Source: a virus | Length of the DNA stretch: 64,000 nt | IMG/VR virus record: IMGVR_UViG_3300037264_004862 | Span: 1-64,000 of that record | Reading direction: 5' to 3' (one strand) | Part shown: positions 1 to 64,000 of the stretch, piece by piece | Layout of the letters: each line of letters starts with the position of its first letter | Numbering within the stretch: the stretch's first letter is position 1 | The notes under the pieces: model-generated | Told to the model about the DNA's origin: nothing | Database searches by the model: none | The model's input: only the letters and a program-made list of their open reading frames with translations | Made by a program: the position numbers and the translations under genes

Positions 1-9960: not shown

Positions 9961-10720
9961 TGGTCCATTACAGCTTTCTTGCTCCCAGTTCGCCTACTAC
10001 TTAATCGTAGATCAGCGCCTGCAAGAAAGCTCTAACGAGCCATAGAGCTATCTGCTCAGGCTCAACGCCCGAAGGCGGTTAAAATTGAACGGTCTTGGTT
10101 CATTACGGGATAGTGACTAAGCCCCATATTGGAGCCAACTAGCAGGAAGGCACGGTCAGTCTTTAACTGGCCTCGCCAAGGGAGCGACCCTTGGCTTAAC
10201 CTCGCTACCTGTCACTACCACCTAACGAGCCATAGAGGCTCAACGCCCGAAGGCGTGTTCAGCCGTTAACGCTGGCTGGCGGGGCCTTACGGTCAATAAG
10301 AGGTTATGCCCAGACCTCACCCCGTTTGTCGCTAGGACCTAAGGCTTTACTAGTCGGGGAAACCTAGTAAAGCCAAAGTGAAAGATGTGGCCTCATTTCA
10401 CCTCTTGGGAGTGTTAGGGGCCTCATGATCCCTCAAAAGCACCTCGGCCTCTATCCGTTTCCAGGTCGAGTCAGGGACCAACGCCGTTTCTGTTTAACAC
10501 CCAACCTCTATTCTGTATTGGGCGCAAAGAGCAAGTCACCTCGGGGCTGCCGAGCGGTGCGTGGAGCGAGCTGGCTAAGCCAGACCGTTAAGGTCCCCAA
10601 CGCACGTGTTGACGGGGAAGGAGGCTCCACCGGGAGGTACCTTCGCCCAAGCTCCACACAGGAGCAAGTCAAGCGGTGAAACTCCAAAACCAACGTTACC
10701 GATGCATACTCCACCTCCTC
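9961..10720 (-). ncRNA. candidate large structured non-coding RNA (about 750 nt)
   Basis: Coding-poor gap in a gene-dense region; many long stems (9972/10031, 10175-10195, 10343-10374, 10561/10629); duplicated C(UUCG)G-capped double-hairpin module. Confidence 0.55.
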
Positions 10721-10734
10721 GATTCCAAAGTGTG

Positions 10735-10908
10735 TTACCCTAAGATTTCAAAATGTGCAGGATTCGAAATAACTTCCGCCACTTCCGCCGAAAAATCATC
10801 GTCGACATGAAAGGTCTCTTGGGGAGGTTGCTCGGCGGCGAGGAACCAAATTTGATACCTCGCGTTCGTACCCCTATCCCACCACGGACGGTGAATATGC
10901 GCCATCAT
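10735..10908 (-). CDS. 57-aa protein with FHVDDDF motif (not in ORF track)
   Basis: ATGA overlap with upstream gene; MMAHIHRPWWDRGTNARYQIWFLAAEQPPQETFHVDDDFSAEV...; stop codon lies inside the GTAACACAC motif. Confidence 0.6.
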   Translation of the reverse strand: MMAHIHRPWWDRGTNARYQIWFLAAEQPPQETFHVDDDFSAEVAEVISNPAHFEILG

Positions 10909-11120
10909 GCGCTTGGTGGCACCTGGTCGTAGAAGCTGGTAAGAGACTCGATGTCACAGGTACGAACGAATGAATCACTTCCCTCCACCAACCAAGCATC
11001 TGAGTGCTCGGGGTGTCTCTCTTTAAGGATAACCAGGCTTCCTAGGTTCAACCCATGCCCAGTTGAATCTGAGACGACCCCAACAACCATTCCAGGCACC
11101 GGATTTTGAATCATTTTCAC
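10905..11120 (-). CDS. small SH3-like protein
   Basis: PVPGMVVGVVSD...GSLVIL...WLVEG...DIE. Confidence 0.55.
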   Translation of the reverse strand: MKMIQNPVPGMVVGVVSDSTGHGLNLGSLVILKERHPEHSDAWLVEGSDSFVRTCDIESLTSFYDQVPPSA

Positions 11121-11431
11121 TCCTCGCTGACTTCACTCTCCACAACTATAACACCCCAACCGTTAAGATCATCAACCATACCGAACTCGTCGTCGACATG
11201 AAACTCGGTAAGGGAGTCAGGAGGTGAACACCAACGACACAATCTGATTTCGACATCACATTCACGGTCAATGAGACATTCAGCCTTGTTGTGATACTTC
11301 TTAGCAACTAGGCGCTCGGCCTCATCTTGAGAAGGCTCATGTAAAAGAATTTCTATGAGGTGTGTGTTACTCTCTCCATAATCAACATCTCGCGGGTTCT
11401 TCCAAATTGCGTTCACAATCCAAACTTTCAT
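11117..11431 (-). CDS. hypothetical protein with FHVDDEF motif
   Basis: GGAGG RBS before MKVWIVN. Confidence 0.6.
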   Translation of the reverse strand: MKVWIVNAIWKNPRDVDYGESNTHLIEILLHEPSQDEAERLVAKKYHNKAECLIDRECDVEIRLCRWCSPPDSLTEFHVDDEFGMVDDLNGWGVIVVESEVSEE

Positions 11432-11664
11432 GCTCCCTCCGAGCCGGTGTCCACGAAATGTTTCATGAGGAGGATCGAGAGGAGCAACATTAGTCTCCGC
11501 ATGGACAACCTCCTTGTAAAAAATTTTAGGTTCCTGGCAATTCAAGCAACTTCATTGGAGGCTAGACCCGTTGTTCTTGCAACTGGAGCATCCCGGGCAC
11601 TCGATCCAGGTCCAGAGGTCTTCCATCCAGACGAACCCGGCGCCCGAACAAACGTCTGCGTTCA

Positions 11665-11964
11665 TCACGGCGTGTGAAATACCTCGCATCCTTCGATGGT
11701 GAGGCCGTGGGTGCAGTCCCAACCCCGGTCACTCCAGCTGTGCTCCTTGCGGTGGGGCGCGTGGACGTGAACCGAGTTGTCCTTCATGAAGGCGATGGAG
11801 TACTCGGCCTCCTGAAGAATTGCCGCCAGCTGGATGAGGTCCGAAGCTGACGCCTGTCGGCCTTCGATGGTCACGACCCTGAGGTCGACATCTCCATCGA
11901 ATGACGTGTTTGGGACGAGCCCAAACCGTTTCGCCTGTTCAGCCACGAATTCTTTCGCGGTCAT
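11665..11964 (-). CDS. hypothetical protein
   Basis: AGGAGG RBS immediately after a motif copy. Confidence 0.65.
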   Translation of the reverse strand: MTAKEFVAEQAKRFGLVPNTSFDGDVDLRVVTIEGRQASASDLIQLAAILQEAEYSIAFMKDNSVHVHAPHRKEHSWSDRGWDCTHGLTIEGCEVFHTP

Positions 11965-11979
11965 TTTGCCTCCTGTGTG

Positions 11980-12270
11980 TTACGCTTTCTTCAAGTGAAG
12001 TTTCAAGTGACGGATATAAACGTAAACTTGAGGTGAGTCCGGCTCAAAACCGTCATCGACATGGAAAACATCAAGATTGATGGAGGTAACGAGCTCAACC
12101 TTATATACGTAGCCTACTAAGAAGGGTGTTGCGAGGTCGATTGGGCCTTCGACTATACGGAGGGAGCTCCCATCAGGAATGTTTCTATACCAGTTGTCTA
12201 TCGAACTTTTCTCACAGACACAGCAACCTTCCTCGCATTTTGTCCAAATGACTAGGTCACCTGTCTTCAT
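11980..12270 (-). CDS. KOW/SH3-like protein with FHVDDGF motif
   Basis: MKTGDLVIW start; GGAGG RBS. Confidence 0.6.
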   Translation of the reverse strand: MKTGDLVIWTKCEEGCCVCEKSSIDNWYRNIPDGSSLRIVEGPIDLATPFLVGYVYKVELVTSINLDVFHVDDGFEPDSPQVYVYIRHLKLHLKKA

Positions 12271-12681
12271 TGTTAAGCCTCCAAATGTGAATATGACAGG
12301 TGTGTTACTCCGGGACCCCGATCGGCTCCTTGGGGAAGGCTAGCTCATACGTCAGGCTGAACAGGTGGTGGGCGCACCGCTCGATGTCGATGACTCTGTT
12401 GCTTGCTTTGACCATGTTTCCGGCTTTCATTTGTAGTAAGACTTCTTCGCACAGGAGCTTGATCTCTTCGATTCTTTGCTTGGCGGCGTCCATGTTTCCT
12501 CCAACAAAATACTGAAGGTGTGTTACATCGAATGGCCTGAAATAATGTTTGTTGACGGAAAGGATGAGTGGAAACCATTTTAGGGGAAGCATTATGGCAT
12601 TAAGGTGGTTGGTGGGGAACTTTCGCCTGACCTCACCCTCCCACGAAACCCCTTTCCGCGCGTTTCCTTGGGGCTCCCCTT

Positions 12682-12864
12682 TTACTCGGGAAGTCTGGGG
12701 GCCTCCCAATCAGCCCCGATGAGGTCCAACGTCTCCATCAAATGCCCTGACTCCAAGGCCTCGTACCGGCCACACATGGCCCTGAGTTCATCAAGGATGG
12801 AAAGCAGAGAGCTCCCAAACTCATCATCGGCATGAAAGTTCTCTGGCATTGAAGGTCTGGGCAT
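12682..12864 (-). CDS. small protein with FHADDEF motif
   Basis: AGGAG RBS; ENFHADDEFG. Confidence 0.55.
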   Translation of the reverse strand: MPRPSMPENFHADDEFGSSLLSILDELRAMCGRYEALESGHLMETLDLIGADWEAPRLPE

Positions 12865-12885
12865 TTTTGGGGTCTCTCCTAAGAA

Positions 12886-13320
12886 TTAAACTCTCTTCGG
12901 CTTCCGACCGATCGACACAACCTGAAATGGCTTGGAGCTCTTCATCCACTCAGCGTACGGCAAGGGGCCAGGCCTGAGACCGTCCAACACCGCATCAGGG
13001 TCGTAGACCATGCCATCGTGAAACGCAACGGCATGAGAGCAGCTGCAGAAGGTAACAAGCAAAATTCCGCGTCCACTCAAGTTTGGTGAGGCTGTGCTTG
13101 CGGGGAGAGGTAAGGCCCCCCGGAATAATTGCAACAGTTTGGTTGTCCACGGGAACAACTCCGCTGCTTGATCGTTCGCTTTAGTCAGACCAAGCGTCTG
13201 TTCTATGCGGTTGAACTCACGCTCAAGGTCCTCGTAGTCACGCTGGGACACGTCTTCTACAGCGCAGATCGCCGCAAGGTAGCATGCGTTGTTACGTGCA
13301 GACTTCTTAATGTCCTGCAT
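12886..13320 (-). CDS. papain-like (C39-like) cysteine peptidase-fold protein
   Basis: N-terminal ACYLAAI cysteine helix; SHAVAF histidine strand; VYDPD. Confidence 0.55.
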   Translation of the reverse strand: MQDIKKSARNNACYLAAICAVEDVSQRDYEDLEREFNRIEQTLGLTKANDQAAELFPWTTKLLQLFRGALPLPASTASPNLSGRGILLVTFCSCSHAVAFHDGMVYDPDAVLDGLRPGPLPYAEWMKSSKPFQVVSIGRKPKRV

Positions 13321-13353
13321 GTCTCCCCTCCAATGTGTGGTACCAAATTCAAA

Positions 13354-13429
13354 TGGTGCCTTGGGTGAGAATTGAACTCACAACTCCTTGGTTAAAAGCC
13401 AAGTACTCTACCAATTGAGTTACCAAGGC
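13354..13429 (-). tRNA. tRNA-Lys(UUU)
   Basis: GCCTTGG/CCAAGGC acceptor, CTTGG-CTTTTAA-CCAAG anticodon arm, TTCAATT T loop, encoded CCA. Confidence 0.95.
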
Positions 13430-13430
13430 A

Positions 13431-13516
13431 TGGTGGACCTGGAGGGATTCGAACCCCCGATGTCTTGCGACGGCGGCTTATGAGGCCGCTGCTCTTGGCC
13501 ACTGAGCGACAGGTCC
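13431..13516 (-). tRNA. tRNA with CAU anticodon (Ile2-like or elongator Met) and a long variable arm
   Basis: GGACCTG/CAGGTCC acceptor, GCGGC-CTCATAA-GCCGC, 14-nt variable region with GTC-GCAA-GAC hairpin, GTTCGAATC, CCA. Confidence 0.9.
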
Positions 13517-14213
13517 GTGTGTGTTACGCTCTTGGGGGCCACTTACGTTATAGGAAAGCTCGAAGTCATCGTGGGGAGGGGAATCCTATAGAGGCTACCT
13601 GTGTGTTACATCGAAGTCAAACATCTTGTAAGAAGTCTAAATTAAGACTTCAAGTTCAAGATGCGATAAAAGGTGGCAGGCCAGTTCCCTTGGCTTCAAG
13701 GGACACTCTTCTGAGGTCCTTCCTCACCTGCCACCCTCTCCTCCACTCCGGGTTCAGGCTCTTCCCTCCCCGGCCAGCTTTCAAAATATTTCGTGGGTGA
13801 GATATCGGTCACCCACGCCGGGTTCGGGTCATGAGCACCTACCCGGAAGATTTCTGACCACATGTGTGGTACATCAAATTTTACTAAGAAAGTTTCTGTG
13901 AGGGGGCCTGATACTGCGTGATCGAGGTGTAGGTGTCCAGAGTCGGGTTGAAGCAGCCGCTGATTTGTTCGCTGACACGCTTCTTGGCCTTGATGATGGC
14001 CTTGCTCAGGGCCTCATTGGAGTCTTCTGCCTCCACCGATTCAGACACCCGAACCTTGAAAACCAGAGAGACGCTGAAGGATGGCATGTCTTCCCTCCAA
14101 ATATGAAAGCAAGTAGAAAGCGGATGTTGCCGGAAGGATGCCAAGGTGAACGAAGTTCAGGTGTGGTACTGAAATGCCCTCTGAGCCCATCCAAGCGGGT
14201 GAGCTTAAAGGAC

Positions 14214-14235
14214 GGGGGGTCCTTGCGGACCCCCC
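14214..14235 (-). terminator. strong GC hairpin with GCAA tetraloop after the GC-rich gene
   Basis: GGGGGGTCC-GCAA-GGACCCCCC on the minus strand; weak U tract. Confidence 0.5.
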
Positions 14236-14260
14236 ATCAGGAGCATCAGGTGTGTTACGA

Positions 14261-14707
14261 CTACTCCGCCTCGACCTCCTCGGCGACCTCCTCGGCGACT
14301 TCGGCGTCGGCCTCGGGCTTCGCGGCCAGCTGCTTGGCCTTGAAGTCCGCGAGGAGCTTCTTCTGGGCGTCTCGGGTCGCCTTGCGCGCCGCCGACTTGC
14401 AGCCCTCGCAGGTGCTCACCTGGAAGAGATCGCTGGTGAACACCTCGCGGGTCGCCTCGCACCCCTTGTCCTCGGGGTCCGTGCAGGTGATCGTCGCCAC
14501 CTGCTTGTTCTTGATCGCGTCGAAGCGCACGGAGCCCTTGATCACGTGCGGGTACTTCGCCTCGATTTCCGCCGCGCCCATCCGCCGCGAGCGACCCTCG
14601 CTCTTGATCGCGGACTTGAGCTGCTTGACCTGCGCCTCGCTCAGCCCCATCGACTTCGCCACGGAGTCGATGTCCTGCGAGGTCTTCGCGACCTGCGCGC
14701 TGTCCAT
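14261..14707 (-). CDS. basic/acidic protein with possible Zn site and strongly GC3-biased codons
   Basis: GGAGG RBS; CTDPEDKGC...CEGC; Ala/Lys-rich helix and Glu-rich tail. Confidence 0.75.
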   Translation of the reverse strand: MDSAQVAKTSQDIDSVAKSMGLSEAQVKQLKSAIKSEGRSRRMGAAEIEAKYPHVIKGSVRFDAIKNKQVATITCTDPEDKGCEATREVFTSDLFQVSTCEGCKSAARKATRDAQKKLLADFKAKQLAAKPEADAEVAEEVAEEVEAE

Positions 14708-15254
14708 GCCAACCTCCACAAAAAGGGAACACCAAAAACCCGACCGCGACATGCAAGCCGGGACGCACGATCTTTCGCCAAGAGCCACCCTATCCGGGCG
14801 GGACAGGGCGCGGAATCATGGGCGAGAATCCCCGCCGCTCGGTCACCCCCCACGGCCCAAGGCCGCGTGGGTGCGTTGTTGACCTAATCACCCCATCACG
14901 GGCGAACGACGCCACAATCATATGCACACATCTATGCTTGGGGGCGCGGGGGATTATCGCGTATACTATGGGGGGACCCGTAAGGGAGTATGGGGGGAGG
15001 GGGGTCGGATTGCTCCTTCGTACGCGATATATTTCCGCGCCGAATCTTCAGAATGTTGTGGGGGATTAAACTGCTATTACCTTAGTAATCTCAGGAATAG
15101 AAGTCATAATCTCATTCTCGATACCCATCTTCAGCGTGCGCACCAATTTCCACAAAAAAGCCGTGCCGTATTTTGTTATATTGTTTTAGTACCCATTCAT
15201 CTTGACCATGTGATGATTTAGAATTATTCACAAAAATTTTTTAATAAAAATGTA

Positions 15255-15557
15255 TTACTTAATATTATTAAATCTTATGTGATGGAACCAACTTAAATAC
15301 AGTTCAAGTTTATTAAAGAATTTGGGGTCAGCCGCCATTAACTGTCCTGGAGAATAATTTATGCAAGGAGTGGCCCCCATCCTAAGATATACACTATCAT
15401 CCTTAATAATCACTAAACTAAAAGTATCATACCCCTTAATTATACTAAAGATAGCTGGAATGTTATCGTCGTAGCCACATGCATAGGCTTGGTTTAATGA
15501 ATTATCTTTCAACCAATTACTAATAATATTTGGAAGCAACTCACGATAATGAAACAT
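15255..15557 (-). CDS. LIxxWL...DPxFF family protein
   Basis: NIISNWLKD ... MAADPKFFNKLE. Confidence 0.8.
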   Translation of the reverse strand: MFHYRELLPNIISNWLKDNSLNQAYACGYDDNIPAIFSIIKGYDTFSLVIIKDDSVYLRMGATPCINYSPGQLMAADPKFFNKLELYLSWFHHIRFNNIK

Positions 15558-15592
15558 GTACGTTTCATATACTGTAGAAGAGTATATAAATT

Positions 15593-15820
15593 ATGAAGAC
15601 AAAATCTCGATTCGAAATTTTCTCGCGCAGGTCGAACAGAGGGTGGCAACGTCTACTACCGGCGATTCTCCGTAAAACTTGTTGGTATTGGCGACTTGTC
15701 GCCGCTAACGGTGAAATTATAGCTGTGGGGACTGAACCATTCGCATCCAAAGAGAATACAGAACGCGCCATTGAAGTTGTACGCCACCACGTCGCTAAGG
15801 CGGAAGTCATGGTGAACTAA
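15593..15820 (+). CDS. YegP/DUF1508-family protein
   Basis: WYWRLVAANGEIIAVG.E.F.SK....RAIEVVR. Confidence 0.8.
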   Translation: MKTKSRFEIFSRRSNRGWQRLLPAILRKTCWYWRLVAANGEIIAVGTEPFASKENTERAIEVVRHHVAKAEVMVN

Positions 15821-16061
15821 GGAGTGCTTCCAACTTATTGAAGCATTCTGGATCACTGACCTCGAGTTTGTAACATATCGTGCAATCCCCCACGAACCTT
15901 GATACTTCTATTTGGGTATTCTCAGGTCTTGTTAATACAAGCCAAGGCTGAGAAACATTTTTAGGTACCCAAAATGCATAATCCAGAAAGCAGCAGGCCG
16001 TTATTAAAATTCCTCTCTCTTGAAGCCATTGTCTGAGAAGGGTGTCTAGTTCAAGACTCAT
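15807..16061 (-). CDS. LIxxWL...DPxFF family protein
   Basis: TLLRQWLQERG ... VSDPECFNKLE. Confidence 0.8.
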   Translation of the reverse strand: MSLELDTLLRQWLQERGILITACCFLDYAFWVPKNVSQPWLVLTRPENTQIEVSRFVGDCTICYKLEVSDPECFNKLEALLSSP

Positions 16062-16356
16062 TCAATACTCTTTTTAGTTTAGGAAAACATTCTGGATCCC
16101 TACTATCTAAGATGGTACGCGTGACATATGTATAATCTTTATGTCTGGCACAAATACAACAAGGGCAAGATACCATTATCTCTATATCGGGGTTTAAAGA
16201 CCAAGTTCTGATCATTTTAGATTCGTTTTTGTGGACCTTAAACAATTGGTAGTTGGTGGGCGTTTGATCTATAGTAAAGGTATAATCATTTTCTGTGAGC
16301 CAGTCACGCATTAGCTCCCACATCTCAATGGTATCTTTATACTTGTCTGTCTTCAT
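16051..16356 (-). CDS. LIxxWL...DPxFF family protein
   Basis: ELMRDWLTEND ... SRDPECFPKLK. Confidence 0.75.
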   Translation of the reverse strand: MKTDKYKDTIEMWELMRDWLTENDYTFTIDQTPTNYQLFKVHKNESKMIRTWSLNPDIEIMVSCPCCICARHKDYTYVTRTILDSRDPECFPKLKRVLNES

Positions 16357-16505
16357 ATATGTCGCATTTAGTACAGGCTGTCTGGAGATGGAGCGTAGCA
16401 TTATCTAGCTGCTTTATTAGAAGCCCCCCACATCCAAGATGCTCAGGATAATATCTCCGGGCTATCTCACTATCAGGAGCTATATAGGTACCTTTTCCGC
16501 ATTTC

Positions 16506-17078
16506 TTACAGGGCTTGGTAATTTGGCGGGTAATGAAATTGAATGTTAGAGTACGAGTCCACGGGTGCGAACACGACGAAGATTGTTCCTGTGCCCTTGA
16601 TAGGTCCATTTATTTTATATCCGTTAAATAAACAATTATAAAAGTTGATGGAGGGACCACCTTGTGGTGATAGAATCTGTAAACCGCCGTCTGTAGGAGC
16701 ATAATTTATAGGTGGCTGAGGGTCCCTATTTAAATACTGCTCCATCTCTTCGAAGAAGGTGGGGTGCCCTGCCATAATAGTTTTAACGGGTGGTCCAGTG
16801 AAGGTGAGGTCCTGGAGCCCCATGAAATTTGAAATTTCTATTTTAGTTGAAGTAATCTGGACTTTGTTGGTAGTGATTAACATATATGAAATACACTTTG
16901 GGCTATAGCTAGGCTCTACCTGGTATATGGGGTAACCGTCCATCTTGGGGTCATAAGGCTCTACCTGGTATATGGGGTAGCCATCAACGACTGCGATTGT
17001 CTTAAAATTGAAATTTTTCTCTATTAACCACCCTATGACAATGTCCCATAACAGATGGTCGTTATTCCAGTCACTCAT
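16506..17078 (-). CDS. LIxxWL...PxFF family protein with internal repeat and C-terminal extension
   Basis: DIVIGWLIEKN ... AGHPTFFEEME; DGYPIYQVEP occurs twice. Confidence 0.7.
   Translation of the reverse strand: MSDWNNDHLLWDIVIGWLIEKNFNFKTIAVVDGYPIYQVEPYDPKMDGYPIYQVEPSYSPKCISYMLITTNKVQITSTKIEISNFMGLQDLTFTGPPVKTIMAGHPTFFEEMEQYLNRDPQPPINYAPTDGGLQILSPQGGPSINFYNCLFNGYKINGPIKGTGTIFVVFAPVDSYSNIQFHYPPNYQAL
16911..16979. repeat. 24-nt direct repeat, 45-nt period, inside a paralog
   Basis: aggctctacctggtatatggggta at 16911 and 16956. Confidence 0.85.
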
Positions 17079-17386
17079 GATAAATATGCCTTAAGTTGTT
17101 CGAAGATGGTGGGGTCCCAAGCCTGAATTTCAACAATTCCGGGCCGTGGGGGTCCAGGAAGCCCTATCTGTATCTTGTCTTTTAGAATCATCATCCCACG
17201 TTTTTCTACCCCAGCTGACAATGCAATAGGGAAAGAGACTGGGACCACCGCCTTGAGTCCATTAAGTGGACATTGAACATAAAGGAGCACGAAATCTGAG
17301 TAATTTTCAAATTCGTAATTATAGCCATTATCGTCCAACCATAAGTCTATTAAGTCAAATAAATTATATTTCTCGCTACTCAGCAT
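17075..17386 (-). CDS. LIxxWL...DPxFF family protein
   Basis: DLIDLWLDDN ... QAWDPTIFEQLK. Confidence 0.8.
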   Translation of the reverse strand: MLSSEKYNLFDLIDLWLDDNGYNYEFENYSDFVLLYVQCPLNGLKAVVPVSFPIALSAGVEKRGMMILKDKIQIGLPGPPRPGIVEIQAWDPTIFEQLKAYLS

Positions 17387-17606
17387 TTAGACCCTGCTTG
17401 GCGTGCCACACTGCAATAGATGGTTCCCAAGCAACCTCGGCGCATTTTGCATGAGCTGGGGCTACAAACAATTCTATGCCTTGAAGCTTAGGGAATTTAG
17501 TAAAGCGTATTGCCAATAGGCAGCATTCTTCATCTTTTAAAAAGTCTGCTTTACAGATAAGACACGACTTTATGGCTTCGTCATCTTCATATTTAAATGT
17601 TTTCAT
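17376..17606 (-). CDS. small Cys/His Zn-binding protein
   Basis: CLIC ... HAKC. Confidence 0.55.
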   Translation of the reverse strand: MKTFKYEDDEAIKSCLICKADFLKDEECCLLAIRFTKFPKLQGIELFVAPAHAKCAEVAWEPSIAVWHAKQGLNAE

Positions 17607-17683
17607 ATTTTGCGCCTCGGGTCACTAAGGAGCTCTTTACATTCTTTATGGGCGTTTTCGTAGTTCAGTCGTCTAATCAAATA

Positions 17684-18427
17684 TTACTTGATTTCCGTGA
17701 GCGCACGGACGTTCGACGCGTCGGCGTTCGCGGCGTGCAGCGCGTAGAGCCGCGCGCTGCCGGTGACGATCGTCACGCGGTAGTCGCGGCGCGCGTCGTT
17801 GTCCGATTCGCGGAGCAGGTCCAGCATGTATCGCGCGAACGCGTCCGCGAGCGTCGCGCGATAACGCCGCGCGTAGCCGTCCATCGTTTCCTTCGTGTAT
17901 GCGCCGTCGTTGTCGACGTGCCACGAGCAGTTGTCGCCCATCGGACACATCGGATCGCCGCACGACCAGCTGATGCGTGCCGTCGGGTCCAGGCAGAAGC
18001 GCAGGTCGACGTCCCGTCCCGCGTGGACGTTCTCCGCGCGAAGGCGTAGGAGGTACCACCGCGCCTTCTTCTCGTCCAACGGATGCGCGGTGCGCGTCGC
18101 AGGGTTCCAGTAGTCCACCCACGCGTCGTACGGCGCGAGATAGCGGTCGACGAGCGCCTCGCCGAGCAGCGCGCGGGCGTCCACGACGTCCCGGCGGATC
18201 TCCTCGCGGCGCGATAGCGAAGTCGGTGCAAGCTGCGCCGGGTGTAGCGCGTAGGGCGCTGATTGCTTTACTCGCTCGGCTTCCCAATCAATCGCCGCTT
18301 CCTGCGCGGCCTTCGCCTTGCGCGGCTTCACCACGCCGAGGATTAGATACATCATGCCGCCGAGCGTCACGACGACCGCGAGGGTCGTCAATAGCTCCTT
18401 CCACGCGCGTTTTAGGTCGGGAGACAT
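17684..18427 (-). CDS. membrane-anchored hypothetical protein in GC-rich island
   Basis: GAGGAGG RBS; N-terminal TM segment; CGDPMCPMGDNCSWH. Confidence 0.7.
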   Translation of the reverse strand: MSPDLKRAWKELLTTLAVVVTLGGMMYLILGVVKPRKAKAAQEAAIDWEAERVKQSAPYALHPAQLAPTSLSRREEIRRDVVDARALLGEALVDRYLAPYDAWVDYWNPATRTAHPLDEKKARWYLLRLRAENVHAGRDVDLRFCLDPTARISWSCGDPMCPMGDNCSWHVDNDGAYTKETMDGYARRYRATLADAFARYMLDLLRESDNDARRDYRVTIVTGSARLYALHAANADASNVRALTEIK

Positions 18428-18600
18428 GTGTCCTCCTCGTCTAAAAATCCGATCGGCAGTTCGCCGGGCTTACAGGCGAGCCGTGCGCCGCGATAGCAGC
18501 CGAGCGAGAAGCGGTGCGTCTTCATCGCCCAATGGTGCCGGTGCAACCGGTCGATGAACGCGTTCGCGTCGTACAGCTCGATCGGACGGACAGTAAGCAT
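18412..18600 (-). pseudogene. truncated XF1762/Mom-like protein N-terminus
   Basis: LTVRPIELYDANAFIDRLHRHH...HRFSLG matches the family N-terminus but the GVAIVGRP core is missing. Confidence 0.55.
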
Positions 18601-18602
18601 AG

Positions 18603-18673
18603 AGCGGGGCGCCCGAGTTGAACGGACATCTCCCCGATGGAATCAGGGTGCGTTGACGTTACGCCAGCCCCGC
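18603..18673 (-). tRNA. atypical/degenerate tRNA-Gly(UCC), no encoded CCA
   Basis: GCGGGGC/GCCCCGC acceptor + U73, GCGT/ACGC D stem lacking the GG, CCCTG-ATTCCAT-CGGGG, GTCCG-TTCAACT-CGGGC. Confidence 0.65.
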
Positions 18674-18687
18674 TCTACGACTACGAT

Positions 18688-19011
18688 CTATCCTGTCGAC
18701 TCATGCATTTGGACTAGTAATTTTTCAAGTTTGTTAAAAAACTTTGGGTCCTCTACTATTAAAGCTTTCAGTTCTAAAAGATTCCTATCCCAATTTTTAA
18801 TCCCATTATTGTTAATGTAGAGGCGCATCCCCATGTCGCCGTGCTTGGTCCAATAGCGATTTGGGCATGAATAAGTGATATAATGCGTGGGAAAGCGTGC
18901 TTCATTATCATCAATTTGACGATCTATGACAATGAAATGATCACGAAGAATTGGATGTTCACAAATCCAGCCCTCAATCAGATGCGGCAGCTTTATAATT
19001 TCGGTTATCAT
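18688..19011 (-). CDS. LIxxWL...DPxFF family protein
   Basis: HLIEGWICEH ... VEDPKFFNKLE. Confidence 0.8.
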   Translation of the reverse strand: MITEIIKLPHLIEGWICEHPILRDHFIVIDRQIDDNEARFPTHYITYSCPNRYWTKHGDMGMRLYINNNGIKNWDRNLLELKALIVEDPKFFNKLEKLLVQMHESTG

Positions 19012-19261
19012 ATGGAAAATATTTCCCTAAATGTTCAAATAGATTAGGGTCACTTATATTATATGTCTTAGCAGTCATGTCCGTATAAACATCTATATTT
19101 TGAGATACTATGACATAAGTGTTGTTTTCTTCATACCACAAATACAGACCTGGCCCTTTTGGTGGACGGACCCAATGTAATCGACCACTTATACACCAAA
19201 TGTTAGTAAGACTGTATCCGCGCTCCTGTAACCAAAACTGAATGAGTCCTGCTGCAGTCAT
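18974..19261 (-). CDS. LIxxWL...DPxFF family protein
   Basis: GLIQFWLQERG ... ISDPNLFEHL. Confidence 0.8.
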   Translation of the reverse strand: MTAAGLIQFWLQERGYSLTNIWCISGRLHWVRPPKGPGLYLWYEENNTYVIVSQNIDVYTDMTAKTYNISDPNLFEHLGKYFPYDNRNYKAAASD

Positions 19262-19608
19262 GCGGTATTTAAGAATCGTAAAATAAGCTTTTCGAGTTTC
19301 TTGAAGAATTTTGGATCTTCTGCTTTAATTATGTTGTTTCCATAAATAGACCTGATCGGTCCAGGCTGAAGAGCCATAAGATCCCAACGAAAAATCACTC
19401 TTGTCAACTCAATGGTTGCTATCCAGGTTTCTGGATCGTATATGTCATGCGGACGATGTTTCATTCTGATTTGGCCGACATCAGGTGGATAAAATAGGCT
19501 TCTATAATCTACGTTTTCCGTGTCTATGATAGATATGCGATCTCGTAACTTCGGTCGTGCCATCACCCAATCATGAATTAGATGACTTAAGTTCACAGCT
19601 TTTACCAA
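19258..19608 (-). CDS. LIxxWL...DPxFF family protein
   Basis: HLIHDWVMAR ... AEDPKFFKKLE. Confidence 0.8.
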   Translation of the reverse strand: MVKAVNLSHLIHDWVMARPKLRDRISIIDTENVDYRSLFYPPDVGQIRMKHRPHDIYDPETWIATIELTRVIFRWDLMALQPGPIRSIYGNNIIKAEDPKFFKKLEKLILRFLNTA

Positions 19609-19981
19609 ATTCCACCTTATGCATTAAGTACATTATGCGCTTTAGTTTAGTAAAAAATTCTGGATCACTCGATGGTATCTCTGCGGTCTTTTTAAGACCA
19701 ATCGAATTACCGGCATGCAGTTTAATGCGGTCATCAAGTATGAATGCTATTGGACGTCGACATAACTCTCCAGTAAAAATATATCGTTGAAACGCGGAGG
19801 TGCTGTGAACTGGACAGCAAATCATATTAAGTGAAGAAACTACAGTTGCTTGGTCGGTTAGTTTATTGATAGCATTATCGATTACAACAGAAAAATGCTC
19901 TACCAACAAAACATCAGCTATTAACCAATCATATATTAAATAATCTAAAGTAACCACAAACTTATTTCCCGTCGTTTTCAT
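19571..19981 (-). CDS. LIxxWL...DPxFF family protein
   Basis: YLIYDWLIAD ... SSDPEFFTKLK. Confidence 0.8.
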   Translation of the reverse strand: MKTTGNKFVVTLDYLIYDWLIADVLLVEHFSVVIDNAINKLTDQATVVSSLNMICCPVHSTSAFQRYIFTGELCRRPIAFILDDRIKLHAGNSIGLKKTAEIPSSDPEFFTKLKRIMYLMHKVEFGKSCELKSSNS

Positions 19982-20354
19982 CCCATTTACCTAATATGTT
20001 GAAATAAGTTGAACTGGATGGCGGAGACGACAATATCGTTAAAAGGCGCTCAAAAAAGTCTGGTTCGCAACAACTAAGAACTACAACATTAACTCCTATG
20101 GCCCATGTGCTATCTTCAAACTTATGGGCTGGTAAACAGTTCAATTTTTGTATACCTTCTTTATTAAAGACTCCAGTAGTCAAAATAATTATACTATTAA
20201 TATCATTGTTGTCTTCAGTAATATTAATAGTATATTTTGGATCTATATTAGGTAAATCAATATTAATGTTTTTTTTGTTAAAAGTAAATGTATATCCCCC
20301 GTTAGTAAGCCAATTAACAATAAGTTCAAGTAAATTAGGTACTTCAGGCTCCAT
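19962..20354 (-). CDS. LIxxWL...DPxFF family protein
   Basis: ELIVNWLTNG ... CEPDFFERL. Confidence 0.8.
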   Translation of the reverse strand: MEPEVPNLLELIVNWLTNGGYTFTFNKKNINIDLPNIDPKYTINITEDNNDINSIIILTTGVFNKEGIQKLNCLPAHKFEDSTWAIGVNVVVLSCCEPDFFERLLTILSSPPSSSTYFNILGKWDENDGK

Positions 20355-20589
20355 CTATAAACCTCTTCATTTTTTCAAATAGCTTCGGATCAGTCCAACT
20401 AAAAGACTCTATTACACCAGGCTTAGTCATCCACACAAAAACATTATCAACGGTAACGTCAATGCGTATCGAATATTTTCCAACAAACATGATTAAATAA
20501 TCATTTCTTATTTGTTGTATTAAATACGAAGTTTTATAGGTTTCTTGAATCCATGCGCGTATGATTTCTATTTCTTCGGATGTGTCCAT
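20344..20589 (-). CDS. LIxxWL...DPxFF family protein
   Basis: EIIRAWIQET ... WTDPKLFEKM. Confidence 0.8.
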   Translation of the reverse strand: MDTSEEIEIIRAWIQETYKTSYLIQQIRNDYLIMFVGKYSIRIDVTVDNVFVWMTKPGVIESFSWTDPKLFEKMKRFIDGA

Positions 20590-20945
20590 TTAGGTCTACA
20601 ATATTTATTATAATGATGATGGATTTCATATAATAGGCGTCTTAAATCGTCGAAAAAAGTAGGACTAGCCGCATTGATAGAGATCCACCGGTCGGAAAAT
20701 GAAGTGATCATCTCATCACCTATATCACTTTCTACGCTATCAATGCTTATCCAACAAGCAAATTGATCATATGAATGATAATTATTATCATGATAACATG
20801 AAAGATTTATAGAAGTAACAACACTATTAATAGAACGTTTAATTATGAAATGATTATTTAAGAATAAATCTTCTTTTAGCCAATTCTCTATGATATCAAC
20901 TAGCTTCGGATATTGGTCTATGGGCGTTTGTAGGTCAGAATTCAT
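20568..20945 (-). CDS. LIxxWL...PxFF family protein
   Basis: DIIENWLKED ... AASPTFFDDL. Confidence 0.8.
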   Translation of the reverse strand: MNSDLQTPIDQYPKLVDIIENWLKEDLFLNNHFIIKRSINSVVTSINLSCYHDNNYHSYDQFACWISIDSVESDIGDEMITSFSDRWISINAASPTFFDDLRRLLYEIHHHYNKYCRPKWTHPKK

Positions 20946-21017
20946 ATAATCGATATCGAATCTGGAGGCGTTGAAAACCCAATTTCACTAGTGTAACATC
21001 GATCATAACTTCATATT

Positions 21018-21146
21018 TCATAAGATCGATATACATAATTTGGTCATATTTCCATATCCCACTTTGATTAGATTTGGATATAAAAAATCATTGAAATCTT
21101 TTTGATTTCGTAGCCACTCGTTCACTATGTTAGCAAGGTCATTCAA
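21018..21146 (-). pseudogene. truncated member of the LIxxWL family
   Basis: LNDLANIVNEWLRNQ... stops after 42 codons with no DPxFF helix. Confidence 0.5.
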
Positions 21147-21384
21147 TACGCAATCCAACTATAAGTCTTTTCTTCAAAAGACTAAAAAATTTTGGGTTAC
21201 TAGCATACAAAGTACCTTTACTGGTAGTTATATAATTATCATTTACTACAAGCAATAACATTTTATGAGGATTGTTAACAAGACTTACTATTATGATACA
21301 CAGATTAGTTTTAGATAATTTAGCAATGCATTTAAATTCTAGTTGGTCAGCTAGCCATTGTTTAACTAGATCAAATAAGCTCAT
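21139..21384 (-). CDS. LIxxWL...PxFF family protein
   Basis: DLVKQWLADQ ... YASNPKFFSLL. Confidence 0.8.
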   Translation of the reverse strand: MSLFDLVKQWLADQLEFKCIAKLSKTNLCIIIVSLVNNPHKMLLLVVNDNYITTSKGTLYASNPKFFSLLKKRLIVGLRIE

Positions 21385-21617
21385 AAATCTTTCGCAAGTT
21401 TGGTATTTAAATACTTTCAGGCATCACTTTGTGTGTGATTTGATTTGTTTTATTATGACTTGTATCAAAAAGTTAGTTTTACGTTTTTTTGGTTCCCACT
21501 CTGCTGGATTTATAGTCACATGTGGATCAAAAGCCGTCAAAAAGAAATAAAACATACCTACAAATAGGACGAAAAATATTGCCAATCCTTTTATAGGGAG
21601 CCAAAATTTTTTATAGG

Positions 21618-21890
21618 TCATTTGTGTCGTTTAGATACTTTATCTATAAATGCCTTGAATTTTTCAAAGAATTCAGGGTCACCTATCGGAAGTGGCTTTG
21701 ATAGCTCTTTATAATCTGTAGTAGGTATGATTTTATAGTTGACTATGGCAGCTATTAATACTTCATTTTCGCTGTGGATTATATAGGCTCTTATAGCCCA
21801 ATGTGGGTAAGCAGGATCTGGAATACTCCAAACAAAATAAGTTGGGCAGTGCTCGGCTAGCCAATTATCAATAATAAGCTCAAGATTCAT
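21618..21890 (-). CDS. LIxxWL...DPxFF family protein
   Basis: LIIDNWLAEH ... IGDPEFFEKF. Confidence 0.8.
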   Translation of the reverse strand: MNLELIIDNWLAEHCPTYFVWSIPDPAYPHWAIRAYIIHSENEVLIAAIVNYKIIPTTDYKELSKPLPIGDPEFFEKFKAFIDKVSKRHK

Positions 21891-22188
21891 AGTATGTCAT
21901 TGTCCCAAACTCGTCTCGATCTAACACATAGACACAAAGCTTGAGGAATTTTTCCAGTTCATCAAAGAAATTGGGTCTCATGACTGATAACGGTCTAATA
22001 TAATCTATATCTGGCAATAAAATTGGAGAGACGCCATCTTTTTCAATATAAGCTATAAACGCTCTTGTATCTTTATGGTATATGATGTATGGTCTATGCT
22101 GGCCTCTATTATGTAATTGGAGTACTGAGAAGCCACTAATATCTTCTTCTTTCAACCATTCAGATATGAGTTCATCTAACGTAATCAA
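21880..22188 (-). CDS. LIxxWL...PxFF family protein
   Basis: ELISEWLKEE ... MRPNFFDELE. Confidence 0.8.
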   Translation of the reverse strand: MITLDELISEWLKEEDISGFSVLQLHNRGQHRPYIIYHKDTRAFIAYIEKDGVSPILLPDIDYIRPLSVMRPNFFDELEKFLKLCVYVLDRDEFGTMTYYES

Positions 22189-22460
22189 TGGTGGTACTCT
22201 TTATAATGGTTATCTAGGATATGCCAGAGTTTATCTAGAAATAAAGGGTCACCTGCCTGAACTTCTATGATGGGTCTTGTAAATGCTGCGATATGATCTG
22301 TGAAAATGGCGACAATATAGTCGTCGCCTTCAATCATCGGCCAACTGTGTTCACGACAAAAAACATAATCACAAAGTCCCCTATTTGGATATCGATAAAC
22401 GCCCCAGCCAATTGCTGGCTTTGACCGTAACCATGTCTCGATTAGGTCAGTAAGGGACAT
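22185..22460 (-). CDS. LIxxWL...DPxFF family protein
   Basis: DLIETWLRSK ... AGDPLFLDKL. Confidence 0.8.
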   Translation of the reverse strand: MSLTDLIETWLRSKPAIGWGVYRYPNRGLCDYVFCREHSWPMIEGDDYIVAIFTDHIAAFTRPIIEVQAGDPLFLDKLWHILDNHYKEYHH

Positions 22461-22652
22461 CTATAGTATGTTCACTTATAAATAGTTTCACCACACTTAG
22501 GGCATGTTGGATTCCAAAATTCACGAGTAGGCCATTTCTTAGATAGGAGAAGCTGCCACTCTAAACCGCAACACTCCCATATCCGTAATCTAAATATCCA
22601 TTTCTTGACTTCTGGGTGTTGCCATCGTTCTGTTCTAATTGTCATAATTGTC

Positions 22653-23009
22653 TTAGATATTTCTTAGAACTACTTTTGCCTCAGTGGTGCGATTTTCTAT
22701 ATGCCTAATTTGCTTATTAATTTCATCTTCAAGCTTTTCAAAAAATTCGGGATCATGTGCATTGATAGTATGCCTTACTTTATGGATATCTGAGTAACTG
22801 ACCTCGAATTCTGAAACATCTATTATCTCATAAAATAACCATTCAGGAAAATAGGGTCCATTTCCAGCACTCAAAAGACGTGTGTGATGGTATCTTATAG
22901 TGCAAGATACCGATTGGTCTCCGTCTCCCCAGTTGGTGAACCTGTGGATAGTGAGTTTGTCCATTTTCTTGGTTTCAAACCATTTCTCTATAAGGTCAGC
23001 TATAGTCAT
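22653..23009 (-). CDS. LIxxWL...DPxFF family protein
   Basis: DLIEKWFETK ... AHDPEFFEKLE. Confidence 0.8.
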   Translation of the reverse strand: MTIADLIEKWFETKKMDKLTIHRFTNWGDGDQSVSCTIRYHHTRLLSAGNGPYFPEWLFYEIIDVSEFEVSYSDIHKVRHTINAHDPEFFEKLEDEINKQIRHIENRTTEAKVVLRNI

Positions 23010-23078
23010 TTATAAATCTATCTATGCAAATAGTTCACGATGTAGTTTAAATACGATCAACAAATAATCTTAGACTAA

Positions 23079-23366
23079 TCAAATTTCTATGATGAAATAA
23101 TGAAGTCGACGATTAGCGCATTGTTCACACAAGATAGTCAAAAGTTTATCAAAGAAGTCTGGATCTGCTATGTTAAGTACAACCTTATTGAATTCACCAT
23201 GTTTGGGGGACCAATAATAAGCCGTATCATCGACGATCCTAATCCGATTTATACCAGAACTGTGGTAGTACTGGCACTCAATCATACTGCTGAGATCATT
23301 AACCTTATAGTGCGAACTCAACTTATTTTCTTTGAGCCATGCTTTAATGAGATCGTTTGTTTCCAT
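23079..23366 (-). CDS. LIxxWL...DPxFF family protein
   Basis: DLIKAWLKEN ... IADPDFFDKL. Confidence 0.8.
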   Translation of the reverse strand: METNDLIKAWLKENKLSSHYKVNDLSSMIECQYYHSSGINRIRIVDDTAYYWSPKHGEFNKVVLNIADPDFFDKLLTILCEQCANRRLHYFIIEI

Positions 23367-23680
23367 TATTTAATTGGTGTTTTACACCATTGTGTTTTAT
23401 TATGTGCTTTTATAATTGTTTCTCTCAAACATTCAAAAAAATTAGGTTGACTCGCTATTAATGTTACTATTTTAAGTGATCCTACGGATGGGCCGGTATA
23501 AAGATCTATGCCGTTAGAATAAATTTCGCCATAAATGAGCCCATTTAACGATACAAGATATGGGATGGGCCGTCGGCATAGGCCCATAATACAACAATTG
23601 CTCATAATAAAGTGCTTTGAGAGTTCGCTGTCGTCTTCGATCCACTTGCCGATCAATTCTTGTAGATTCAACATACTCAT
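23366..23680 (-). CDS. LIxxWL...PxFF family protein
   Basis: ELIGKWIEDD ... ASQPNFFECL. Confidence 0.8.
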   Translation of the reverse strand: MSMLNLQELIGKWIEDDSELSKHFIMSNCCIMGLCRRPIPYLVSLNGLIYGEIYSNGIDLYTGPSVGSLKIVTLIASQPNFFECLRETIIKAHNKTQWCKTPIK

Positions 23681-23726
23681 TTGTATATCAAATTTCGATA
23701 GATGTAATGTCTTATCTAAGATTCTA

Positions 23727-24047
23727 TTAAGTTTTTTGTGGCGTCTCTGGCGTTAGCTTCTCTTGAGCTCTTTTAGTTGATTGTCTTGTAAATTTGCGTT
23801 TTAAGGCTATGTCGTCTTTGTGAGTTTCGTTATGTCGACGTAATTTTTCTTTGGCTTCTTTAGACATTGGATGATGAATGCCTAATACTTTTCTAATCAG
23901 TTTTTCGGCTTGTCCATCATTTCCAGCTTTACGGGCGTCGATAACTTGTTGCCAGCCATCATTAGATAAGCAATCTTTTGAATGCCAATGGGCTTTTAAG
24001 TCAGCTATTTTATGGTAACCTGACTTTTTACAACTTCCGCAAACCAT
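23727..24047 (-). CDS. basic protein with C2H2-like Zn finger
   Basis: CGSC...LKAHWHSKDC; GGAG RBS. Confidence 0.6.
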   Translation of the reverse strand: MVCGSCKKSGYHKIADLKAHWHSKDCLSNDGWQQVIDARKAGNDGQAEKLIRKVLGIHHPMSKEAKEKLRRHNETHKDDIALKRKFTRQSTKRAQEKLTPETPQKT

Positions 24048-24089
24048 GACCTATTTCTCCATCAGGCTATAAACACTATTAATTAAATA

Positions 24090-24350
24090 CTAAAAAATAT
24101 TCTCTACACCTTCAATTGCTATTTCAAGTTTATTAAAGAATTCAGGGTCAGCCACTTCAAGTTCTAGTCCAGGATCTACAACTACCCAAGTATCACCAAT
24201 AGCTCCGAATTTATAATCATAACCAGTACTACGTGTAATAATAGTTAAATCATGACAATTTGCAGCAACATTTTTGGATATGAATATTCTGCTATGCTTG
24301 GTGCTACTACCAAGCCATGCAGCAATAGCACGAGGTAAATCTAATTCCAT
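24090..24350 (-). CDS. LIxxWL...DPxFF family protein
   Basis: RAIAAWLGSS ... VADPEFFNKLE. Confidence 0.8.
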   Translation of the reverse strand: MELDLPRAIAAWLGSSTKHSRIFISKNVAANCHDLTIITRSTGYDYKFGAIGDTWVVVDPGLELEVADPEFFNKLEIAIEGVENIF

Positions 24351-24356
24351 ATTATA

Positions 24357-24641
24357 TTATGGCCATATTTGATGACGCGCCTTTTTAAACTTGTCTTGGT
24401 ACCAAGCGGCATTCGAAAAATACTTGCGCAATAAATATTGATCTAATTTCGCAAAAAATTCTGGATCTGATGCACTTATGCCTGCAACGCTATCGTCTGC
24501 GATAGTTACATAAAGGTTGCTACCGATATAGATATGTGACATGGCTCGTCCTGGGCGTATGGAATTATCGACAACTCTAAGTCTTATCCATCCTGCAGTA
24601 GGAAGCCAATCACTAATTAATTGTGATAACGACACTGTCAT
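24357..24641 (-). CDS. LIxxWL...DPxFF family protein
   Basis: QLISDWLPTA ... ASDPEFFAKLD. Confidence 0.8.
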   Translation of the reverse strand: MTVSLSQLISDWLPTAGWIRLRVVDNSIRPGRAMSHIYIGSNLYVTIADDSVAGISASDPEFFAKLDQYLLRKYFSNAAWYQDKFKKARHQIWP

Positions 24642-25395
24642 GGGACTGAGCTCCAATTAGATCTAAAATCAGCTTTTTATATTCGTCTTTAGTCGGAAGA
24701 TTCTCATCAAGCTTGACTTGTCTACGTACAACTTTAACAACTTTATTTTCTCGCGGATTGAAACCGTCTTTAACATAGTTCTCCCAATATAGACCAGTAC
24801 CATGTTTCTGCCAAGCAGGAACCATATTAAAATCGACATTGCGTGCAGAGAGCACATGGAGCTTGTCGTCTACAGTTTTATTTTTAAGCATGGAAGATGC
24901 CTGACTAGAAGAATAGCCATGCGATCTGAGTGTCCAATATGCCCAACCGTTTAGAGCGCAACGCTCTGCGTCTGTCTGTCTCCATCGGAAGTAATCTACA
25001 ACCTTTGGTTCGGTAGTACCAACCCAAATACGGCTATCGAAATGGCCTCTTAAGTTTGCTTGTTCGCTAAAAGCAACGCTTGCAATGCTTGCAGATAACG
25101 AAACCAGTTTTTCGAGCTCACGATCAAAAATTTTGAAGTTCTTATCTAACAGTATGGAAATTTCATCGCTTTCAGTAAATGCATAAATGCCATTGAATTC
25201 AACAAGTAGCATTTGAGCTACATGGACCATTATTCTATGGAACTCTATATCAAATGGTTTTGCAAAATGCTTTTCAGTAAGACCAGAAAAACCTCTGCCA
25301 TCTACACGAATAACAGGATATAAATCTGATCCGACTTTAATAGAATGAAAAACTTCGAATTTCCGCATTTCTTCTTCGAATTTGGTGTTGTTCAT
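24613..25395 (-). CDS. thg1: tRNA(His) guanylyltransferase Thg1-like 3'-5' polymerase
   Basis: IRVDGRGFS, KPFD, ESDEISI, FDSR, YFRWRQ.DA.R motifs. Confidence 0.92.
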   Translation of the reverse strand: MNNTKFEEEMRKFEVFHSIKVGSDLYPVIRVDGRGFSGLTEKHFAKPFDIEFHRIMVHVAQMLLVEFNGIYAFTESDEISILLDKNFKIFDRELEKLVSLSASIASVAFSEQANLRGHFDSRIWVGTTEPKVVDYFRWRQTDAERCALNGWAYWTLRSHGYSSSQASSMLKNKTVDDKLHVLSARNVDFNMVPAWQKHGTGLYWENYVKDGFNPRENKVVKVVRRQVKLDENLPTKDEYKKLILDLIGAQSHDSVVITIN

Positions 25396-25428
25396 ATAGC
25401 CTATATAGACCATGTTAAAATACTGTAG

Positions 25429-25785
25429 ATGTATCAATCATTTTATGAGCAAGGGGAAAATCTTACAGATGCCAAACTTATCGCAAATACCATAGACCAC
25501 GCATTAATGGCTCAGAAAATACAACTAGAAATGACTGTTCATTTCATGAACACAGGCTGTTTTATTACAATATTATTAGGAAATGGCCACGGTGCGTCAT
25601 GGAACATTAATTGGGCATTAAATAGCCCATATCAATTAGACACAGGTGTTGGGTTTTTGTCTTTGGCTGATCCAAACTTCGAGGCCAAACTGGCCGATCA
25701 TATCACTAAGATTGCGATGGTCATGACCCGGTTTTGTGGGTGCTCGGAGTGTGATCGGAGGGTGGTATTTGATTTTGGATATTAA
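25429..25785 (+). CDS. divergent member of the DPxF paralog family, opposite strand
   Basis: LSLADPNFEAKLADHI. Confidence 0.55.
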   Translation: MYQSFYEQGENLTDAKLIANTIDHALMAQKIQLEMTVHFMNTGCFITILLGNGHGASWNINWALNSPYQLDTGVGFLSLADPNFEAKLADHITKIAMVMTRFCGCSECDRRVVFDFGY

Positions 25786-25895
25786 ACATCTCAGCAAGCT
25801 GCATACGGATTGTCATAAGATCAAAAGGCGTTCTAGCTGGGTCCATAGCATACGTAAGTAGCTCTAAAGACACAGACGCTAATTCTTTATAATGC

Positions 25896-26540
25896 TCACA
25901 GTTTGGACACTTTGTCGATTCCATGTTGTTGACATTGTCTTTTTGATCCACAAAAGCACTCCTTTTTAAGATATTGCTCTAATGTAATTGGGTCAGAAAT
26001 AATTTTTAATAACTCATTATATTTATCTTGTGCTTGAAAAAGGCGCTCTTCTAAATTAGCCATTCTCATGATTCCATTAGAAGTCATATCACGTGATAAA
26101 ATTTCTTTCGAAAAGGAGATAAGTCCACTTAAGCTGCCTTCTTTATATGGACAAACTGCCATATGGTCTTCACATCCTTCGACAAGGTGTTTCAAAGCTT
26201 TGTTTACTAATGCTGACGCTGCATCGTTAGGTACAATTATTAACTGATTGTTTGTGCTCCATGGGAAAAATTGAATTGGGCTATAAGTGGTGCCACGAAT
26301 TTGACGTACAAATTGTAAGGCCACATAAACTATGAACCCCAATACTAATAAGGGCCAAACTAGAGCCGATAATTGGGTGCCCAACATAAGAAAATCGCCC
26401 CAAATTGTTGAGCACCAACATTCCATAAATGATTTGTGGTCATGGTGCGCCTTAATGTGTGCAGAGAGCTTTACGTTACAATATAAGCCTAACATTAGTC
26501 CTATTATGATATAAACAACAGACCAAAAAAGAATAATCAT
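25896..26540 (-). CDS. membrane protein
   Basis: Two hydrophobic segments incl. LVWPLLVL. Confidence 0.6.
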   Translation of the reverse strand: MIILFWSVVYIIIGLMLGLYCNVKLSAHIKAHHDHKSFMECWCSTIWGDFLMLGTQLSALVWPLLVLGFIVYVALQFVRQIRGTTYSPIQFFPWSTNNQLIIVPNDAASALVNKALKHLVEGCEDHMAVCPYKEGSLSGLISFSKEILSRDMTSNGIMRMANLEERLFQAQDKYNELLKIISDPITLEQYLKKECFCGSKRQCQQHGIDKVSKL

Positions 26541-26607
26541 TCAATACCCGATAAATACCATTTTATGGTTTTCATAAGGCCATAAGAACAGTAGTTGCTT
26601 TAAATTT

Positions 26608-27306
26608 TTAAAATACGCTCTGCCTTGGAGATGGGCGATGTGGGCATATTCCATTATTTATGTGCTTGCCCCAATTACAACTCATACACAATACTTGATA
26701 ACCAAGTGGGAAATTATTTTGTCTTAGATATCGATATATTTTAATGCCTGTCCCAGTTCCTTTTAATGTACGACGGTGATTTGCCCCATTTTCGTTAATA
26801 TGATCGATTGTAAGTAATGTAATATTATTTATATTACAACACCTGCATGATCCACCATAATTATTAATAACTTCAGTTTTTACTCGTAATGCTTCATTAT
26901 TTCGTCTGATACATCGCAAATCGTCTTTTAAATTAAACGAATTAATATATTTAAGATAATTACAGTTCCAACATAATATTTGAAATCCTGGCGGAAAGTT
27001 ATTTATAACAAGCCATCTACATAAACTAGTCAGACCAAGTTTCTGTCGGTGTGCTTTACCATTCATGTTAATATGGTCGACAGTTAATAATATTGGATTG
27101 GCTTCTCCACATATGCATTTACTATTATAATGTTCTAATATTGCTGATTTGGCGTTATATCGTGTTTTTCGTGCACATCGATTATCATTGTCAACACATA
27201 TTTCACATTTTGCATGATTTAGTTTTAATATTCTACTACATCTACAGCGTCCTATAAGACGATATTTCTGTCTAGACTTTAACGAATATTTATATTGTGG
27301 TGTCAT
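26608..27306 (-). CDS. HNH homing endonuclease-like protein with two tandem HNH domains
   Basis: CICGE...LTVDHI...FQILCWNCN and CRCC...LTIDHI...YQVLCMSCN. Confidence 0.8.
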   Translation of the reverse strand: MTPQYKYSLKSRQKYRLIGRCRCSRILKLNHAKCEICVDNDNRCARKTRYNAKSAILEHYNSKCICGEANPILLTVDHINMNGKAHRQKLGLTSLCRWLVINNFPPGFQILCWNCNYLKYINSFNLKDDLRCIRRNNEALRVKTEVINNYGGSCRCCNINNITLLTIDHINENGANHRRTLKGTGTGIKIYRYLRQNNFPLGYQVLCMSCNWGKHINNGICPHRPSPRQSVF

Positions 27307-28235
27307 GTTTTGTTCTGGCGATACCATGCAATTGTATCTAGTAATCCGGTCTGTAAATTAATGCTTGGTGTAAAATTTAACAACGACTTAGCACGATCAA
27401 TATTTAAACATCTTCTCATCTGTCCGTTTGGGTTCGTAGTATCCCATTTAATATCACCATTATAACCGACAAGTTTTGCAATAAGTGTAGACAATTCTGT
27501 CATTGATATTTCGTATCCAGAGCCTATGTTGATAAATTCATTTGTATTTGGTATATATATTGCATTCATTATCGCACGTGATAAATCTGTTGCATGTATA
27601 AATTCTCTAGTTGGTGTACCATCTCCCCATAGTACTACAGAGTCCATATTTGAATCAACTGCATCTATAAATTTCTTGATGAATGCTGGTATGACATGTG
27701 AGGTATTAATATTAAAATGATCATATGGCCCATAAGTATTAACTGGTATTAAACATGTAACATTTAAATTATATTGTTTAGAATATGCGATTGCACCAAA
27801 TAATGCATTCAACTTGGCAATCCCGTAGAAAGCATTGGTTTTTTCTGGATTGCCATAACACATAAGATCAGTTTCCTTAAATGGCACTGGTGTATCTGCT
27901 CCATACGAACACACAGACCCTATCATAACAACTTTCTGTATATTGGCTAAAATCGATGCTTCAAGTACAGTATGCGATATACTAGTTGTTGATGCCCATA
28001 AATTTGCTGGTTCTTGTTGATTTAATCCTATACCTCCGCATTCTGCTGCCAAATTTACGATGTGACAAATATCATATTTCTTAATCCAATCAAGCAATGA
28101 ATTTAATTTCGTGGCGTCGACACCGTTTCGACGGCTTGCTCCAACACATTTAATATTGTTGGCTGACAATGTATACATTAAATTAGAGCCAATAAACCCA
28201 TTTGCACCCAGAACACCAACTATCCCATCAACCAT
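27303..28235 (-). CDS. fcl: GDP-L-fucose synthase (NAD-dependent epimerase/reductase)
   Basis: GANGFIG, LAAECGGI, YGIAK, SHVIPA, WGDGTPTREF. Confidence 0.88.
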   Translation of the reverse strand: MVDGIVGVLGANGFIGSNLMYTLSANNIKCVGASRRNGVDATKLNSLLDWIKKYDICHIVNLAAECGGIGLNQQEPANLWASTTSISHTVLEASILANIQKVVMIGSVCSYGADTPVPFKETDLMCYGNPEKTNAFYGIAKLNALFGAIAYSKQYNLNVTCLIPVNTYGPYDHFNINTSHVIPAFIKKFIDAVDSNMDSVVLWGDGTPTREFIHATDLSRAIMNAIYIPNTNEFINIGSGYEISMTELSTLIAKLVGYNGDIKWDTTNPNGQMRRCLNIDRAKSLLNFTPSINLQTGLLDTIAWYRQNKT

Positions 28236-28395
28236 GTTATTTTATATCATTCTACAACATTTTTGCCAACGAAACCTGTTGATCCGAGAACACCTATCTT
28301 CATACGCTATCTAACAATATTTATAATATCTTTGAAACTCTAAATTTACTATACGAAATAGGCGGTATTATTCGTGAGATATTCAAAGATAATGA

Positions 28396-29334
28396 ATGAG
28401 AGCTTTATTAATTGAAGATTTAGCGGCTGTAGTTGAACGCCATACGAATAAGCTTTATAAGAAGAAGAATGTAGTCGGAGTAGGCACGGGATTAAAACAC
28501 AAAAATGGAAAGTCTACCGGCGAAATGGCGATTCTCATTTTTGTTTCTAAAAAGGAGCATCCCGATAGACTTCGTAGACACGATCTTATTGAATCAGAGC
28601 TTGATGGTATTAAAACTGATGTAGTCGGAAAAGTGGGCCAACTCAAAATTCAAAACATTGTTGCTCAAGCGCGAGCTGTGAATAGTAAATTAGAACGGCC
28701 AGTACATGTAGGAACAAGCATAAGCCATTTATATGTAACAGCTGGAACTCTTGGTGGGTTCTTTCTTGACAAAGACGATGAAGTAGTTATATTATCAAAC
28801 CAACATGTTATAGCTGGTGATCCCATGAAAGGCCCATACGGCAAGGCCCCAAAAAAAGGCAACGTTACAATTCAACCTGGTACATACGACGGTGGTACAA
28901 TAAAGAATACAATTGGCCACCTTAAAGCATGGGTACCATTAAAGAAACGTGATAATACCGAGGACTCAGCTATATCTAAAATAGATGATGTGTCTCAAAT
29001 AGTAAATGAAATAAAGGGCCTTGGTAAAATCAATGGTTTTGAAAAAGCTCGTATTGGCCAAGCAGTGCATAAAGTCGGCCGTTCTACAGGCCATACTAAC
29101 GGTAAAATTATATCCGTTAATACGTCAATCTGTGTCGATTATAGTGGTCTTATAAGATGCTTTAATAATTGTATTGTGACGACCCAAATGTCAGCAGGTG
29201 GTGATTCTGGCTCAGTTTTACTGAACAAAAACATGAACGCAGTGGGGTTGCTTTTTGCTGGATCTGATACTGTAACGATCTACAACCCCATTTTTTACCC
29301 GGTGAAAACTTATGGGCTCAAGATTTGGAAATAA
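28396..29334 (+). CDS. trypsin-like serine protease (Nal1-like)
   Basis: GTLG, LSNQHV, DSA, KVGRSTGHT, GDSGS. Confidence 0.85.
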   Translation: MRALLIEDLAAVVERHTNKLYKKKNVVGVGTGLKHKNGKSTGEMAILIFVSKKEHPDRLRRHDLIESELDGIKTDVVGKVGQLKIQNIVAQARAVNSKLERPVHVGTSISHLYVTAGTLGGFFLDKDDEVVILSNQHVIAGDPMKGPYGKAPKKGNVTIQPGTYDGGTIKNTIGHLKAWVPLKKRDNTEDSAISKIDDVSQIVNEIKGLGKINGFEKARIGQAVHKVGRSTGHTNGKIISVNTSICVDYSGLIRCFNNCIVTTQMSAGGDSGSVLLNKNMNAVGLLFAGSDTVTIYNPIFYPVKTYGLKIWK

Positions 29335-30016
29335 TGTCTTATTGTTGGCATTAGTTTTTTTATGCTGTGCAGGATATACTCGTGATTATATTTATGCATT
29401 TAAACCAACCAAACCAATCCAAGATATAAACGAGATCTATGAAAGCAGTGTTTGGGTTCATTTTACCACAACAAATGATGGGGGGACTACATTCGCAGGC
29501 ACCGGATGGGCTGTAGCCTATGATGAAAATTTAGGCGTAACTTTTATTTCAACTGCAGGCCATGTGGTAGACCATGATGCGGGAACCGTACGTGTTTACT
29601 ATTGGCTCAAAAATGGCGATTGGAAAATTACTGCTGGTGTTGTCTTCTATAGCGCTAATCGTGAAAATGGTGACATAGCAATCATAGCCATACCAGTTAA
29701 AATCCCTACGCTTCCAGTGGCCACTAAAGAAGAATATAACATTAATGACGAAGTGATACTAGCTGGTGTTCAACACCAAGCACCACCAGCATTAGTATCA
29801 ATCGGGGTCATCAAAAAAATCACTACTACTAAGATTTATATCGATGCGTGGTCATGGCGTGGACATAGTGGTGGTCCGTTAATTCATCGTAAGACTAATA
29901 GAGTTATTGGTTTTGTTACCGCATTTGGGTCGGACGACACCACCAATGCTAGTTTTACTGTATGCTCTAACTTTAGAGTAATTGGAATTGCACTTCATAA
30001 GGCCGGAATACAATGA
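29312..30016 (+). CDS. secreted/membrane trypsin-like serine protease
   Basis: Hydrophobic N-terminus; TAGHV, GDIAI, GHSGGP. Confidence 0.85.
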   Translation: MGSRFGNNVLLLALVFLCCAGYTRDYIYAFKPTKPIQDINEIYESSVWVHFTTTNDGGTTFAGTGWAVAYDENLGVTFISTAGHVVDHDAGTVRVYYWLKNGDWKITAGVVFYSANRENGDIAIIAIPVKIPTLPVATKEEYNINDEVILAGVQHQAPPALVSIGVIKKITTTKIYIDAWSWRGHSGGPLIHRKTNRVIGFVTAFGSDDTTNASFTVCSNFRVIGIALHKAGIQ

Positions 30017-30347
30017 GATCTATATGAAAAAGTCAGGGTTGGCTTATTACTCACTACGCCGTAGACATTTTTGTACGCCTGTAGCAGATAAACGATATAG
30101 AGATCTGACGATTGGCGATGAATTTGACGAACATGATGATAACGCTATTCGCCAAGTCATGCCAGAGGACTTGTTAGATGCCACAATCCTAGTTGAATCT
30201 ACCGAAGACAATAGATCGCATTACATACGTGTATCTTACTGTGATGTTCAGGAATCCAAGGCTATCAATGACCTAGTCACAATTGATATTGACAAAAATG
30301 GAAAACTAGTCGGCGTGAAGCTAAATTATTCTTGGCCTTCAAGGTAG
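29982..30347 (+). CDS. hypothetical protein with DUF2283-like C-terminus
   Basis: VTIDIDKNGKLVGVKL. Confidence 0.5.
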   Translation: MELHFIRPEYNEIYMKKSGLAYYSLRRRHFCTPVADKRYRDLTIGDEFDEHDDNAIRQVMPEDLLDATILVESTEDNRSHYIRVSYCDVQESKAINDLVTIDIDKNGKLVGVKLNYSWPSR

Positions 30348-30677
30348 ATATAAGTACCGAGGAATCATTCCTAGGTACTTATTTATAGCACATTCAAATT
30401 CCACAAAGAACTTGGGATCAGCAGCGTAAAGTTGTGTTGCTTCATTAGATTTAATGCCAGATGCTGTCTCGGCTACGATTTCTAAGTTCTTGACTACAAA
30501 GACGCAATTATTTAAAATATAAATACAAGGCCACATATCGTAGTCTATAGCTGCTTCAATAGGGTAATCTGAAGCATGGCGCACATAACTGCGCACTTGA
30601 AATGGATGAAGCGGCCATGTTTCCATTACTAAGTCTCTAACGATCTGCGTTAGAGAAAGATTTTCATGCCCCATCAT
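30339..30677 (-). CDS. DPxFF family protein (outlier)
   Basis: SLTQIVRDLV ... LYAADPKFFVEF. Confidence 0.7.
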   Translation of the reverse strand: MMGHENLSLTQIVRDLVMETWPLHPFQVRSYVRHASDYPIEAAIDYDMWPCIYILNNCVFVVKNLEIVAETASGIKSNEATQLYAADPKFFVEFECAINKYLGMIPRYLYLP

Positions 30678-30705
30678 TGGACAACCTTGGGGGTGACAAA
30701 CATAA

Positions 30706-31503
30706 TTATAGAGATACTTTTATATCCCAGCGTTTAGAGCTTAACTCTAACTTGATAGCCCCACGTATCGAGGGGGCGTACCCTGCTCTCTCTGCATAAC
30801 TATCGTCCCATTTCATAAAGGAGCCAGTTACACCATAAACTCTCATCTTTTCAACTGGTTTGAGTTCGCCTTTAGGCCAAGCGAAATACAAATCCTGGTC
30901 TATTACTTTACGATGCGCATGTCCCATCATATAGATGTCACATTGATGAATCATCGCCTGGGACCGACATTTGTTTAATACGCCAGCTGGAGTTCCCGCG
31001 CTCCCTGAACCATGCCAACTATGCATTGTGTAAGTCTGTTTATCAACATTAATTTTGGTCATAGCTTGCCATTGGCCCCATACAGGAGCACGGGATTTCG
31101 CATCTTTAGCCATCTGTTTCATAAATATGTTCATGTTTTTTGCCACACTAATGCCAGTGACAGCTTGGCTGCGCCAAAAATGATTAGAATCGTGTGTTAG
31201 AAGCAATTTGCCAGCTTTCACTACTGGTTCCCAATATTTAAGTGCTGCATCAAATTGTTCTTGGGGTTGCATGTTTTGGTCAAACATCATCGAACCGTGT
31301 AATGCGTCTGTTGGAATTGCATTCTCTAGGTCATCACCTAAGTCCAGCGCATATGTATCTGGCGCGCTCAAGATGTAATCACGATAAGACAATGCTTTCT
31401 CTTGGTCGTGATTTTTACTGCCAATATGTAAGCAGCACAAGCTAAAGACAGAAACATATTCACCTTTCTTAGGTTTAGGTAAGGTAATTTCATATGATTG
31501 CAT
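30706..31503 (-). CDS. calcineurin-like metallophosphoesterase
   Basis: LHIG, LGD, SNH, WHG, MGHAH motifs. Confidence 0.8.
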   Translation of the reverse strand: MQSYEITLPKPKKGEYVSVFSLCCLHIGSKNHDQEKALSYRDYILSAPDTYALDLGDDLENAIPTDALHGSMMFDQNMQPQEQFDAALKYWEPVVKAGKLLLTHDSNHFWRSQAVTGISVAKNMNIFMKQMAKDAKSRAPVWGQWQAMTKINVDKQTYTMHSWHGSGSAGTPAGVLNKCRSQAMIHQCDIYMMGHAHRKVIDQDLYFAWPKGELKPVEKMRVYGVTGSFMKWDDSYAERAGYAPSIRGAIKLELSSKRWDIKVSL

Positions 31504-31515
31504 TATTTTGTCTCC

Positions 31516-31914
31516 TTATTGTTTATGTTTAGCTTTTGGTCTTTTTGTTTTACCAATCGTTACAGCATCATTTAATAATTCAGATAATTGATTTTTAATG
31601 GCTTCATGGCCCAATTTAACAACTTCGTAAGATTGAATAATTGTTGGTGTCCATCCCGCATCTCGTAATATTTCAGCCTTCTTTTGATTCCATGATCCAG
31701 AGCTCTCGAAGAGAATGGCCAACTTACATTTTTTTATAGTAAAGTGGACTACAGTTTCATTAATAATTCCTGGGCTTTGATAATCAAGTCCAAGAGACTT
31801 ACAAGCTCGCTTAATAATATCGAAAGCTGGGCCTTCTTTGCGAATGTTGCCCATTGCTTTTTTAATATGACTGGGAATGCTATTATTGAAGAGCGTCTGT
31901 CTATTTCTAGGCAT
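31516..31914 (-). CDS. Vsr/DUF559-like nuclease-fold protein, possibly degenerate
   Basis: VHF...KLAILFE...KAEILRDAGW. Confidence 0.45.
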   Translation of the reverse strand: MPRNRQTLFNNSIPSHIKKAMGNIRKEGPAFDIIKRACKSLGLDYQSPGIINETVVHFTIKKCKLAILFESSGSWNQKKAEILRDAGWTPTIIQSYEVVKLGHEAIKNQLSELLNDAVTIGKTKRPKAKHKQ

Positions 31915-31919
31915 CAGAA

Positions 31920-32570
31920 TTACTTACTCACCGATAACTCAAGCGGTTCATAAGACCACTCTAATACTCGAGCTGGCGGCGATGCTGGAACGTTAATGAA
32001 AGATAATTCTTTACCAGTAAACCGCTTTACAATGCCACGAGCTAAACGATAAATTCCACCTTCTTCGTAGTATTGGCCTGGACTGTGTTTGCAAAACTTC
32101 ATGTCTTTACCGTCTAGAGGACAAATGATTTTATCAGTTGTGAAACCAATGCTTATTTTTTTAAATAGACCTTGTTTAATCTTTTCGATAGCTTCTTCAC
32201 TTTTAATTTCTAAAATCATTTCGATGTAAAACTGTTTTGATTCTTTATCGTAACGCAAAGAAGATGCGCTGATAACACCAATTGTGGCATTTGGGTTTAC
32301 CCAATCATGGCCCATTAATACCGGACAACCGACGAAAGAAGCGGCATCTTCTTTCATCGCGTCCTTTTCAAATAGGAAACGATTATCCATCTTTCCTTCA
32401 TAAACTGCACCAGCCCTAACGTATAGCGTTGGATAAGCTGAGTAATCATGGCGACATGGGCCGGTGCGATCCATTACAAGAGGTACAGCCACACACGCTA
32501 TTGTACTAAGACTAATAATAAGTATTGGAAACCACAAATGTCGGAGCAATGATGCAATTTTATATCTCAT
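31920..32570 (-). CDS. HK97-type prohead protease-like protein with N-terminal TM segment
   Basis: PVLMGHDW, SIGF, CPLDG..C.H.PG, ELSFINVPA. Confidence 0.7.
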   Translation of the reverse strand: MRYKIASLLRHLWFPILIISLSTIACVAVPLVMDRTGPCRHDYSAYPTLYVRAGAVYEGKMDNRFLFEKDAMKEDAASFVGCPVLMGHDWVNPNATIGVISASSLRYDKESKQFYIEMILEIKSEEAIEKIKQGLFKKISIGFTTDKIICPLDGKDMKFCKHSPGQYYEEGGIYRLARGIVKRFTGKELSFINVPASPPARVLEWSYEPLELSVSK

Positions 32571-33300
32571 AAAACCTCTTTTATATCTCTGTTAGTACCT
32601 TTTCGATGATACACTCTAATTGAGGCCCTATTTCATCTACTAACGAAAAATTGAATTCTTGCAGATCGTCGCTAGATGGTAAACTCTTTTCAGTAAGTGA
32701 ATATACCAATCCATTCAGCAGCAACAGAGTTTGGGCATGAACAGCATCCCAAGGGCGGGGTCCCGAATTAGAGATTTCTAATAATAACCCAATTCGATAT
32801 TGGGGATCAGCAATCAAGGCGGCACTAAGTATGACGAGATTATATTCAACTTGCGTTGAAGTCACCGCTACTACTTTACGCTCAATTAATTGGTATCGCC
32901 TCATCTATACGTATTTTTGGGTAAATAAGAGTATAGATATAGGTGAAATGTGAAAAAAGCTCAGTTTAGAGACCCAAAAGGAAAGTGGCAAGCTATAAAT
33001 GTGCTTAGTCCAACCGCTGACCCAGTAAGGGCAGCCTATGACCACTGCGTAAAATTCGGCCTTGCTACTCGCGTTATTGAATTAGACGGAGACAAGGAAG
33101 CAATAGTACGCGAGTTCCGTTGTCAGAAGAAGAGCTCTCGGTGAGCAGGCGTAAACCCGAAGAACCTAAGAAGCAAATTCCCGTACCCAAAAATTTATAC
33201 CGTTCAGTGGACCACACTGATGATGGGCGAGCGGGGTGGGAAGGCTGCATAATTCTTGTATACATAATCTTAATATTTTTAGTAGGATTGACTATAGGCT

Positions 33301-34704
33301 ATGGGTGCAAATAATATGAATAACACTTATACTAGCCCCTTTGCTGATCGGTACTCTTCGAGAGCAATGCTTTCACTTTTCTCTGCTGATAGGAAATTTC
33401 AGACTTGGCGTGAATTATGGGTGGCACTAGCTGAATCAGAACAAGCGCTAGGTCTTAATATCACCAACGAACAAATTGAAGAACTTCGCTTTAGCGTTCA
33501 TGATATCAATTATGATGTTGCTAATTCATATGAAGCCAAGCTCCAGCATGATGTTATGGCACATATTAAAGCATATGGCGAGCAATGCCCTAAAGCGAAA
33601 GGCATTATCCATCTGGGCGCTACGAGTGCTTATGTTGTGGATAACACTGATCTTATTGTAATTAGAGAAGGCCTTGATCTAATTGAACGTCAGCTTACTA
33701 GTCTAATAGTGGCGTTATCGGACTTTGCAGAAAAATATGCGAGCACCCCTACAGTGGCGTTTACACACTTCCAGGCTGCTCAATTCACTTCAGTGGGGAA
33801 ACGTGCTTGTTTGTGGATCCAAGATCTCTTACTGGACCTTGAAGAAGTACAAACACGCAAGCAAAATCTTCGATTCTTAGGTGTAAAAGGTACTACTGGA
33901 ACACAAGCTAGCTTTTTGACATTATTCAATGGCGACGACAATAAAGTAAAAATTCTAGACCAAATGGTCGCTCATAAAATGGGCTTTAGTAGCACTTATA
34001 TGGTGAGCGGCCAGACTTACTCGCGCAAAATCGACGCACAAATTCAGGCCACGCTATCTGGAATTGCGGAGTCAGCCCACAAGTTCGCCAATGATATGCG
34101 ACTTCTCCAACATCTCCGTGAGATCCAAGAACCGTTCGGGAAAGACCAAGTTGGATCAAGTGCGATGGCCTACAAACGCAATCCGATGAAGAGCGAGCGC
34201 ATTACATCATTAGCGCGTTTAGTGATTTCTTTGAATACTAATGCGGCTTTTACGGCCGCATCACAATGGTTTGAAAGAACGCTTGACGATTCTGCTGGTA
34301 AACGTATTGCTCTACCAGAGGCGTTCTTGGGTGTTGATGCAATTTTGCAACTCTACTTGAACATTGTGTCAGGCATCATTGTCAATACAAACATTATCAA
34401 TACACACGTGCTAGAAGAACTTCCAGATATCGCTTCTGAGAATTTGCTCATGGAAGCAGTGAAAGCCGGTGGCGATCGTCAAGAGCTGCATGAGACAATT
34501 CGTCGTCATAAAATGTCTGGTGTTAATCTTTTAGAGGCACTTCAGAATGAAGCTCAGTTCAAAGCTGTGTGGTCGAAAGTGTCTACGCACCCATCTGAAT
34601 ATATTGGACGCTCGGCAGTACAAGTGGCAGAGTTCCTAAGTAGTCTTCTGTTATTGGAAATCCGGCGTACTGCACCAACCATAAAGTCTGAAGTCCGCGT
34701 ATAA
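33301..34704 (+). CDS. purB: adenylosuccinate lyase
   Basis: HDVMAH, IHLGATS, FTHFQ.AQ, GSSAMAYKRNPM signature, ERTLDDS. Confidence 0.95.
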   Translation: MGANNMNNTYTSPFADRYSSRAMLSLFSADRKFQTWRELWVALAESEQALGLNITNEQIEELRFSVHDINYDVANSYEAKLQHDVMAHIKAYGEQCPKAKGIIHLGATSAYVVDNTDLIVIREGLDLIERQLTSLIVALSDFAEKYASTPTVAFTHFQAAQFTSVGKRACLWIQDLLLDLEEVQTRKQNLRFLGVKGTTGTQASFLTLFNGDDNKVKILDQMVAHKMGFSSTYMVSGQTYSRKIDAQIQATLSGIAESAHKFANDMRLLQHLREIQEPFGKDQVGSSAMAYKRNPMKSERITSLARLVISLNTNAAFTAASQWFERTLDDSAGKRIALPEAFLGVDAILQLYLNIVSGIIVNTNIINTHVLEELPDIASENLLMEAVKAGGDRQELHETIRRHKMSGVNLLEALQNEAQFKAVWSKVSTHPSEYIGRSAVQVAEFLSSLLLLEIRRTAPTIKSEVRV

Positions 34705-34718
34705 GCCAAACATATTGT

Positions 34719-35147
34719 ATGTGGATACTTCATAAAGAGACCACAGGTCTCCTTTGGTTAGAATTGGAATATAAAGATGTCAGTCACTTCATACTTCCAG
34801 TATTCACAAGCCCCGATACTGCAATGGATTTCGTACAAGAAATTGAACATGAAGGTGAACGTATCGAGATGCAACACATCGAAACAACAGAAGAGCTTGC
34901 TGAAATGTTAATTATGATCCAAACTCAACCCGCTAGTGCTGTAATATTAGATCCACCACATCCTGAATCTATAACGTCTGAAAATGAGCTGTCTGAAAAT
35001 GAGCTTACATATTGGACATCAGTAGAGTTCTGTGATATTGCTGCTACTCTAGTTATGATGTCGGACACATATGACGATAAACTTATCATCGATCTCTTAA
35101 ACAGATATTTACACAACAAATTAGACCAAAGATCTACAGCTGATTAG
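34719..35147 (+). CDS. acidic hypothetical protein (SseB-like motif)
   Basis: LPVFTSPDTA ... VILDP. Confidence 0.5.
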   Translation: MWILHKETTGLLWLELEYKDVSHFILPVFTSPDTAMDFVQEIEHEGERIEMQHIETTEELAEMLIMIQTQPASAVILDPPHPESITSENELSENELTYWTSVEFCDIAATLVMMSDTYDDKLIIDLLNRYLHNKLDQRSTAD

Positions 35148-35876
35148 GCGTTATGGCCATCTAGTCCATCATATTTGGGCACCCAAGGCTCTGCACTTAT
35201 GGTTTTTGCAACTTCATTAGAATCGATTTTCTTATCGGGTGAGCGTATGTCCACTACTTTTTTGGCGCTTGGGCCGATATCTACGAGCTTCTTAGGTTCT
35301 TTAATTAGTTCAACTTGCGCAAGCTTACGTCTCTTAACGAGTGCGACATGTGCTCGTTTTAATACTAATATGATGCCATCTTTGGTGAATTCGATGCTAT
35401 CAATGATGTGTGGCAAAGAAGGCCCGCGAGCCGTCCTAAAGGAGGCTTTCTTACCTACCATGGCTTTGATTTCTTTCAGTTCTACGTCGTCTTTAAGTTT
35501 CATACATCAAATGGCGTTACATGATTAACGCTAAATTCTATTGTATCTACTAACTCTGTCATTAGATCTGGGGCAGCTACATTAATTCCTGCATCAATAA
35601 ATTTTTCGCCTTCCATATGTCTACATATTAATGTCGGATGAGTAGTTTTAGGTTGCCAAAAAAATTTAAATCTGATCGCGTTTACTGCAAAATCTAACTC
35701 GCCATATTGAGCATTATATATAATACAGCATCGGCCAGTTTTTACTTCTAGTACGTATTTTAAAGCAGCAATGAATGGACCGACTTCTACTACCTTATGT
35801 TCCATCACTCGTTCTAAATGCCGTCTGCATTTAGCATATTTATCAAGATATTCTTCTCTATCCATTTGAGGCCCTC

Positions 35877-36755
35877 ATGAATGCGAACAAACTGTTTAAA
35901 CTTTTAGAAAACGGCGAAGATTCATTTAATAGATTGCCACAATATAAGACGATTTTAGAGCAATCATCACGAGTGGTAATTGACTTTTCACAGTTCAAAG
36001 CTCTTGATGCATTTAGCGAGCGCGCAACAGAAACGGCGCGCGACAAAGGAATTGTTTCCCCATTTGATAACGTCTTATTAGATCTACCAGGCATTGAAGC
36101 TCCATCCATTTCAAATAGCGCTACTATTAAACAAGATTTGCTATTGCATTTGATTCCGATTCAATTAGCCACTGATATATCTACATTTAGCGTGATGTTA
36201 GTTCAAGATTTAAGAGTTATATGTAAAGACGTTTATCCACGTAGCCACCTTGTTAGTTTGAGCAAGAATGAATTGGCATCGATGCCAGTGGTAGATGAAG
36301 GGATGGCAATGCTGGGGTGCAAATGTAGTATTAAAAATCCATTTTCACATAGCCCGATTTTTAAACAGGTTCAATCGTTTACTCCAGGATTTAAAGCCGA
36401 CACTGGCTATGCAGCCTTCAATTGTCCATCTAATTTAGCTTGCTGCAAACAATTGCGTGGTAATTCTGATACTATTACTTGTATTGCAATAGCTAGTATG
36501 ATTTATATGACAATGCCGTGCCATACAATTTTACAAGTCACCGACATCGGACATCGTGAACGCCAAGGCCTGAAACAAATGCCATATTTTATCATAGTTG
36601 ATAAAGACGCAGTGGAAAACCTTAAAAACAACAAACCAACCGGACAATTAGCCTTTAATGACGGAAATGATTTTGATAAGTTTAATACAACTGAAAAGTT
36701 TGTGGTAGATAAATTTATGGTTGGTAAGACATCATACGAACAGGTTACCAAATGA
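35877..36755 (+). CDS. hypothetical protein
   Basis: 292-aa ORF coupled to downstream genes. Confidence 0.7.
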   Translation: MNANKLFKLLENGEDSFNRLPQYKTILEQSSRVVIDFSQFKALDAFSERATETARDKGIVSPFDNVLLDLPGIEAPSISNSATIKQDLLLHLIPIQLATDISTFSVMLVQDLRVICKDVYPRSHLVSLSKNELASMPVVDEGMAMLGCKCSIKNPFSHSPIFKQVQSFTPGFKADTGYAAFNCPSNLACCKQLRGNSDTITCIAIASMIYMTMPCHTILQVTDIGHRERQGLKQMPYFIIVDKDAVENLKNNKPTGQLAFNDGNDFDKFNTTEKFVVDKFMVGKTSYEQVTK

Positions 36756-37050
36756 TATGGTATGTAAGTGCGCCCCTAGCGATCGGAAATATGCCTCAAG
36801 GCCATTATGCTGAAATAGTGGGGCGCTTAAAAGATATGCTTGTCACTATCGAAGTAGAATATCACACTCCTGAGCATCGGTCGAACATCATTGAATTCTT
36901 AAAGACTTTAGGTACAGTCCAATATGACATTAATTACGATGATATTAGAATGAAATATTGGAACAAGGTCATCAAGATATTTAATAAACATGATAGAATG
37001 ACGTTCCAAGAGTGGTATAAATATTTTAATTCTAAAAATCCCAAAACTTT

Positions 37051-38031
37051 ATGATTATACGCATTTGCAACCCAGACGGCGGTGCTTTTAAATATGTTAC
37101 TGAAGGTTTGATTAATAGTTTACGCTTGGCTGACAATGATGTAGGTCGAGTAACCACTAAAGATGTCCCACAAGACTTTGATTTGTATCTTGGATGTTCT
37201 GGCTGGAGACAACGCATTCCATCAAAAGACAAACGAAATGGAAAAATAGGTATTCATGTCAACCCATATGGACCCAAGAAAGTTGGAAATATTGACAAAG
37301 GTCCTACAATTGATGAAAGTAAAGAGGCCATTCAATGGACATTGGCGCAAAATCCGGACTTCGTATACTGTTACTGTAGTGCGACGTTTATACCAGAATA
37401 TTTCGGATATTGGACCAGCAAGCATGGCATCCCTGTCGTGCCGGTCCCTACGGCAGCCGATGTCACTATCTATAAACCTTACCAAGCCGAAGAAAGATTC
37501 AAGTGCGAAATAGGGTGGGTTGGCGGTAGGTGGCCCTATAAAGCTGTAATGTTAGAGAAATATTTAGTACCTCTAATTAAATCAAAGAAATGTATGATTT
37601 ATGGCTGGGGCAACACCTGGGGCAATAATAAAGCTATAAGCGACAAAGAAGTACCAATTTTGTTTTCATCTGCCAAAATCTGCCCTAGTATATCAGAAGG
37701 ACACACAACCGCCCACCCTGTAGACGTTCCTGAACGAGTTTTTAAAATTCCTGCGAGTGGTGGTTTCACTATCCACACTCCTAGTCCTGCTATCAATGAT
37801 TTGTTTGGGGATGTTATTCCTATGGCAAAAAACCAGAAACACTGGATGGAATTGATTGAGTTCTACCTGAAAAACGACAAAGAACGCATTACTCAAGCCG
37901 CAATGGAGCGTGCGTTGATTTTAGAAAAGCACACTTATTTCAATAGATGTTTAGAAATCGCCAATGTTATCAGCAACACAACTCTTACTGCCAATATAAT
38001 AAAAGCTAAGCAAGCTTACTTAAAGCTATAA
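37051..38031 (+). CDS. CgeB-like GT-B glycosyltransferase
   Basis: IGWVGG, SAKICPSI, ERVFKIPASGG, HTYFNR. Confidence 0.8.
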   Translation: MIIRICNPDGGAFKYVTEGLINSLRLADNDVGRVTTKDVPQDFDLYLGCSGWRQRIPSKDKRNGKIGIHVNPYGPKKVGNIDKGPTIDESKEAIQWTLAQNPDFVYCYCSATFIPEYFGYWTSKHGIPVVPVPTAADVTIYKPYQAEERFKCEIGWVGGRWPYKAVMLEKYLVPLIKSKKCMIYGWGNTWGNNKAISDKEVPILFSSAKICPSISEGHTTAHPVDVPERVFKIPASGGFTIHTPSPAINDLFGDVIPMAKNQKHWMELIEFYLKNDKERITQAAMERALILEKHTYFNRCLEIANVISNTTLTANIIKAKQAYLKL

Positions 38032-39875
38032 CGTTTGCTAAACAATCCGTTAAGAATATCACAACGCTCCTTTAAGTTAAATCTACTCTGAATATCGGCA
38101 AAATAGTTCTTATTATTTTTATGTAATACATCCCAACCTGGAGTACGGTCGTGCCATAAATGGACCATCGTAACGGTGCGACTTTCAGAAAATTTAGTGC
38201 ATTCTTTTATGCGTTGGTAAAATTCACAATCCTCGACTCCATATCCCACAAAGCGTTCATCAAATCCACCTATTTTGATATAGGCACTTTTATTGATAGC
38301 TAATGAGCCGCCTTCAAAATAATCTATAGCATTTTCACATTGCTTATTGTGAGCTAATGATTGTTGTTGGTTAACTTCATTAGTAGATGACAATGTCAAG
38401 TATAGTACTTGTTTGCCAATGTGGCAACTATCATAGTTATCCAAAATCTTTGATATTTTACTAGCGTACCAACCAGGAACTACTATATCGGCATCATGCA
38501 ACAATATTTTATCATATTTCGCTTTAGAGACGCCTACATTAAAAGCATGAGCTTTATTAAATGGTGTCGCCGGTGGTGCTCCAGCTAATTTATGCCTACA
38601 TGGATAAACCATCTCGTCAGCTATGCGCAAAATTTTGTCTTGTTCAATAACTAAGATATCAATATTTGGAAATCGTTGTGCTCTAATGTTGTTGATTACT
38701 GTAGGAATTGAAGATGTTCGAAGCGGTGACATCCTGCATGGAATTACGACTGATATAGATGGCACTTCAGAAGCATTAGTGGGCTGCACATATATTTTGT
38801 TTTCTGCTAAAATTTTACGATAAATCTCTTTACTTTTAATAAAATGTGCAGTCCTGTCTTCTACGGCTGATTCTTCATTCCAAATTTTAAAATATTTTTC
38901 AGAACCCATAACATCATGGTGCCCTGCTGTTTGAATTCCAGACTTAATAACTCGTTTAGACCAATCGACATGTTCCGTACCATATATACCAAAGCGCTCG
39001 TCGAAGTAACCTACAGTCTCAAAAGCCAATTCATCAAAAGCCATAACGGAACCTTGCGGTTTGTCTTGAATTGTTTTAATATGAAGGCCTTTATGGTCAC
39101 TTTGAGCCTCATCGTGTCCTGTTGCCCCATAAATCCCAAGTTGCCTAAAACAGAAATGGTGCATCTTTGATCTGCGCATGGCATCAAAATAGAATGAGTC
39201 CCAACCTTTGCTTAATATTTCAACATCATCATTCAATAATAATTTATACTTAAATCGTGATAGACATCTTAGTAATCTGTTTGAGTTTCCGGCAATGCCT
39301 AATCTCTGATTGTTCAATAAGTATACAACATCAGTCTGTTGACTCAGCCATTCTTTGACATCGGCTGAAGTAGATTCGTCACTTATGAAAACAGTTGTAC
39401 GGTGTAAGTTAGTGTATTTGCGGATTGAATTTACTAATCGTTGAATACTACCTAGCCTATTGTAGCTCAATATGCCAATGCCAATACCATTTGAGATAGG
39501 ATAAATGTCATCTTCAATGGCTTGTTGGAATATCTTAGTGGCATTGCCACTAGCTTTATGTCCTACTGGTTTACCAGGTGTTCTAATTGATCGGTTAATA
39601 AGCCCTGCTCTCCGTACGCCTAATCTTGGTACTGTAAGGTGAGCTTTTCGAGCTGGCAATACTCGACTAGGTGTAGCCACAGCTATTTGTACACCTACTG
39701 CTTCTGATGCATTAAGATACCTTATAACTTTTAGGTATTTGGGGGTATATTTGGCTATAAACCAATCAGACAAGACGACGCGACTGTATCTTGGCACTCT
39801 TATTGGTTTTTTGTCCGGACCTATTAATTGAACCGCGAAGGGATTGGGGTTGAGATATTCGACAAGTTTTGCCAT
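38016..39875 (-). CDS. two-domain GT-A glycosyltransferase (GT2 + GT7-like C-terminus)
   Basis: LSYNR, LLNDDV, GYFDERFG.YG.EH; FNKA..FN.G, HDADI, GGFDERFVGYGVEDCEF. Confidence 0.85.
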   Translation of the reverse strand: MAKLVEYLNPNPFAVQLIGPDKKPIRVPRYSRVVLSDWFIAKYTPKYLKVIRYLNASEAVGVQIAVATPSRVLPARKAHLTVPRLGVRRAGLINRSIRTPGKPVGHKASGNATKIFQQAIEDDIYPISNGIGIGILSYNRLGSIQRLVNSIRKYTNLHRTTVFISDESTSADVKEWLSQQTDVVYLLNNQRLGIAGNSNRLLRCLSRFKYKLLLNDDVEILSKGWDSFYFDAMRRSKMHHFCFRQLGIYGATGHDEAQSDHKGLHIKTIQDKPQGSVMAFDELAFETVGYFDERFGIYGTEHVDWSKRVIKSGIQTAGHHDVMGSEKYFKIWNEESAVEDRTAHFIKSKEIYRKILAENKIYVQPTNASEVPSISVVIPCRMSPLRTSSIPTVINNIRAQRFPNIDILVIEQDKILRIADEMVYPCRHKLAGAPPATPFNKAHAFNVGVSKAKYDKILLHDADIVVPGWYASKISKILDNYDSCHIGKQVLYLTLSSTNEVNQQQSLAHNKQCENAIDYFEGGSLAINKSAYIKIGGFDERFVGYGVEDCEFYQRIKECTKFSESRTVTMVHLWHDRTPGWDVLHKNNKNYFADIQSRFNLKERCDILNGLFSKRYSFK

Positions 39876-40236
39876 TTATATTATGTGGACAATATCCATA
39901 CACTCCAATTGATGAATTGCAGTTCCAGCACAATAATCTATGTCTATCTTTTGGATAACCATTTCTTCTTAAATGCCTATAAATGCCAGAGCCTGCACCG
40001 TATTTTTTACGTTCTTCAGCACCATCACCAAATATGTGGTCTATCGTAAGAAATTCGATTTCATCTTCTTTACAACATACACATTTACCACCATATGCAT
40101 CGATTGTTTCGAATTTAACTTTCCATTTTTTAACGCATAGCTTACACCATGAATTAAATCCAGATTTGCGACTAGAGCGTTTATGAAATTGATTAGTTGA
40201 TTGGTTTGAACCACATTTAGAACATTGTCTAATCAT
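39766..40236 (-). CDS. HNH endonuclease
   Basis: CVCC...LTIDHI...LLCWNCN; same family as 26608-27306. Confidence 0.8.
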   Translation of the reverse strand: MIRQCSKCGSNQSTNQFHKRSSRKSGFNSWCKLCVKKWKVKFETIDAYGGKCVCCKEDEIEFLTIDHIFGDGAEERKKYGAGSGIYRHLRRNGYPKDRHRLLCWNCNSSIGVYGYCPHNINGKTCRISQPQSLRGSINRSGQKTNKSAKIQSRRLV

Positions 40237-40850
40237 TTAATTCTTACTTTAGTTGGCTTTAGTTGTTTTGGTTTTAATTTAGTGACCACTTTTAAAGGTG
40301 GTTTAGTTGCTTGGCCATTTAATATAACCTTCGCAATTTTCTGAGCGGATAATACTAACCCTGTTTTAATGAGATCATTTTTATTTTTAATGAAGAAAAA
40401 TTTAGAACTTAAATCTTTAAGCTTAGGTATTGAATCAAGAAAATCCTTGCCATAGCCTTTAATAACATCTTGTGGTGGCCACTTTATCCCTGCACGTTGC
40501 TTACATTCAGAAAGAGCAGCGCCGACAAACACATACACCACGTCATGTTTATGAACTTTGGCATCAATAAAATGTGGTATCATTGATGATGCTTTAGCAG
40601 CACAAGTGTCGAATATCACTAAAGTTGAATTAGATTCCTTTGTTGCGTCCGTAAGCATGGTCTGACCTACTTCCCAAGCTGCTATGCGTGCTTGTTTTTG
40701 GTCGTCTGGCGGCATTGTTTCATATTCTGGCGGCCGTAATGAAGTAGGATCAATATTAATCACTTTGTGGTCATTAAAGTTAGTCATTAAAGCCTGAACA
40801 AAAGTGCTCTTACCTGACCATGGGTAGCCTGCAGTGAAAAGGACCGTCAT
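40233..40850 (-). CDS. P-loop kinase (AAA_33/PNK-like)
   Basis: GYPWSGKST Walker A; VIFDT. Confidence 0.75.
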   Translation of the reverse strand: MTVLFTAGYPWSGKSTFVQALMTNFNDHKVINIDPTSLRPPEYETMPPDDQKQARIAAWEVGQTMLTDATKESNSTLVIFDTCAAKASSMIPHFIDAKVHKHDVVYVFVGAALSECKQRAGIKWPPQDVIKGYGKDFLDSIPKLKDLSSKFFFIKNKNDLIKTGLVLSAQKIAKVILNGQATKPPLKVVTKLKPKQLKPTKVRIK

Positions 40851-40865
40851 GATTTTACTTACTAT

Positions 40866-41531
40866 TTAGCGCTGTACGACGTATTGCAAATACCAGCGCC
40901 GCTTTTTACGAGGCAAGACTTCGGAATCAGCTTTGCGCTGGCCACCTAATACAGCTGGTCTCATTGCGATAGCCCCAGTTGACACTGAATCTAACAATAA
41001 CTTATCAAATGCGTAGGCTACATCAGTAATTGATTCCGAAATAGGTGGTTTAAAATGGCTCCCGACATGTTTTTCTAATATAGTAACATTTTTATAGATT
41101 TGATAACTAATATTTAAAAAATTTGCTGATTCTTCTAACATCTGGGTGAAATCTCCGCTATCAGTCCATCCACGGATAGCATCACCAAGTTTATATGCCA
41201 TGTAGTTAATGCTCAGATCACTAACTGGCATAATTTCGTGCTCAGCAAGCTCAACGGGCTCAGCATTGGGCACATTTGCTACAGCGCTAATCAGAGCGTC
41301 TATATCTATCGCAGCATTCAATAACGCTTCAACGCTCTCATTTAGTACTATAAGGGTTGTTTGGCCATTAATAAAATCATATAGAGTTGCATTGAGTTTG
41401 ATAGATGGGATCATAAATCCATCTTGAGAATTTTTAGCAGATTTATTGATTAATAAATTAACGGCTTCACCAATTGACAATATGTGTGACTCTGGTTGGC
41501 TTATACTATTAGCAATGCGTTCTATGTTCAT
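40866..41531 (-). CDS. hypothetical protein
   Basis: 221-aa ORF with ATGA coupling. Confidence 0.65.
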   Translation of the reverse strand: MNIERIANSISQPESHILSIGEAVNLLINKSAKNSQDGFMIPSIKLNATLYDFINGQTTLIVLNESVEALLNAAIDIDALISAVANVPNAEPVELAEHEIMPVSDLSINYMAYKLGDAIRGWTDSGDFTQMLEESANFLNISYQIYKNVTILEKHVGSHFKPPISESITDVAYAFDKLLLDSVSTGAIAMRPAVLGGQRKADSEVLPRKKRRWYLQYVVQR

Positions 41532-42061
41532 TGTCCTAAACCAAGCCAGGTGGCCATTTCTTGTTTGGCTTCAGGCGAATTAGTTGAACTACGAGCGATG
41601 TGTTCTTTAGTCTTGCCTATAATAGTGACTAATTCTTGTTTAAGGTAATCAAGCTTCTTAGCTAAAGTAAAATCACTATATTCTTGTTGGATAGTAAACC
41701 TAGCAGCCTCAAGGTCGGCAGCGGCCCTTTGCAATTTCTCAACGGCTTTCAAAGCCGAGCGTACTCGTTCAGCATCTGAAGTGCCCATGGTGCCGTCTTC
41801 TTGGCCATCTCCTGACATTTCCGCATTCAAGGCAGGTTCTAGGGCCGGTGTTTGTTTCACAGGCGCAGAAGAAGCATCTCCAGCCATAGGGGCTGTTTTA
41901 AGTGTTTCTTCTTGCTCTTTTAAGAGTCGGCGCTGGGCAGATGTTAATTGTGCTATCATTGCTTAATTTATTTTTGCGCATCTCTTTGTATATTTCACCA
42001 TAAAGCCAAGACATCAATATGCCAGATATTAATCCAAGCCCATACCACATAGCATATATCA

Positions 42062-42640
42062 TTATCTTACCTTAGCATACATAGGATACATCATTAATTT
42101 AGGTGTATTGCCTCTAGTGACAGTTTTAAATACTGATGTTTTTAATATAAGACCGCCCTTATAGGTACCAGTACCTTTCTTAATGGCCTCGATAGTCTCT
42201 GAGTTTAATTGGATGGTTTTTAAAACTTCTTGAGTGTCTATAATTTTCCCATATAAATCACGAAGCATGCCTGGGCCAGCGAATTTATTTAGTGATACAC
42301 GCACGTCTACCAAACGCATCGCATCATTTTCAATAACTACATAATAAATGGCTTGAGGGATTCTAGCAGTTGTCATCAATCCTACGAACTTAGCTGAATA
42401 CTTTTCCATAAATAGTTTGATATGTTTATTGTTAGTAGGGTTGGCTATTTTACCTGCGAAATCTCCAAATTTGAAGTAGACATACTCATCTTTACGATAA
42501 ATCAGGATAGTGAGTCCTTTATTGGGATATGATTTTATCACGTATACAAATTGATCGATGATCTCTGGGAGCAAATCAAATTTTTGGATCTCAGGGTATG
42601 CTAATATAGCCGGAAGTGTCGGTAAGGTCATATATACCAA
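42062..42640 (-). CDS. hypothetical protein
   Basis: 192-aa ORF in a coupled operon. Confidence 0.65.
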   Translation of the reverse strand: MVYMTLPTLPAILAYPEIQKFDLLPEIIDQFVYVIKSYPNKGLTILIYRKDEYVYFKFGDFAGKIANPTNNKHIKLFMEKYSAKFVGLMTTARIPQAIYYVVIENDAMRLVDVRVSLNKFAGPGMLRDLYGKIIDTQEVLKTIQLNSETIEAIKKGTGTYKGGLILKTSVFKTVTRGNTPKLMMYPMYAKVR

Positions 42641-43260
42641 ATTTGAGTATTCGCAATATTTTGAAGTACAGCATATTTACCTGCCCTAGACTGACGAATA
42701 GATGATGTACTCATTTTCTTCGTGTTTTTCTCAAAATCTAATTCATCCATTGCCAGTAATAAAACTGGCAATCCTGCCTGCACTACTGACAGGACTCCAC
42801 CATCTATGGCATTAATTAATCCAAATGAATGGGTGAACCACCCATGACAAATTATCATATCACCTAATTGTGGCTCCCACTTCAACAATGGTTTATATTG
42901 AGCCAATTGGACTGTTATGTTTTTCATTAGCTAATCTTGTCCAACTTTTGGGTCCATGGATCAAATTCGTATTGGCCATCAGACAAGCTCCATGTTACTT
43001 TAAGTCCGTTACGCTTACCATCTAAGCGGCGATCAATAAGAGTATCAACCCATGAATATCTGTGGCCGCCCTTAGGACGAGCTGGCGGAAACCCACCATA
43101 ATCTATGTCTTTTACGCTATCACTCTTTGTAATAAACTCGTCCTGGCGCTTAACGATATCCATCCCTTCTATAAGAAGTTTACGGATAGTAGTTTCAGCC
43201 ATGAATGGCTCGAGAGCTTTCACAAGTTGGTCGTGGCTTTTAACTACTACCTTCTCGAGC

Positions 43261-43623
43261 TCATTTAAGTCCTTCTTGGTCATTGTGGTCACCTATTTTA
43301 TGTAAAACACATGTCCATGGATGGCGGCTAAACCATCTAGACATTAATTCATGAAACCAATTTGCCAATCTATGTACCGCGAAAGTTTTTATAACTATAT
43401 CAGCCCACCAATACCCTGTTAATGAAAGTGGTACTGACCACGCTAATGCCGCAGATACCCAAACAGAACAACAATACCCGCATGTTATTAGTCTTGATAC
43501 AAGATTTAATATGATATTGTTTTGACGGGAGAACCAACCTCTACATTCAAGCAATAGATCACTTGCCACTATAATCTCAGTAATCGCCTCTACTGCTAAT
43601 ATTATAAACAAAAGTGTAATCAT
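43261..43623 (-). CDS. DUF1360-family membrane protein
   Basis: LITCGYCCSVWV in a hydrophobic protein. Confidence 0.7.
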   Translation of the reverse strand: MITLLFIILAVEAITEIIVASDLLLECRGWFSRQNNIILNLVSRLITCGYCCSVWVSAALAWSVPLSLTGYWWADIVIKTFAVHRLANWFHELMSRWFSRHPWTCVLHKIGDHNDQEGLK

Positions 43624-43796
43624 ATGGATACGTACCTACATTCTCTGTTTATACATGCCGAGCTTACTATATATTGTTTGGTTTTAGTACTATAACTTTT
43701 GACGGTTCTAGTAGGCCAACTACATTTTAAGCATCGCTTCTGATTTGGTGGATATCGATTTTTGCCACTACCACAGCCACCACAATCTTTCGCCAT
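43620..43796 (-). CDS. small Zn-ribbon protein (not in ORF track)
   Basis: MAKDCGGCG...CLKCSW...CINRECRY. Confidence 0.6.
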   Translation of the reverse strand: MAKDCGGCGSGKNRYPPNQKRCLKCSWPTRTVKSYSTKTKQYIVSSACINRECRYVSI

Positions 43797-43799
43797 GCA

Positions 43800-43973
43800 T
43801 TATTTAGACTTGGAGTACTTACAAGATGCATTAGTACAAACTAACATTGTCTCATTTTTACGTGTCTTGAGATTATATTTTACCACCGATCGCATATACC
43901 AATTACATTTAGGGCATGATGTACCATTATGTGCAGTTCTTAACGTACCCTTCTTATTGCACCCACATCCCAT
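43800..43973 (-). CDS. small Zn-ribbon protein, tandem paralog of 43620-43796 (not in ORF track)
   Basis: MGCGC...CPKCNW...CTNASCKY. Confidence 0.6.
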   Translation of the reverse strand: MGCGCNKKGTLRTAHNGTSCPKCNWYMRSVVKYNLKTRKNETMLVCTNASCKYSKSK

Positions 43974-44500
43974 TATTTTAGCCTTTTGCGCAATAACTCA
44001 ATTTGATGTTTGAAACTATTTGGATAAGGTAGAATTTCCAGCTTCTTCTTTGTGAAACGCTTTAAGCCTTTGCGAATGATTGTTAAGTCTTGGCATTTAT
44101 TAAGCTTAGTAATAATGTTTTGTTCTTCTTTAAGTCTCCGATTAATCCATTCTATATTGGTTTTTTTGCGGTGGCATTCGTTGCACGACTTTTGCAAATT
44201 AGATTTATCACACCACATTCGCCTAAAATAAGTATTAAAATCAACAAACCCAACTTTAGGGTCTACTACAGGTTGAATATGATCTATTACAACTTTAGAA
44301 CCTTTGGTGGAACGTTTCCATTCACCACAAATATTACATAGGTGCTCATTTGCGTCAACTTTATGTCGTGAACCATCTTTATTATAACGAGAAACTTTGC
44401 GTCTATTTTCTTTCATTAACTCTACCACCATTGGTGAGCGCGAAAAGGCACGCCGCCAAGCTTGTCGGGCAGCCATTATCGGATCGTAGTTTCTAGGCAT
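43973..44500 (-). CDS. HNH endonuclease
   Basis: CNIC...IDHIQPVV...NLQKSCNECHRKKT. Confidence 0.8.
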   Translation of the reverse strand: MPRNYDPIMAARQAWRRAFSRSPMVVELMKENRRKVSRYNKDGSRHKVDANEHLCNICGEWKRSTKGSKVVIDHIQPVVDPKVGFVDFNTYFRRMWCDKSNLQKSCNECHRKKTNIEWINRRLKEEQNIITKLNKCQDLTIIRKGLKRFTKKKLEILPYPNSFKHQIELLRKRLK

Positions 44501-44874
44501 TATATTGGTGCTTTAATATTACAAAAGACTGGTATTTCAAAGACTCGTCCTTTATAAGCTACTAATATTTTAACTTTCAATATTTTGCCATGCAATCCTT
44601 CAGGAAACATGCCTTCAAGGTGGATGTTGTTTTTAGCGTTAATACAAATGTTATCTACTGATCCGTCTTTAAAATAAGTAGTAACACTTATGATAACTGC
44701 CTCTGCTTCCTTGAATTTGATATGCAAATGTCTACGATTAGGGTTTTCTTCCCAGATTGGCTGGTGGCTACACCAAGCATAAACTTCCGGTTCCCAAATA
44801 GTCTGGGCGACATTAGTACAAGGTGCACTAAAGCAACCCGCCACTAGGAGGAGCGCTATGATAAACGATCTCAT
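44500..44874 (-). CDS. putative lipoprotein
   Basis: Signal peptide with lipobox LVAGC. Confidence 0.6.
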   Translation of the reverse strand: MRSFIIALLLVAGCFSAPCTNVAQTIWEPEVYAWCSHQPIWEENPNRRHLHIKFKEAEAVIISVTTYFKDGSVDNICINAKNNIHLEGMFPEGLHGKILKVKILVAYKGRVFEIPVFCNIKAPI

Positions 44875-45139
44875 AATAAGACTTTTCCGGCAATATTTAG
44901 AATAATACCGGCGTACATTTCAATGTTAGCAAGAATTTGAGCCTTTTTATCGTTGTCGCTGGCCGTGCTTCGAACAATCTGTATTAGACCCAAAAGTTTA
45001 TTCTTGTCTTCTATAGTTGGGGCAATCTTCTGGAGTTCCGTCACTGTCAACTTAGTGAGCGAGGCTATCTTATCTTTAAGCTGTTCATTTGTATTCTTTT
45101 CAGCTTCGTTTAAGACATCATCAAATTCGTCGTCAGTCA

Positions 45140-45730
45140 TCAATCACCAAGCGCTTTCTGTAACGCTCCGTTAAGCATATTATTAACGTCAGTTACGCTA
45201 CCCATCAGTTTATTCTCAAGATCCTTCGATTGTACACCAAATTGAGATGTAAAATCGTTGATCAGCTTACTTCTAGTATTTTCTACGCCAGCCGCAGACC
45301 TTATAAGATTGGTCACTTCTGTATTGGCCTGTTCCATTAATGCATAATAATCTTCAAGAGATTTTAAAACAGTTTGCTTGTTGGTCCAAACCGCCTTCAG
45401 CCATCCCATGCGAGCACTCATAATTCTATTAATAGCAGCATCGTACTGAGCTGGTGTCAAATCAGTGAAGTTTGGGTCTTTCTGTTTCATAATCTTACGA
45501 ACATTATCCATGAAAGCTGGTTTATATTCGTTAATGGCGAACTTGTCGACTTGTAGAGCAAGGCTATCAAAATGTTGGTCAACCATGCTAATATGTGCGG
45601 CCTTAGCTTTGGATATCATTTGACCCAAGGTTTTTGAAAGCTCTATGGCTTCCGGTGGAATAGTTACGCAGCTGGTCATCGCCGCCGTGATGGCGATGAC
45701 CAGCATGCTTAGTTTTTTAAATCTATTCAC
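45140..45730 (-). CDS. putative helical lipoprotein
   Basis: Lipobox-like MTSC after a hydrophobic stretch. Confidence 0.65.
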   Translation of the reverse strand: MNRFKKLSMLVIAITAAMTSCVTIPPEAIELSKTLGQMISKAKAAHISMVDQHFDSLALQVDKFAINEYKPAFMDNVRKIMKQKDPNFTDLTPAQYDAAINRIMSARMGWLKAVWTNKQTVLKSLEDYYALMEQANTEVTNLIRSAAGVENTRSKLINDFTSQFGVQSKDLENKLMGSVTDVNNMLNGALQKALGD

Positions 45731-46291
45731 TTAGTTTTTTGGCCAAACCAAAGTCTGTTTTGGTTGAACCTTCGCCCATTCAACGGCACTCTTTGAAGCA
45801 CTACCAGTTGGAGTAGGAACAGGAACAGATGCCATTCCGGCTTCTGCACCATCCGCTAAACCATTAAATAACGCAAGTAGAGCGCCTTTAGTACGTGAGT
45901 CGAGCTTCGCTGCAGGATTCTCAGGCAAGTTAATCTGACCGGCGGCAACATTAATAGTCAATCTCAAGATGTCAACCATAGTAGAAGACAATTGACTCGC
46001 AGCATTTTCAAGAATTGCATCAACAGTACTGCGCAGAACTTCTACGGTTGTAGAAGAGAAAAGTGGAACCACATTCTCTCTGATCAATTTAATGGCCAAT
46101 TGAGCATCTGCTCTAATCGTAGCGTCATCAGCTGGGACCTTTTCTAACGCAACTTTTAGAGCGACCTTCGCCGTGCGTTTTGAGCCATTATAGATAGTAT
46201 TCGCCAAGTCTTCATCTGACATGTTCCTTAACAAGGAACAACCACCTAGCGTCATACAAAACGCCAGTGCTAGAAATGCGGCTAATTTCAT
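45731..46291 (-). CDS. putative lipoprotein
   Basis: GGAGG RBS; lipobox LGGC. Confidence 0.7.
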   Translation of the reverse strand: MKLAAFLALAFCMTLGGCSLLRNMSDEDLANTIYNGSKRTAKVALKVALEKVPADDATIRADAQLAIKLIRENVVPLFSSTTVEVLRSTVDAILENAASQLSSTMVDILRLTINVAAGQINLPENPAAKLDSRTKGALLALFNGLADGAEAGMASVPVPTPTGSASKSAVEWAKVQPKQTLVWPKN

Positions 46292-46303
46292 ATTACCTCC
46301 AAA

Positions 46304-47188
46304 TTATTGTAAATTTTTAAATGGCAGTGACAAATTATCAATGTCTGCCATTAATCCGCGTAGTTTATATTTAAATATTACTGATTTAACTATTCCTATA
46401 TTAAATGATATTGGTACTAATTGTTGGGATGTAATGTAGTCTACATTCTCTTGTAAATGAGGGTTCATACCAAGATCGATGATTTGTTTATTGCGCTCAA
46501 AGATGGTGTCACCTACTAATTGTTTTTGGCCATCTTGCATGATAAACGCTTTATCGGACGCAAAGAATTCAGCCCTAATTTTTTCATCCAAGATTAACGG
46601 CTTGACTTTAACCTTACCAACACCATAATATCCTCCAATATTATCAGATTTATCACCAGTTAACGCTTTAACCAAGATCGGATCAAGGCTTGGAGTATCT
46701 TCAAACCCAAGTTTCTTAGATAAGGGGTTATATATTTTAATATGAGAGTGTCTGAAAGTGATCTGTTTAAAATCTCCGTCACCAGACAAAATAATCGACT
46801 CAGCATTGATGTTATTCTTAATAAAAGCATAAATTAGATCATCTGCTTCCTGGTTGTGATTAAAGTATTGTCTAACATTAAGGTACCTTAAAGTTTCAAT
46901 GGCAATAATCATTTGACGACGTAATTCGGCTGGAACATCAAATCCACGATCAATATATTGGTCTTTTCGTTGCGCTTTATATTCATGGTATATTGTTTTA
47001 CGCCAAGACCTCTTAGCGTCCCAGAATATATGAACTGATTTCGGTCTGAATTTGTTTATATAATTATTGATAAAACGTAGGAATATCAAGAAATAATCGT
47101 GGCCGAGCTGTTTAAATCTAGGATCTACAAAACCAGCAAATACGCTACGATAAAGACTATTTTTCCCATCGATTAACAAGTTATCCAT
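46304..47188 (-). CDS. 5'-3' exonuclease / flap endonuclease (T4 RNase H-like)
   Basis: LLIDG, YKAQR, EADD, SGDGDF, GDKSDNI.G..GVG. Confidence 0.9.
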   Translation of the reverse strand: MDNLLIDGKNSLYRSVFAGFVDPRFKQLGHDYFLIFLRFINNYINKFRPKSVHIFWDAKRSWRKTIYHEYKAQRKDQYIDRGFDVPAELRRQMIIAIETLRYLNVRQYFNHNQEADDLIYAFIKNNINAESIILSGDGDFKQITFRHSHIKIYNPLSKKLGFEDTPSLDPILVKALTGDKSDNIGGYYGVGKVKVKPLILDEKIRAEFFASDKAFIMQDGQKQLVGDTIFERNKQIIDLGMNPHLQENVDYITSQQLVPISFNIGIVKSVIFKYKLRGLMADIDNLSLPFKNLQ

Positions 47189-47237
47189 GGTTAATGTCGT
47201 TCTTATATCTTCAAGGCCTCAAGAACCTATTTACAGA

Positions 47238-47270
47238 ACGACCCGGTAGTTTCTTAGGCTACCGGGTCGT
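47238..47270 (-). terminator. hairpin terminator after the SSB gene
   Basis: 12-bp inverted repeat ACGACCCGGTAG/CTACCGGGTCGT. Confidence 0.65.
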
Positions 47271-47275
47271 CAAAA

Positions 47276-48322
47276 TTAGTTACCCTTGCGAATATCGTCC
47301 AGTAATTTATTCAGCTCATCATCAGAATCATTAGAAACTGGTGTCGGAGCTTGTGTCACTGGCTTCTCGACAAAGGTAGCAGATGTTGCCTTAACGGCCG
47401 GTTTTGTTACTGGCTTGGCAGCCGTAGCAGTTGATGTTGCGGATTTACCCGCAACATGAACAACCTTGACATCACTAGGTTCTTCAATGAGAGTTGTCGC
47501 GGAGCCATCAACTAACTTATCCTCGGCGGGAGCTGGCTTACGCTGAACTTCACCACTAAGCACTTCGCGGGCGCGCTCTGCAAGCTTTGCAGCATCGCGA
47601 GGCGCGAACTTAGTGAACAGATCATGACGTTGATTGAGTATTTCAGCAATCTTCGTGTCATCTGGTTCATTACCCTTCTTGATCATTGGCCCCTTAGATG
47701 CAGGAAGGAATTTGGATGACTTATAATCATTGTAATCACCTTGATGCTTCACTTCCAGCTGGAAAGTATAAGCATCATTTGGATCATAGAACAAGCCATA
47801 CGCCTGAGGGTCTTGCTCATCGTTGGAAGCATCACGCATAATGGTGCTTTCCATGATGTCGTAAACCGTCTTCTGTAAGGCATACCACATCACTTTCCCA
47901 CGGAGCTCCACAGGGGTGCTCTCGAATGGTGGGAAATAGATATTAACAGCCCATGACTGCTTGGGGAAGTACGTCTTAATGATGTTCTTTCTTGTATCCT
48001 CGTCATCAGTGTCCTTCAATAGATCAAAACCTAATTGACAGAAGGCACATTCTTTACCGTCATGGATGCGGGGACATTCATAGGGCTTCTGATTGATCCA
48101 GTGAGTACCAGCCATGACATACCATAGGTCCATGGTCCGTGACGCTTGGCCACTAGCACATTGGTCGTCGACCTGAAGAGGAGGTAGCACATAGAACTTC
48201 AGTTTAAAGGTTTCATTTTCTTTAACCTGAGGTGGAATGTACTGCATTGGGTCGCGTGCGCGACCGCCCTTCTTTTCCCGCATCTTGCGGCGTACTTCTT
48301 CTAGCGCGGCATTTCGATCCAT
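47276..48322 (-). CDS. gp32-like single-stranded DNA-binding protein
   Basis: HW...CP...C..C Zn site, F.DP, Y..SKF, acidic tail DSDDELNKLLDD. Confidence 0.8.
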   Translation of the reverse strand: MDRNAALEEVRRKMREKKGGRARDPMQYIPPQVKENETFKLKFYVLPPLQVDDQCASGQASRTMDLWYVMAGTHWINQKPYECPRIHDGKECAFCQLGFDLLKDTDDEDTRKNIIKTYFPKQSWAVNIYFPPFESTPVELRGKVMWYALQKTVYDIMESTIMRDASNDEQDPQAYGLFYDPNDAYTFQLEVKHQGDYNDYKSSKFLPASKGPMIKKGNEPDDTKIAEILNQRHDLFTKFAPRDAAKLAERAREVLSGEVQRKPAPAEDKLVDGSATTLIEEPSDVKVVHVAGKSATSTATAAKPVTKPAVKATSATFVEKPVTQAPTPVSNDSDDELNKLLDDIRKGN

Positions 48323-48382
48323 AACAATTCACCTTTCAAAAAAATGCACCAATCATACACAATGATCGCGGCGCAATAATAT

Positions 48383-48865
48383 TTACAAGTCGGAATCTCT
48401 AAGTTCTTGTTTTTTAAATCCCGCTAGTGATCGTAGATGCTCAGATTTCATTCTGATGGCATCGACGGCGGCATAGACCTTGCTAACGGTTCTTTCCGCC
48501 CCAATTAGCTTTGATTCTAGAGCTAATATGTTTTCATCACTATCTAGTAATATTTCAATGTCTGAAGCACGCAATTTCACAGCATCATTCTTAGATGCTT
48601 CATATAATTCTCTGGCTAGTTTAGCGCGACGATATTTAACCGTCCGCTCGAGGGTTGCAACTTGCTTCTTCGCTTCTGCAAGCATAGATGAATAAAATAA
48701 AAAGGCAGCTGGGGTCTCATCAAGCTGGTGCTCAAGCTGGTCATAATTGATAATTACATCGGGTCGCATATCGCGCTCAATGACATTTTCGCCATCAGTA
48801 AACTTAATCCTCAGGAGTTGTTTGGCAATATCGTCGCCAATGTTGTTATCTTCAAACCAGGACAT
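48383..48865 (-). CDS. UvsY-like recombination mediator
   Basis: Helical coiled coil ending AIRMKSEHLRSL, located beside SSB. Confidence 0.6.
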   Translation of the reverse strand: MSWFEDNNIGDDIAKQLLRIKFTDGENVIERDMRPDVIINYDQLEHQLDETPAAFLFYSSMLAEAKKQVATLERTVKYRRAKLARELYEASKNDAVKLRASDIEILLDSDENILALESKLIGAERTVSKVYAAVDAIRMKSEHLRSLAGFKKQELRDSDL

Positions 48866-49108
48866 TTTTTTCCTCTAAAATTGAGAACATCCAAGCACCA
48901 TTAATAAGTTTAGCTCTAACCCAAATAAGTACCGTCTCAGGGCTTTCATTGCTAAAAATACTTACTGCAATTGTCTTTTTTGAGGGGCCATTTAAACTAA
49001 GCTTATCCATAATTCTGTCGATTGAATAGATATTCTTTGAATGAATCCAATCGCCTCTACATGATTCGAGTTCGATAAGATTCAACCAGTGAATACCGCT
49101 GTCGTCGG

Positions 49109-50278
49109 TCATACTCTATATACTCTGAGCTCTTTCCAATGTTTCCATTTACTACCTACTGACACCCGCAACGGGAAAACAGGATTGTTTTCTAAAAGTC
49201 CATCAAATGGTCTGAGCATGACGCCTGTAACATCTTTGATGAGTTGTGAGACCATTTGTGATTTACAGCAAAGAATAATCGAATCGTGAAGTTCAGTTAA
49301 GACACAATTAGGGTATTTTTTATGAATCTTAACTAGTGAATTCTGCATGGCATGGGCCACTGAGCCTTGCATTTGAGCATTAAAAACTTGCCTACGAGAC
49401 TCCAATAATTGCTGTTCGTTATCACCATGCATATAAAATTTACGGTTCAACATTGATGTTAGATAACCTTGGGTGTCCATTTTTTCAATAGTGGCTTCAG
49501 CCCATTGTTTTAAAACTTTATAATGTCTAAATATGTCACTATTTAGATTGAATGAATATAATCCTGGTAATACTCGGCCTTTACATTCTGCACGGCTGAT
49601 GTTATTGATTTTAGCTAGATCTGTATATGGGTCCGAATTTATAAATGATTGTTGTAGCTCAATGTCACCAGAGATAAGAGACGCAGCCCTTAAATCTGCC
49701 GAAATCCAATCAACGCTAATAAAAACATCGTAGTCAGGGCGGAAATGGGTTATACTAGTATCATTACCAGTGCCTTGAATATTAAAACCCGACGTTGATG
49801 ACCTACCAGTAATCTTGAATTGATAATTTGGGTGGATAGGGTCAATATTTCCTTCATAAATTATGCCACGCTTTTCTAGATCACAATAAACTATAGTAGC
49901 TCTAGCCATAAGTTCTTGCCACTTGTCACCGTCAGATCTCATAATAAGGTTGGCGAGCCGCTCTTTGGCAAAACTTTCAAGGAACGCCCACTCCTTAGTA
50001 ATAATTAAGTCTTCAGTTGGAGTTTCTTTTACTTTATAGTCTTGATCTAGAGGTAAACTAAGTGCTAGAATATGGGCCTTGAAGTCATTTATCGTGACTT
50101 GCTGGGTAGTAATGACATCTCTCAGATATCGCGCTTTTTCACGAGTCGTTATAGCTTGTTCGCTATTGCCTTTGACGTACATTGGATATACATCAATTAC
50201 GCCTTCATCATCTTGAACTGCGACAACTAATATTTTTGGTATCGGTTTTGATTTATCGAAAACTGTGTAGATGAACAT
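49109..50278 (-). CDS. minimal family A DNA polymerase-like protein
   Basis: TGRSS, motif A VDWISADLR, motif B RAECK...LY, NAQMQGS, motif C LHDSI. Confidence 0.8.
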   Translation of the reverse strand: MFIYTVFDKSKPIPKILVVAVQDDEGVIDVYPMYVKGNSEQAITTREKARYLRDVITTQQVTINDFKAHILALSLPLDQDYKVKETPTEDLIITKEWAFLESFAKERLANLIMRSDGDKWQELMARATIVYCDLEKRGIIYEGNIDPIHPNYQFKITGRSSTSGFNIQGTGNDTSITHFRPDYDVFISVDWISADLRAASLISGDIELQQSFINSDPYTDLAKINNISRAECKGRVLPGLYSFNLNSDIFRHYKVLKQWAEATIEKMDTQGYLTSMLNRKFYMHGDNEQQLLESRRQVFNAQMQGSVAHAMQNSLVKIHKKYPNCVLTELHDSIILCCKSQMVSQLIKDVTGVMLRPFDGLLENNPVFPLRVSVGSKWKHWKELRVYRV

Positions 50279-50646
50279 TATTTCTTCGGAATTTTCTTCT
50301 TCCTTAATCTACGCTTCAAATCATCTACCTCTCCAGGTTGCCGCATATAGCCATAGGGATCATCTCCTTTAGTTTCGAGGAGACGCAAATCCATCTGGCG
50401 CTTAGCATCGGCGCGGTTTAGATAGCAATTGCCTCTAGTCCAGCCTATGAAGGAAGCGCCGTGCCACGTACGCTCAGTTGCACCAGCGCATATAGGACAT
50501 TTAATGTCAGGCCTGTCATTCATTCCGTGTTGTTCAGTCCAGACTAAGATGCCTTTTGGGTGTTTCTCAATAGCCAACTTCTCTTTCAGTTCTTTACTGA
50601 GGAGTTTAGCCTTGCATAGTTTCAGACAGACGTAGTTATAAAACAT
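50278..50646 (-). CDS. FmdB-like zinc-ribbon protein
   Basis: YNYVC..C ... CPICAG.TER. Confidence 0.55.
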   Translation of the reverse strand: MFYNYVCLKLCKAKLLSKELKEKLAIEKHPKGILVWTEQHGMNDRPDIKCPICAGATERTWHGASFIGWTRGNCYLNRADAKRQMDLRLLETKGDDPYGYMRQPGEVDDLKRRLRKKKIPKK

Positions 50647-51951
50647 TTATATGAAATCCTGCGGTGTACACCGCATTGTTTTGTAGTTCACTCTAATTTT
50701 TACTTGTTGTAAGCTAGGCCCCTTACGATTTTTGGCGATGTACAATCTAAATTGTGGTAGTGCTAAATTATGTTCATCTTCAGTTTGATTGATTGTTACA
50801 CAATAATCAATCGGCATCATTTTACCGAATGATTGTGCTGTTTTGTTCAATCCAATTAATTCAGCCTCACCATTAAGACCATCACGGTTAGTTTGCGTGG
50901 CTGTAAGTACTAATACATGTTGAGTTTTAGCTAGTCCACAAAGCTGGGTGGCCGTCTTACCTTGGCGTAGATATTCGTCTTTGTTGTCACTAGCGTTTCG
51001 CGATAACATCAAGTCTAGATAGTCAACTATAACCACATCAGGCTTCCAATTCTTGGTGCGCTTCATCATATCAATGAACTGTGAGATTGTATCTACAGTG
51101 ATTTCTTCTGGTGGCCATTCAGCTACTATCAGTTTACCATTGGTTGAATTGTGGATCTTGCGTAGTTTCTGTTCGATGACTTCTTTACGATTGGTTCGAT
51201 CAGCAATAATCTCATCGGTGAAGGAACCCATATAGCGCAACATCGTATCAGTAGTGGAATTTTCAAGTGTTATATGTAAGACATTAAGGCCACGTTCAAC
51301 TGACATACGACCACCATGGACCAATAAGATCGATTTTCCTCTACCAGTAGGCGCCATCCACACGAAAACTTCACCACGCCCAGGTCCCCCATTATTTAGG
51401 AAGATGTCAAGGCCTATGAATCCTGTAGTCAGGCGTTCAGCGACATCGTTTACGAAAAGTTTGTCAATGTTATTAAAGAAATCGACCCCCACATTTGATA
51501 TGTCAGTAATTCTTCTTGCCTTTTCAAACACGCCTTCTAAGGTTTCATAATCTTTCCGCATCCAGGCCTGGTGCGCTACATCACCATAAAGCTCGCCATA
51601 TGCTCTATTACGCACCCATTCTAATAACGCTTCTTTGATGATCGGGATTTCCCTAAAATTGGATTTACGATGGATGACTTCAAGCACTAGATCTAAATCG
51701 TCATCCTCGGCCTTCAACATCTTCAATGCAATATCTTCTACAACCTCGCGGGTTGATATGACTCCGTGTTTCTTATATTGTTGTTCAATGATACCATAAA
51801 CAAATTGATGATGCGCTTTGTGGAAATACTTAAAATCTAAAAATTGTCCAACTTGTGAAAAGAATTCAGGCATATCAAAAGCCAATGAGATGATTGCTTT
51901 TTCTTCGTTTATGCCGAATGGTTTCTCACCTAGTATTTCGTTGTCGGCCAT
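50647..51951 (-). CDS. DnaB/gp41-like replicative helicase
   Basis: APTGRGKS, ITLEN, VIVDYLDL, TATQTNR, IAKNRKG. Confidence 0.9.
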   Translation of the reverse strand: MADNEILGEKPFGINEEKAIISLAFDMPEFFSQVGQFLDFKYFHKAHHQFVYGIIEQQYKKHGVISTREVVEDIALKMLKAEDDDLDLVLEVIHRKSNFREIPIIKEALLEWVRNRAYGELYGDVAHQAWMRKDYETLEGVFEKARRITDISNVGVDFFNNIDKLFVNDVAERLTTGFIGLDIFLNNGGPGRGEVFVWMAPTGRGKSILLVHGGRMSVERGLNVLHITLENSTTDTMLRYMGSFTDEIIADRTNRKEVIEQKLRKIHNSTNGKLIVAEWPPEEITVDTISQFIDMMKRTKNWKPDVVIVDYLDLMLSRNASDNKDEYLRQGKTATQLCGLAKTQHVLVLTATQTNRDGLNGEAELIGLNKTAQSFGKMMPIDYCVTINQTEDEHNLALPQFRLYIAKNRKGPSLQQVKIRVNYKTMRCTPQDFI

Positions 51952-51958
51952 ATCCTAT

Positions 51959-52648
51959 TTATGCTGATCCCATACAATGAACAGCTTTTAATGCTAGCAA
52001 TCGTGATATCTTGCGCTGAAGAGCAGCCATAATCAATGTCACCGCTTCACATTTAGTGATAAGTTCTCGTTCCTTGAAGAAAATATCCATCTTAAACCTT
52101 GGTTTGCCGCCTTGAGTTACTTGGGGCGCAAGTTTTTCAGTCGTGAGATCTAAATCATAAATGAATTCACGACTATTAGGCTGTTTATTTATAGTAGTAA
52201 CCTTATAAGCCTCTAAGAACCCTACATTAGCAGAATTCTTAATGAAGACTGTATCATTAATGTTATAGCGGGGTTCGTTCGGTCCCGGATTAGGTTGAGG
52301 CACAGGAATTGGATCGATATAGGTGGTTTCGACTTGACCGAGGCATTCATCAATTTGAAATTGAGTACGATTAATTCTAATAGTCAGATTATTGATAGCT
52401 GTTTGGACAGCTTCGCATAATGTGAAGATTTCAGTTTCTTCATAAAACATCTCGCGTGGCTCTTTAAGGTCAACGCGATCCCCCACGGTCTGTTCAGTCG
52501 GGGGCTTCTGTTCAATATAGATTTGATATACCCAGATACCAGGAGTCGCTTGACTCAATCCACCTATCTTGTAAGCTTCTAACTCACCTAAGGCTGCGGA
52601 TTCTACCAAGTAAACAACATCACCAATTTTAAATGTAGGGGCGGCCAT
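51959..52648 (-). CDS. protein with two tandem KOW/SH3-like repeats
   Basis: FKIGDVVYL.ESA..G.LEAYK...F.E.E..T.CEAV repeated twice. Confidence 0.7.
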   Translation of the reverse strand: MAAPTFKIGDVVYLVESAALGELEAYKIGGLSQATPGIWVYQIYIEQKPPTEQTVGDRVDLKEPREMFYEETEIFTLCEAVQTAINNLTIRINRTQFQIDECLGQVETTYIDPIPVPQPNPGPNEPRYNINDTVFIKNSANVGFLEAYKVTTINKQPNSREFIYDLDLTTEKLAPQVTQGGKPRFKMDIFFKERELITKCEAVTLIMAALQRKISRLLALKAVHCMGSA

Positions 52649-53719
52649 TTAGTTGTTCTCAACCACTAACGTATCTTCAGGCGCAGCTAGTTCCTCTTCA
52701 ACTACTTCTACCGGTTTTAATTTTAACTGGTTACGCAAAGTCGTGACAATAGCCTTAAATTGGTCTGGATTAGTATTCAAGAACTCTTCAAACTTGGCAT
52801 ATCCATTGAAACTCTTACCGTCATACTTCAGCATAGATCCTGCCTTCTTGATAATATTAAAATTAATGGCAGTATTAACGACATCGCCAACTTCATCAAT
52901 CCCTTTACCAAAAATGATATCAAATTCAGCGATCTTAAATGGTGATGCCACTTTATTTTTCACAACCTTGACTTTAACACGGTTGCCAGTGGGGGCTTCG
53001 TCTTTGCTGGTCTTAATAGATTCTAACTTCCTAATGTCAAGGCGTACACTGCAATAATACTTCAGCGCTTTTCCCCCACTAGTGGTCTCAGGCGAACCAA
53101 ACATGACGCCAATTTTCTCTCTCAGCTGATTTACGAAGACAATGGCTGTGTTAGTCTTACTTACTATGGCTGTAAGCTTACGTAGTGCCTTACTTAAAAG
53201 TTTGGCTTGAGCTCCAATATTAGCATCGCCCATCTCGCCATCAAGTTCAGCCTGCGGAACTAAAGCGGCCACAGAGTCAATTACAATGATATCGACTTCA
53301 CCAGTCTTAGTGAGCCTTTCTACAATTGTGAGTGCTTGCTCGCCAGAATCTGGCTGTGAGAAAATTAACTTATCAAAATCAACGCCAATACCGTTTTTTG
53401 CATAGTCTGGATCAAGAGCATGCTCGACATCAATAAATGCAGCCCGACCACCAGCACGCTGAACATTAGCAACCAGTTCTAGACAAAGAGTGGTCTTCCC
53501 ACTGGCTTCTGGCCCGTAAATTTCAGTTACTCGACCACGTGGGATGCCGCCGACACCTAGGGCCATATCTAGTGAAATGGAACCAGTGGAGATTCCCACT
53601 ACGCCTTTTACTACAAGATTACCTAAAATTACACATCCTTCGCCGAATTCCTTCCGAAGATCAGCTAAAGTTGTATCTAGATTCTTAGGCTCATTATTCT
53701 TTTCTTTTACCATCTTCAT
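52649..53719 (-). CDS. recA: recombinase RecA
   Basis: [58 protein letters not shown]. Confidence 0.97.
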
Positions 53720-54177
53720 TCTCCGGTTTTAATATCTCAGCCAATTTTTTTAAAGCCTTGTCTACGTATACACGGGATTCAACTTTGAGAGGTATTTTGT
53801 GTCTCTTGCATAATTCTATGGCTTTCTCAGAGCTAATCTCAAACATTTTACTTACTACCTGAACGACATCTAAATTAGCATTACCAACCTCAAATAGTTT
53901 TTTGTCAAAAGTTTGCATACTATATGATGCAATTAATATTACATCCGATGGGGGCACTCTTACTATAGTAGATTGTTTAGCCAATATACAATCACTATCT
54001 ACAAAGCCCACTACAGTCCAATCACCTTTGGGGGCTGTGGCTCGACCATTTGGTCCAGATAAATATTTTATGTTCTTTGTATGAACTAAACGTACTACGT
54101 CAAACTGATTGAGCGTATTATATTGCATGATTAACCCGGTCAAAAGTAATAATGAGCGTTAATATAGGAAGGCATGT

Positions 54178-54696
54178 ATGGCATTGAATAAGATTGAAAA
54201 GGCTATTGTCGAAGCAGTCAATGGTATGCTGCAACAGGACGCCAAGCTCGGGCTTGGAATGCACACTAGTTCGACTGGATTTGGGCAAACTACTGATCAT
54301 TATTCTCAATTCAGATGGGAAGGCATAGACGACTTATTTACGCTGAAGGTATCAGGCAGTCCATTTAAAGATGCACTTACTTCTGCCTTCTTCACAGTAC
54401 ATAGCCACAAGTATATCGATAATCCGACATTCAAGCTTTCATTCGAAAAGGAAATGAAAGCTCGTGCTATTCCCACACATGTCCGTGAAGAGAGCCTTAA
54501 GCATGTTGATAGTATTATTGAGGATTTGTCTGCTAAAAAGCCTTCTGAGCTTGACGCAGGCTGGAACCCAAATCTCGCAGATATTGTTGATGTTACCACT
54601 AACGCCCATGACCGTAAGGCTAAAATGACCGAGCCATTCACTGGTGGCGGCCCCAGCCCAGAAGGCAAACATGATATAGGCAAGTTACCTGGATAA
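54178..54696 (+). CDS. hypothetical protein
   Basis: AGGAAGG RBS; 172 aa. Confidence 0.65.
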   Translation: MALNKIEKAIVEAVNGMLQQDAKLGLGMHTSSTGFGQTTDHYSQFRWEGIDDLFTLKVSGSPFKDALTSAFFTVHSHKYIDNPTFKLSFEKEMKARAIPTHVREESLKHVDSIIEDLSAKKPSELDAGWNPNLADIVDVTTNAHDRKAKMTEPFTGGGPSPEGKHDIGKLPG

Positions 54697-54698
54697 CA

Positions 54699-55418
54699 AT
54701 GTTAACAACAGCACATTGTATTGCTTGCGGTAAAATTCTCAGAATAGATCCTGAGAAAGAACAGGCTATGTGTCCAAAATGCCTAGGAAAAGTACACCAA
54801 CCAGGGCTTCAACAAAAACCAGAATTGAAAGATTTAGCACTTATGGCTAGACCAGATATGAAACTTTCTGTCGAAAACGCCATCTATCGCCTGACGACTG
54901 AATCGGACACTAAACGCAATTTAGGGTCGTACCTCAGTTGTCTCTATAAGATTCTGGCGTCGGCTGGAATTAGAGGTAACGTGAATGAATGGTGCCAGCG
55001 TGTAGGTGCGGATAAGTTCCACGAAGGCGTCAAGAATAATATTTTGGTTCAAGAAGACCAAACATATGGTGATGACATGGAACATCGTGGGGAAGGCTAT
55101 CTTATTAAAGAACAACCACCTCAGGCGCCTGTGCCAACACCAGATGACCTCTCGGTTGATAAAATTATTAGAATGGGGCAAAGCACTCTTACAGCACAAA
55201 TTAGCTATCATGGCCAAACAGGACTATTAAGAATTCAACGTTTGGGTGATAGAGAAGAGTGGACAACTGATAACCTAGATATGATTGACCCAGAATTCTG
55301 TGGACGTCTCACTCAAATTGAGTCAGAAATGCATTCGATGTCTTATCCACGTAGCGCCATAGAACCTGATATTGGGTCATTGAAATATCATCTCAGGTCG
55401 AAGTGTTCTACTCTATGA
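54699..55418 (+). CDS. hypothetical protein with N-terminal Zn ribbon
   Basis: CIAC...CPKC. Confidence 0.65.
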   Translation: MLTTAHCIACGKILRIDPEKEQAMCPKCLGKVHQPGLQQKPELKDLALMARPDMKLSVENAIYRLTTESDTKRNLGSYLSCLYKILASAGIRGNVNEWCQRVGADKFHEGVKNNILVQEDQTYGDDMEHRGEGYLIKEQPPQAPVPTPDDLSVDKIIRMGQSTLTAQISYHGQTGLLRIQRLGDREEWTTDNLDMIDPEFCGRLTQIESEMHSMSYPRSAIEPDIGSLKYHLRSKCSTL

Positions 55419-55613
55419 AGCTTAAATTCTTACACGAAAGCCTTGAAGATAATATTAAGAAACAATTAGGGCTAGCTTACTTTAAGAAGTTAGAAGACCC
55501 AAACCGTTTGAGCTCGTTAGATAGACTCAATCAAAACCAGCCTGAACGCTCTGGCAACCAAGATACTCCGTTAACACCTCGGCTACGTCGTTTCTTCAAC
55601 GCTCCTACTGGAG

Positions 55614-56120
55614 CTACTGTTGGGAAGATTGGATTCCAAGATAACGACGATGCCGAATCAAAGCACGCCCGTGATAGTTCTTTAGATGATGAGAAAGTTT
55701 CGTCTCTCGATTATCCGAAGGACGAAGATGAATTAGAGAAAGAAATCTCTGTGCGTGCTCGTAAAGAATTCGGATACCTCGCCGTAGCCGGAGCCAAACC
55801 CCATCTACAGTTATAGGAATTGTATCAGGATATAAGTCCCAATATCTAAGTTCAGTGTGGTCCAAATGTTCGCCTAACTTTTCCAGCATATCCTGATTAT
55901 ATATATTTAAACTGTTGGAGTACCAACCAGATGGGGTTGGTATCCAGCAAACGACATCATTAGATTTTGTATAAATATGGACCACTGATTCATATGTGGA
56001 CTTGAATTTCCTACCAATGCGACGAATATAGCGGATATCATTTGTAGTTGACTCAACAACTTCATAATTAAAACCACTTTCAAGGAGCCAATCCGCTAAG
56101 AGTTGGTGTAGTTTAATCAT
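55614..56120 (-). CDS. LIxxWL family protein (outlier)
   Basis: QLLADWLLESG ... NIYNQDMLEKL. Confidence 0.55.
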   Translation of the reverse strand: MIKLHQLLADWLLESGFNYEVVESTTNDIRYIRRIGRKFKSTYESVVHIYTKSNDVVCWIPTPSGWYSNSLNIYNQDMLEKLGEHLDHTELRYWDLYPDTIPITVDGVWLRLRRGIRILYEHAQRFLSLIHLRPSDNRETKLSHHLKNYHGRALIRHRRYLGIQSSQQ

Positions 56121-56884
56121 TAAATAGTACCAGTACCGCCGCATTTAACGCACTGTTGATTATTGATCTTGGTGATGCCACACCCTTTACAGAGCGGACA
56201 TTCACGAGCACTATAACCGCCTGCCATCAAGGCACGCTCACATGCACTTTTAGATACTATACTGGCTTGAACAGCCTGCTTAAGGCGTGCCTGTAGAGCT
56301 TTATCGCCACCTGTGTTTACGATAGTGACATCAGTCGTGCCAGTATTGCCAACCACTTTCTTAGGGATAACCATTGGCTTACCATCACGACCCATGATGA
56401 CTTGTTCTTCATGTTCAGTAACAATAGGAGCTTCAATGGTACCTTTTTTAGTTTGCATAGATTGGGTTGTATCATATGACTGATGAGATCCAAGGTCCAT
56501 ATCTTGACCAGTAGATGTTTTAGCGACAGTAGGCACAACAATTGGCATGATCTTCTTGGCCCTCACTGTTGGTGCAAAAAGCTTTGGACTATCTTGGTCG
56601 ACTGACGGTGCCGGAGAGGGCGATGGCGTTGGTATTGCCTTAGCTGCTTCAATAAGACCACCTTTACCCATAGGAACCAAAGTATAGCCTAATTCTTTAG
56701 CTTGCTTCTCAAATTCTTCAATCATTAAATTCTTTTTTTCGACTAATTCCCGCACTTTCTTAGGGGAAGCGTCATCTTCGTGTTCATTACAAATCCAAAC
56801 AGTTGAGATACCTTTGGAAGTGGTGACTTGCATTGAAATAGTAAGATCTTCTACCTTACTACAGAATATACACTGATTCGCCAT
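56120..56884 (-). CDS. hypothetical protein with terminal Zn fingers
   Basis: CIFC...CNEH; DnaJ-like CPLCKGCG...CVKCGGTG; AGGAG RBS. Confidence 0.7.
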   Translation of the reverse strand: MANQCIFCSKVEDLTISMQVTTSKGISTVWICNEHEDDASPKKVRELVEKKNLMIEEFEKQAKELGYTLVPMGKGGLIEAAKAIPTPSPSPAPSVDQDSPKLFAPTVRAKKIMPIVVPTVAKTSTGQDMDLGSHQSYDTTQSMQTKKGTIEAPIVTEHEEQVIMGRDGKPMVIPKKVVGNTGTTDVTIVNTGGDKALQARLKQAVQASIVSKSACERALMAGGYSARECPLCKGCGITKINNQQCVKCGGTGTI

Positions 56885-57385
56885 AACTACTCCTTTTTAC
56901 GTACTTAAAGTATGACCAACTCCAAAAAGAAGATCGAAATTTACAATGTAGATTTGGACATAAATTTAGATAACGAAATTAAAAAACATGCTACTCTAGA
57001 TACCGATACTAAAGATAGGATAGCCAGCATAATAAATATTGCTCGTGAGCGAGCTAAAAAGCCAATTGATCCTGAAGAGCTTATCTGGAATGAGAAATTT
57101 GAGAAATTGTTTGTCATTATTACTAATAACCCATATTTAGCTGCCACTAAGCAAATTACTATGGACATTTTAAGTATTTCGGCCCCAGACTTAGGTAAGA
57201 TCATTGCGAAATTTAAAAAGTTCCTAAGAGTTAACAAGGACAACAAATGGTCATTGATTATCGGCCAAGACAATAAAAATGAGCGTATTTATAGTTTAAA
57301 GAGGTCTATATGAGCGAGCAACCTAAAGTAGTTCTTAAGAAAACGTCCCGTAAAGGTATTGAGATTGGTACTAAGGTAAAACAGA

Positions 57386-58102
57386 TTAGGAAGCCTGAGG
57401 TGCCGATCGTTGTACCTCAGAGGAAGAAATCCTTATAATCAGCTCACATATCGCTTTGATGTCTGCTTCAAATCGTGTCTTCCTACCTGGGTCAGCCATA
57501 TTCTGAGGTGATGGGTGGTAAATTGGGTAGACATTTACATCAAATTTCTCAGATTTCAAGAATTTACCAAGATTTGCAGAGAAGGTCAACTTGGGACAAA
57601 GCGCTTCGAAAGCTACTGCACCTAGCGCTATTACGAATTTGGGTCTAATGGTTTTGATCTCAATTTGTAAAAAAGCCTGGCACGCATCAAACTCGTCGCC
57701 TTCAGGTTTACGATTTTCAGGCGTATGACATTTAACGGCATTAGTAATATAGAACACTTCACGTTGTACACCAAATTTGGCAAGTGCCTGGTTAAAAAAT
57801 TCGCCTGCTTCTCCCACGAAAGGCTCATCTTTCATACACTCATTAAAACCAGGATTCTGACCAACCACCATAAACTTAGTGGGATTCATGTTACTGAATA
57901 CATGATGATCGGATATAGGTTTTCCATTATGCTCATGGTCCATTCTACCCAAACGGCACATTCGACATTCTTTACAAGTGGCTTTTAAAGGCCGCAAAGT
58001 TTTGAGGAGTTGATTTTGTTCATCGGTCATAGGTCGCCTTTCGGACCAATCATAGTAGATGATATCACGAATTACTTGATCATGATTGGCATCGTAGATC
58101 AT
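57386..58102 (-). CDS. family 4 uracil-DNA glycosylase (4Fe-4S)
   Basis: CKECRMC.L, VGQNPG, PFVG.AG, TNAVKC, HPSP. Confidence 0.9.
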   Translation of the reverse strand: MIYDANHDQVIRDIIYYDWSERRPMTDEQNQLLKTLRPLKATCKECRMCRLGRMDHEHNGKPISDHHVFSNMNPTKFMVVGQNPGFNECMKDEPFVGEAGEFFNQALAKFGVQREVFYITNAVKCHTPENRKPEGDEFDACQAFLQIEIKTIRPKFVIALGAVAFEALCPKLTFSANLGKFLKSEKFDVNVYPIYHPSPQNMADPGRKTRFEADIKAICELIIRISSSEVQRSAPQAS

Positions 58103-59016
58103 ATACTACGCAGTTTTAACAATCTTCTTATTGATGCACCAACATCCATGAAATAGTCCCATTGTCCATGCTGGCCAACAGGATAAATACCTACTTTTTC
58201 TAAATCATTAAGTTTAGGTGGTGTGCCAACCGGAAATGCTTTCTGCATATTAGTGGCATTTATGACATCTAATCTACTGTTCGTGAATGCACCAAGATAT
58301 GACATTGGATTTCCAAGATCACACCTACAATGGAAAACATATTGATCCCCAGACACTCTATCGACTTTAAAGAAATCGAAAGCTGTATCAGCAACAAAAA
58401 CCTGTTGTGCACCTTCAAAGTTCAATGCCGGTGTAGCGATATGGTAATACCAAACATCAACCGCTGGAAGGCTGTGTGTTTCACCTATAAAATCTAACAA
58501 TGCATCTAGGGGAATAGTACTTATTATCTTGTTATATTCGTACGTTCCTGTAGATGTTTGGATTGTATGGTCTTGGTACGAAATTTTACTAACGGTGCCA
58601 TATTGTTGACGAGCTTTATCAATTTCTAATTTATAACGTGTTTGTAATGAACTATAAATTTCAGTAGCAGTAACATGTTTATAAACATTTAATTCAAGAC
58701 GCAATAGCATCTTAGCTGCTGGATGTATATTGTCGCCAAACAATTTAGAAATATATGCATCTTTCGCAAACGATGCATCAGCAAACAGCAACTGCCCACC
58801 ATATGAACTGGCTCTGAATAATCTATCAGTTTTAGGGATGGCTGTAAATTCTCTTATAATTGGATCGATTGAATCATGAGCAACGATAAAATTATCTGCC
58901 GTAGGTGGATTAAATGAATAGAAACGTGATCTACCAAATGGTATCAGCTGCCAGTTCTCACCTAATATAGATTTAGCTAGGAGGCCAGTTATTCCACTAC
59001 CTAATATGAAGTTCAC
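58099..59016 (-). CDS. FAD/NAD-binding oxidoreductase (UDP-galactopyranose mutase/HemY-like fold)
   Basis: ILGSGITGL, IISTIPL, VGQHGQW.Y. Confidence 0.65.
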   Translation of the reverse strand: MNFILGSGITGLLAKSILGENWQLIPFGRSRFYSFNPPTADNFIVAHDSIDPIIREFTAIPKTDRLFRASSYGGQLLFADASFAKDAYISKLFGDNIHPAAKMLLRLELNVYKHVTATEIYSSLQTRYKLEIDKARQQYGTVSKISYQDHTIQTSTGTYEYNKIISTIPLDALLDFIGETHSLPAVDVWYYHIATPALNFEGAQQVFVADTAFDFFKVDRVSGDQYVFHCRCDLGNPMSYLGAFTNSRLDVINATNMQKAFPVGTPPKLNDLEKVGIYPVGQHGQWDYFMDVGASIRRLLKLRSI

Positions 59017-59847
59017 AGAATGTAGTTATCAGTTGAGATCCGACCCTCTGCAATTGGATCCACAAATGGGCCAGTACCTTCAATTGAAGCAGGTGCTTTT
59101 AGGTGCAAAATAATCTCGGGCGGAGCGGCCATTTCTTGTTCGATAGTCTGAACTTGTGGCATTGATGCAGGTGTACAAGACTTGCACTCTGGGCACTTTA
59201 AATCGACACCATCATATAAATCTGCAGGGCTAAATTTAATCAATTGAGCACAATGAGGACAAGTCGTCATATATTTAGATGGTTTGGCTGGATCTCCAGA
59301 CGAATCACGACCAAAAGAGTCAATAGGAACCTTTTCCCACTCGATTGGACGCGCTTGAACCGACTCTTCTTTAATGATTATAGTTATAAGATCGAAAGTA
59401 ACATTACTCATGACCAGTCTCCTTTACTCTTTGCGGCTTTTCTGGTTTCCATTGCCATATTTGCAAATTGGCCGAAACAAGTATCGTCTGCATTAAAATC
59501 CATATAATTACGGGAAACCTTGGGCTTCTCTACATTACGGTCAACATCCACTCTATGTATCAACATCCTATGATAATTAAACTTGCCCCTTAGGACTGCA
59601 GTACAGAAATCACATTTGATAGTATTTGGCGATATAGCCTTAGCTATGTTTTGTTTAACCTTATCTTCAGCATTAGTATAGCATTTTTCACAAACATCGA
59701 CATCAAGGTCTTTAGCACCCTGAACAACTCGCAAAACCGCAGAGTCAACCGAAACAATACTAGATTCAAATGAATAATAAATGAATTGGTCCTTGTAGGT
59801 CGTTCCACAAATATCACAACAAATACCGTCTTTAGTCTTTAATAGCA

Positions 59848-62262
59848 TTATGCATTCGACCTATCCAACGGAATCACAATGCTTCCATTTTTAAGATTGA
59901 AACTTTTAAATTTTTCTTTCCAGACTACCCTCATACGTACACCATGCCCTTCTTTGAAGGCGTCCTCGCCATTAGATGCAAGGTCGTCGCGCCAGACCAT
60001 CACTCTAACATTTTCAACGCCGTCTGTGACAATAAGCTCACCGAATTCGGTGTTTTTACGTCTTAACGAAAATTTATCGATATAAACTTCTAAAATGCCA
60101 GATTTTTTAGCCGAGGCTATAGAAGCTTCAGTATCATGTACATATAAATCCATCGGAGAATGACAAGTATAACCAAGATAAGCTCGTTCAAAAGTCAATA
60201 GTTCTTCTAAGTTGAAATCATCAGATATTGCCATAACTTGGTCACGCGTAAGCTGCAAATTTTTAGCGATTTCCCAAGTAGCTTCATCATAGCTATCTGG
60301 AAGTTTGAGTTCTGCTTTTGGCCATGGCGTTTTTGGCGTCCATTTTGCAATTTTAGGCGGCAATACTTTACGTTTGGGGTATTGTGTATAAAATTCTTTA
60401 GCTTGACGCTGCCGTTCGGTTTCAATGGCCGTTAACGGCCAAGCATACGTACATTTAATAAGTTTTCTTATTTGTTTGCTGTCTTCATCGGTGCCATACT
60501 CATATTGATACCAAAGCCATGTAGCTTTACGATTTTTGTGTTGCTTATCGAATGCGCCTAGTTTAATTAGGCGCTCACATACAGTTTTACCTTTACCATT
60601 TTTAACAATAAAGTCGTCAATGTCAGTGTAAATACTACGGTTGGCTGCCATTGTTTCAGCCATCTTCCCATCCATGTTCTTAATGCTCGTTAGACCTGGA
60701 GTAACAACTTCTTCGTTCACTGAGAACTTAAGAGTAAGCTTATCACAATCAATAGATCCGAATTTGACACCTTCAGCGCGCGCATTACCCATATACTTGG
60801 CTAGCTTCATGCTGTCACAATCAGACATAACCGCTGCCCACCACTCAGCTGGATAATAAGCTTTTAAATATAAGCATCGTTGTGCTATAATGATGTAAGC
60901 AGTAGCGTGGGATTTATTAAAGGCATATCGGCCGAATGTTTCCATTTTATCCCACCATTCAGCCGCTTTTTCTTTGCCAAGAGTATTACATGCGCCTGCA
61001 AGCCACTTTTCTTTAACTGCCGGAAGTTTTTCTTTAATTTTCTTAGCGACGGCTTTTCTTGCCGCTTCAGCCTCTGGTACAGTAAATCCTCCTAAACCAC
61101 GCCAAATATCAGCTAATTGCTCCTGGTATACAACTACGCCAAAAGTACTTTTCAGCTTTTCTTTAATAGTTGGATCCTCACCATTTTCCCATTCCTCCTC
61201 ACCATCACGTCTCTTAACGTAGGTCTCAATCATCGGCATAGGGCCCGGACGGCCCAATGACGTATAGACAACCAAATCGTCAAAACTTTTAACGCCATTC
61301 ATGAGAATACGTTTCGCTAGTTCCGTTTCGAACTGGAAGACGGTTTCTGTTCTTAATTGCCTAGCTAACTCTAATGCGCCTTGGTCATTAAGTAAGATTG
61401 GATTTTTATTACCATCAACATCAATTTTCCAACCTGCGCGGTCCACTTCAGGATCAATATCAGTCCATTCAATAGTTACACCACGATTGGCTTTAATTAG
61501 TTCTAGACATGTTTTGATCCATAACAACGTCCTCAATCCTAGAATATCGAATTTTACGAATCCCATCTTCGAGAGCTGTGATGAAATGCTTTCAGTCCAA
61601 GCACTGGTCCAGCGCCCGCTGCATAAAGTCAAAGGTACATGATCCTTAATTGGCACATTTGATATAATAATACCACCCGCGTGGCGACCTTGTGCCTTGA
61701 TACCACCTACCATTCGGTAAGCCATATCAACTATCTCTTTATGTTCAATGGCGTACTTATGGAATTCCTGATAGTCTTTAATAGCATCTGTTAATTTTAA
61801 GTCGTCAAATTCGTCTGGCAAAATTTTAGTGAGGGCCATAATGGCGTCGAGGTCGCCCCCGAGGGCACGTACTGTGTCTTGTAAGGCCAATTTTGGTTTA
61901 TAGGTCTGCCACAACCCTACGCTGCAGACCTTATCGTGACCATAAACACTTGCGGCATATGTCTCAACTTTTTCTCGAGTACCAGGCAAAAGATCAATGT
62001 CAACATCCGGAAAGTCAGTCTCATACTTGATATTATGTGGAATGTTTTCTTTAATTGGGTCGATAGAAGTGATACCCAATAGGTAAGGCAAAACCATACC
62101 ATTCTTATTATGATTATATTTATTTTTTGAGAAACTAAGCCACTTGTCCTCAGCGCCTTGTTTTTCAATTTCTGAGAATTCGAATTTTAGGCGATCATGA
62201 TAGACTTTAGATAATGGCTTACATTTAGTTTCAGCTTCAATTTTAAGCTCTGTCCAAGTCAT
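59848..62262 (-). CDS. dnaE: DNA polymerase III alpha subunit, catalytic/C-terminal part
   Basis: FPDVDID, HAGG, KFDILGL, VFQF, RPGPM, VYQEQ, YAFNKSHA, OB-fold tail. Confidence 0.92.
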   Translation of the reverse strand: MTWTELKIEAETKCKPLSKVYHDRLKFEFSEIEKQGAEDKWLSFSKNKYNHNKNGMVLPYLLGITSIDPIKENIPHNIKYETDFPDVDIDLLPGTREKVETYAASVYGHDKVCSVGLWQTYKPKLALQDTVRALGGDLDAIMALTKILPDEFDDLKLTDAIKDYQEFHKYAIEHKEIVDMAYRMVGGIKAQGRHAGGIIISNVPIKDHVPLTLCSGRWTSAWTESISSQLSKMGFVKFDILGLRTLLWIKTCLELIKANRGVTIEWTDIDPEVDRAGWKIDVDGNKNPILLNDQGALELARQLRTETVFQFETELAKRILMNGVKSFDDLVVYTSLGRPGPMPMIETYVKRRDGEEEWENGEDPTIKEKLKSTFGVVVYQEQLADIWRGLGGFTVPEAEAARKAVAKKIKEKLPAVKEKWLAGACNTLGKEKAAEWWDKMETFGRYAFNKSHATAYIIIAQRCLYLKAYYPAEWWAAVMSDCDSMKLAKYMGNARAEGVKFGSIDCDKLTLKFSVNEEVVTPGLTSIKNMDGKMAETMAANRSIYTDIDDFIVKNGKGKTVCERLIKLGAFDKQHKNRKATWLWYQYEYGTDEDSKQIRKLIKCTYAWPLTAIETERQRQAKEFYTQYPKRKVLPPKIAKWTPKTPWPKAELKLPDSYDEATWEIAKNLQLTRDQVMAISDDFNLEELLTFERAYLGYTCHSPMDLYVHDTEASIASAKKSGILEVYIDKFSLRRKNTEFGELIVTDGVENVRVMVWRDDLASNGEDAFKEGHGVRMRVVWKEKFKSFNLKNGSIVIPLDRSNA

Positions 62263-62648
62263 TTAGCCTCTGCTTTTACCATTTCCTGTAATGCTTTCAT
62301 TGTAGTTGCTTTGCCAATCGTAACTTTCAGATTTGTAAATGGATCGGCGGCCTTCCGTGTACGCTCTACTAAATCGATATTACGCTCAGCTTTGGCTTTA
62401 TAGTTACCTTTCTCATTCTTCTCCATAAGCCGAGGAACATAAGAATTACAAGATTCTAATTCTATTTCTGGCTTGTTATCTTTAATGGCCTTTAAAGCAT
62501 ATTCTAATGCATAAAGCTCAGCTAGATTAGTGGTAGCCTTATTTAGTTTAATTGTTTTGATATATTCTTGGTCGCCACTCTTTAACCATATACCAAAGGC
62601 AGCCTTATCTTTAGAGGCATAACCATAAAACTGTCCTGTGATCTTCAT
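62259..62648 (-). CDS. RNase HI-like fold protein, probably inactive
   Basis: TTNLAELYAL, NSYV, N.DL motifs but no N-terminal TDG aspartate. Confidence 0.6.
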   Translation of the reverse strand: MKITGQFYGYASKDKAAFGIWLKSGDQEYIKTIKLNKATTNLAELYALEYALKAIKDNKPEIELESCNSYVPRLMEKNEKGNYKAKAERNIDLVERTRKAADPFTNLKVTIGKATTMKALQEMVKAEAK

Positions 62649-63073
62649 TTTCTTTCCTTTTCCTTTACTTCTTTAAGCACTGCCATGCATTTACTAACAT
62701 AATCAAGTGCCCATTGTTTGTAAGCAAATACTTCGTTTGGAGCTGGTGTAACTACTGGTAGTACTACATTTAGCTGTTTCGCATATGCCTGTATAGCTTC
62801 CTGCATTCCACGCAATGGTACAGTAATTAACCTTACCAAATCGTCGGCCATTAAAGCTTTCACATTAACTGGGGTATTTTCATCGAGATTTTCTACGGCA
62901 AGCTTAGCTACGTCTATCCATTTGAAATAATATTTTGTCAATGCAATATCAGTCTGGTCATTAGACGGAAGATTGCCTACCCATAGAGATGACATAGCAG
63001 TTACTTGGGCAGCTTCGGCCAATAACGTCATCAGCATCTCTTTGTTAATTTCTTGCTGCTGTTGGTTTTCCAT
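62645..63073 (-). CDS. hypothetical protein between the dnaE halves
   Basis: GAGG RBS; 142 aa helical. Confidence 0.65.
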   Translation of the reverse strand: MENQQQQEINKEMLMTLLAEAAQVTAMSSLWVGNLPSNDQTDIALTKYYFKWIDVAKLAVENLDENTPVNVKALMADDLVRLITVPLRGMQEAIQAYAKQLNVVLPVVTPAPNEVFAYKQWALDYVSKCMAVLKEVKEKERK

Positions 63074-63079
63074 AATTCC

Positions 63080-64000
63080 TCACATATCAACCTTCAACAT
63101 GAATCCACCTCGACTTGGTGACAAAAAGCGGTCGAAACTCAAACCCCATTTCAGTGGATCCATATCATGTATGCCCAGAAGGTAACATACTAAGCTACCT
63201 CCAGCCGACCCTCGCGCAGGACCAACATCCCAACTGTTATCTCTGGCGTGTTGAACAAGATTACGGGTGATCAAGAAGTATGATGAGAATTTCTTCTCAA
63301 TAATCCTACTAAGCTCTATGCGTATTTGCTCTTTATAGGTTACCATTTTACTATCAATTAAATAACGATTTTCACACTTATGAAGCCCTTTATGTATGAG
63401 AGATTGGGCTACAAGTTTTTGGATCATCTCATCGGCGCCTTGAATTTCTGGAAGCTTAGGTGATAGATCAGGCGCAAAAGCTGAACACTTTTCTGAAATG
63501 GCCATCGTATTATCACAGACTCGCTCGAACCAGTTTATGTTGTCGTATTTATCATATCCCTGTTCAACATAAATCTGCCTAAACTGAGCTCGATTCTTGA
63601 AAAACCCTTCATCAGAATCAACATGGAACAAATTCGGATCAGTAACCAAAGTATTCTGTTCAACTGCCATCATTGTCTTTTGTAGTTCAAAATCACGGCG
63701 ATGAAGGTAATGCAAATCGCCTGTCATTACCGCTGGAATTTCAAGCTTTTTAGATATATCAGACATCTGATAGAAGACCTCTCGAGCGCCTTCGATTGAT
63801 TCTCCTGGAATTTGAAGTTCAATATAGAAATCATCACCAAAGACATCACGCATTTTCTTAGTATAATCAATTGCTTTCCGGTAATAGTTTATCGTGCCAA
63901 TTTTATTGTTCTTAGCTTTTTCTTTATGGGCAAGACGGAGCTCATGACAAATTGGACCATTCAAACATCCCGACAATACTATCAAACCTTCACGGTACTT
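63080..64000 (-). CDS. dnaE: DNA polymerase III alpha subunit, N-terminal PHP-containing part (5' end beyond the window)
   Basis: EGLIVLSGCL.G, FYIELQ, TGD.HY, YFLI, GPARGSAGGSLV.YLLGI..DP. Confidence 0.9.
   Translation of the reverse strand, partial: KYREGLIVLSGCLNGPICHELRLAHKEKAKNNKIGTINYYRKAIDYTKKMRDVFGDDFYIELQIPGESIEGAREVFYQMSDISKKLEIPAVMTGDLHYLHRRDFELQKTMMAVEQNTLVTDPNLFHVDSDEGFFKNRAQFRQIYVEQGYDKYDNINWFERVCDNTMAISEKCSAFAPDLSPKLPEIQGADEMIQKLVAQSLIHKGLHKCENRYLIDSKMVTYKEQIRIELSRIIEKKFSSYFLITRNLVQHARDNSWDVGPARGSAGGSLVCYLLGIHDMDPLKWGLSFDRFLSPSRGGFMLKVDM

Follow-up and report, generated by a model that had tools for sequence, protein, structure and literature searches.

A tandem array of 21 deeply diverged miniprotein paralogues in a metagenomic phage contig, tentatively read as a set of host-target binders

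Poxviruses and herpesviruses offer well-known examples of multigene families in which a single fold is directed at many host targets. The poxvirus immune-modulator families combine one stable fold with little sequence identity, act on many host targets, and are clustered in variable regions of the genome. To our knowledge, such families are barely described in phages. Other close systems include small alpha-beta sandwich proteins, namely frataxin/CyaY, YdhG-like (DUF1801), and YjbR (DUF419) proteins, and the immunity loci of polymorphic toxins (SUKH, Tsi6, TriTu-like). Tandem arrangement of divergent paralogues, characteristic of these immunity loci, is also present in the locus described here, with 21 adjacent copies.

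The locus belongs to the IMG/VR virus record IMGVR_UViG_3300037264_004862, a phage genome contig of 122,824 bp (herein referred to as G000); the window, i.e., the whole stretch of DNA analyzed, comprises its positions 1–64,000. A tandem array of one miniprotein family occupies positions 15255–24656 on the minus strand (Table 1). In agreement with an earlier sequence-only reading, the array contains 21 intact ORFs (81–136 aa, and one of 190 aa) and one truncated N-terminal copy within 9.4 kb. Many of the genes overlap or abut, as that reading also stated; overlaps of 1–44 nt were found at 16 of the 28 junctions between position 15255 and the Thg1-like gene. The family takes up about 8% of the 122.8-kb contig.

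An HMM trained only on 148 proteins from other metagenomes was scored against all 764 ORFs of at least 40 aa in G000. This external-only HMM matched the 21 array ORFs with E-values from 2e-18 to 4.5e-7; the best match in the reversed ORF set, used as a control, had an E-value of 0.19. The fixed ends proposed earlier, [LI][LI]xxW[LI] and [AS]xDPxFFxKL, were confirmed. The Trp of the N-terminal helix and the Pro of the C-terminal DP are invariant in all 21 array members, and a relaxed regular expression for both end motifs found 18 ORFs in the whole genome, every one within 15306–24620. The other three array members each deviate by one residue (LMRDWL, RPNFF, and AIAAWL). The longest array gene contains an internal 45-nt tandem duplication (repeat D4). 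For the remnant copy, no C-terminal motif was found downstream in a three-frame reading, and runs X2 and X4 carry an extra A behind position 21081.

Six members had also been proposed outside the array. With the external-only HMM and hhalign, the ORFs at 30339 and 55614 were retained and the ORF at 267 was marginal, whereas those at 3205, 25429, and 749 were unsupported (E-values 0.076–0.91; hhalign 35, 43, and 23%, respectively). A profile built from ORF 25429 and two orthologues aligned with the family over 24 columns only, at the ADPNF motif, with a probability of 34%.

Table 1. Array members and neighboring features in the window (E, E-value with the external-only HMM)
Feature	Position	Strand	Evidence and remarks
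Family member, 100 aa	15255..15557	-	E 1.9e-14; hhalign 98.8%
Family member, 84 aa	15807..16061	-	E 3.4e-10
Family member, 116 aa by longest ORF (86-aa form from internal Met = P0055)	16051..16401	-	E 3.4e-11
Family member, 190 aa, C-terminal extension of roughly 60 aa	16506..17078	-	E 7.3e-12; orthologues 59-64% identity
Family member, 103 aa	17075..17386	-	E 3.2e-12; collinear counterpart in G002
tRNA-Gly(UCC) inside array	18602..18673	-	ARAGORN; unreported by Rfam at gathering score
Family member, 107 aa	18688..19011	-	E 1.1e-13; first AlphaFold2 model, pLDDT 76.8
Family member, 95 aa	18974..19261	-	E 6.5e-9
Family member, 116 aa, TTG start by longest ORF (101-aa form = P0020)	19258..19608	-	E 4.4e-13
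Family member, 136 aa	19571..19981	-	E 8.4e-11
Family member, 130 aa, most divergent in array	19962..20354	-	E 4.5e-7; hhalign 98.1%, 42 C-terminal columns only
Family member, 81 aa	20344..20589	-	E 9.5e-12; 80% orthologue P0003
Family member, 125 aa	20568..20945	-	E 5.1e-15
Remnant copy, 46 aa, N-terminal helix only	21018..21158	-	E 0.01
Family member, 81 aa	21139..21384	-	E 4.2e-13
Family member, 90 aa	21618..21890	-	E 2e-18; second AlphaFold2 model, pLDDT 92.8, pTM 0.82
Family member, 102 aa	21880..22188	-	E 6.6e-16
Family member, 91 aa	22185..22460	-	E 1e-14; 54% counterpart in G002
Family member, 118 aa	22653..23009	-	E 3.1e-14
Family member, 95 aa	23079..23366	-	E 1.2e-14
Family member, 104 aa	23366..23680	-	E 1.6e-11
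Non-family ORF inside array, 106 aa, CxxC then basic tail	23727..24047	-	Same place in G001, G002
Family member, 86 aa	24090..24350	-	E 2.2e-10
Family member, 99 aa, 44-nt overlap with Thg1-like gene	24357..24656	-	E 1.8e-12
Thg1-like tRNA-His guanylyltransferase gene	24613..25437	-	phrog_4717, E 6.1e-38
Dispersed family member, 112 aa	30339..30677	-	E 1.1e-8; hhalign 96.5% over 85 columns, absent from profile
Dispersed family member, 176 aa, C-terminal extension	55614..56144	-	E 5.3e-6; hhalign 95.6%
Possible divergent member, 109 aa, marginal	267..596	-	E 3.3e-4; hhalign 27%

No shared family was found for 10 members in Pfam, PHROGs, NCBIfam, and PADLOC; Pfam gave no match to these members even at E ≤ 1. 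Among 150 members searched against Pfam and PHROGs, no common family was found, the sole exception being weak matches to Tsi6 in 2 of the 150, and no catalytic or ligand-binding family was matched. None of the members clearly resembles described anti-defence or immunity proteins in sequence. When PDB sequences were searched with a profile, the only match was to 3q63, over 15 residues (E-value 0.0051); Foldseek found nothing at E ≤ 0.001 in PDB and BFVD, and ESM Atlas yielded only unnamed viral clusters (0.75–0.77). A search restricted to named entries gave DUF1815 (0.79) and T4_Y03C (0.77), which fell below the lead level of 0.9, had no support from Pfam scans, and were rejected. Weak evidence against fused forms comes from 7,996 longer candidates, none of which was one. 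Neither megablast with the array nor tblastn with P0016 matched any of 50,697 phage records. Literature searches found no description of the family, and its motif strings occur in no paper of the library searched. Judged by these comparisons of sequence, the family appears to be previously undescribed and has no name in any of the family libraries searched.

The two AlphaFold2 models, for the proteins encoded at 18688..19011 and 21618..21890, agree in a helix–strands–helix layout. The predicted scaffold has two layers: an antiparallel sheet of five strands, and the N- and C-terminal helices, which both pack on the same side of it. The earlier interpretation, a conserved alpha-beta(n)-alpha scaffold displaying diverse surfaces, is partly supported. 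For the suggested likeness to CyaY or YdhG, no match in sequence was found. Pfam scans of 10 and 150 members gave no match to YdhG-like (DUF1801) or YjbR (DUF419) proteins; Frataxin_Cyay was not matched in 150 members at E ≤ 0.01, and no frataxin was listed in the PDB profile search at E ≤ 10. Frataxin/CyaY proteins place a layer of two helices on an antiparallel sheet of five to seven strands, a layout that the predicted scaffold may share, and bind iron through a conserved acidic ridge formed by helix 1 and strand 1. Such a ridge is absent from the family: an acidic tendency is seen only at position 5 (D 38%, E 20%) and position 13 (E 36%), the strand 1 columns are unconserved, and the pI is above 7.5 in 6 of the 23 members. 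The range of pI, from 4.4 to 9.6 across the 23 members, also rules out DNA mimicry as a family trait. Homodimer prediction for the protein encoded at 21618–21890 scored 0.25 against a mark of 0.42, which is evidence neither way.

Conserved columns are nearly all hydrophobic and are spaced i, i+3/4, i+7 in the helices and i, i+2 in the strands. The claim that the middles share almost nothing was overstated, since the strands share a conserved skeleton of Y36 (78%), I49 (70%), D52 (64%), V54 (54%), and L67 (44% L, 40% I); columns 48, 50, 53, and 55 hold under 0.8 bits each. Residue spacing, from which buried and exposed positions were assigned, suggests that the conserved residues make up a hydrophobic core and a helix cap and that the outward strand positions vary. 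In the fixed ends, L3, [LI]6, [IV]7, W10, and L11 would form one helix face of the scaffold and F74, F75, L78, and [LI]82 the other. D71-P72 would be the cap starting the last helix, alternate strand residues would face inward, and paralogues would be free to differ in their outward-facing strand residues, in their loops, and in overall charge.

The same columns bear on an unlikely alternative, in which the members are adaptors: the two-helix layer, or Y36, D52, D71, and K77, would dock on one phage or host machine, and the variable face would bring substrates. Conserved polar residues are few in the otherwise hydrophobic set (D71, 82%; K77, 76%; and Y36 and D52 above) and could mark a common site; the non-family ORF kept inside the arrays of three phages (counterparts of 44% in G001 and 54% in G002; no Pfam family found) could be the partner, and SUKH-type immunity folds are described as reused as adaptors in PMC3113570. 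However, in the model and alignment the last helix begins precisely at D71-P72, and D52 falls in a hairpin turn, so structural roles explain their conservation; the conserved hydrophobic residues are spaced like a buried face, and no partner was identified.

When the whole library of public metagenomes was searched, the family was represented by 219 clusters, and all representatives checked were metagenomic. Two IMG/VR phage contigs that are syntenic with G000 carry 31 (G001) and 25 (G002) copies, compared with 23 in G000; in both, the array occupies the same locus and adjoins a Thg1-like tRNA-repair gene. An unrelated-looking contig of 31.9 kb (G003) has nine copies. Viral contigs searched with single members or with the Thg1-like protein yielded no array, metagenome-contig scans with 21618–21890 and with P0155 confirmed nothing, and neither a second DNA pattern nor re-ordering the alignment brought anything further.

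Seven collinear family pairs between G000 and G002 are 32–54% identical, versus a median of 61.6% for 37 other genes, and at E ≤ 1e-6 a counterpart was found for only 7 of the 25 copies in G002. Thus, compared with other genes of the genome, the family diverges faster and turns over more, a behavior expected of genes that interact with the host. At 32–54% identity between orthologues, synonymous sites are saturated. Within the genome, no two paralogues exceed 36% identity over at least 55 aa (in alignment A1, 16–35% between the first sequence and the other 20), yet nine members have external relatives at 57–81% identity; the paralogues are therefore old and separately kept.

The only DNA repeat family within 15000–25000 is a stretch of ~30 nt encoding the C-terminal DPxFFxKL, present in 8 copies with 68–100% identity to the reference copy (one pair, 94%). 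A diversity-generating retroelement was rejected, as no template and variable repeats were found in this region. Recombination at the motif-coding stretch might make and lose copies of little function, so that the paralogues would be largely dispensable. This repeat, the decayed remnant, and the variation in copy number among the phages favor such an explanation, but 21 of the 22 array copies are intact, and the contrast between paralogue and orthologue identities indicates long purifying selection on each; we consider it quite improbable.

The G003 copies follow the genes for terminase, portal, and prohead protease and share their strand. T4 internal proteins are directed to the capsid by a cleavable N-terminal sequence, occur in virions, and are injected with the DNA. 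By analogy, the conserved N-terminal segment could be a capsid-targeting signal of packaged proteins injected with the DNA, in keeping with fixed N-termini, variable bodies, and this gene order. That is very improbable: in both models the N-terminal helix is integral to the fold (pLDDT 92–97 for residues 1–20 of the second), not a detachable leader, and in G000–G002 the array is grouped with genes for replication and accessory functions, the tail genes being about 75 kb away.

The Thg1-like gene is the conserved upstream neighbor of the array, adjoining it in all three syntenic phages; besides the tRNA-Gly gene inside the array, tRNA-Lys and tRNA-Met genes lie 1.7 kb beyond it. In PMC7824862, Thg1 of large phages is interpreted as repairing tRNA 5'-ends against RNase effectors, which counts in favor of the binder reading given below. 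The members could instead have a role linked to RNA or tRNA, working with the Thg1-like enzyme and the tRNAs of the phage; they might shield particular tRNAs or block particular tRNA nucleases. Adjacency by itself is weak, however; G003 keeps its copies beside a head module with no Thg1 gene detected, and a pI ranging from acid to basic gives no uniform nucleic-acid-binding charge, which leaves this explanation improbable.

Neither sigma-70-like promoter sites (33 vs 36.3 expected) nor terminator-like sites (12 vs 9.1 expected) are in excess in the array, and the Bacteroidota-type TAnnTTTG motif is not enriched (82 vs 112 in shuffles). A Shine-Dalgarno-like motif was found upstream of 1 of 23 family genes, versus 16 of 68 ORFs of 200 aa or more. 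Metatranscriptome contigs span the array and its flanks evenly; carried-over DNA is possible, and such even coverage does not demonstrate transcription. The overlapping junctions, without an excess of promoter-like or terminator-like sites, have been cited for co-production, which would proceed from one leftward transcription unit continuing from the replication genes.

The reading that we favor, tentatively and at somewhat less than an even chance, is that the members are binders of host or defence targets built on a common scaffold. The array would be a set of small, soluble, stand-alone proteins on one two-layer scaffold, each paralogue binding its own target through the open sheet face and the loops. 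Host proteins, phage-defence effectors among them, would be the likeliest targets. In the genome of this uncultured sediment myovirus, the locus falls in an accessory region, next to genes for a tRNA-repair enzyme and for tRNAs. Paralogues that are deeply diverged and conserved one by one are as compatible with stable, separate functions as with an arms race. A narrower version is possible but doubtful: in this clade of large sediment myoviruses, a heritable repertoire of 20–30 single-domain binders would each inhibit a different target, either a defence effector or a takeover target. Recombination at the motif-coding stretch would renew the repertoire, which would lie in a counter-defence island beside tRNA repair. 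If it holds, the family would represent both a new protein family and a new general phage counter-defence strategy, as well as a natural supply of compact scaffolds for binders, and the array would be a catalogue of phage counter-measures and of the host systems met. The scaffold, modelled with confidence at 90 residues and with one sheet face left free, would then also be of interest for binder engineering. If the members dock on one partner instead, they would make up an adaptor system new to phages.

Among known systems, SUKH immunity arrays and the herpesvirus US22 family, as described in PMC3113570, likewise consist of adjacent, deeply diverged paralogues of one small fold. According to the same paper, the number and type of SUKH genes vary between genomes, with alternatives under diversity selection, as in the phage array. 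It mentions bacterial SUKH arrays of up to six copies, whereas here 21–31 copies are phage-borne and appear, by sequence, to belong to a different fold family. The array could accordingly be pictured as a multi-immunity locus in which each member blocks a single toxin, for instance an effector from an abortive-infection, toxin-antitoxin, or polymorphic toxin system; this is distinctly unlikely, and no toxin domain was found among the selected neighbors scanned. The poxvirus families follow the same logic as the phage array, but they belong to eukaryotic viruses and have unrelated folds, so the likeness is by analogy only. The zinc ribbon of Bacillus phage G, with about 35 copies, is likewise a large expansion of a small domain in a large phage genome (PMC7824862). 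That domain is unrelated and is described there for one phage, whereas the present family is expanded in at least three related phages at one locus and also occurs in a fourth contig.

The virus record (122,824 bp, the window being its first 64 kb) is a myovirus fragment; a terminal repeat was looked for in it and none was found. The tandem array of miniproteins proposed in a sequence-only reading was borne out: it comprises 21 intact ORFs, 81-136 aa long apart from one of 190 aa, and lies downstream of the replication module on the same strand. The reported overlaps between genes were also recovered (16 of 28 junctions, by 1-44 nt), as was the truncated copy. The Trp of the N-terminal motif [LI][LI]xxW[LI] and the Pro of the C-terminal motif DPxFFxKL are present without exception (21 of 21 members). 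With the sequence heading the alignment, the other 20 members share 16-35% identity. A relaxed regular expression for both motifs, run on the whole genome, matched 18 ORFs, every one within the array. Neither promoter-like sites (33 vs. 36.3 expected) nor terminator-like sites (12 vs. 9.1 expected) are enriched in the array. Seven non-member features are interspersed among the family members, from the DUF1508/YegP-domain ORF to the CxxC/basic ORF in the table.

Features of the array, of the elements interspersed in it and of its genomic surroundings
Feature	Position	Strand or direction	Remarks
Family array	15255-24656	minus	
Family remnant	21018-21158		46 aa, N-terminal helix alone retained
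DUF1508/YegP-domain ORF	15593-15820	plus (opposite strand)	Pfam E 3.2e-13; 40% counterpart in contig G002 (4712-4945)
Cys-rich ORF	17376-17606		
GC-rich insert	17684-18600		66.7% GC
tRNA-Gly	18602-18673		
Small membrane-like ORF	21424-21621		
Zinc-ribbon ORF	22472-22645		
CxxC/basic ORF	23727-24047		
Replication module (DnaE-like polymerase, DnaB-like helicase, UvsX-like recombinase, SSB)	38-64 kb	leftward	
Tail sheath and baseplate genes	99.7-118.9 kb of genome		

Sampled words of the array were found in one DNA run, which carries a sediment metagenome label and may be the source run. A second study, likewise labeled, contributed four metatranscriptome libraries in which these words also occur. 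Contigs from these libraries match at ≥99% identity; since they span the region, the assembly is independently confirmed, also across the two edges of the GC-rich insert and at the junction between the array and its upstream neighbor, a tRNA-His guanylyltransferase-like (Thg1-like) gene. In one such run, X2, contig coverage extends over the whole of 12001-32000 at similar depth (30 of 30 bins) and does not separate RNA from carried-over DNA. A Shine-Dalgarno-like motif was found upstream of 1 of 23 family genes, compared with 16 of 68 ORFs of at least 200 aa and 6% of random positions; the family genes may be translated by coupling or through another initiation mode.

Several further features were observed in and around the array. 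The GC-rich insert (66.7% and 60.8% GC vs. 28-42% in family genes) directly adjoins the tRNA-Gly gene and carries a 62-aa ORF and a 247-aa ORF, the latter with no match in Pfam or PHROG. Because X2 contigs span both of its edges, the insert is not an artifact of a single assembly; positions 17740-17870 are not bridged by these contigs. The remnant shows a homopolymer-length polymorphism, with one extra A behind 21081 in contigs of X2 and of a further run, X4, and the C-terminal family motif is not restored downstream in either reading frame. Member 16506-17078 contains a 45-nt tandem duplication at 16911-16985 (30 nt at 93% identity), in which the peptide DGYPIYQVEP is repeated. DNA conservation between G002 and the window peaks in a segment at 13882-14148 (91.4% over 292 aligned columns, elsewhere at most 80%) that adjoins tRNA-Lys and tRNA-Met. 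This segment has no match in Rfam and is a candidate structured RNA; X2 word depth is raised in the bins over 13335-14668 (300.8 and 247.2 vs. 92-180 in other bins), and contig ends and loose ends lie at 13882 and 14104-14107. Positions 1-15000 have a GC content of 0.48-0.54, vs. 0.32-0.42 from 20 kb onward, and are packed with small minus-strand ORFs of unassigned function, including the marginal family member 267-596. Outside the window, a homologue of PurZ-type adenylosuccinate synthetase (90043-91188; phrog_1211, E 8.9e-47) hints that 2-aminoadenine may take the place of adenine in the DNA of this phage.

Searching 1.84 billion cluster representatives with a profile of the 21 array members yielded 219 proteins at E ≤ 0.001. 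The window itself accounts for 8 of the 150 matches listed, and 1 more is a partial match in a 1,652-aa protein; the remaining listed matches are 77-222 aa long and contain both motifs. An HMM built only from 148 proteins outside the genome and run on 764 ORFs recovered each of the 21 ORFs in the array (E 2e-18 to 4.5e-7), the best match in a reversed-sequence control having an E of 0.19. Of six outlying members suggested by the sequence-only reading, this HMM upheld two (30339-30677, E 1.1e-8; 55614-56144, E 5.3e-6), left 267-596 marginal (E 3.3e-4) and did not support the ORFs starting at 3205, 25429, and 749 (E 0.076-0.91); the remnant scored E 0.01. When 341 ORFs of 60-220 aa were compared by hhalign with a 150-row profile, 23 scored above 95%, followed after a gap by 25429 (43%), 3205 (35%), 267 (27%), and 749 (23%). 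The profile has the 21 array ORFs among its rows, so this comparison is an independent test for 30339 and 55614 only. A three-orthologue profile of 25429 aligned with the family over a 24-column ADPNF stretch only, at a probability of 34%. Judged by both sets of scores, the genome holds 23 firm members, 1 marginal member, and 1 remnant.

No consistent match at E ≤ 1 was found for 10 members in Pfam, PHROG, NCBIfam, and PADLOC, and no single Pfam or PHROG family matches more than two of 150 members. PDB sequences gave nothing except one 15-residue match, and 50,697 deposited phage genomes gave no match to the family. All 10 clusters looked up come from metagenomes (JGI, ENA, Logan), where they are either annotated as "hypothetical protein" or left without a name. 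As to the CyaY/YdhG-like scaffold considered possible at first, frataxin/CyaY, YdhG-like, and YjbR proteins are the nearest candidate folds; by sequence, no membership in these families was found.

AlphaFold2 gave a pLDDT of 76.8 for member 18688-19011 with a 21-row alignment, and a pLDDT of 92.8 and pTM of 0.82 for member 21618-21890 with 150 rows. The latter model comprises H3-14, E18-22, E33-39, E44-50, E53-56, a short bridge at 67-68, and H74-89. When column statistics were mapped onto it, the conserved positions of helix 1 (L3, [LI]6, [IV]7, W10, L11) and of the last helix (F74, F75, L78, [LI]82) showed a spacing that suggests one buried face in each. D71-P72 directly precedes the last helix, the position expected of a capping box. 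In the strands, Y36, I49, V54, and L67 are conserved (47 and 56 weakly hydrophobic), alternating with columns 48, 50, 53, and 55, each below 0.8 bits; D52 lies at the hairpin turn. By this helix spacing, strand alternation, and D71-P72 placement, the fixed ends are most readily explained as the hydrophobic core of the predicted fold together with its cap. The variable parts are the sheet face whose residue spacing points outward, the loops (24-35 and 57-66 vary also in length), and charge, pI spanning 4.4-9.6. The only conserved residues with no obvious structural reason are K77 (76%) and Y36; that the members are adaptors docking on one shared partner appears unlikely.

At E ≤ 0.001, the family was found in three other IMG/VR contigs: G001 (39,296 bp; 31 copies, the array reaching the contig end), G002 (43,339 bp; 25 copies), and G003 (31,889 bp; 9 copies). 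These phages may be very large, since the CheckV completeness of their contigs is 9-12%. Synteny with the window is seen in G001 and G002 (30 and 37 non-family genes matched, median identity 46.9 and 61.6%), and in both the array begins directly after the Thg1-like gene; the G002 array ends at a homologue of the window's 14.2-14.8 kb gene. Two G002 family matches (11625-11900 and 5226-5474) are each flagged with one internal TAG, which may merely reflect matches overrunning gene ends. A counterpart of the CxxC/basic ORF (106 aa, N-terminal CxxC and basic tail) occupies the same relative place, after the first members, in G001 (44%) and G002 (54%); this ORF has no family match and might regulate the array or act as its partner. 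G003 has no gene in common with the window at E ≤ 1e-6, and its copies are located downstream of the terminase, portal, and prohead protease genes; a role of the members as packaged internal proteins is nevertheless considered highly improbable.

Seven member pairs between the window and G002 exceed 45 bits (24357, 24090, 23366, 23079, 22185, 21618, and 17075) and are strictly collinear at 32-54% identity, compared with a median of 63.6% for 12 other small genes (≤150 aa). None of the remaining copies is matched at E ≤ 1e-6, and G001 has only three counterparts at this threshold (27-30% identity). Divergence is thus faster and turnover greater in the members than in neighboring genes, mostly at the array end distant from the Thg1-like gene. 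The sole DNA repeat in the array, a ~30-nt stretch coding for the C-terminal motif (8 copies, one pair at 94%), is a possible substrate for unequal recombination. Members within the genome are at most 36% identical to one another over ≥55 aa; nine of them nevertheless have relatives elsewhere at 57-81%: 21618 (81%), 20344 (80%), 21880 (79%), 21139 (72%), 20568 (70%), 16506 (64%), 22185 (60%), 22653 (60%), and 23079 (57%). The paralogues are thus ancient and individually maintained, without recent duplications; beside this maintenance, the view that the copies are largely dispensable is very doubtful.

We tentatively favor, at somewhat short of an even chance, an array of putative stand-alone binders on one scaffold, made together and each directed against a different host or defense target. 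Member proteins would be produced together from the array, and the open sheet face and loops of each would engage its own target. The setting would be an accessory region also holding tRNA repair and tRNA genes. In PMC7824862, Thg1 of large phages is interpreted as mending tRNA 5' ends after damage by RNase effectors; a tRNA-linked role of the members themselves is improbable.

Neither the motif strings nor a description of the family was found in searchable main texts. Within this literature, neither the family nor its size nor its conserved locus across a phage clade appears to have been described before; viral multigene families are already known as a kind. Two genomic parallels to the putative binder array are nearest. 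One is the case of divergent SUKH immunity genes arrayed in tandem, with their viral expansions (PMC3113570); that the members are immunity-like toxin neutralizers, a reading that overlaps with the binder one, is rather unlikely. The other is the zinc-ribbon expansion of Bacillus phage G, with ~35 copies (PMC7824862).
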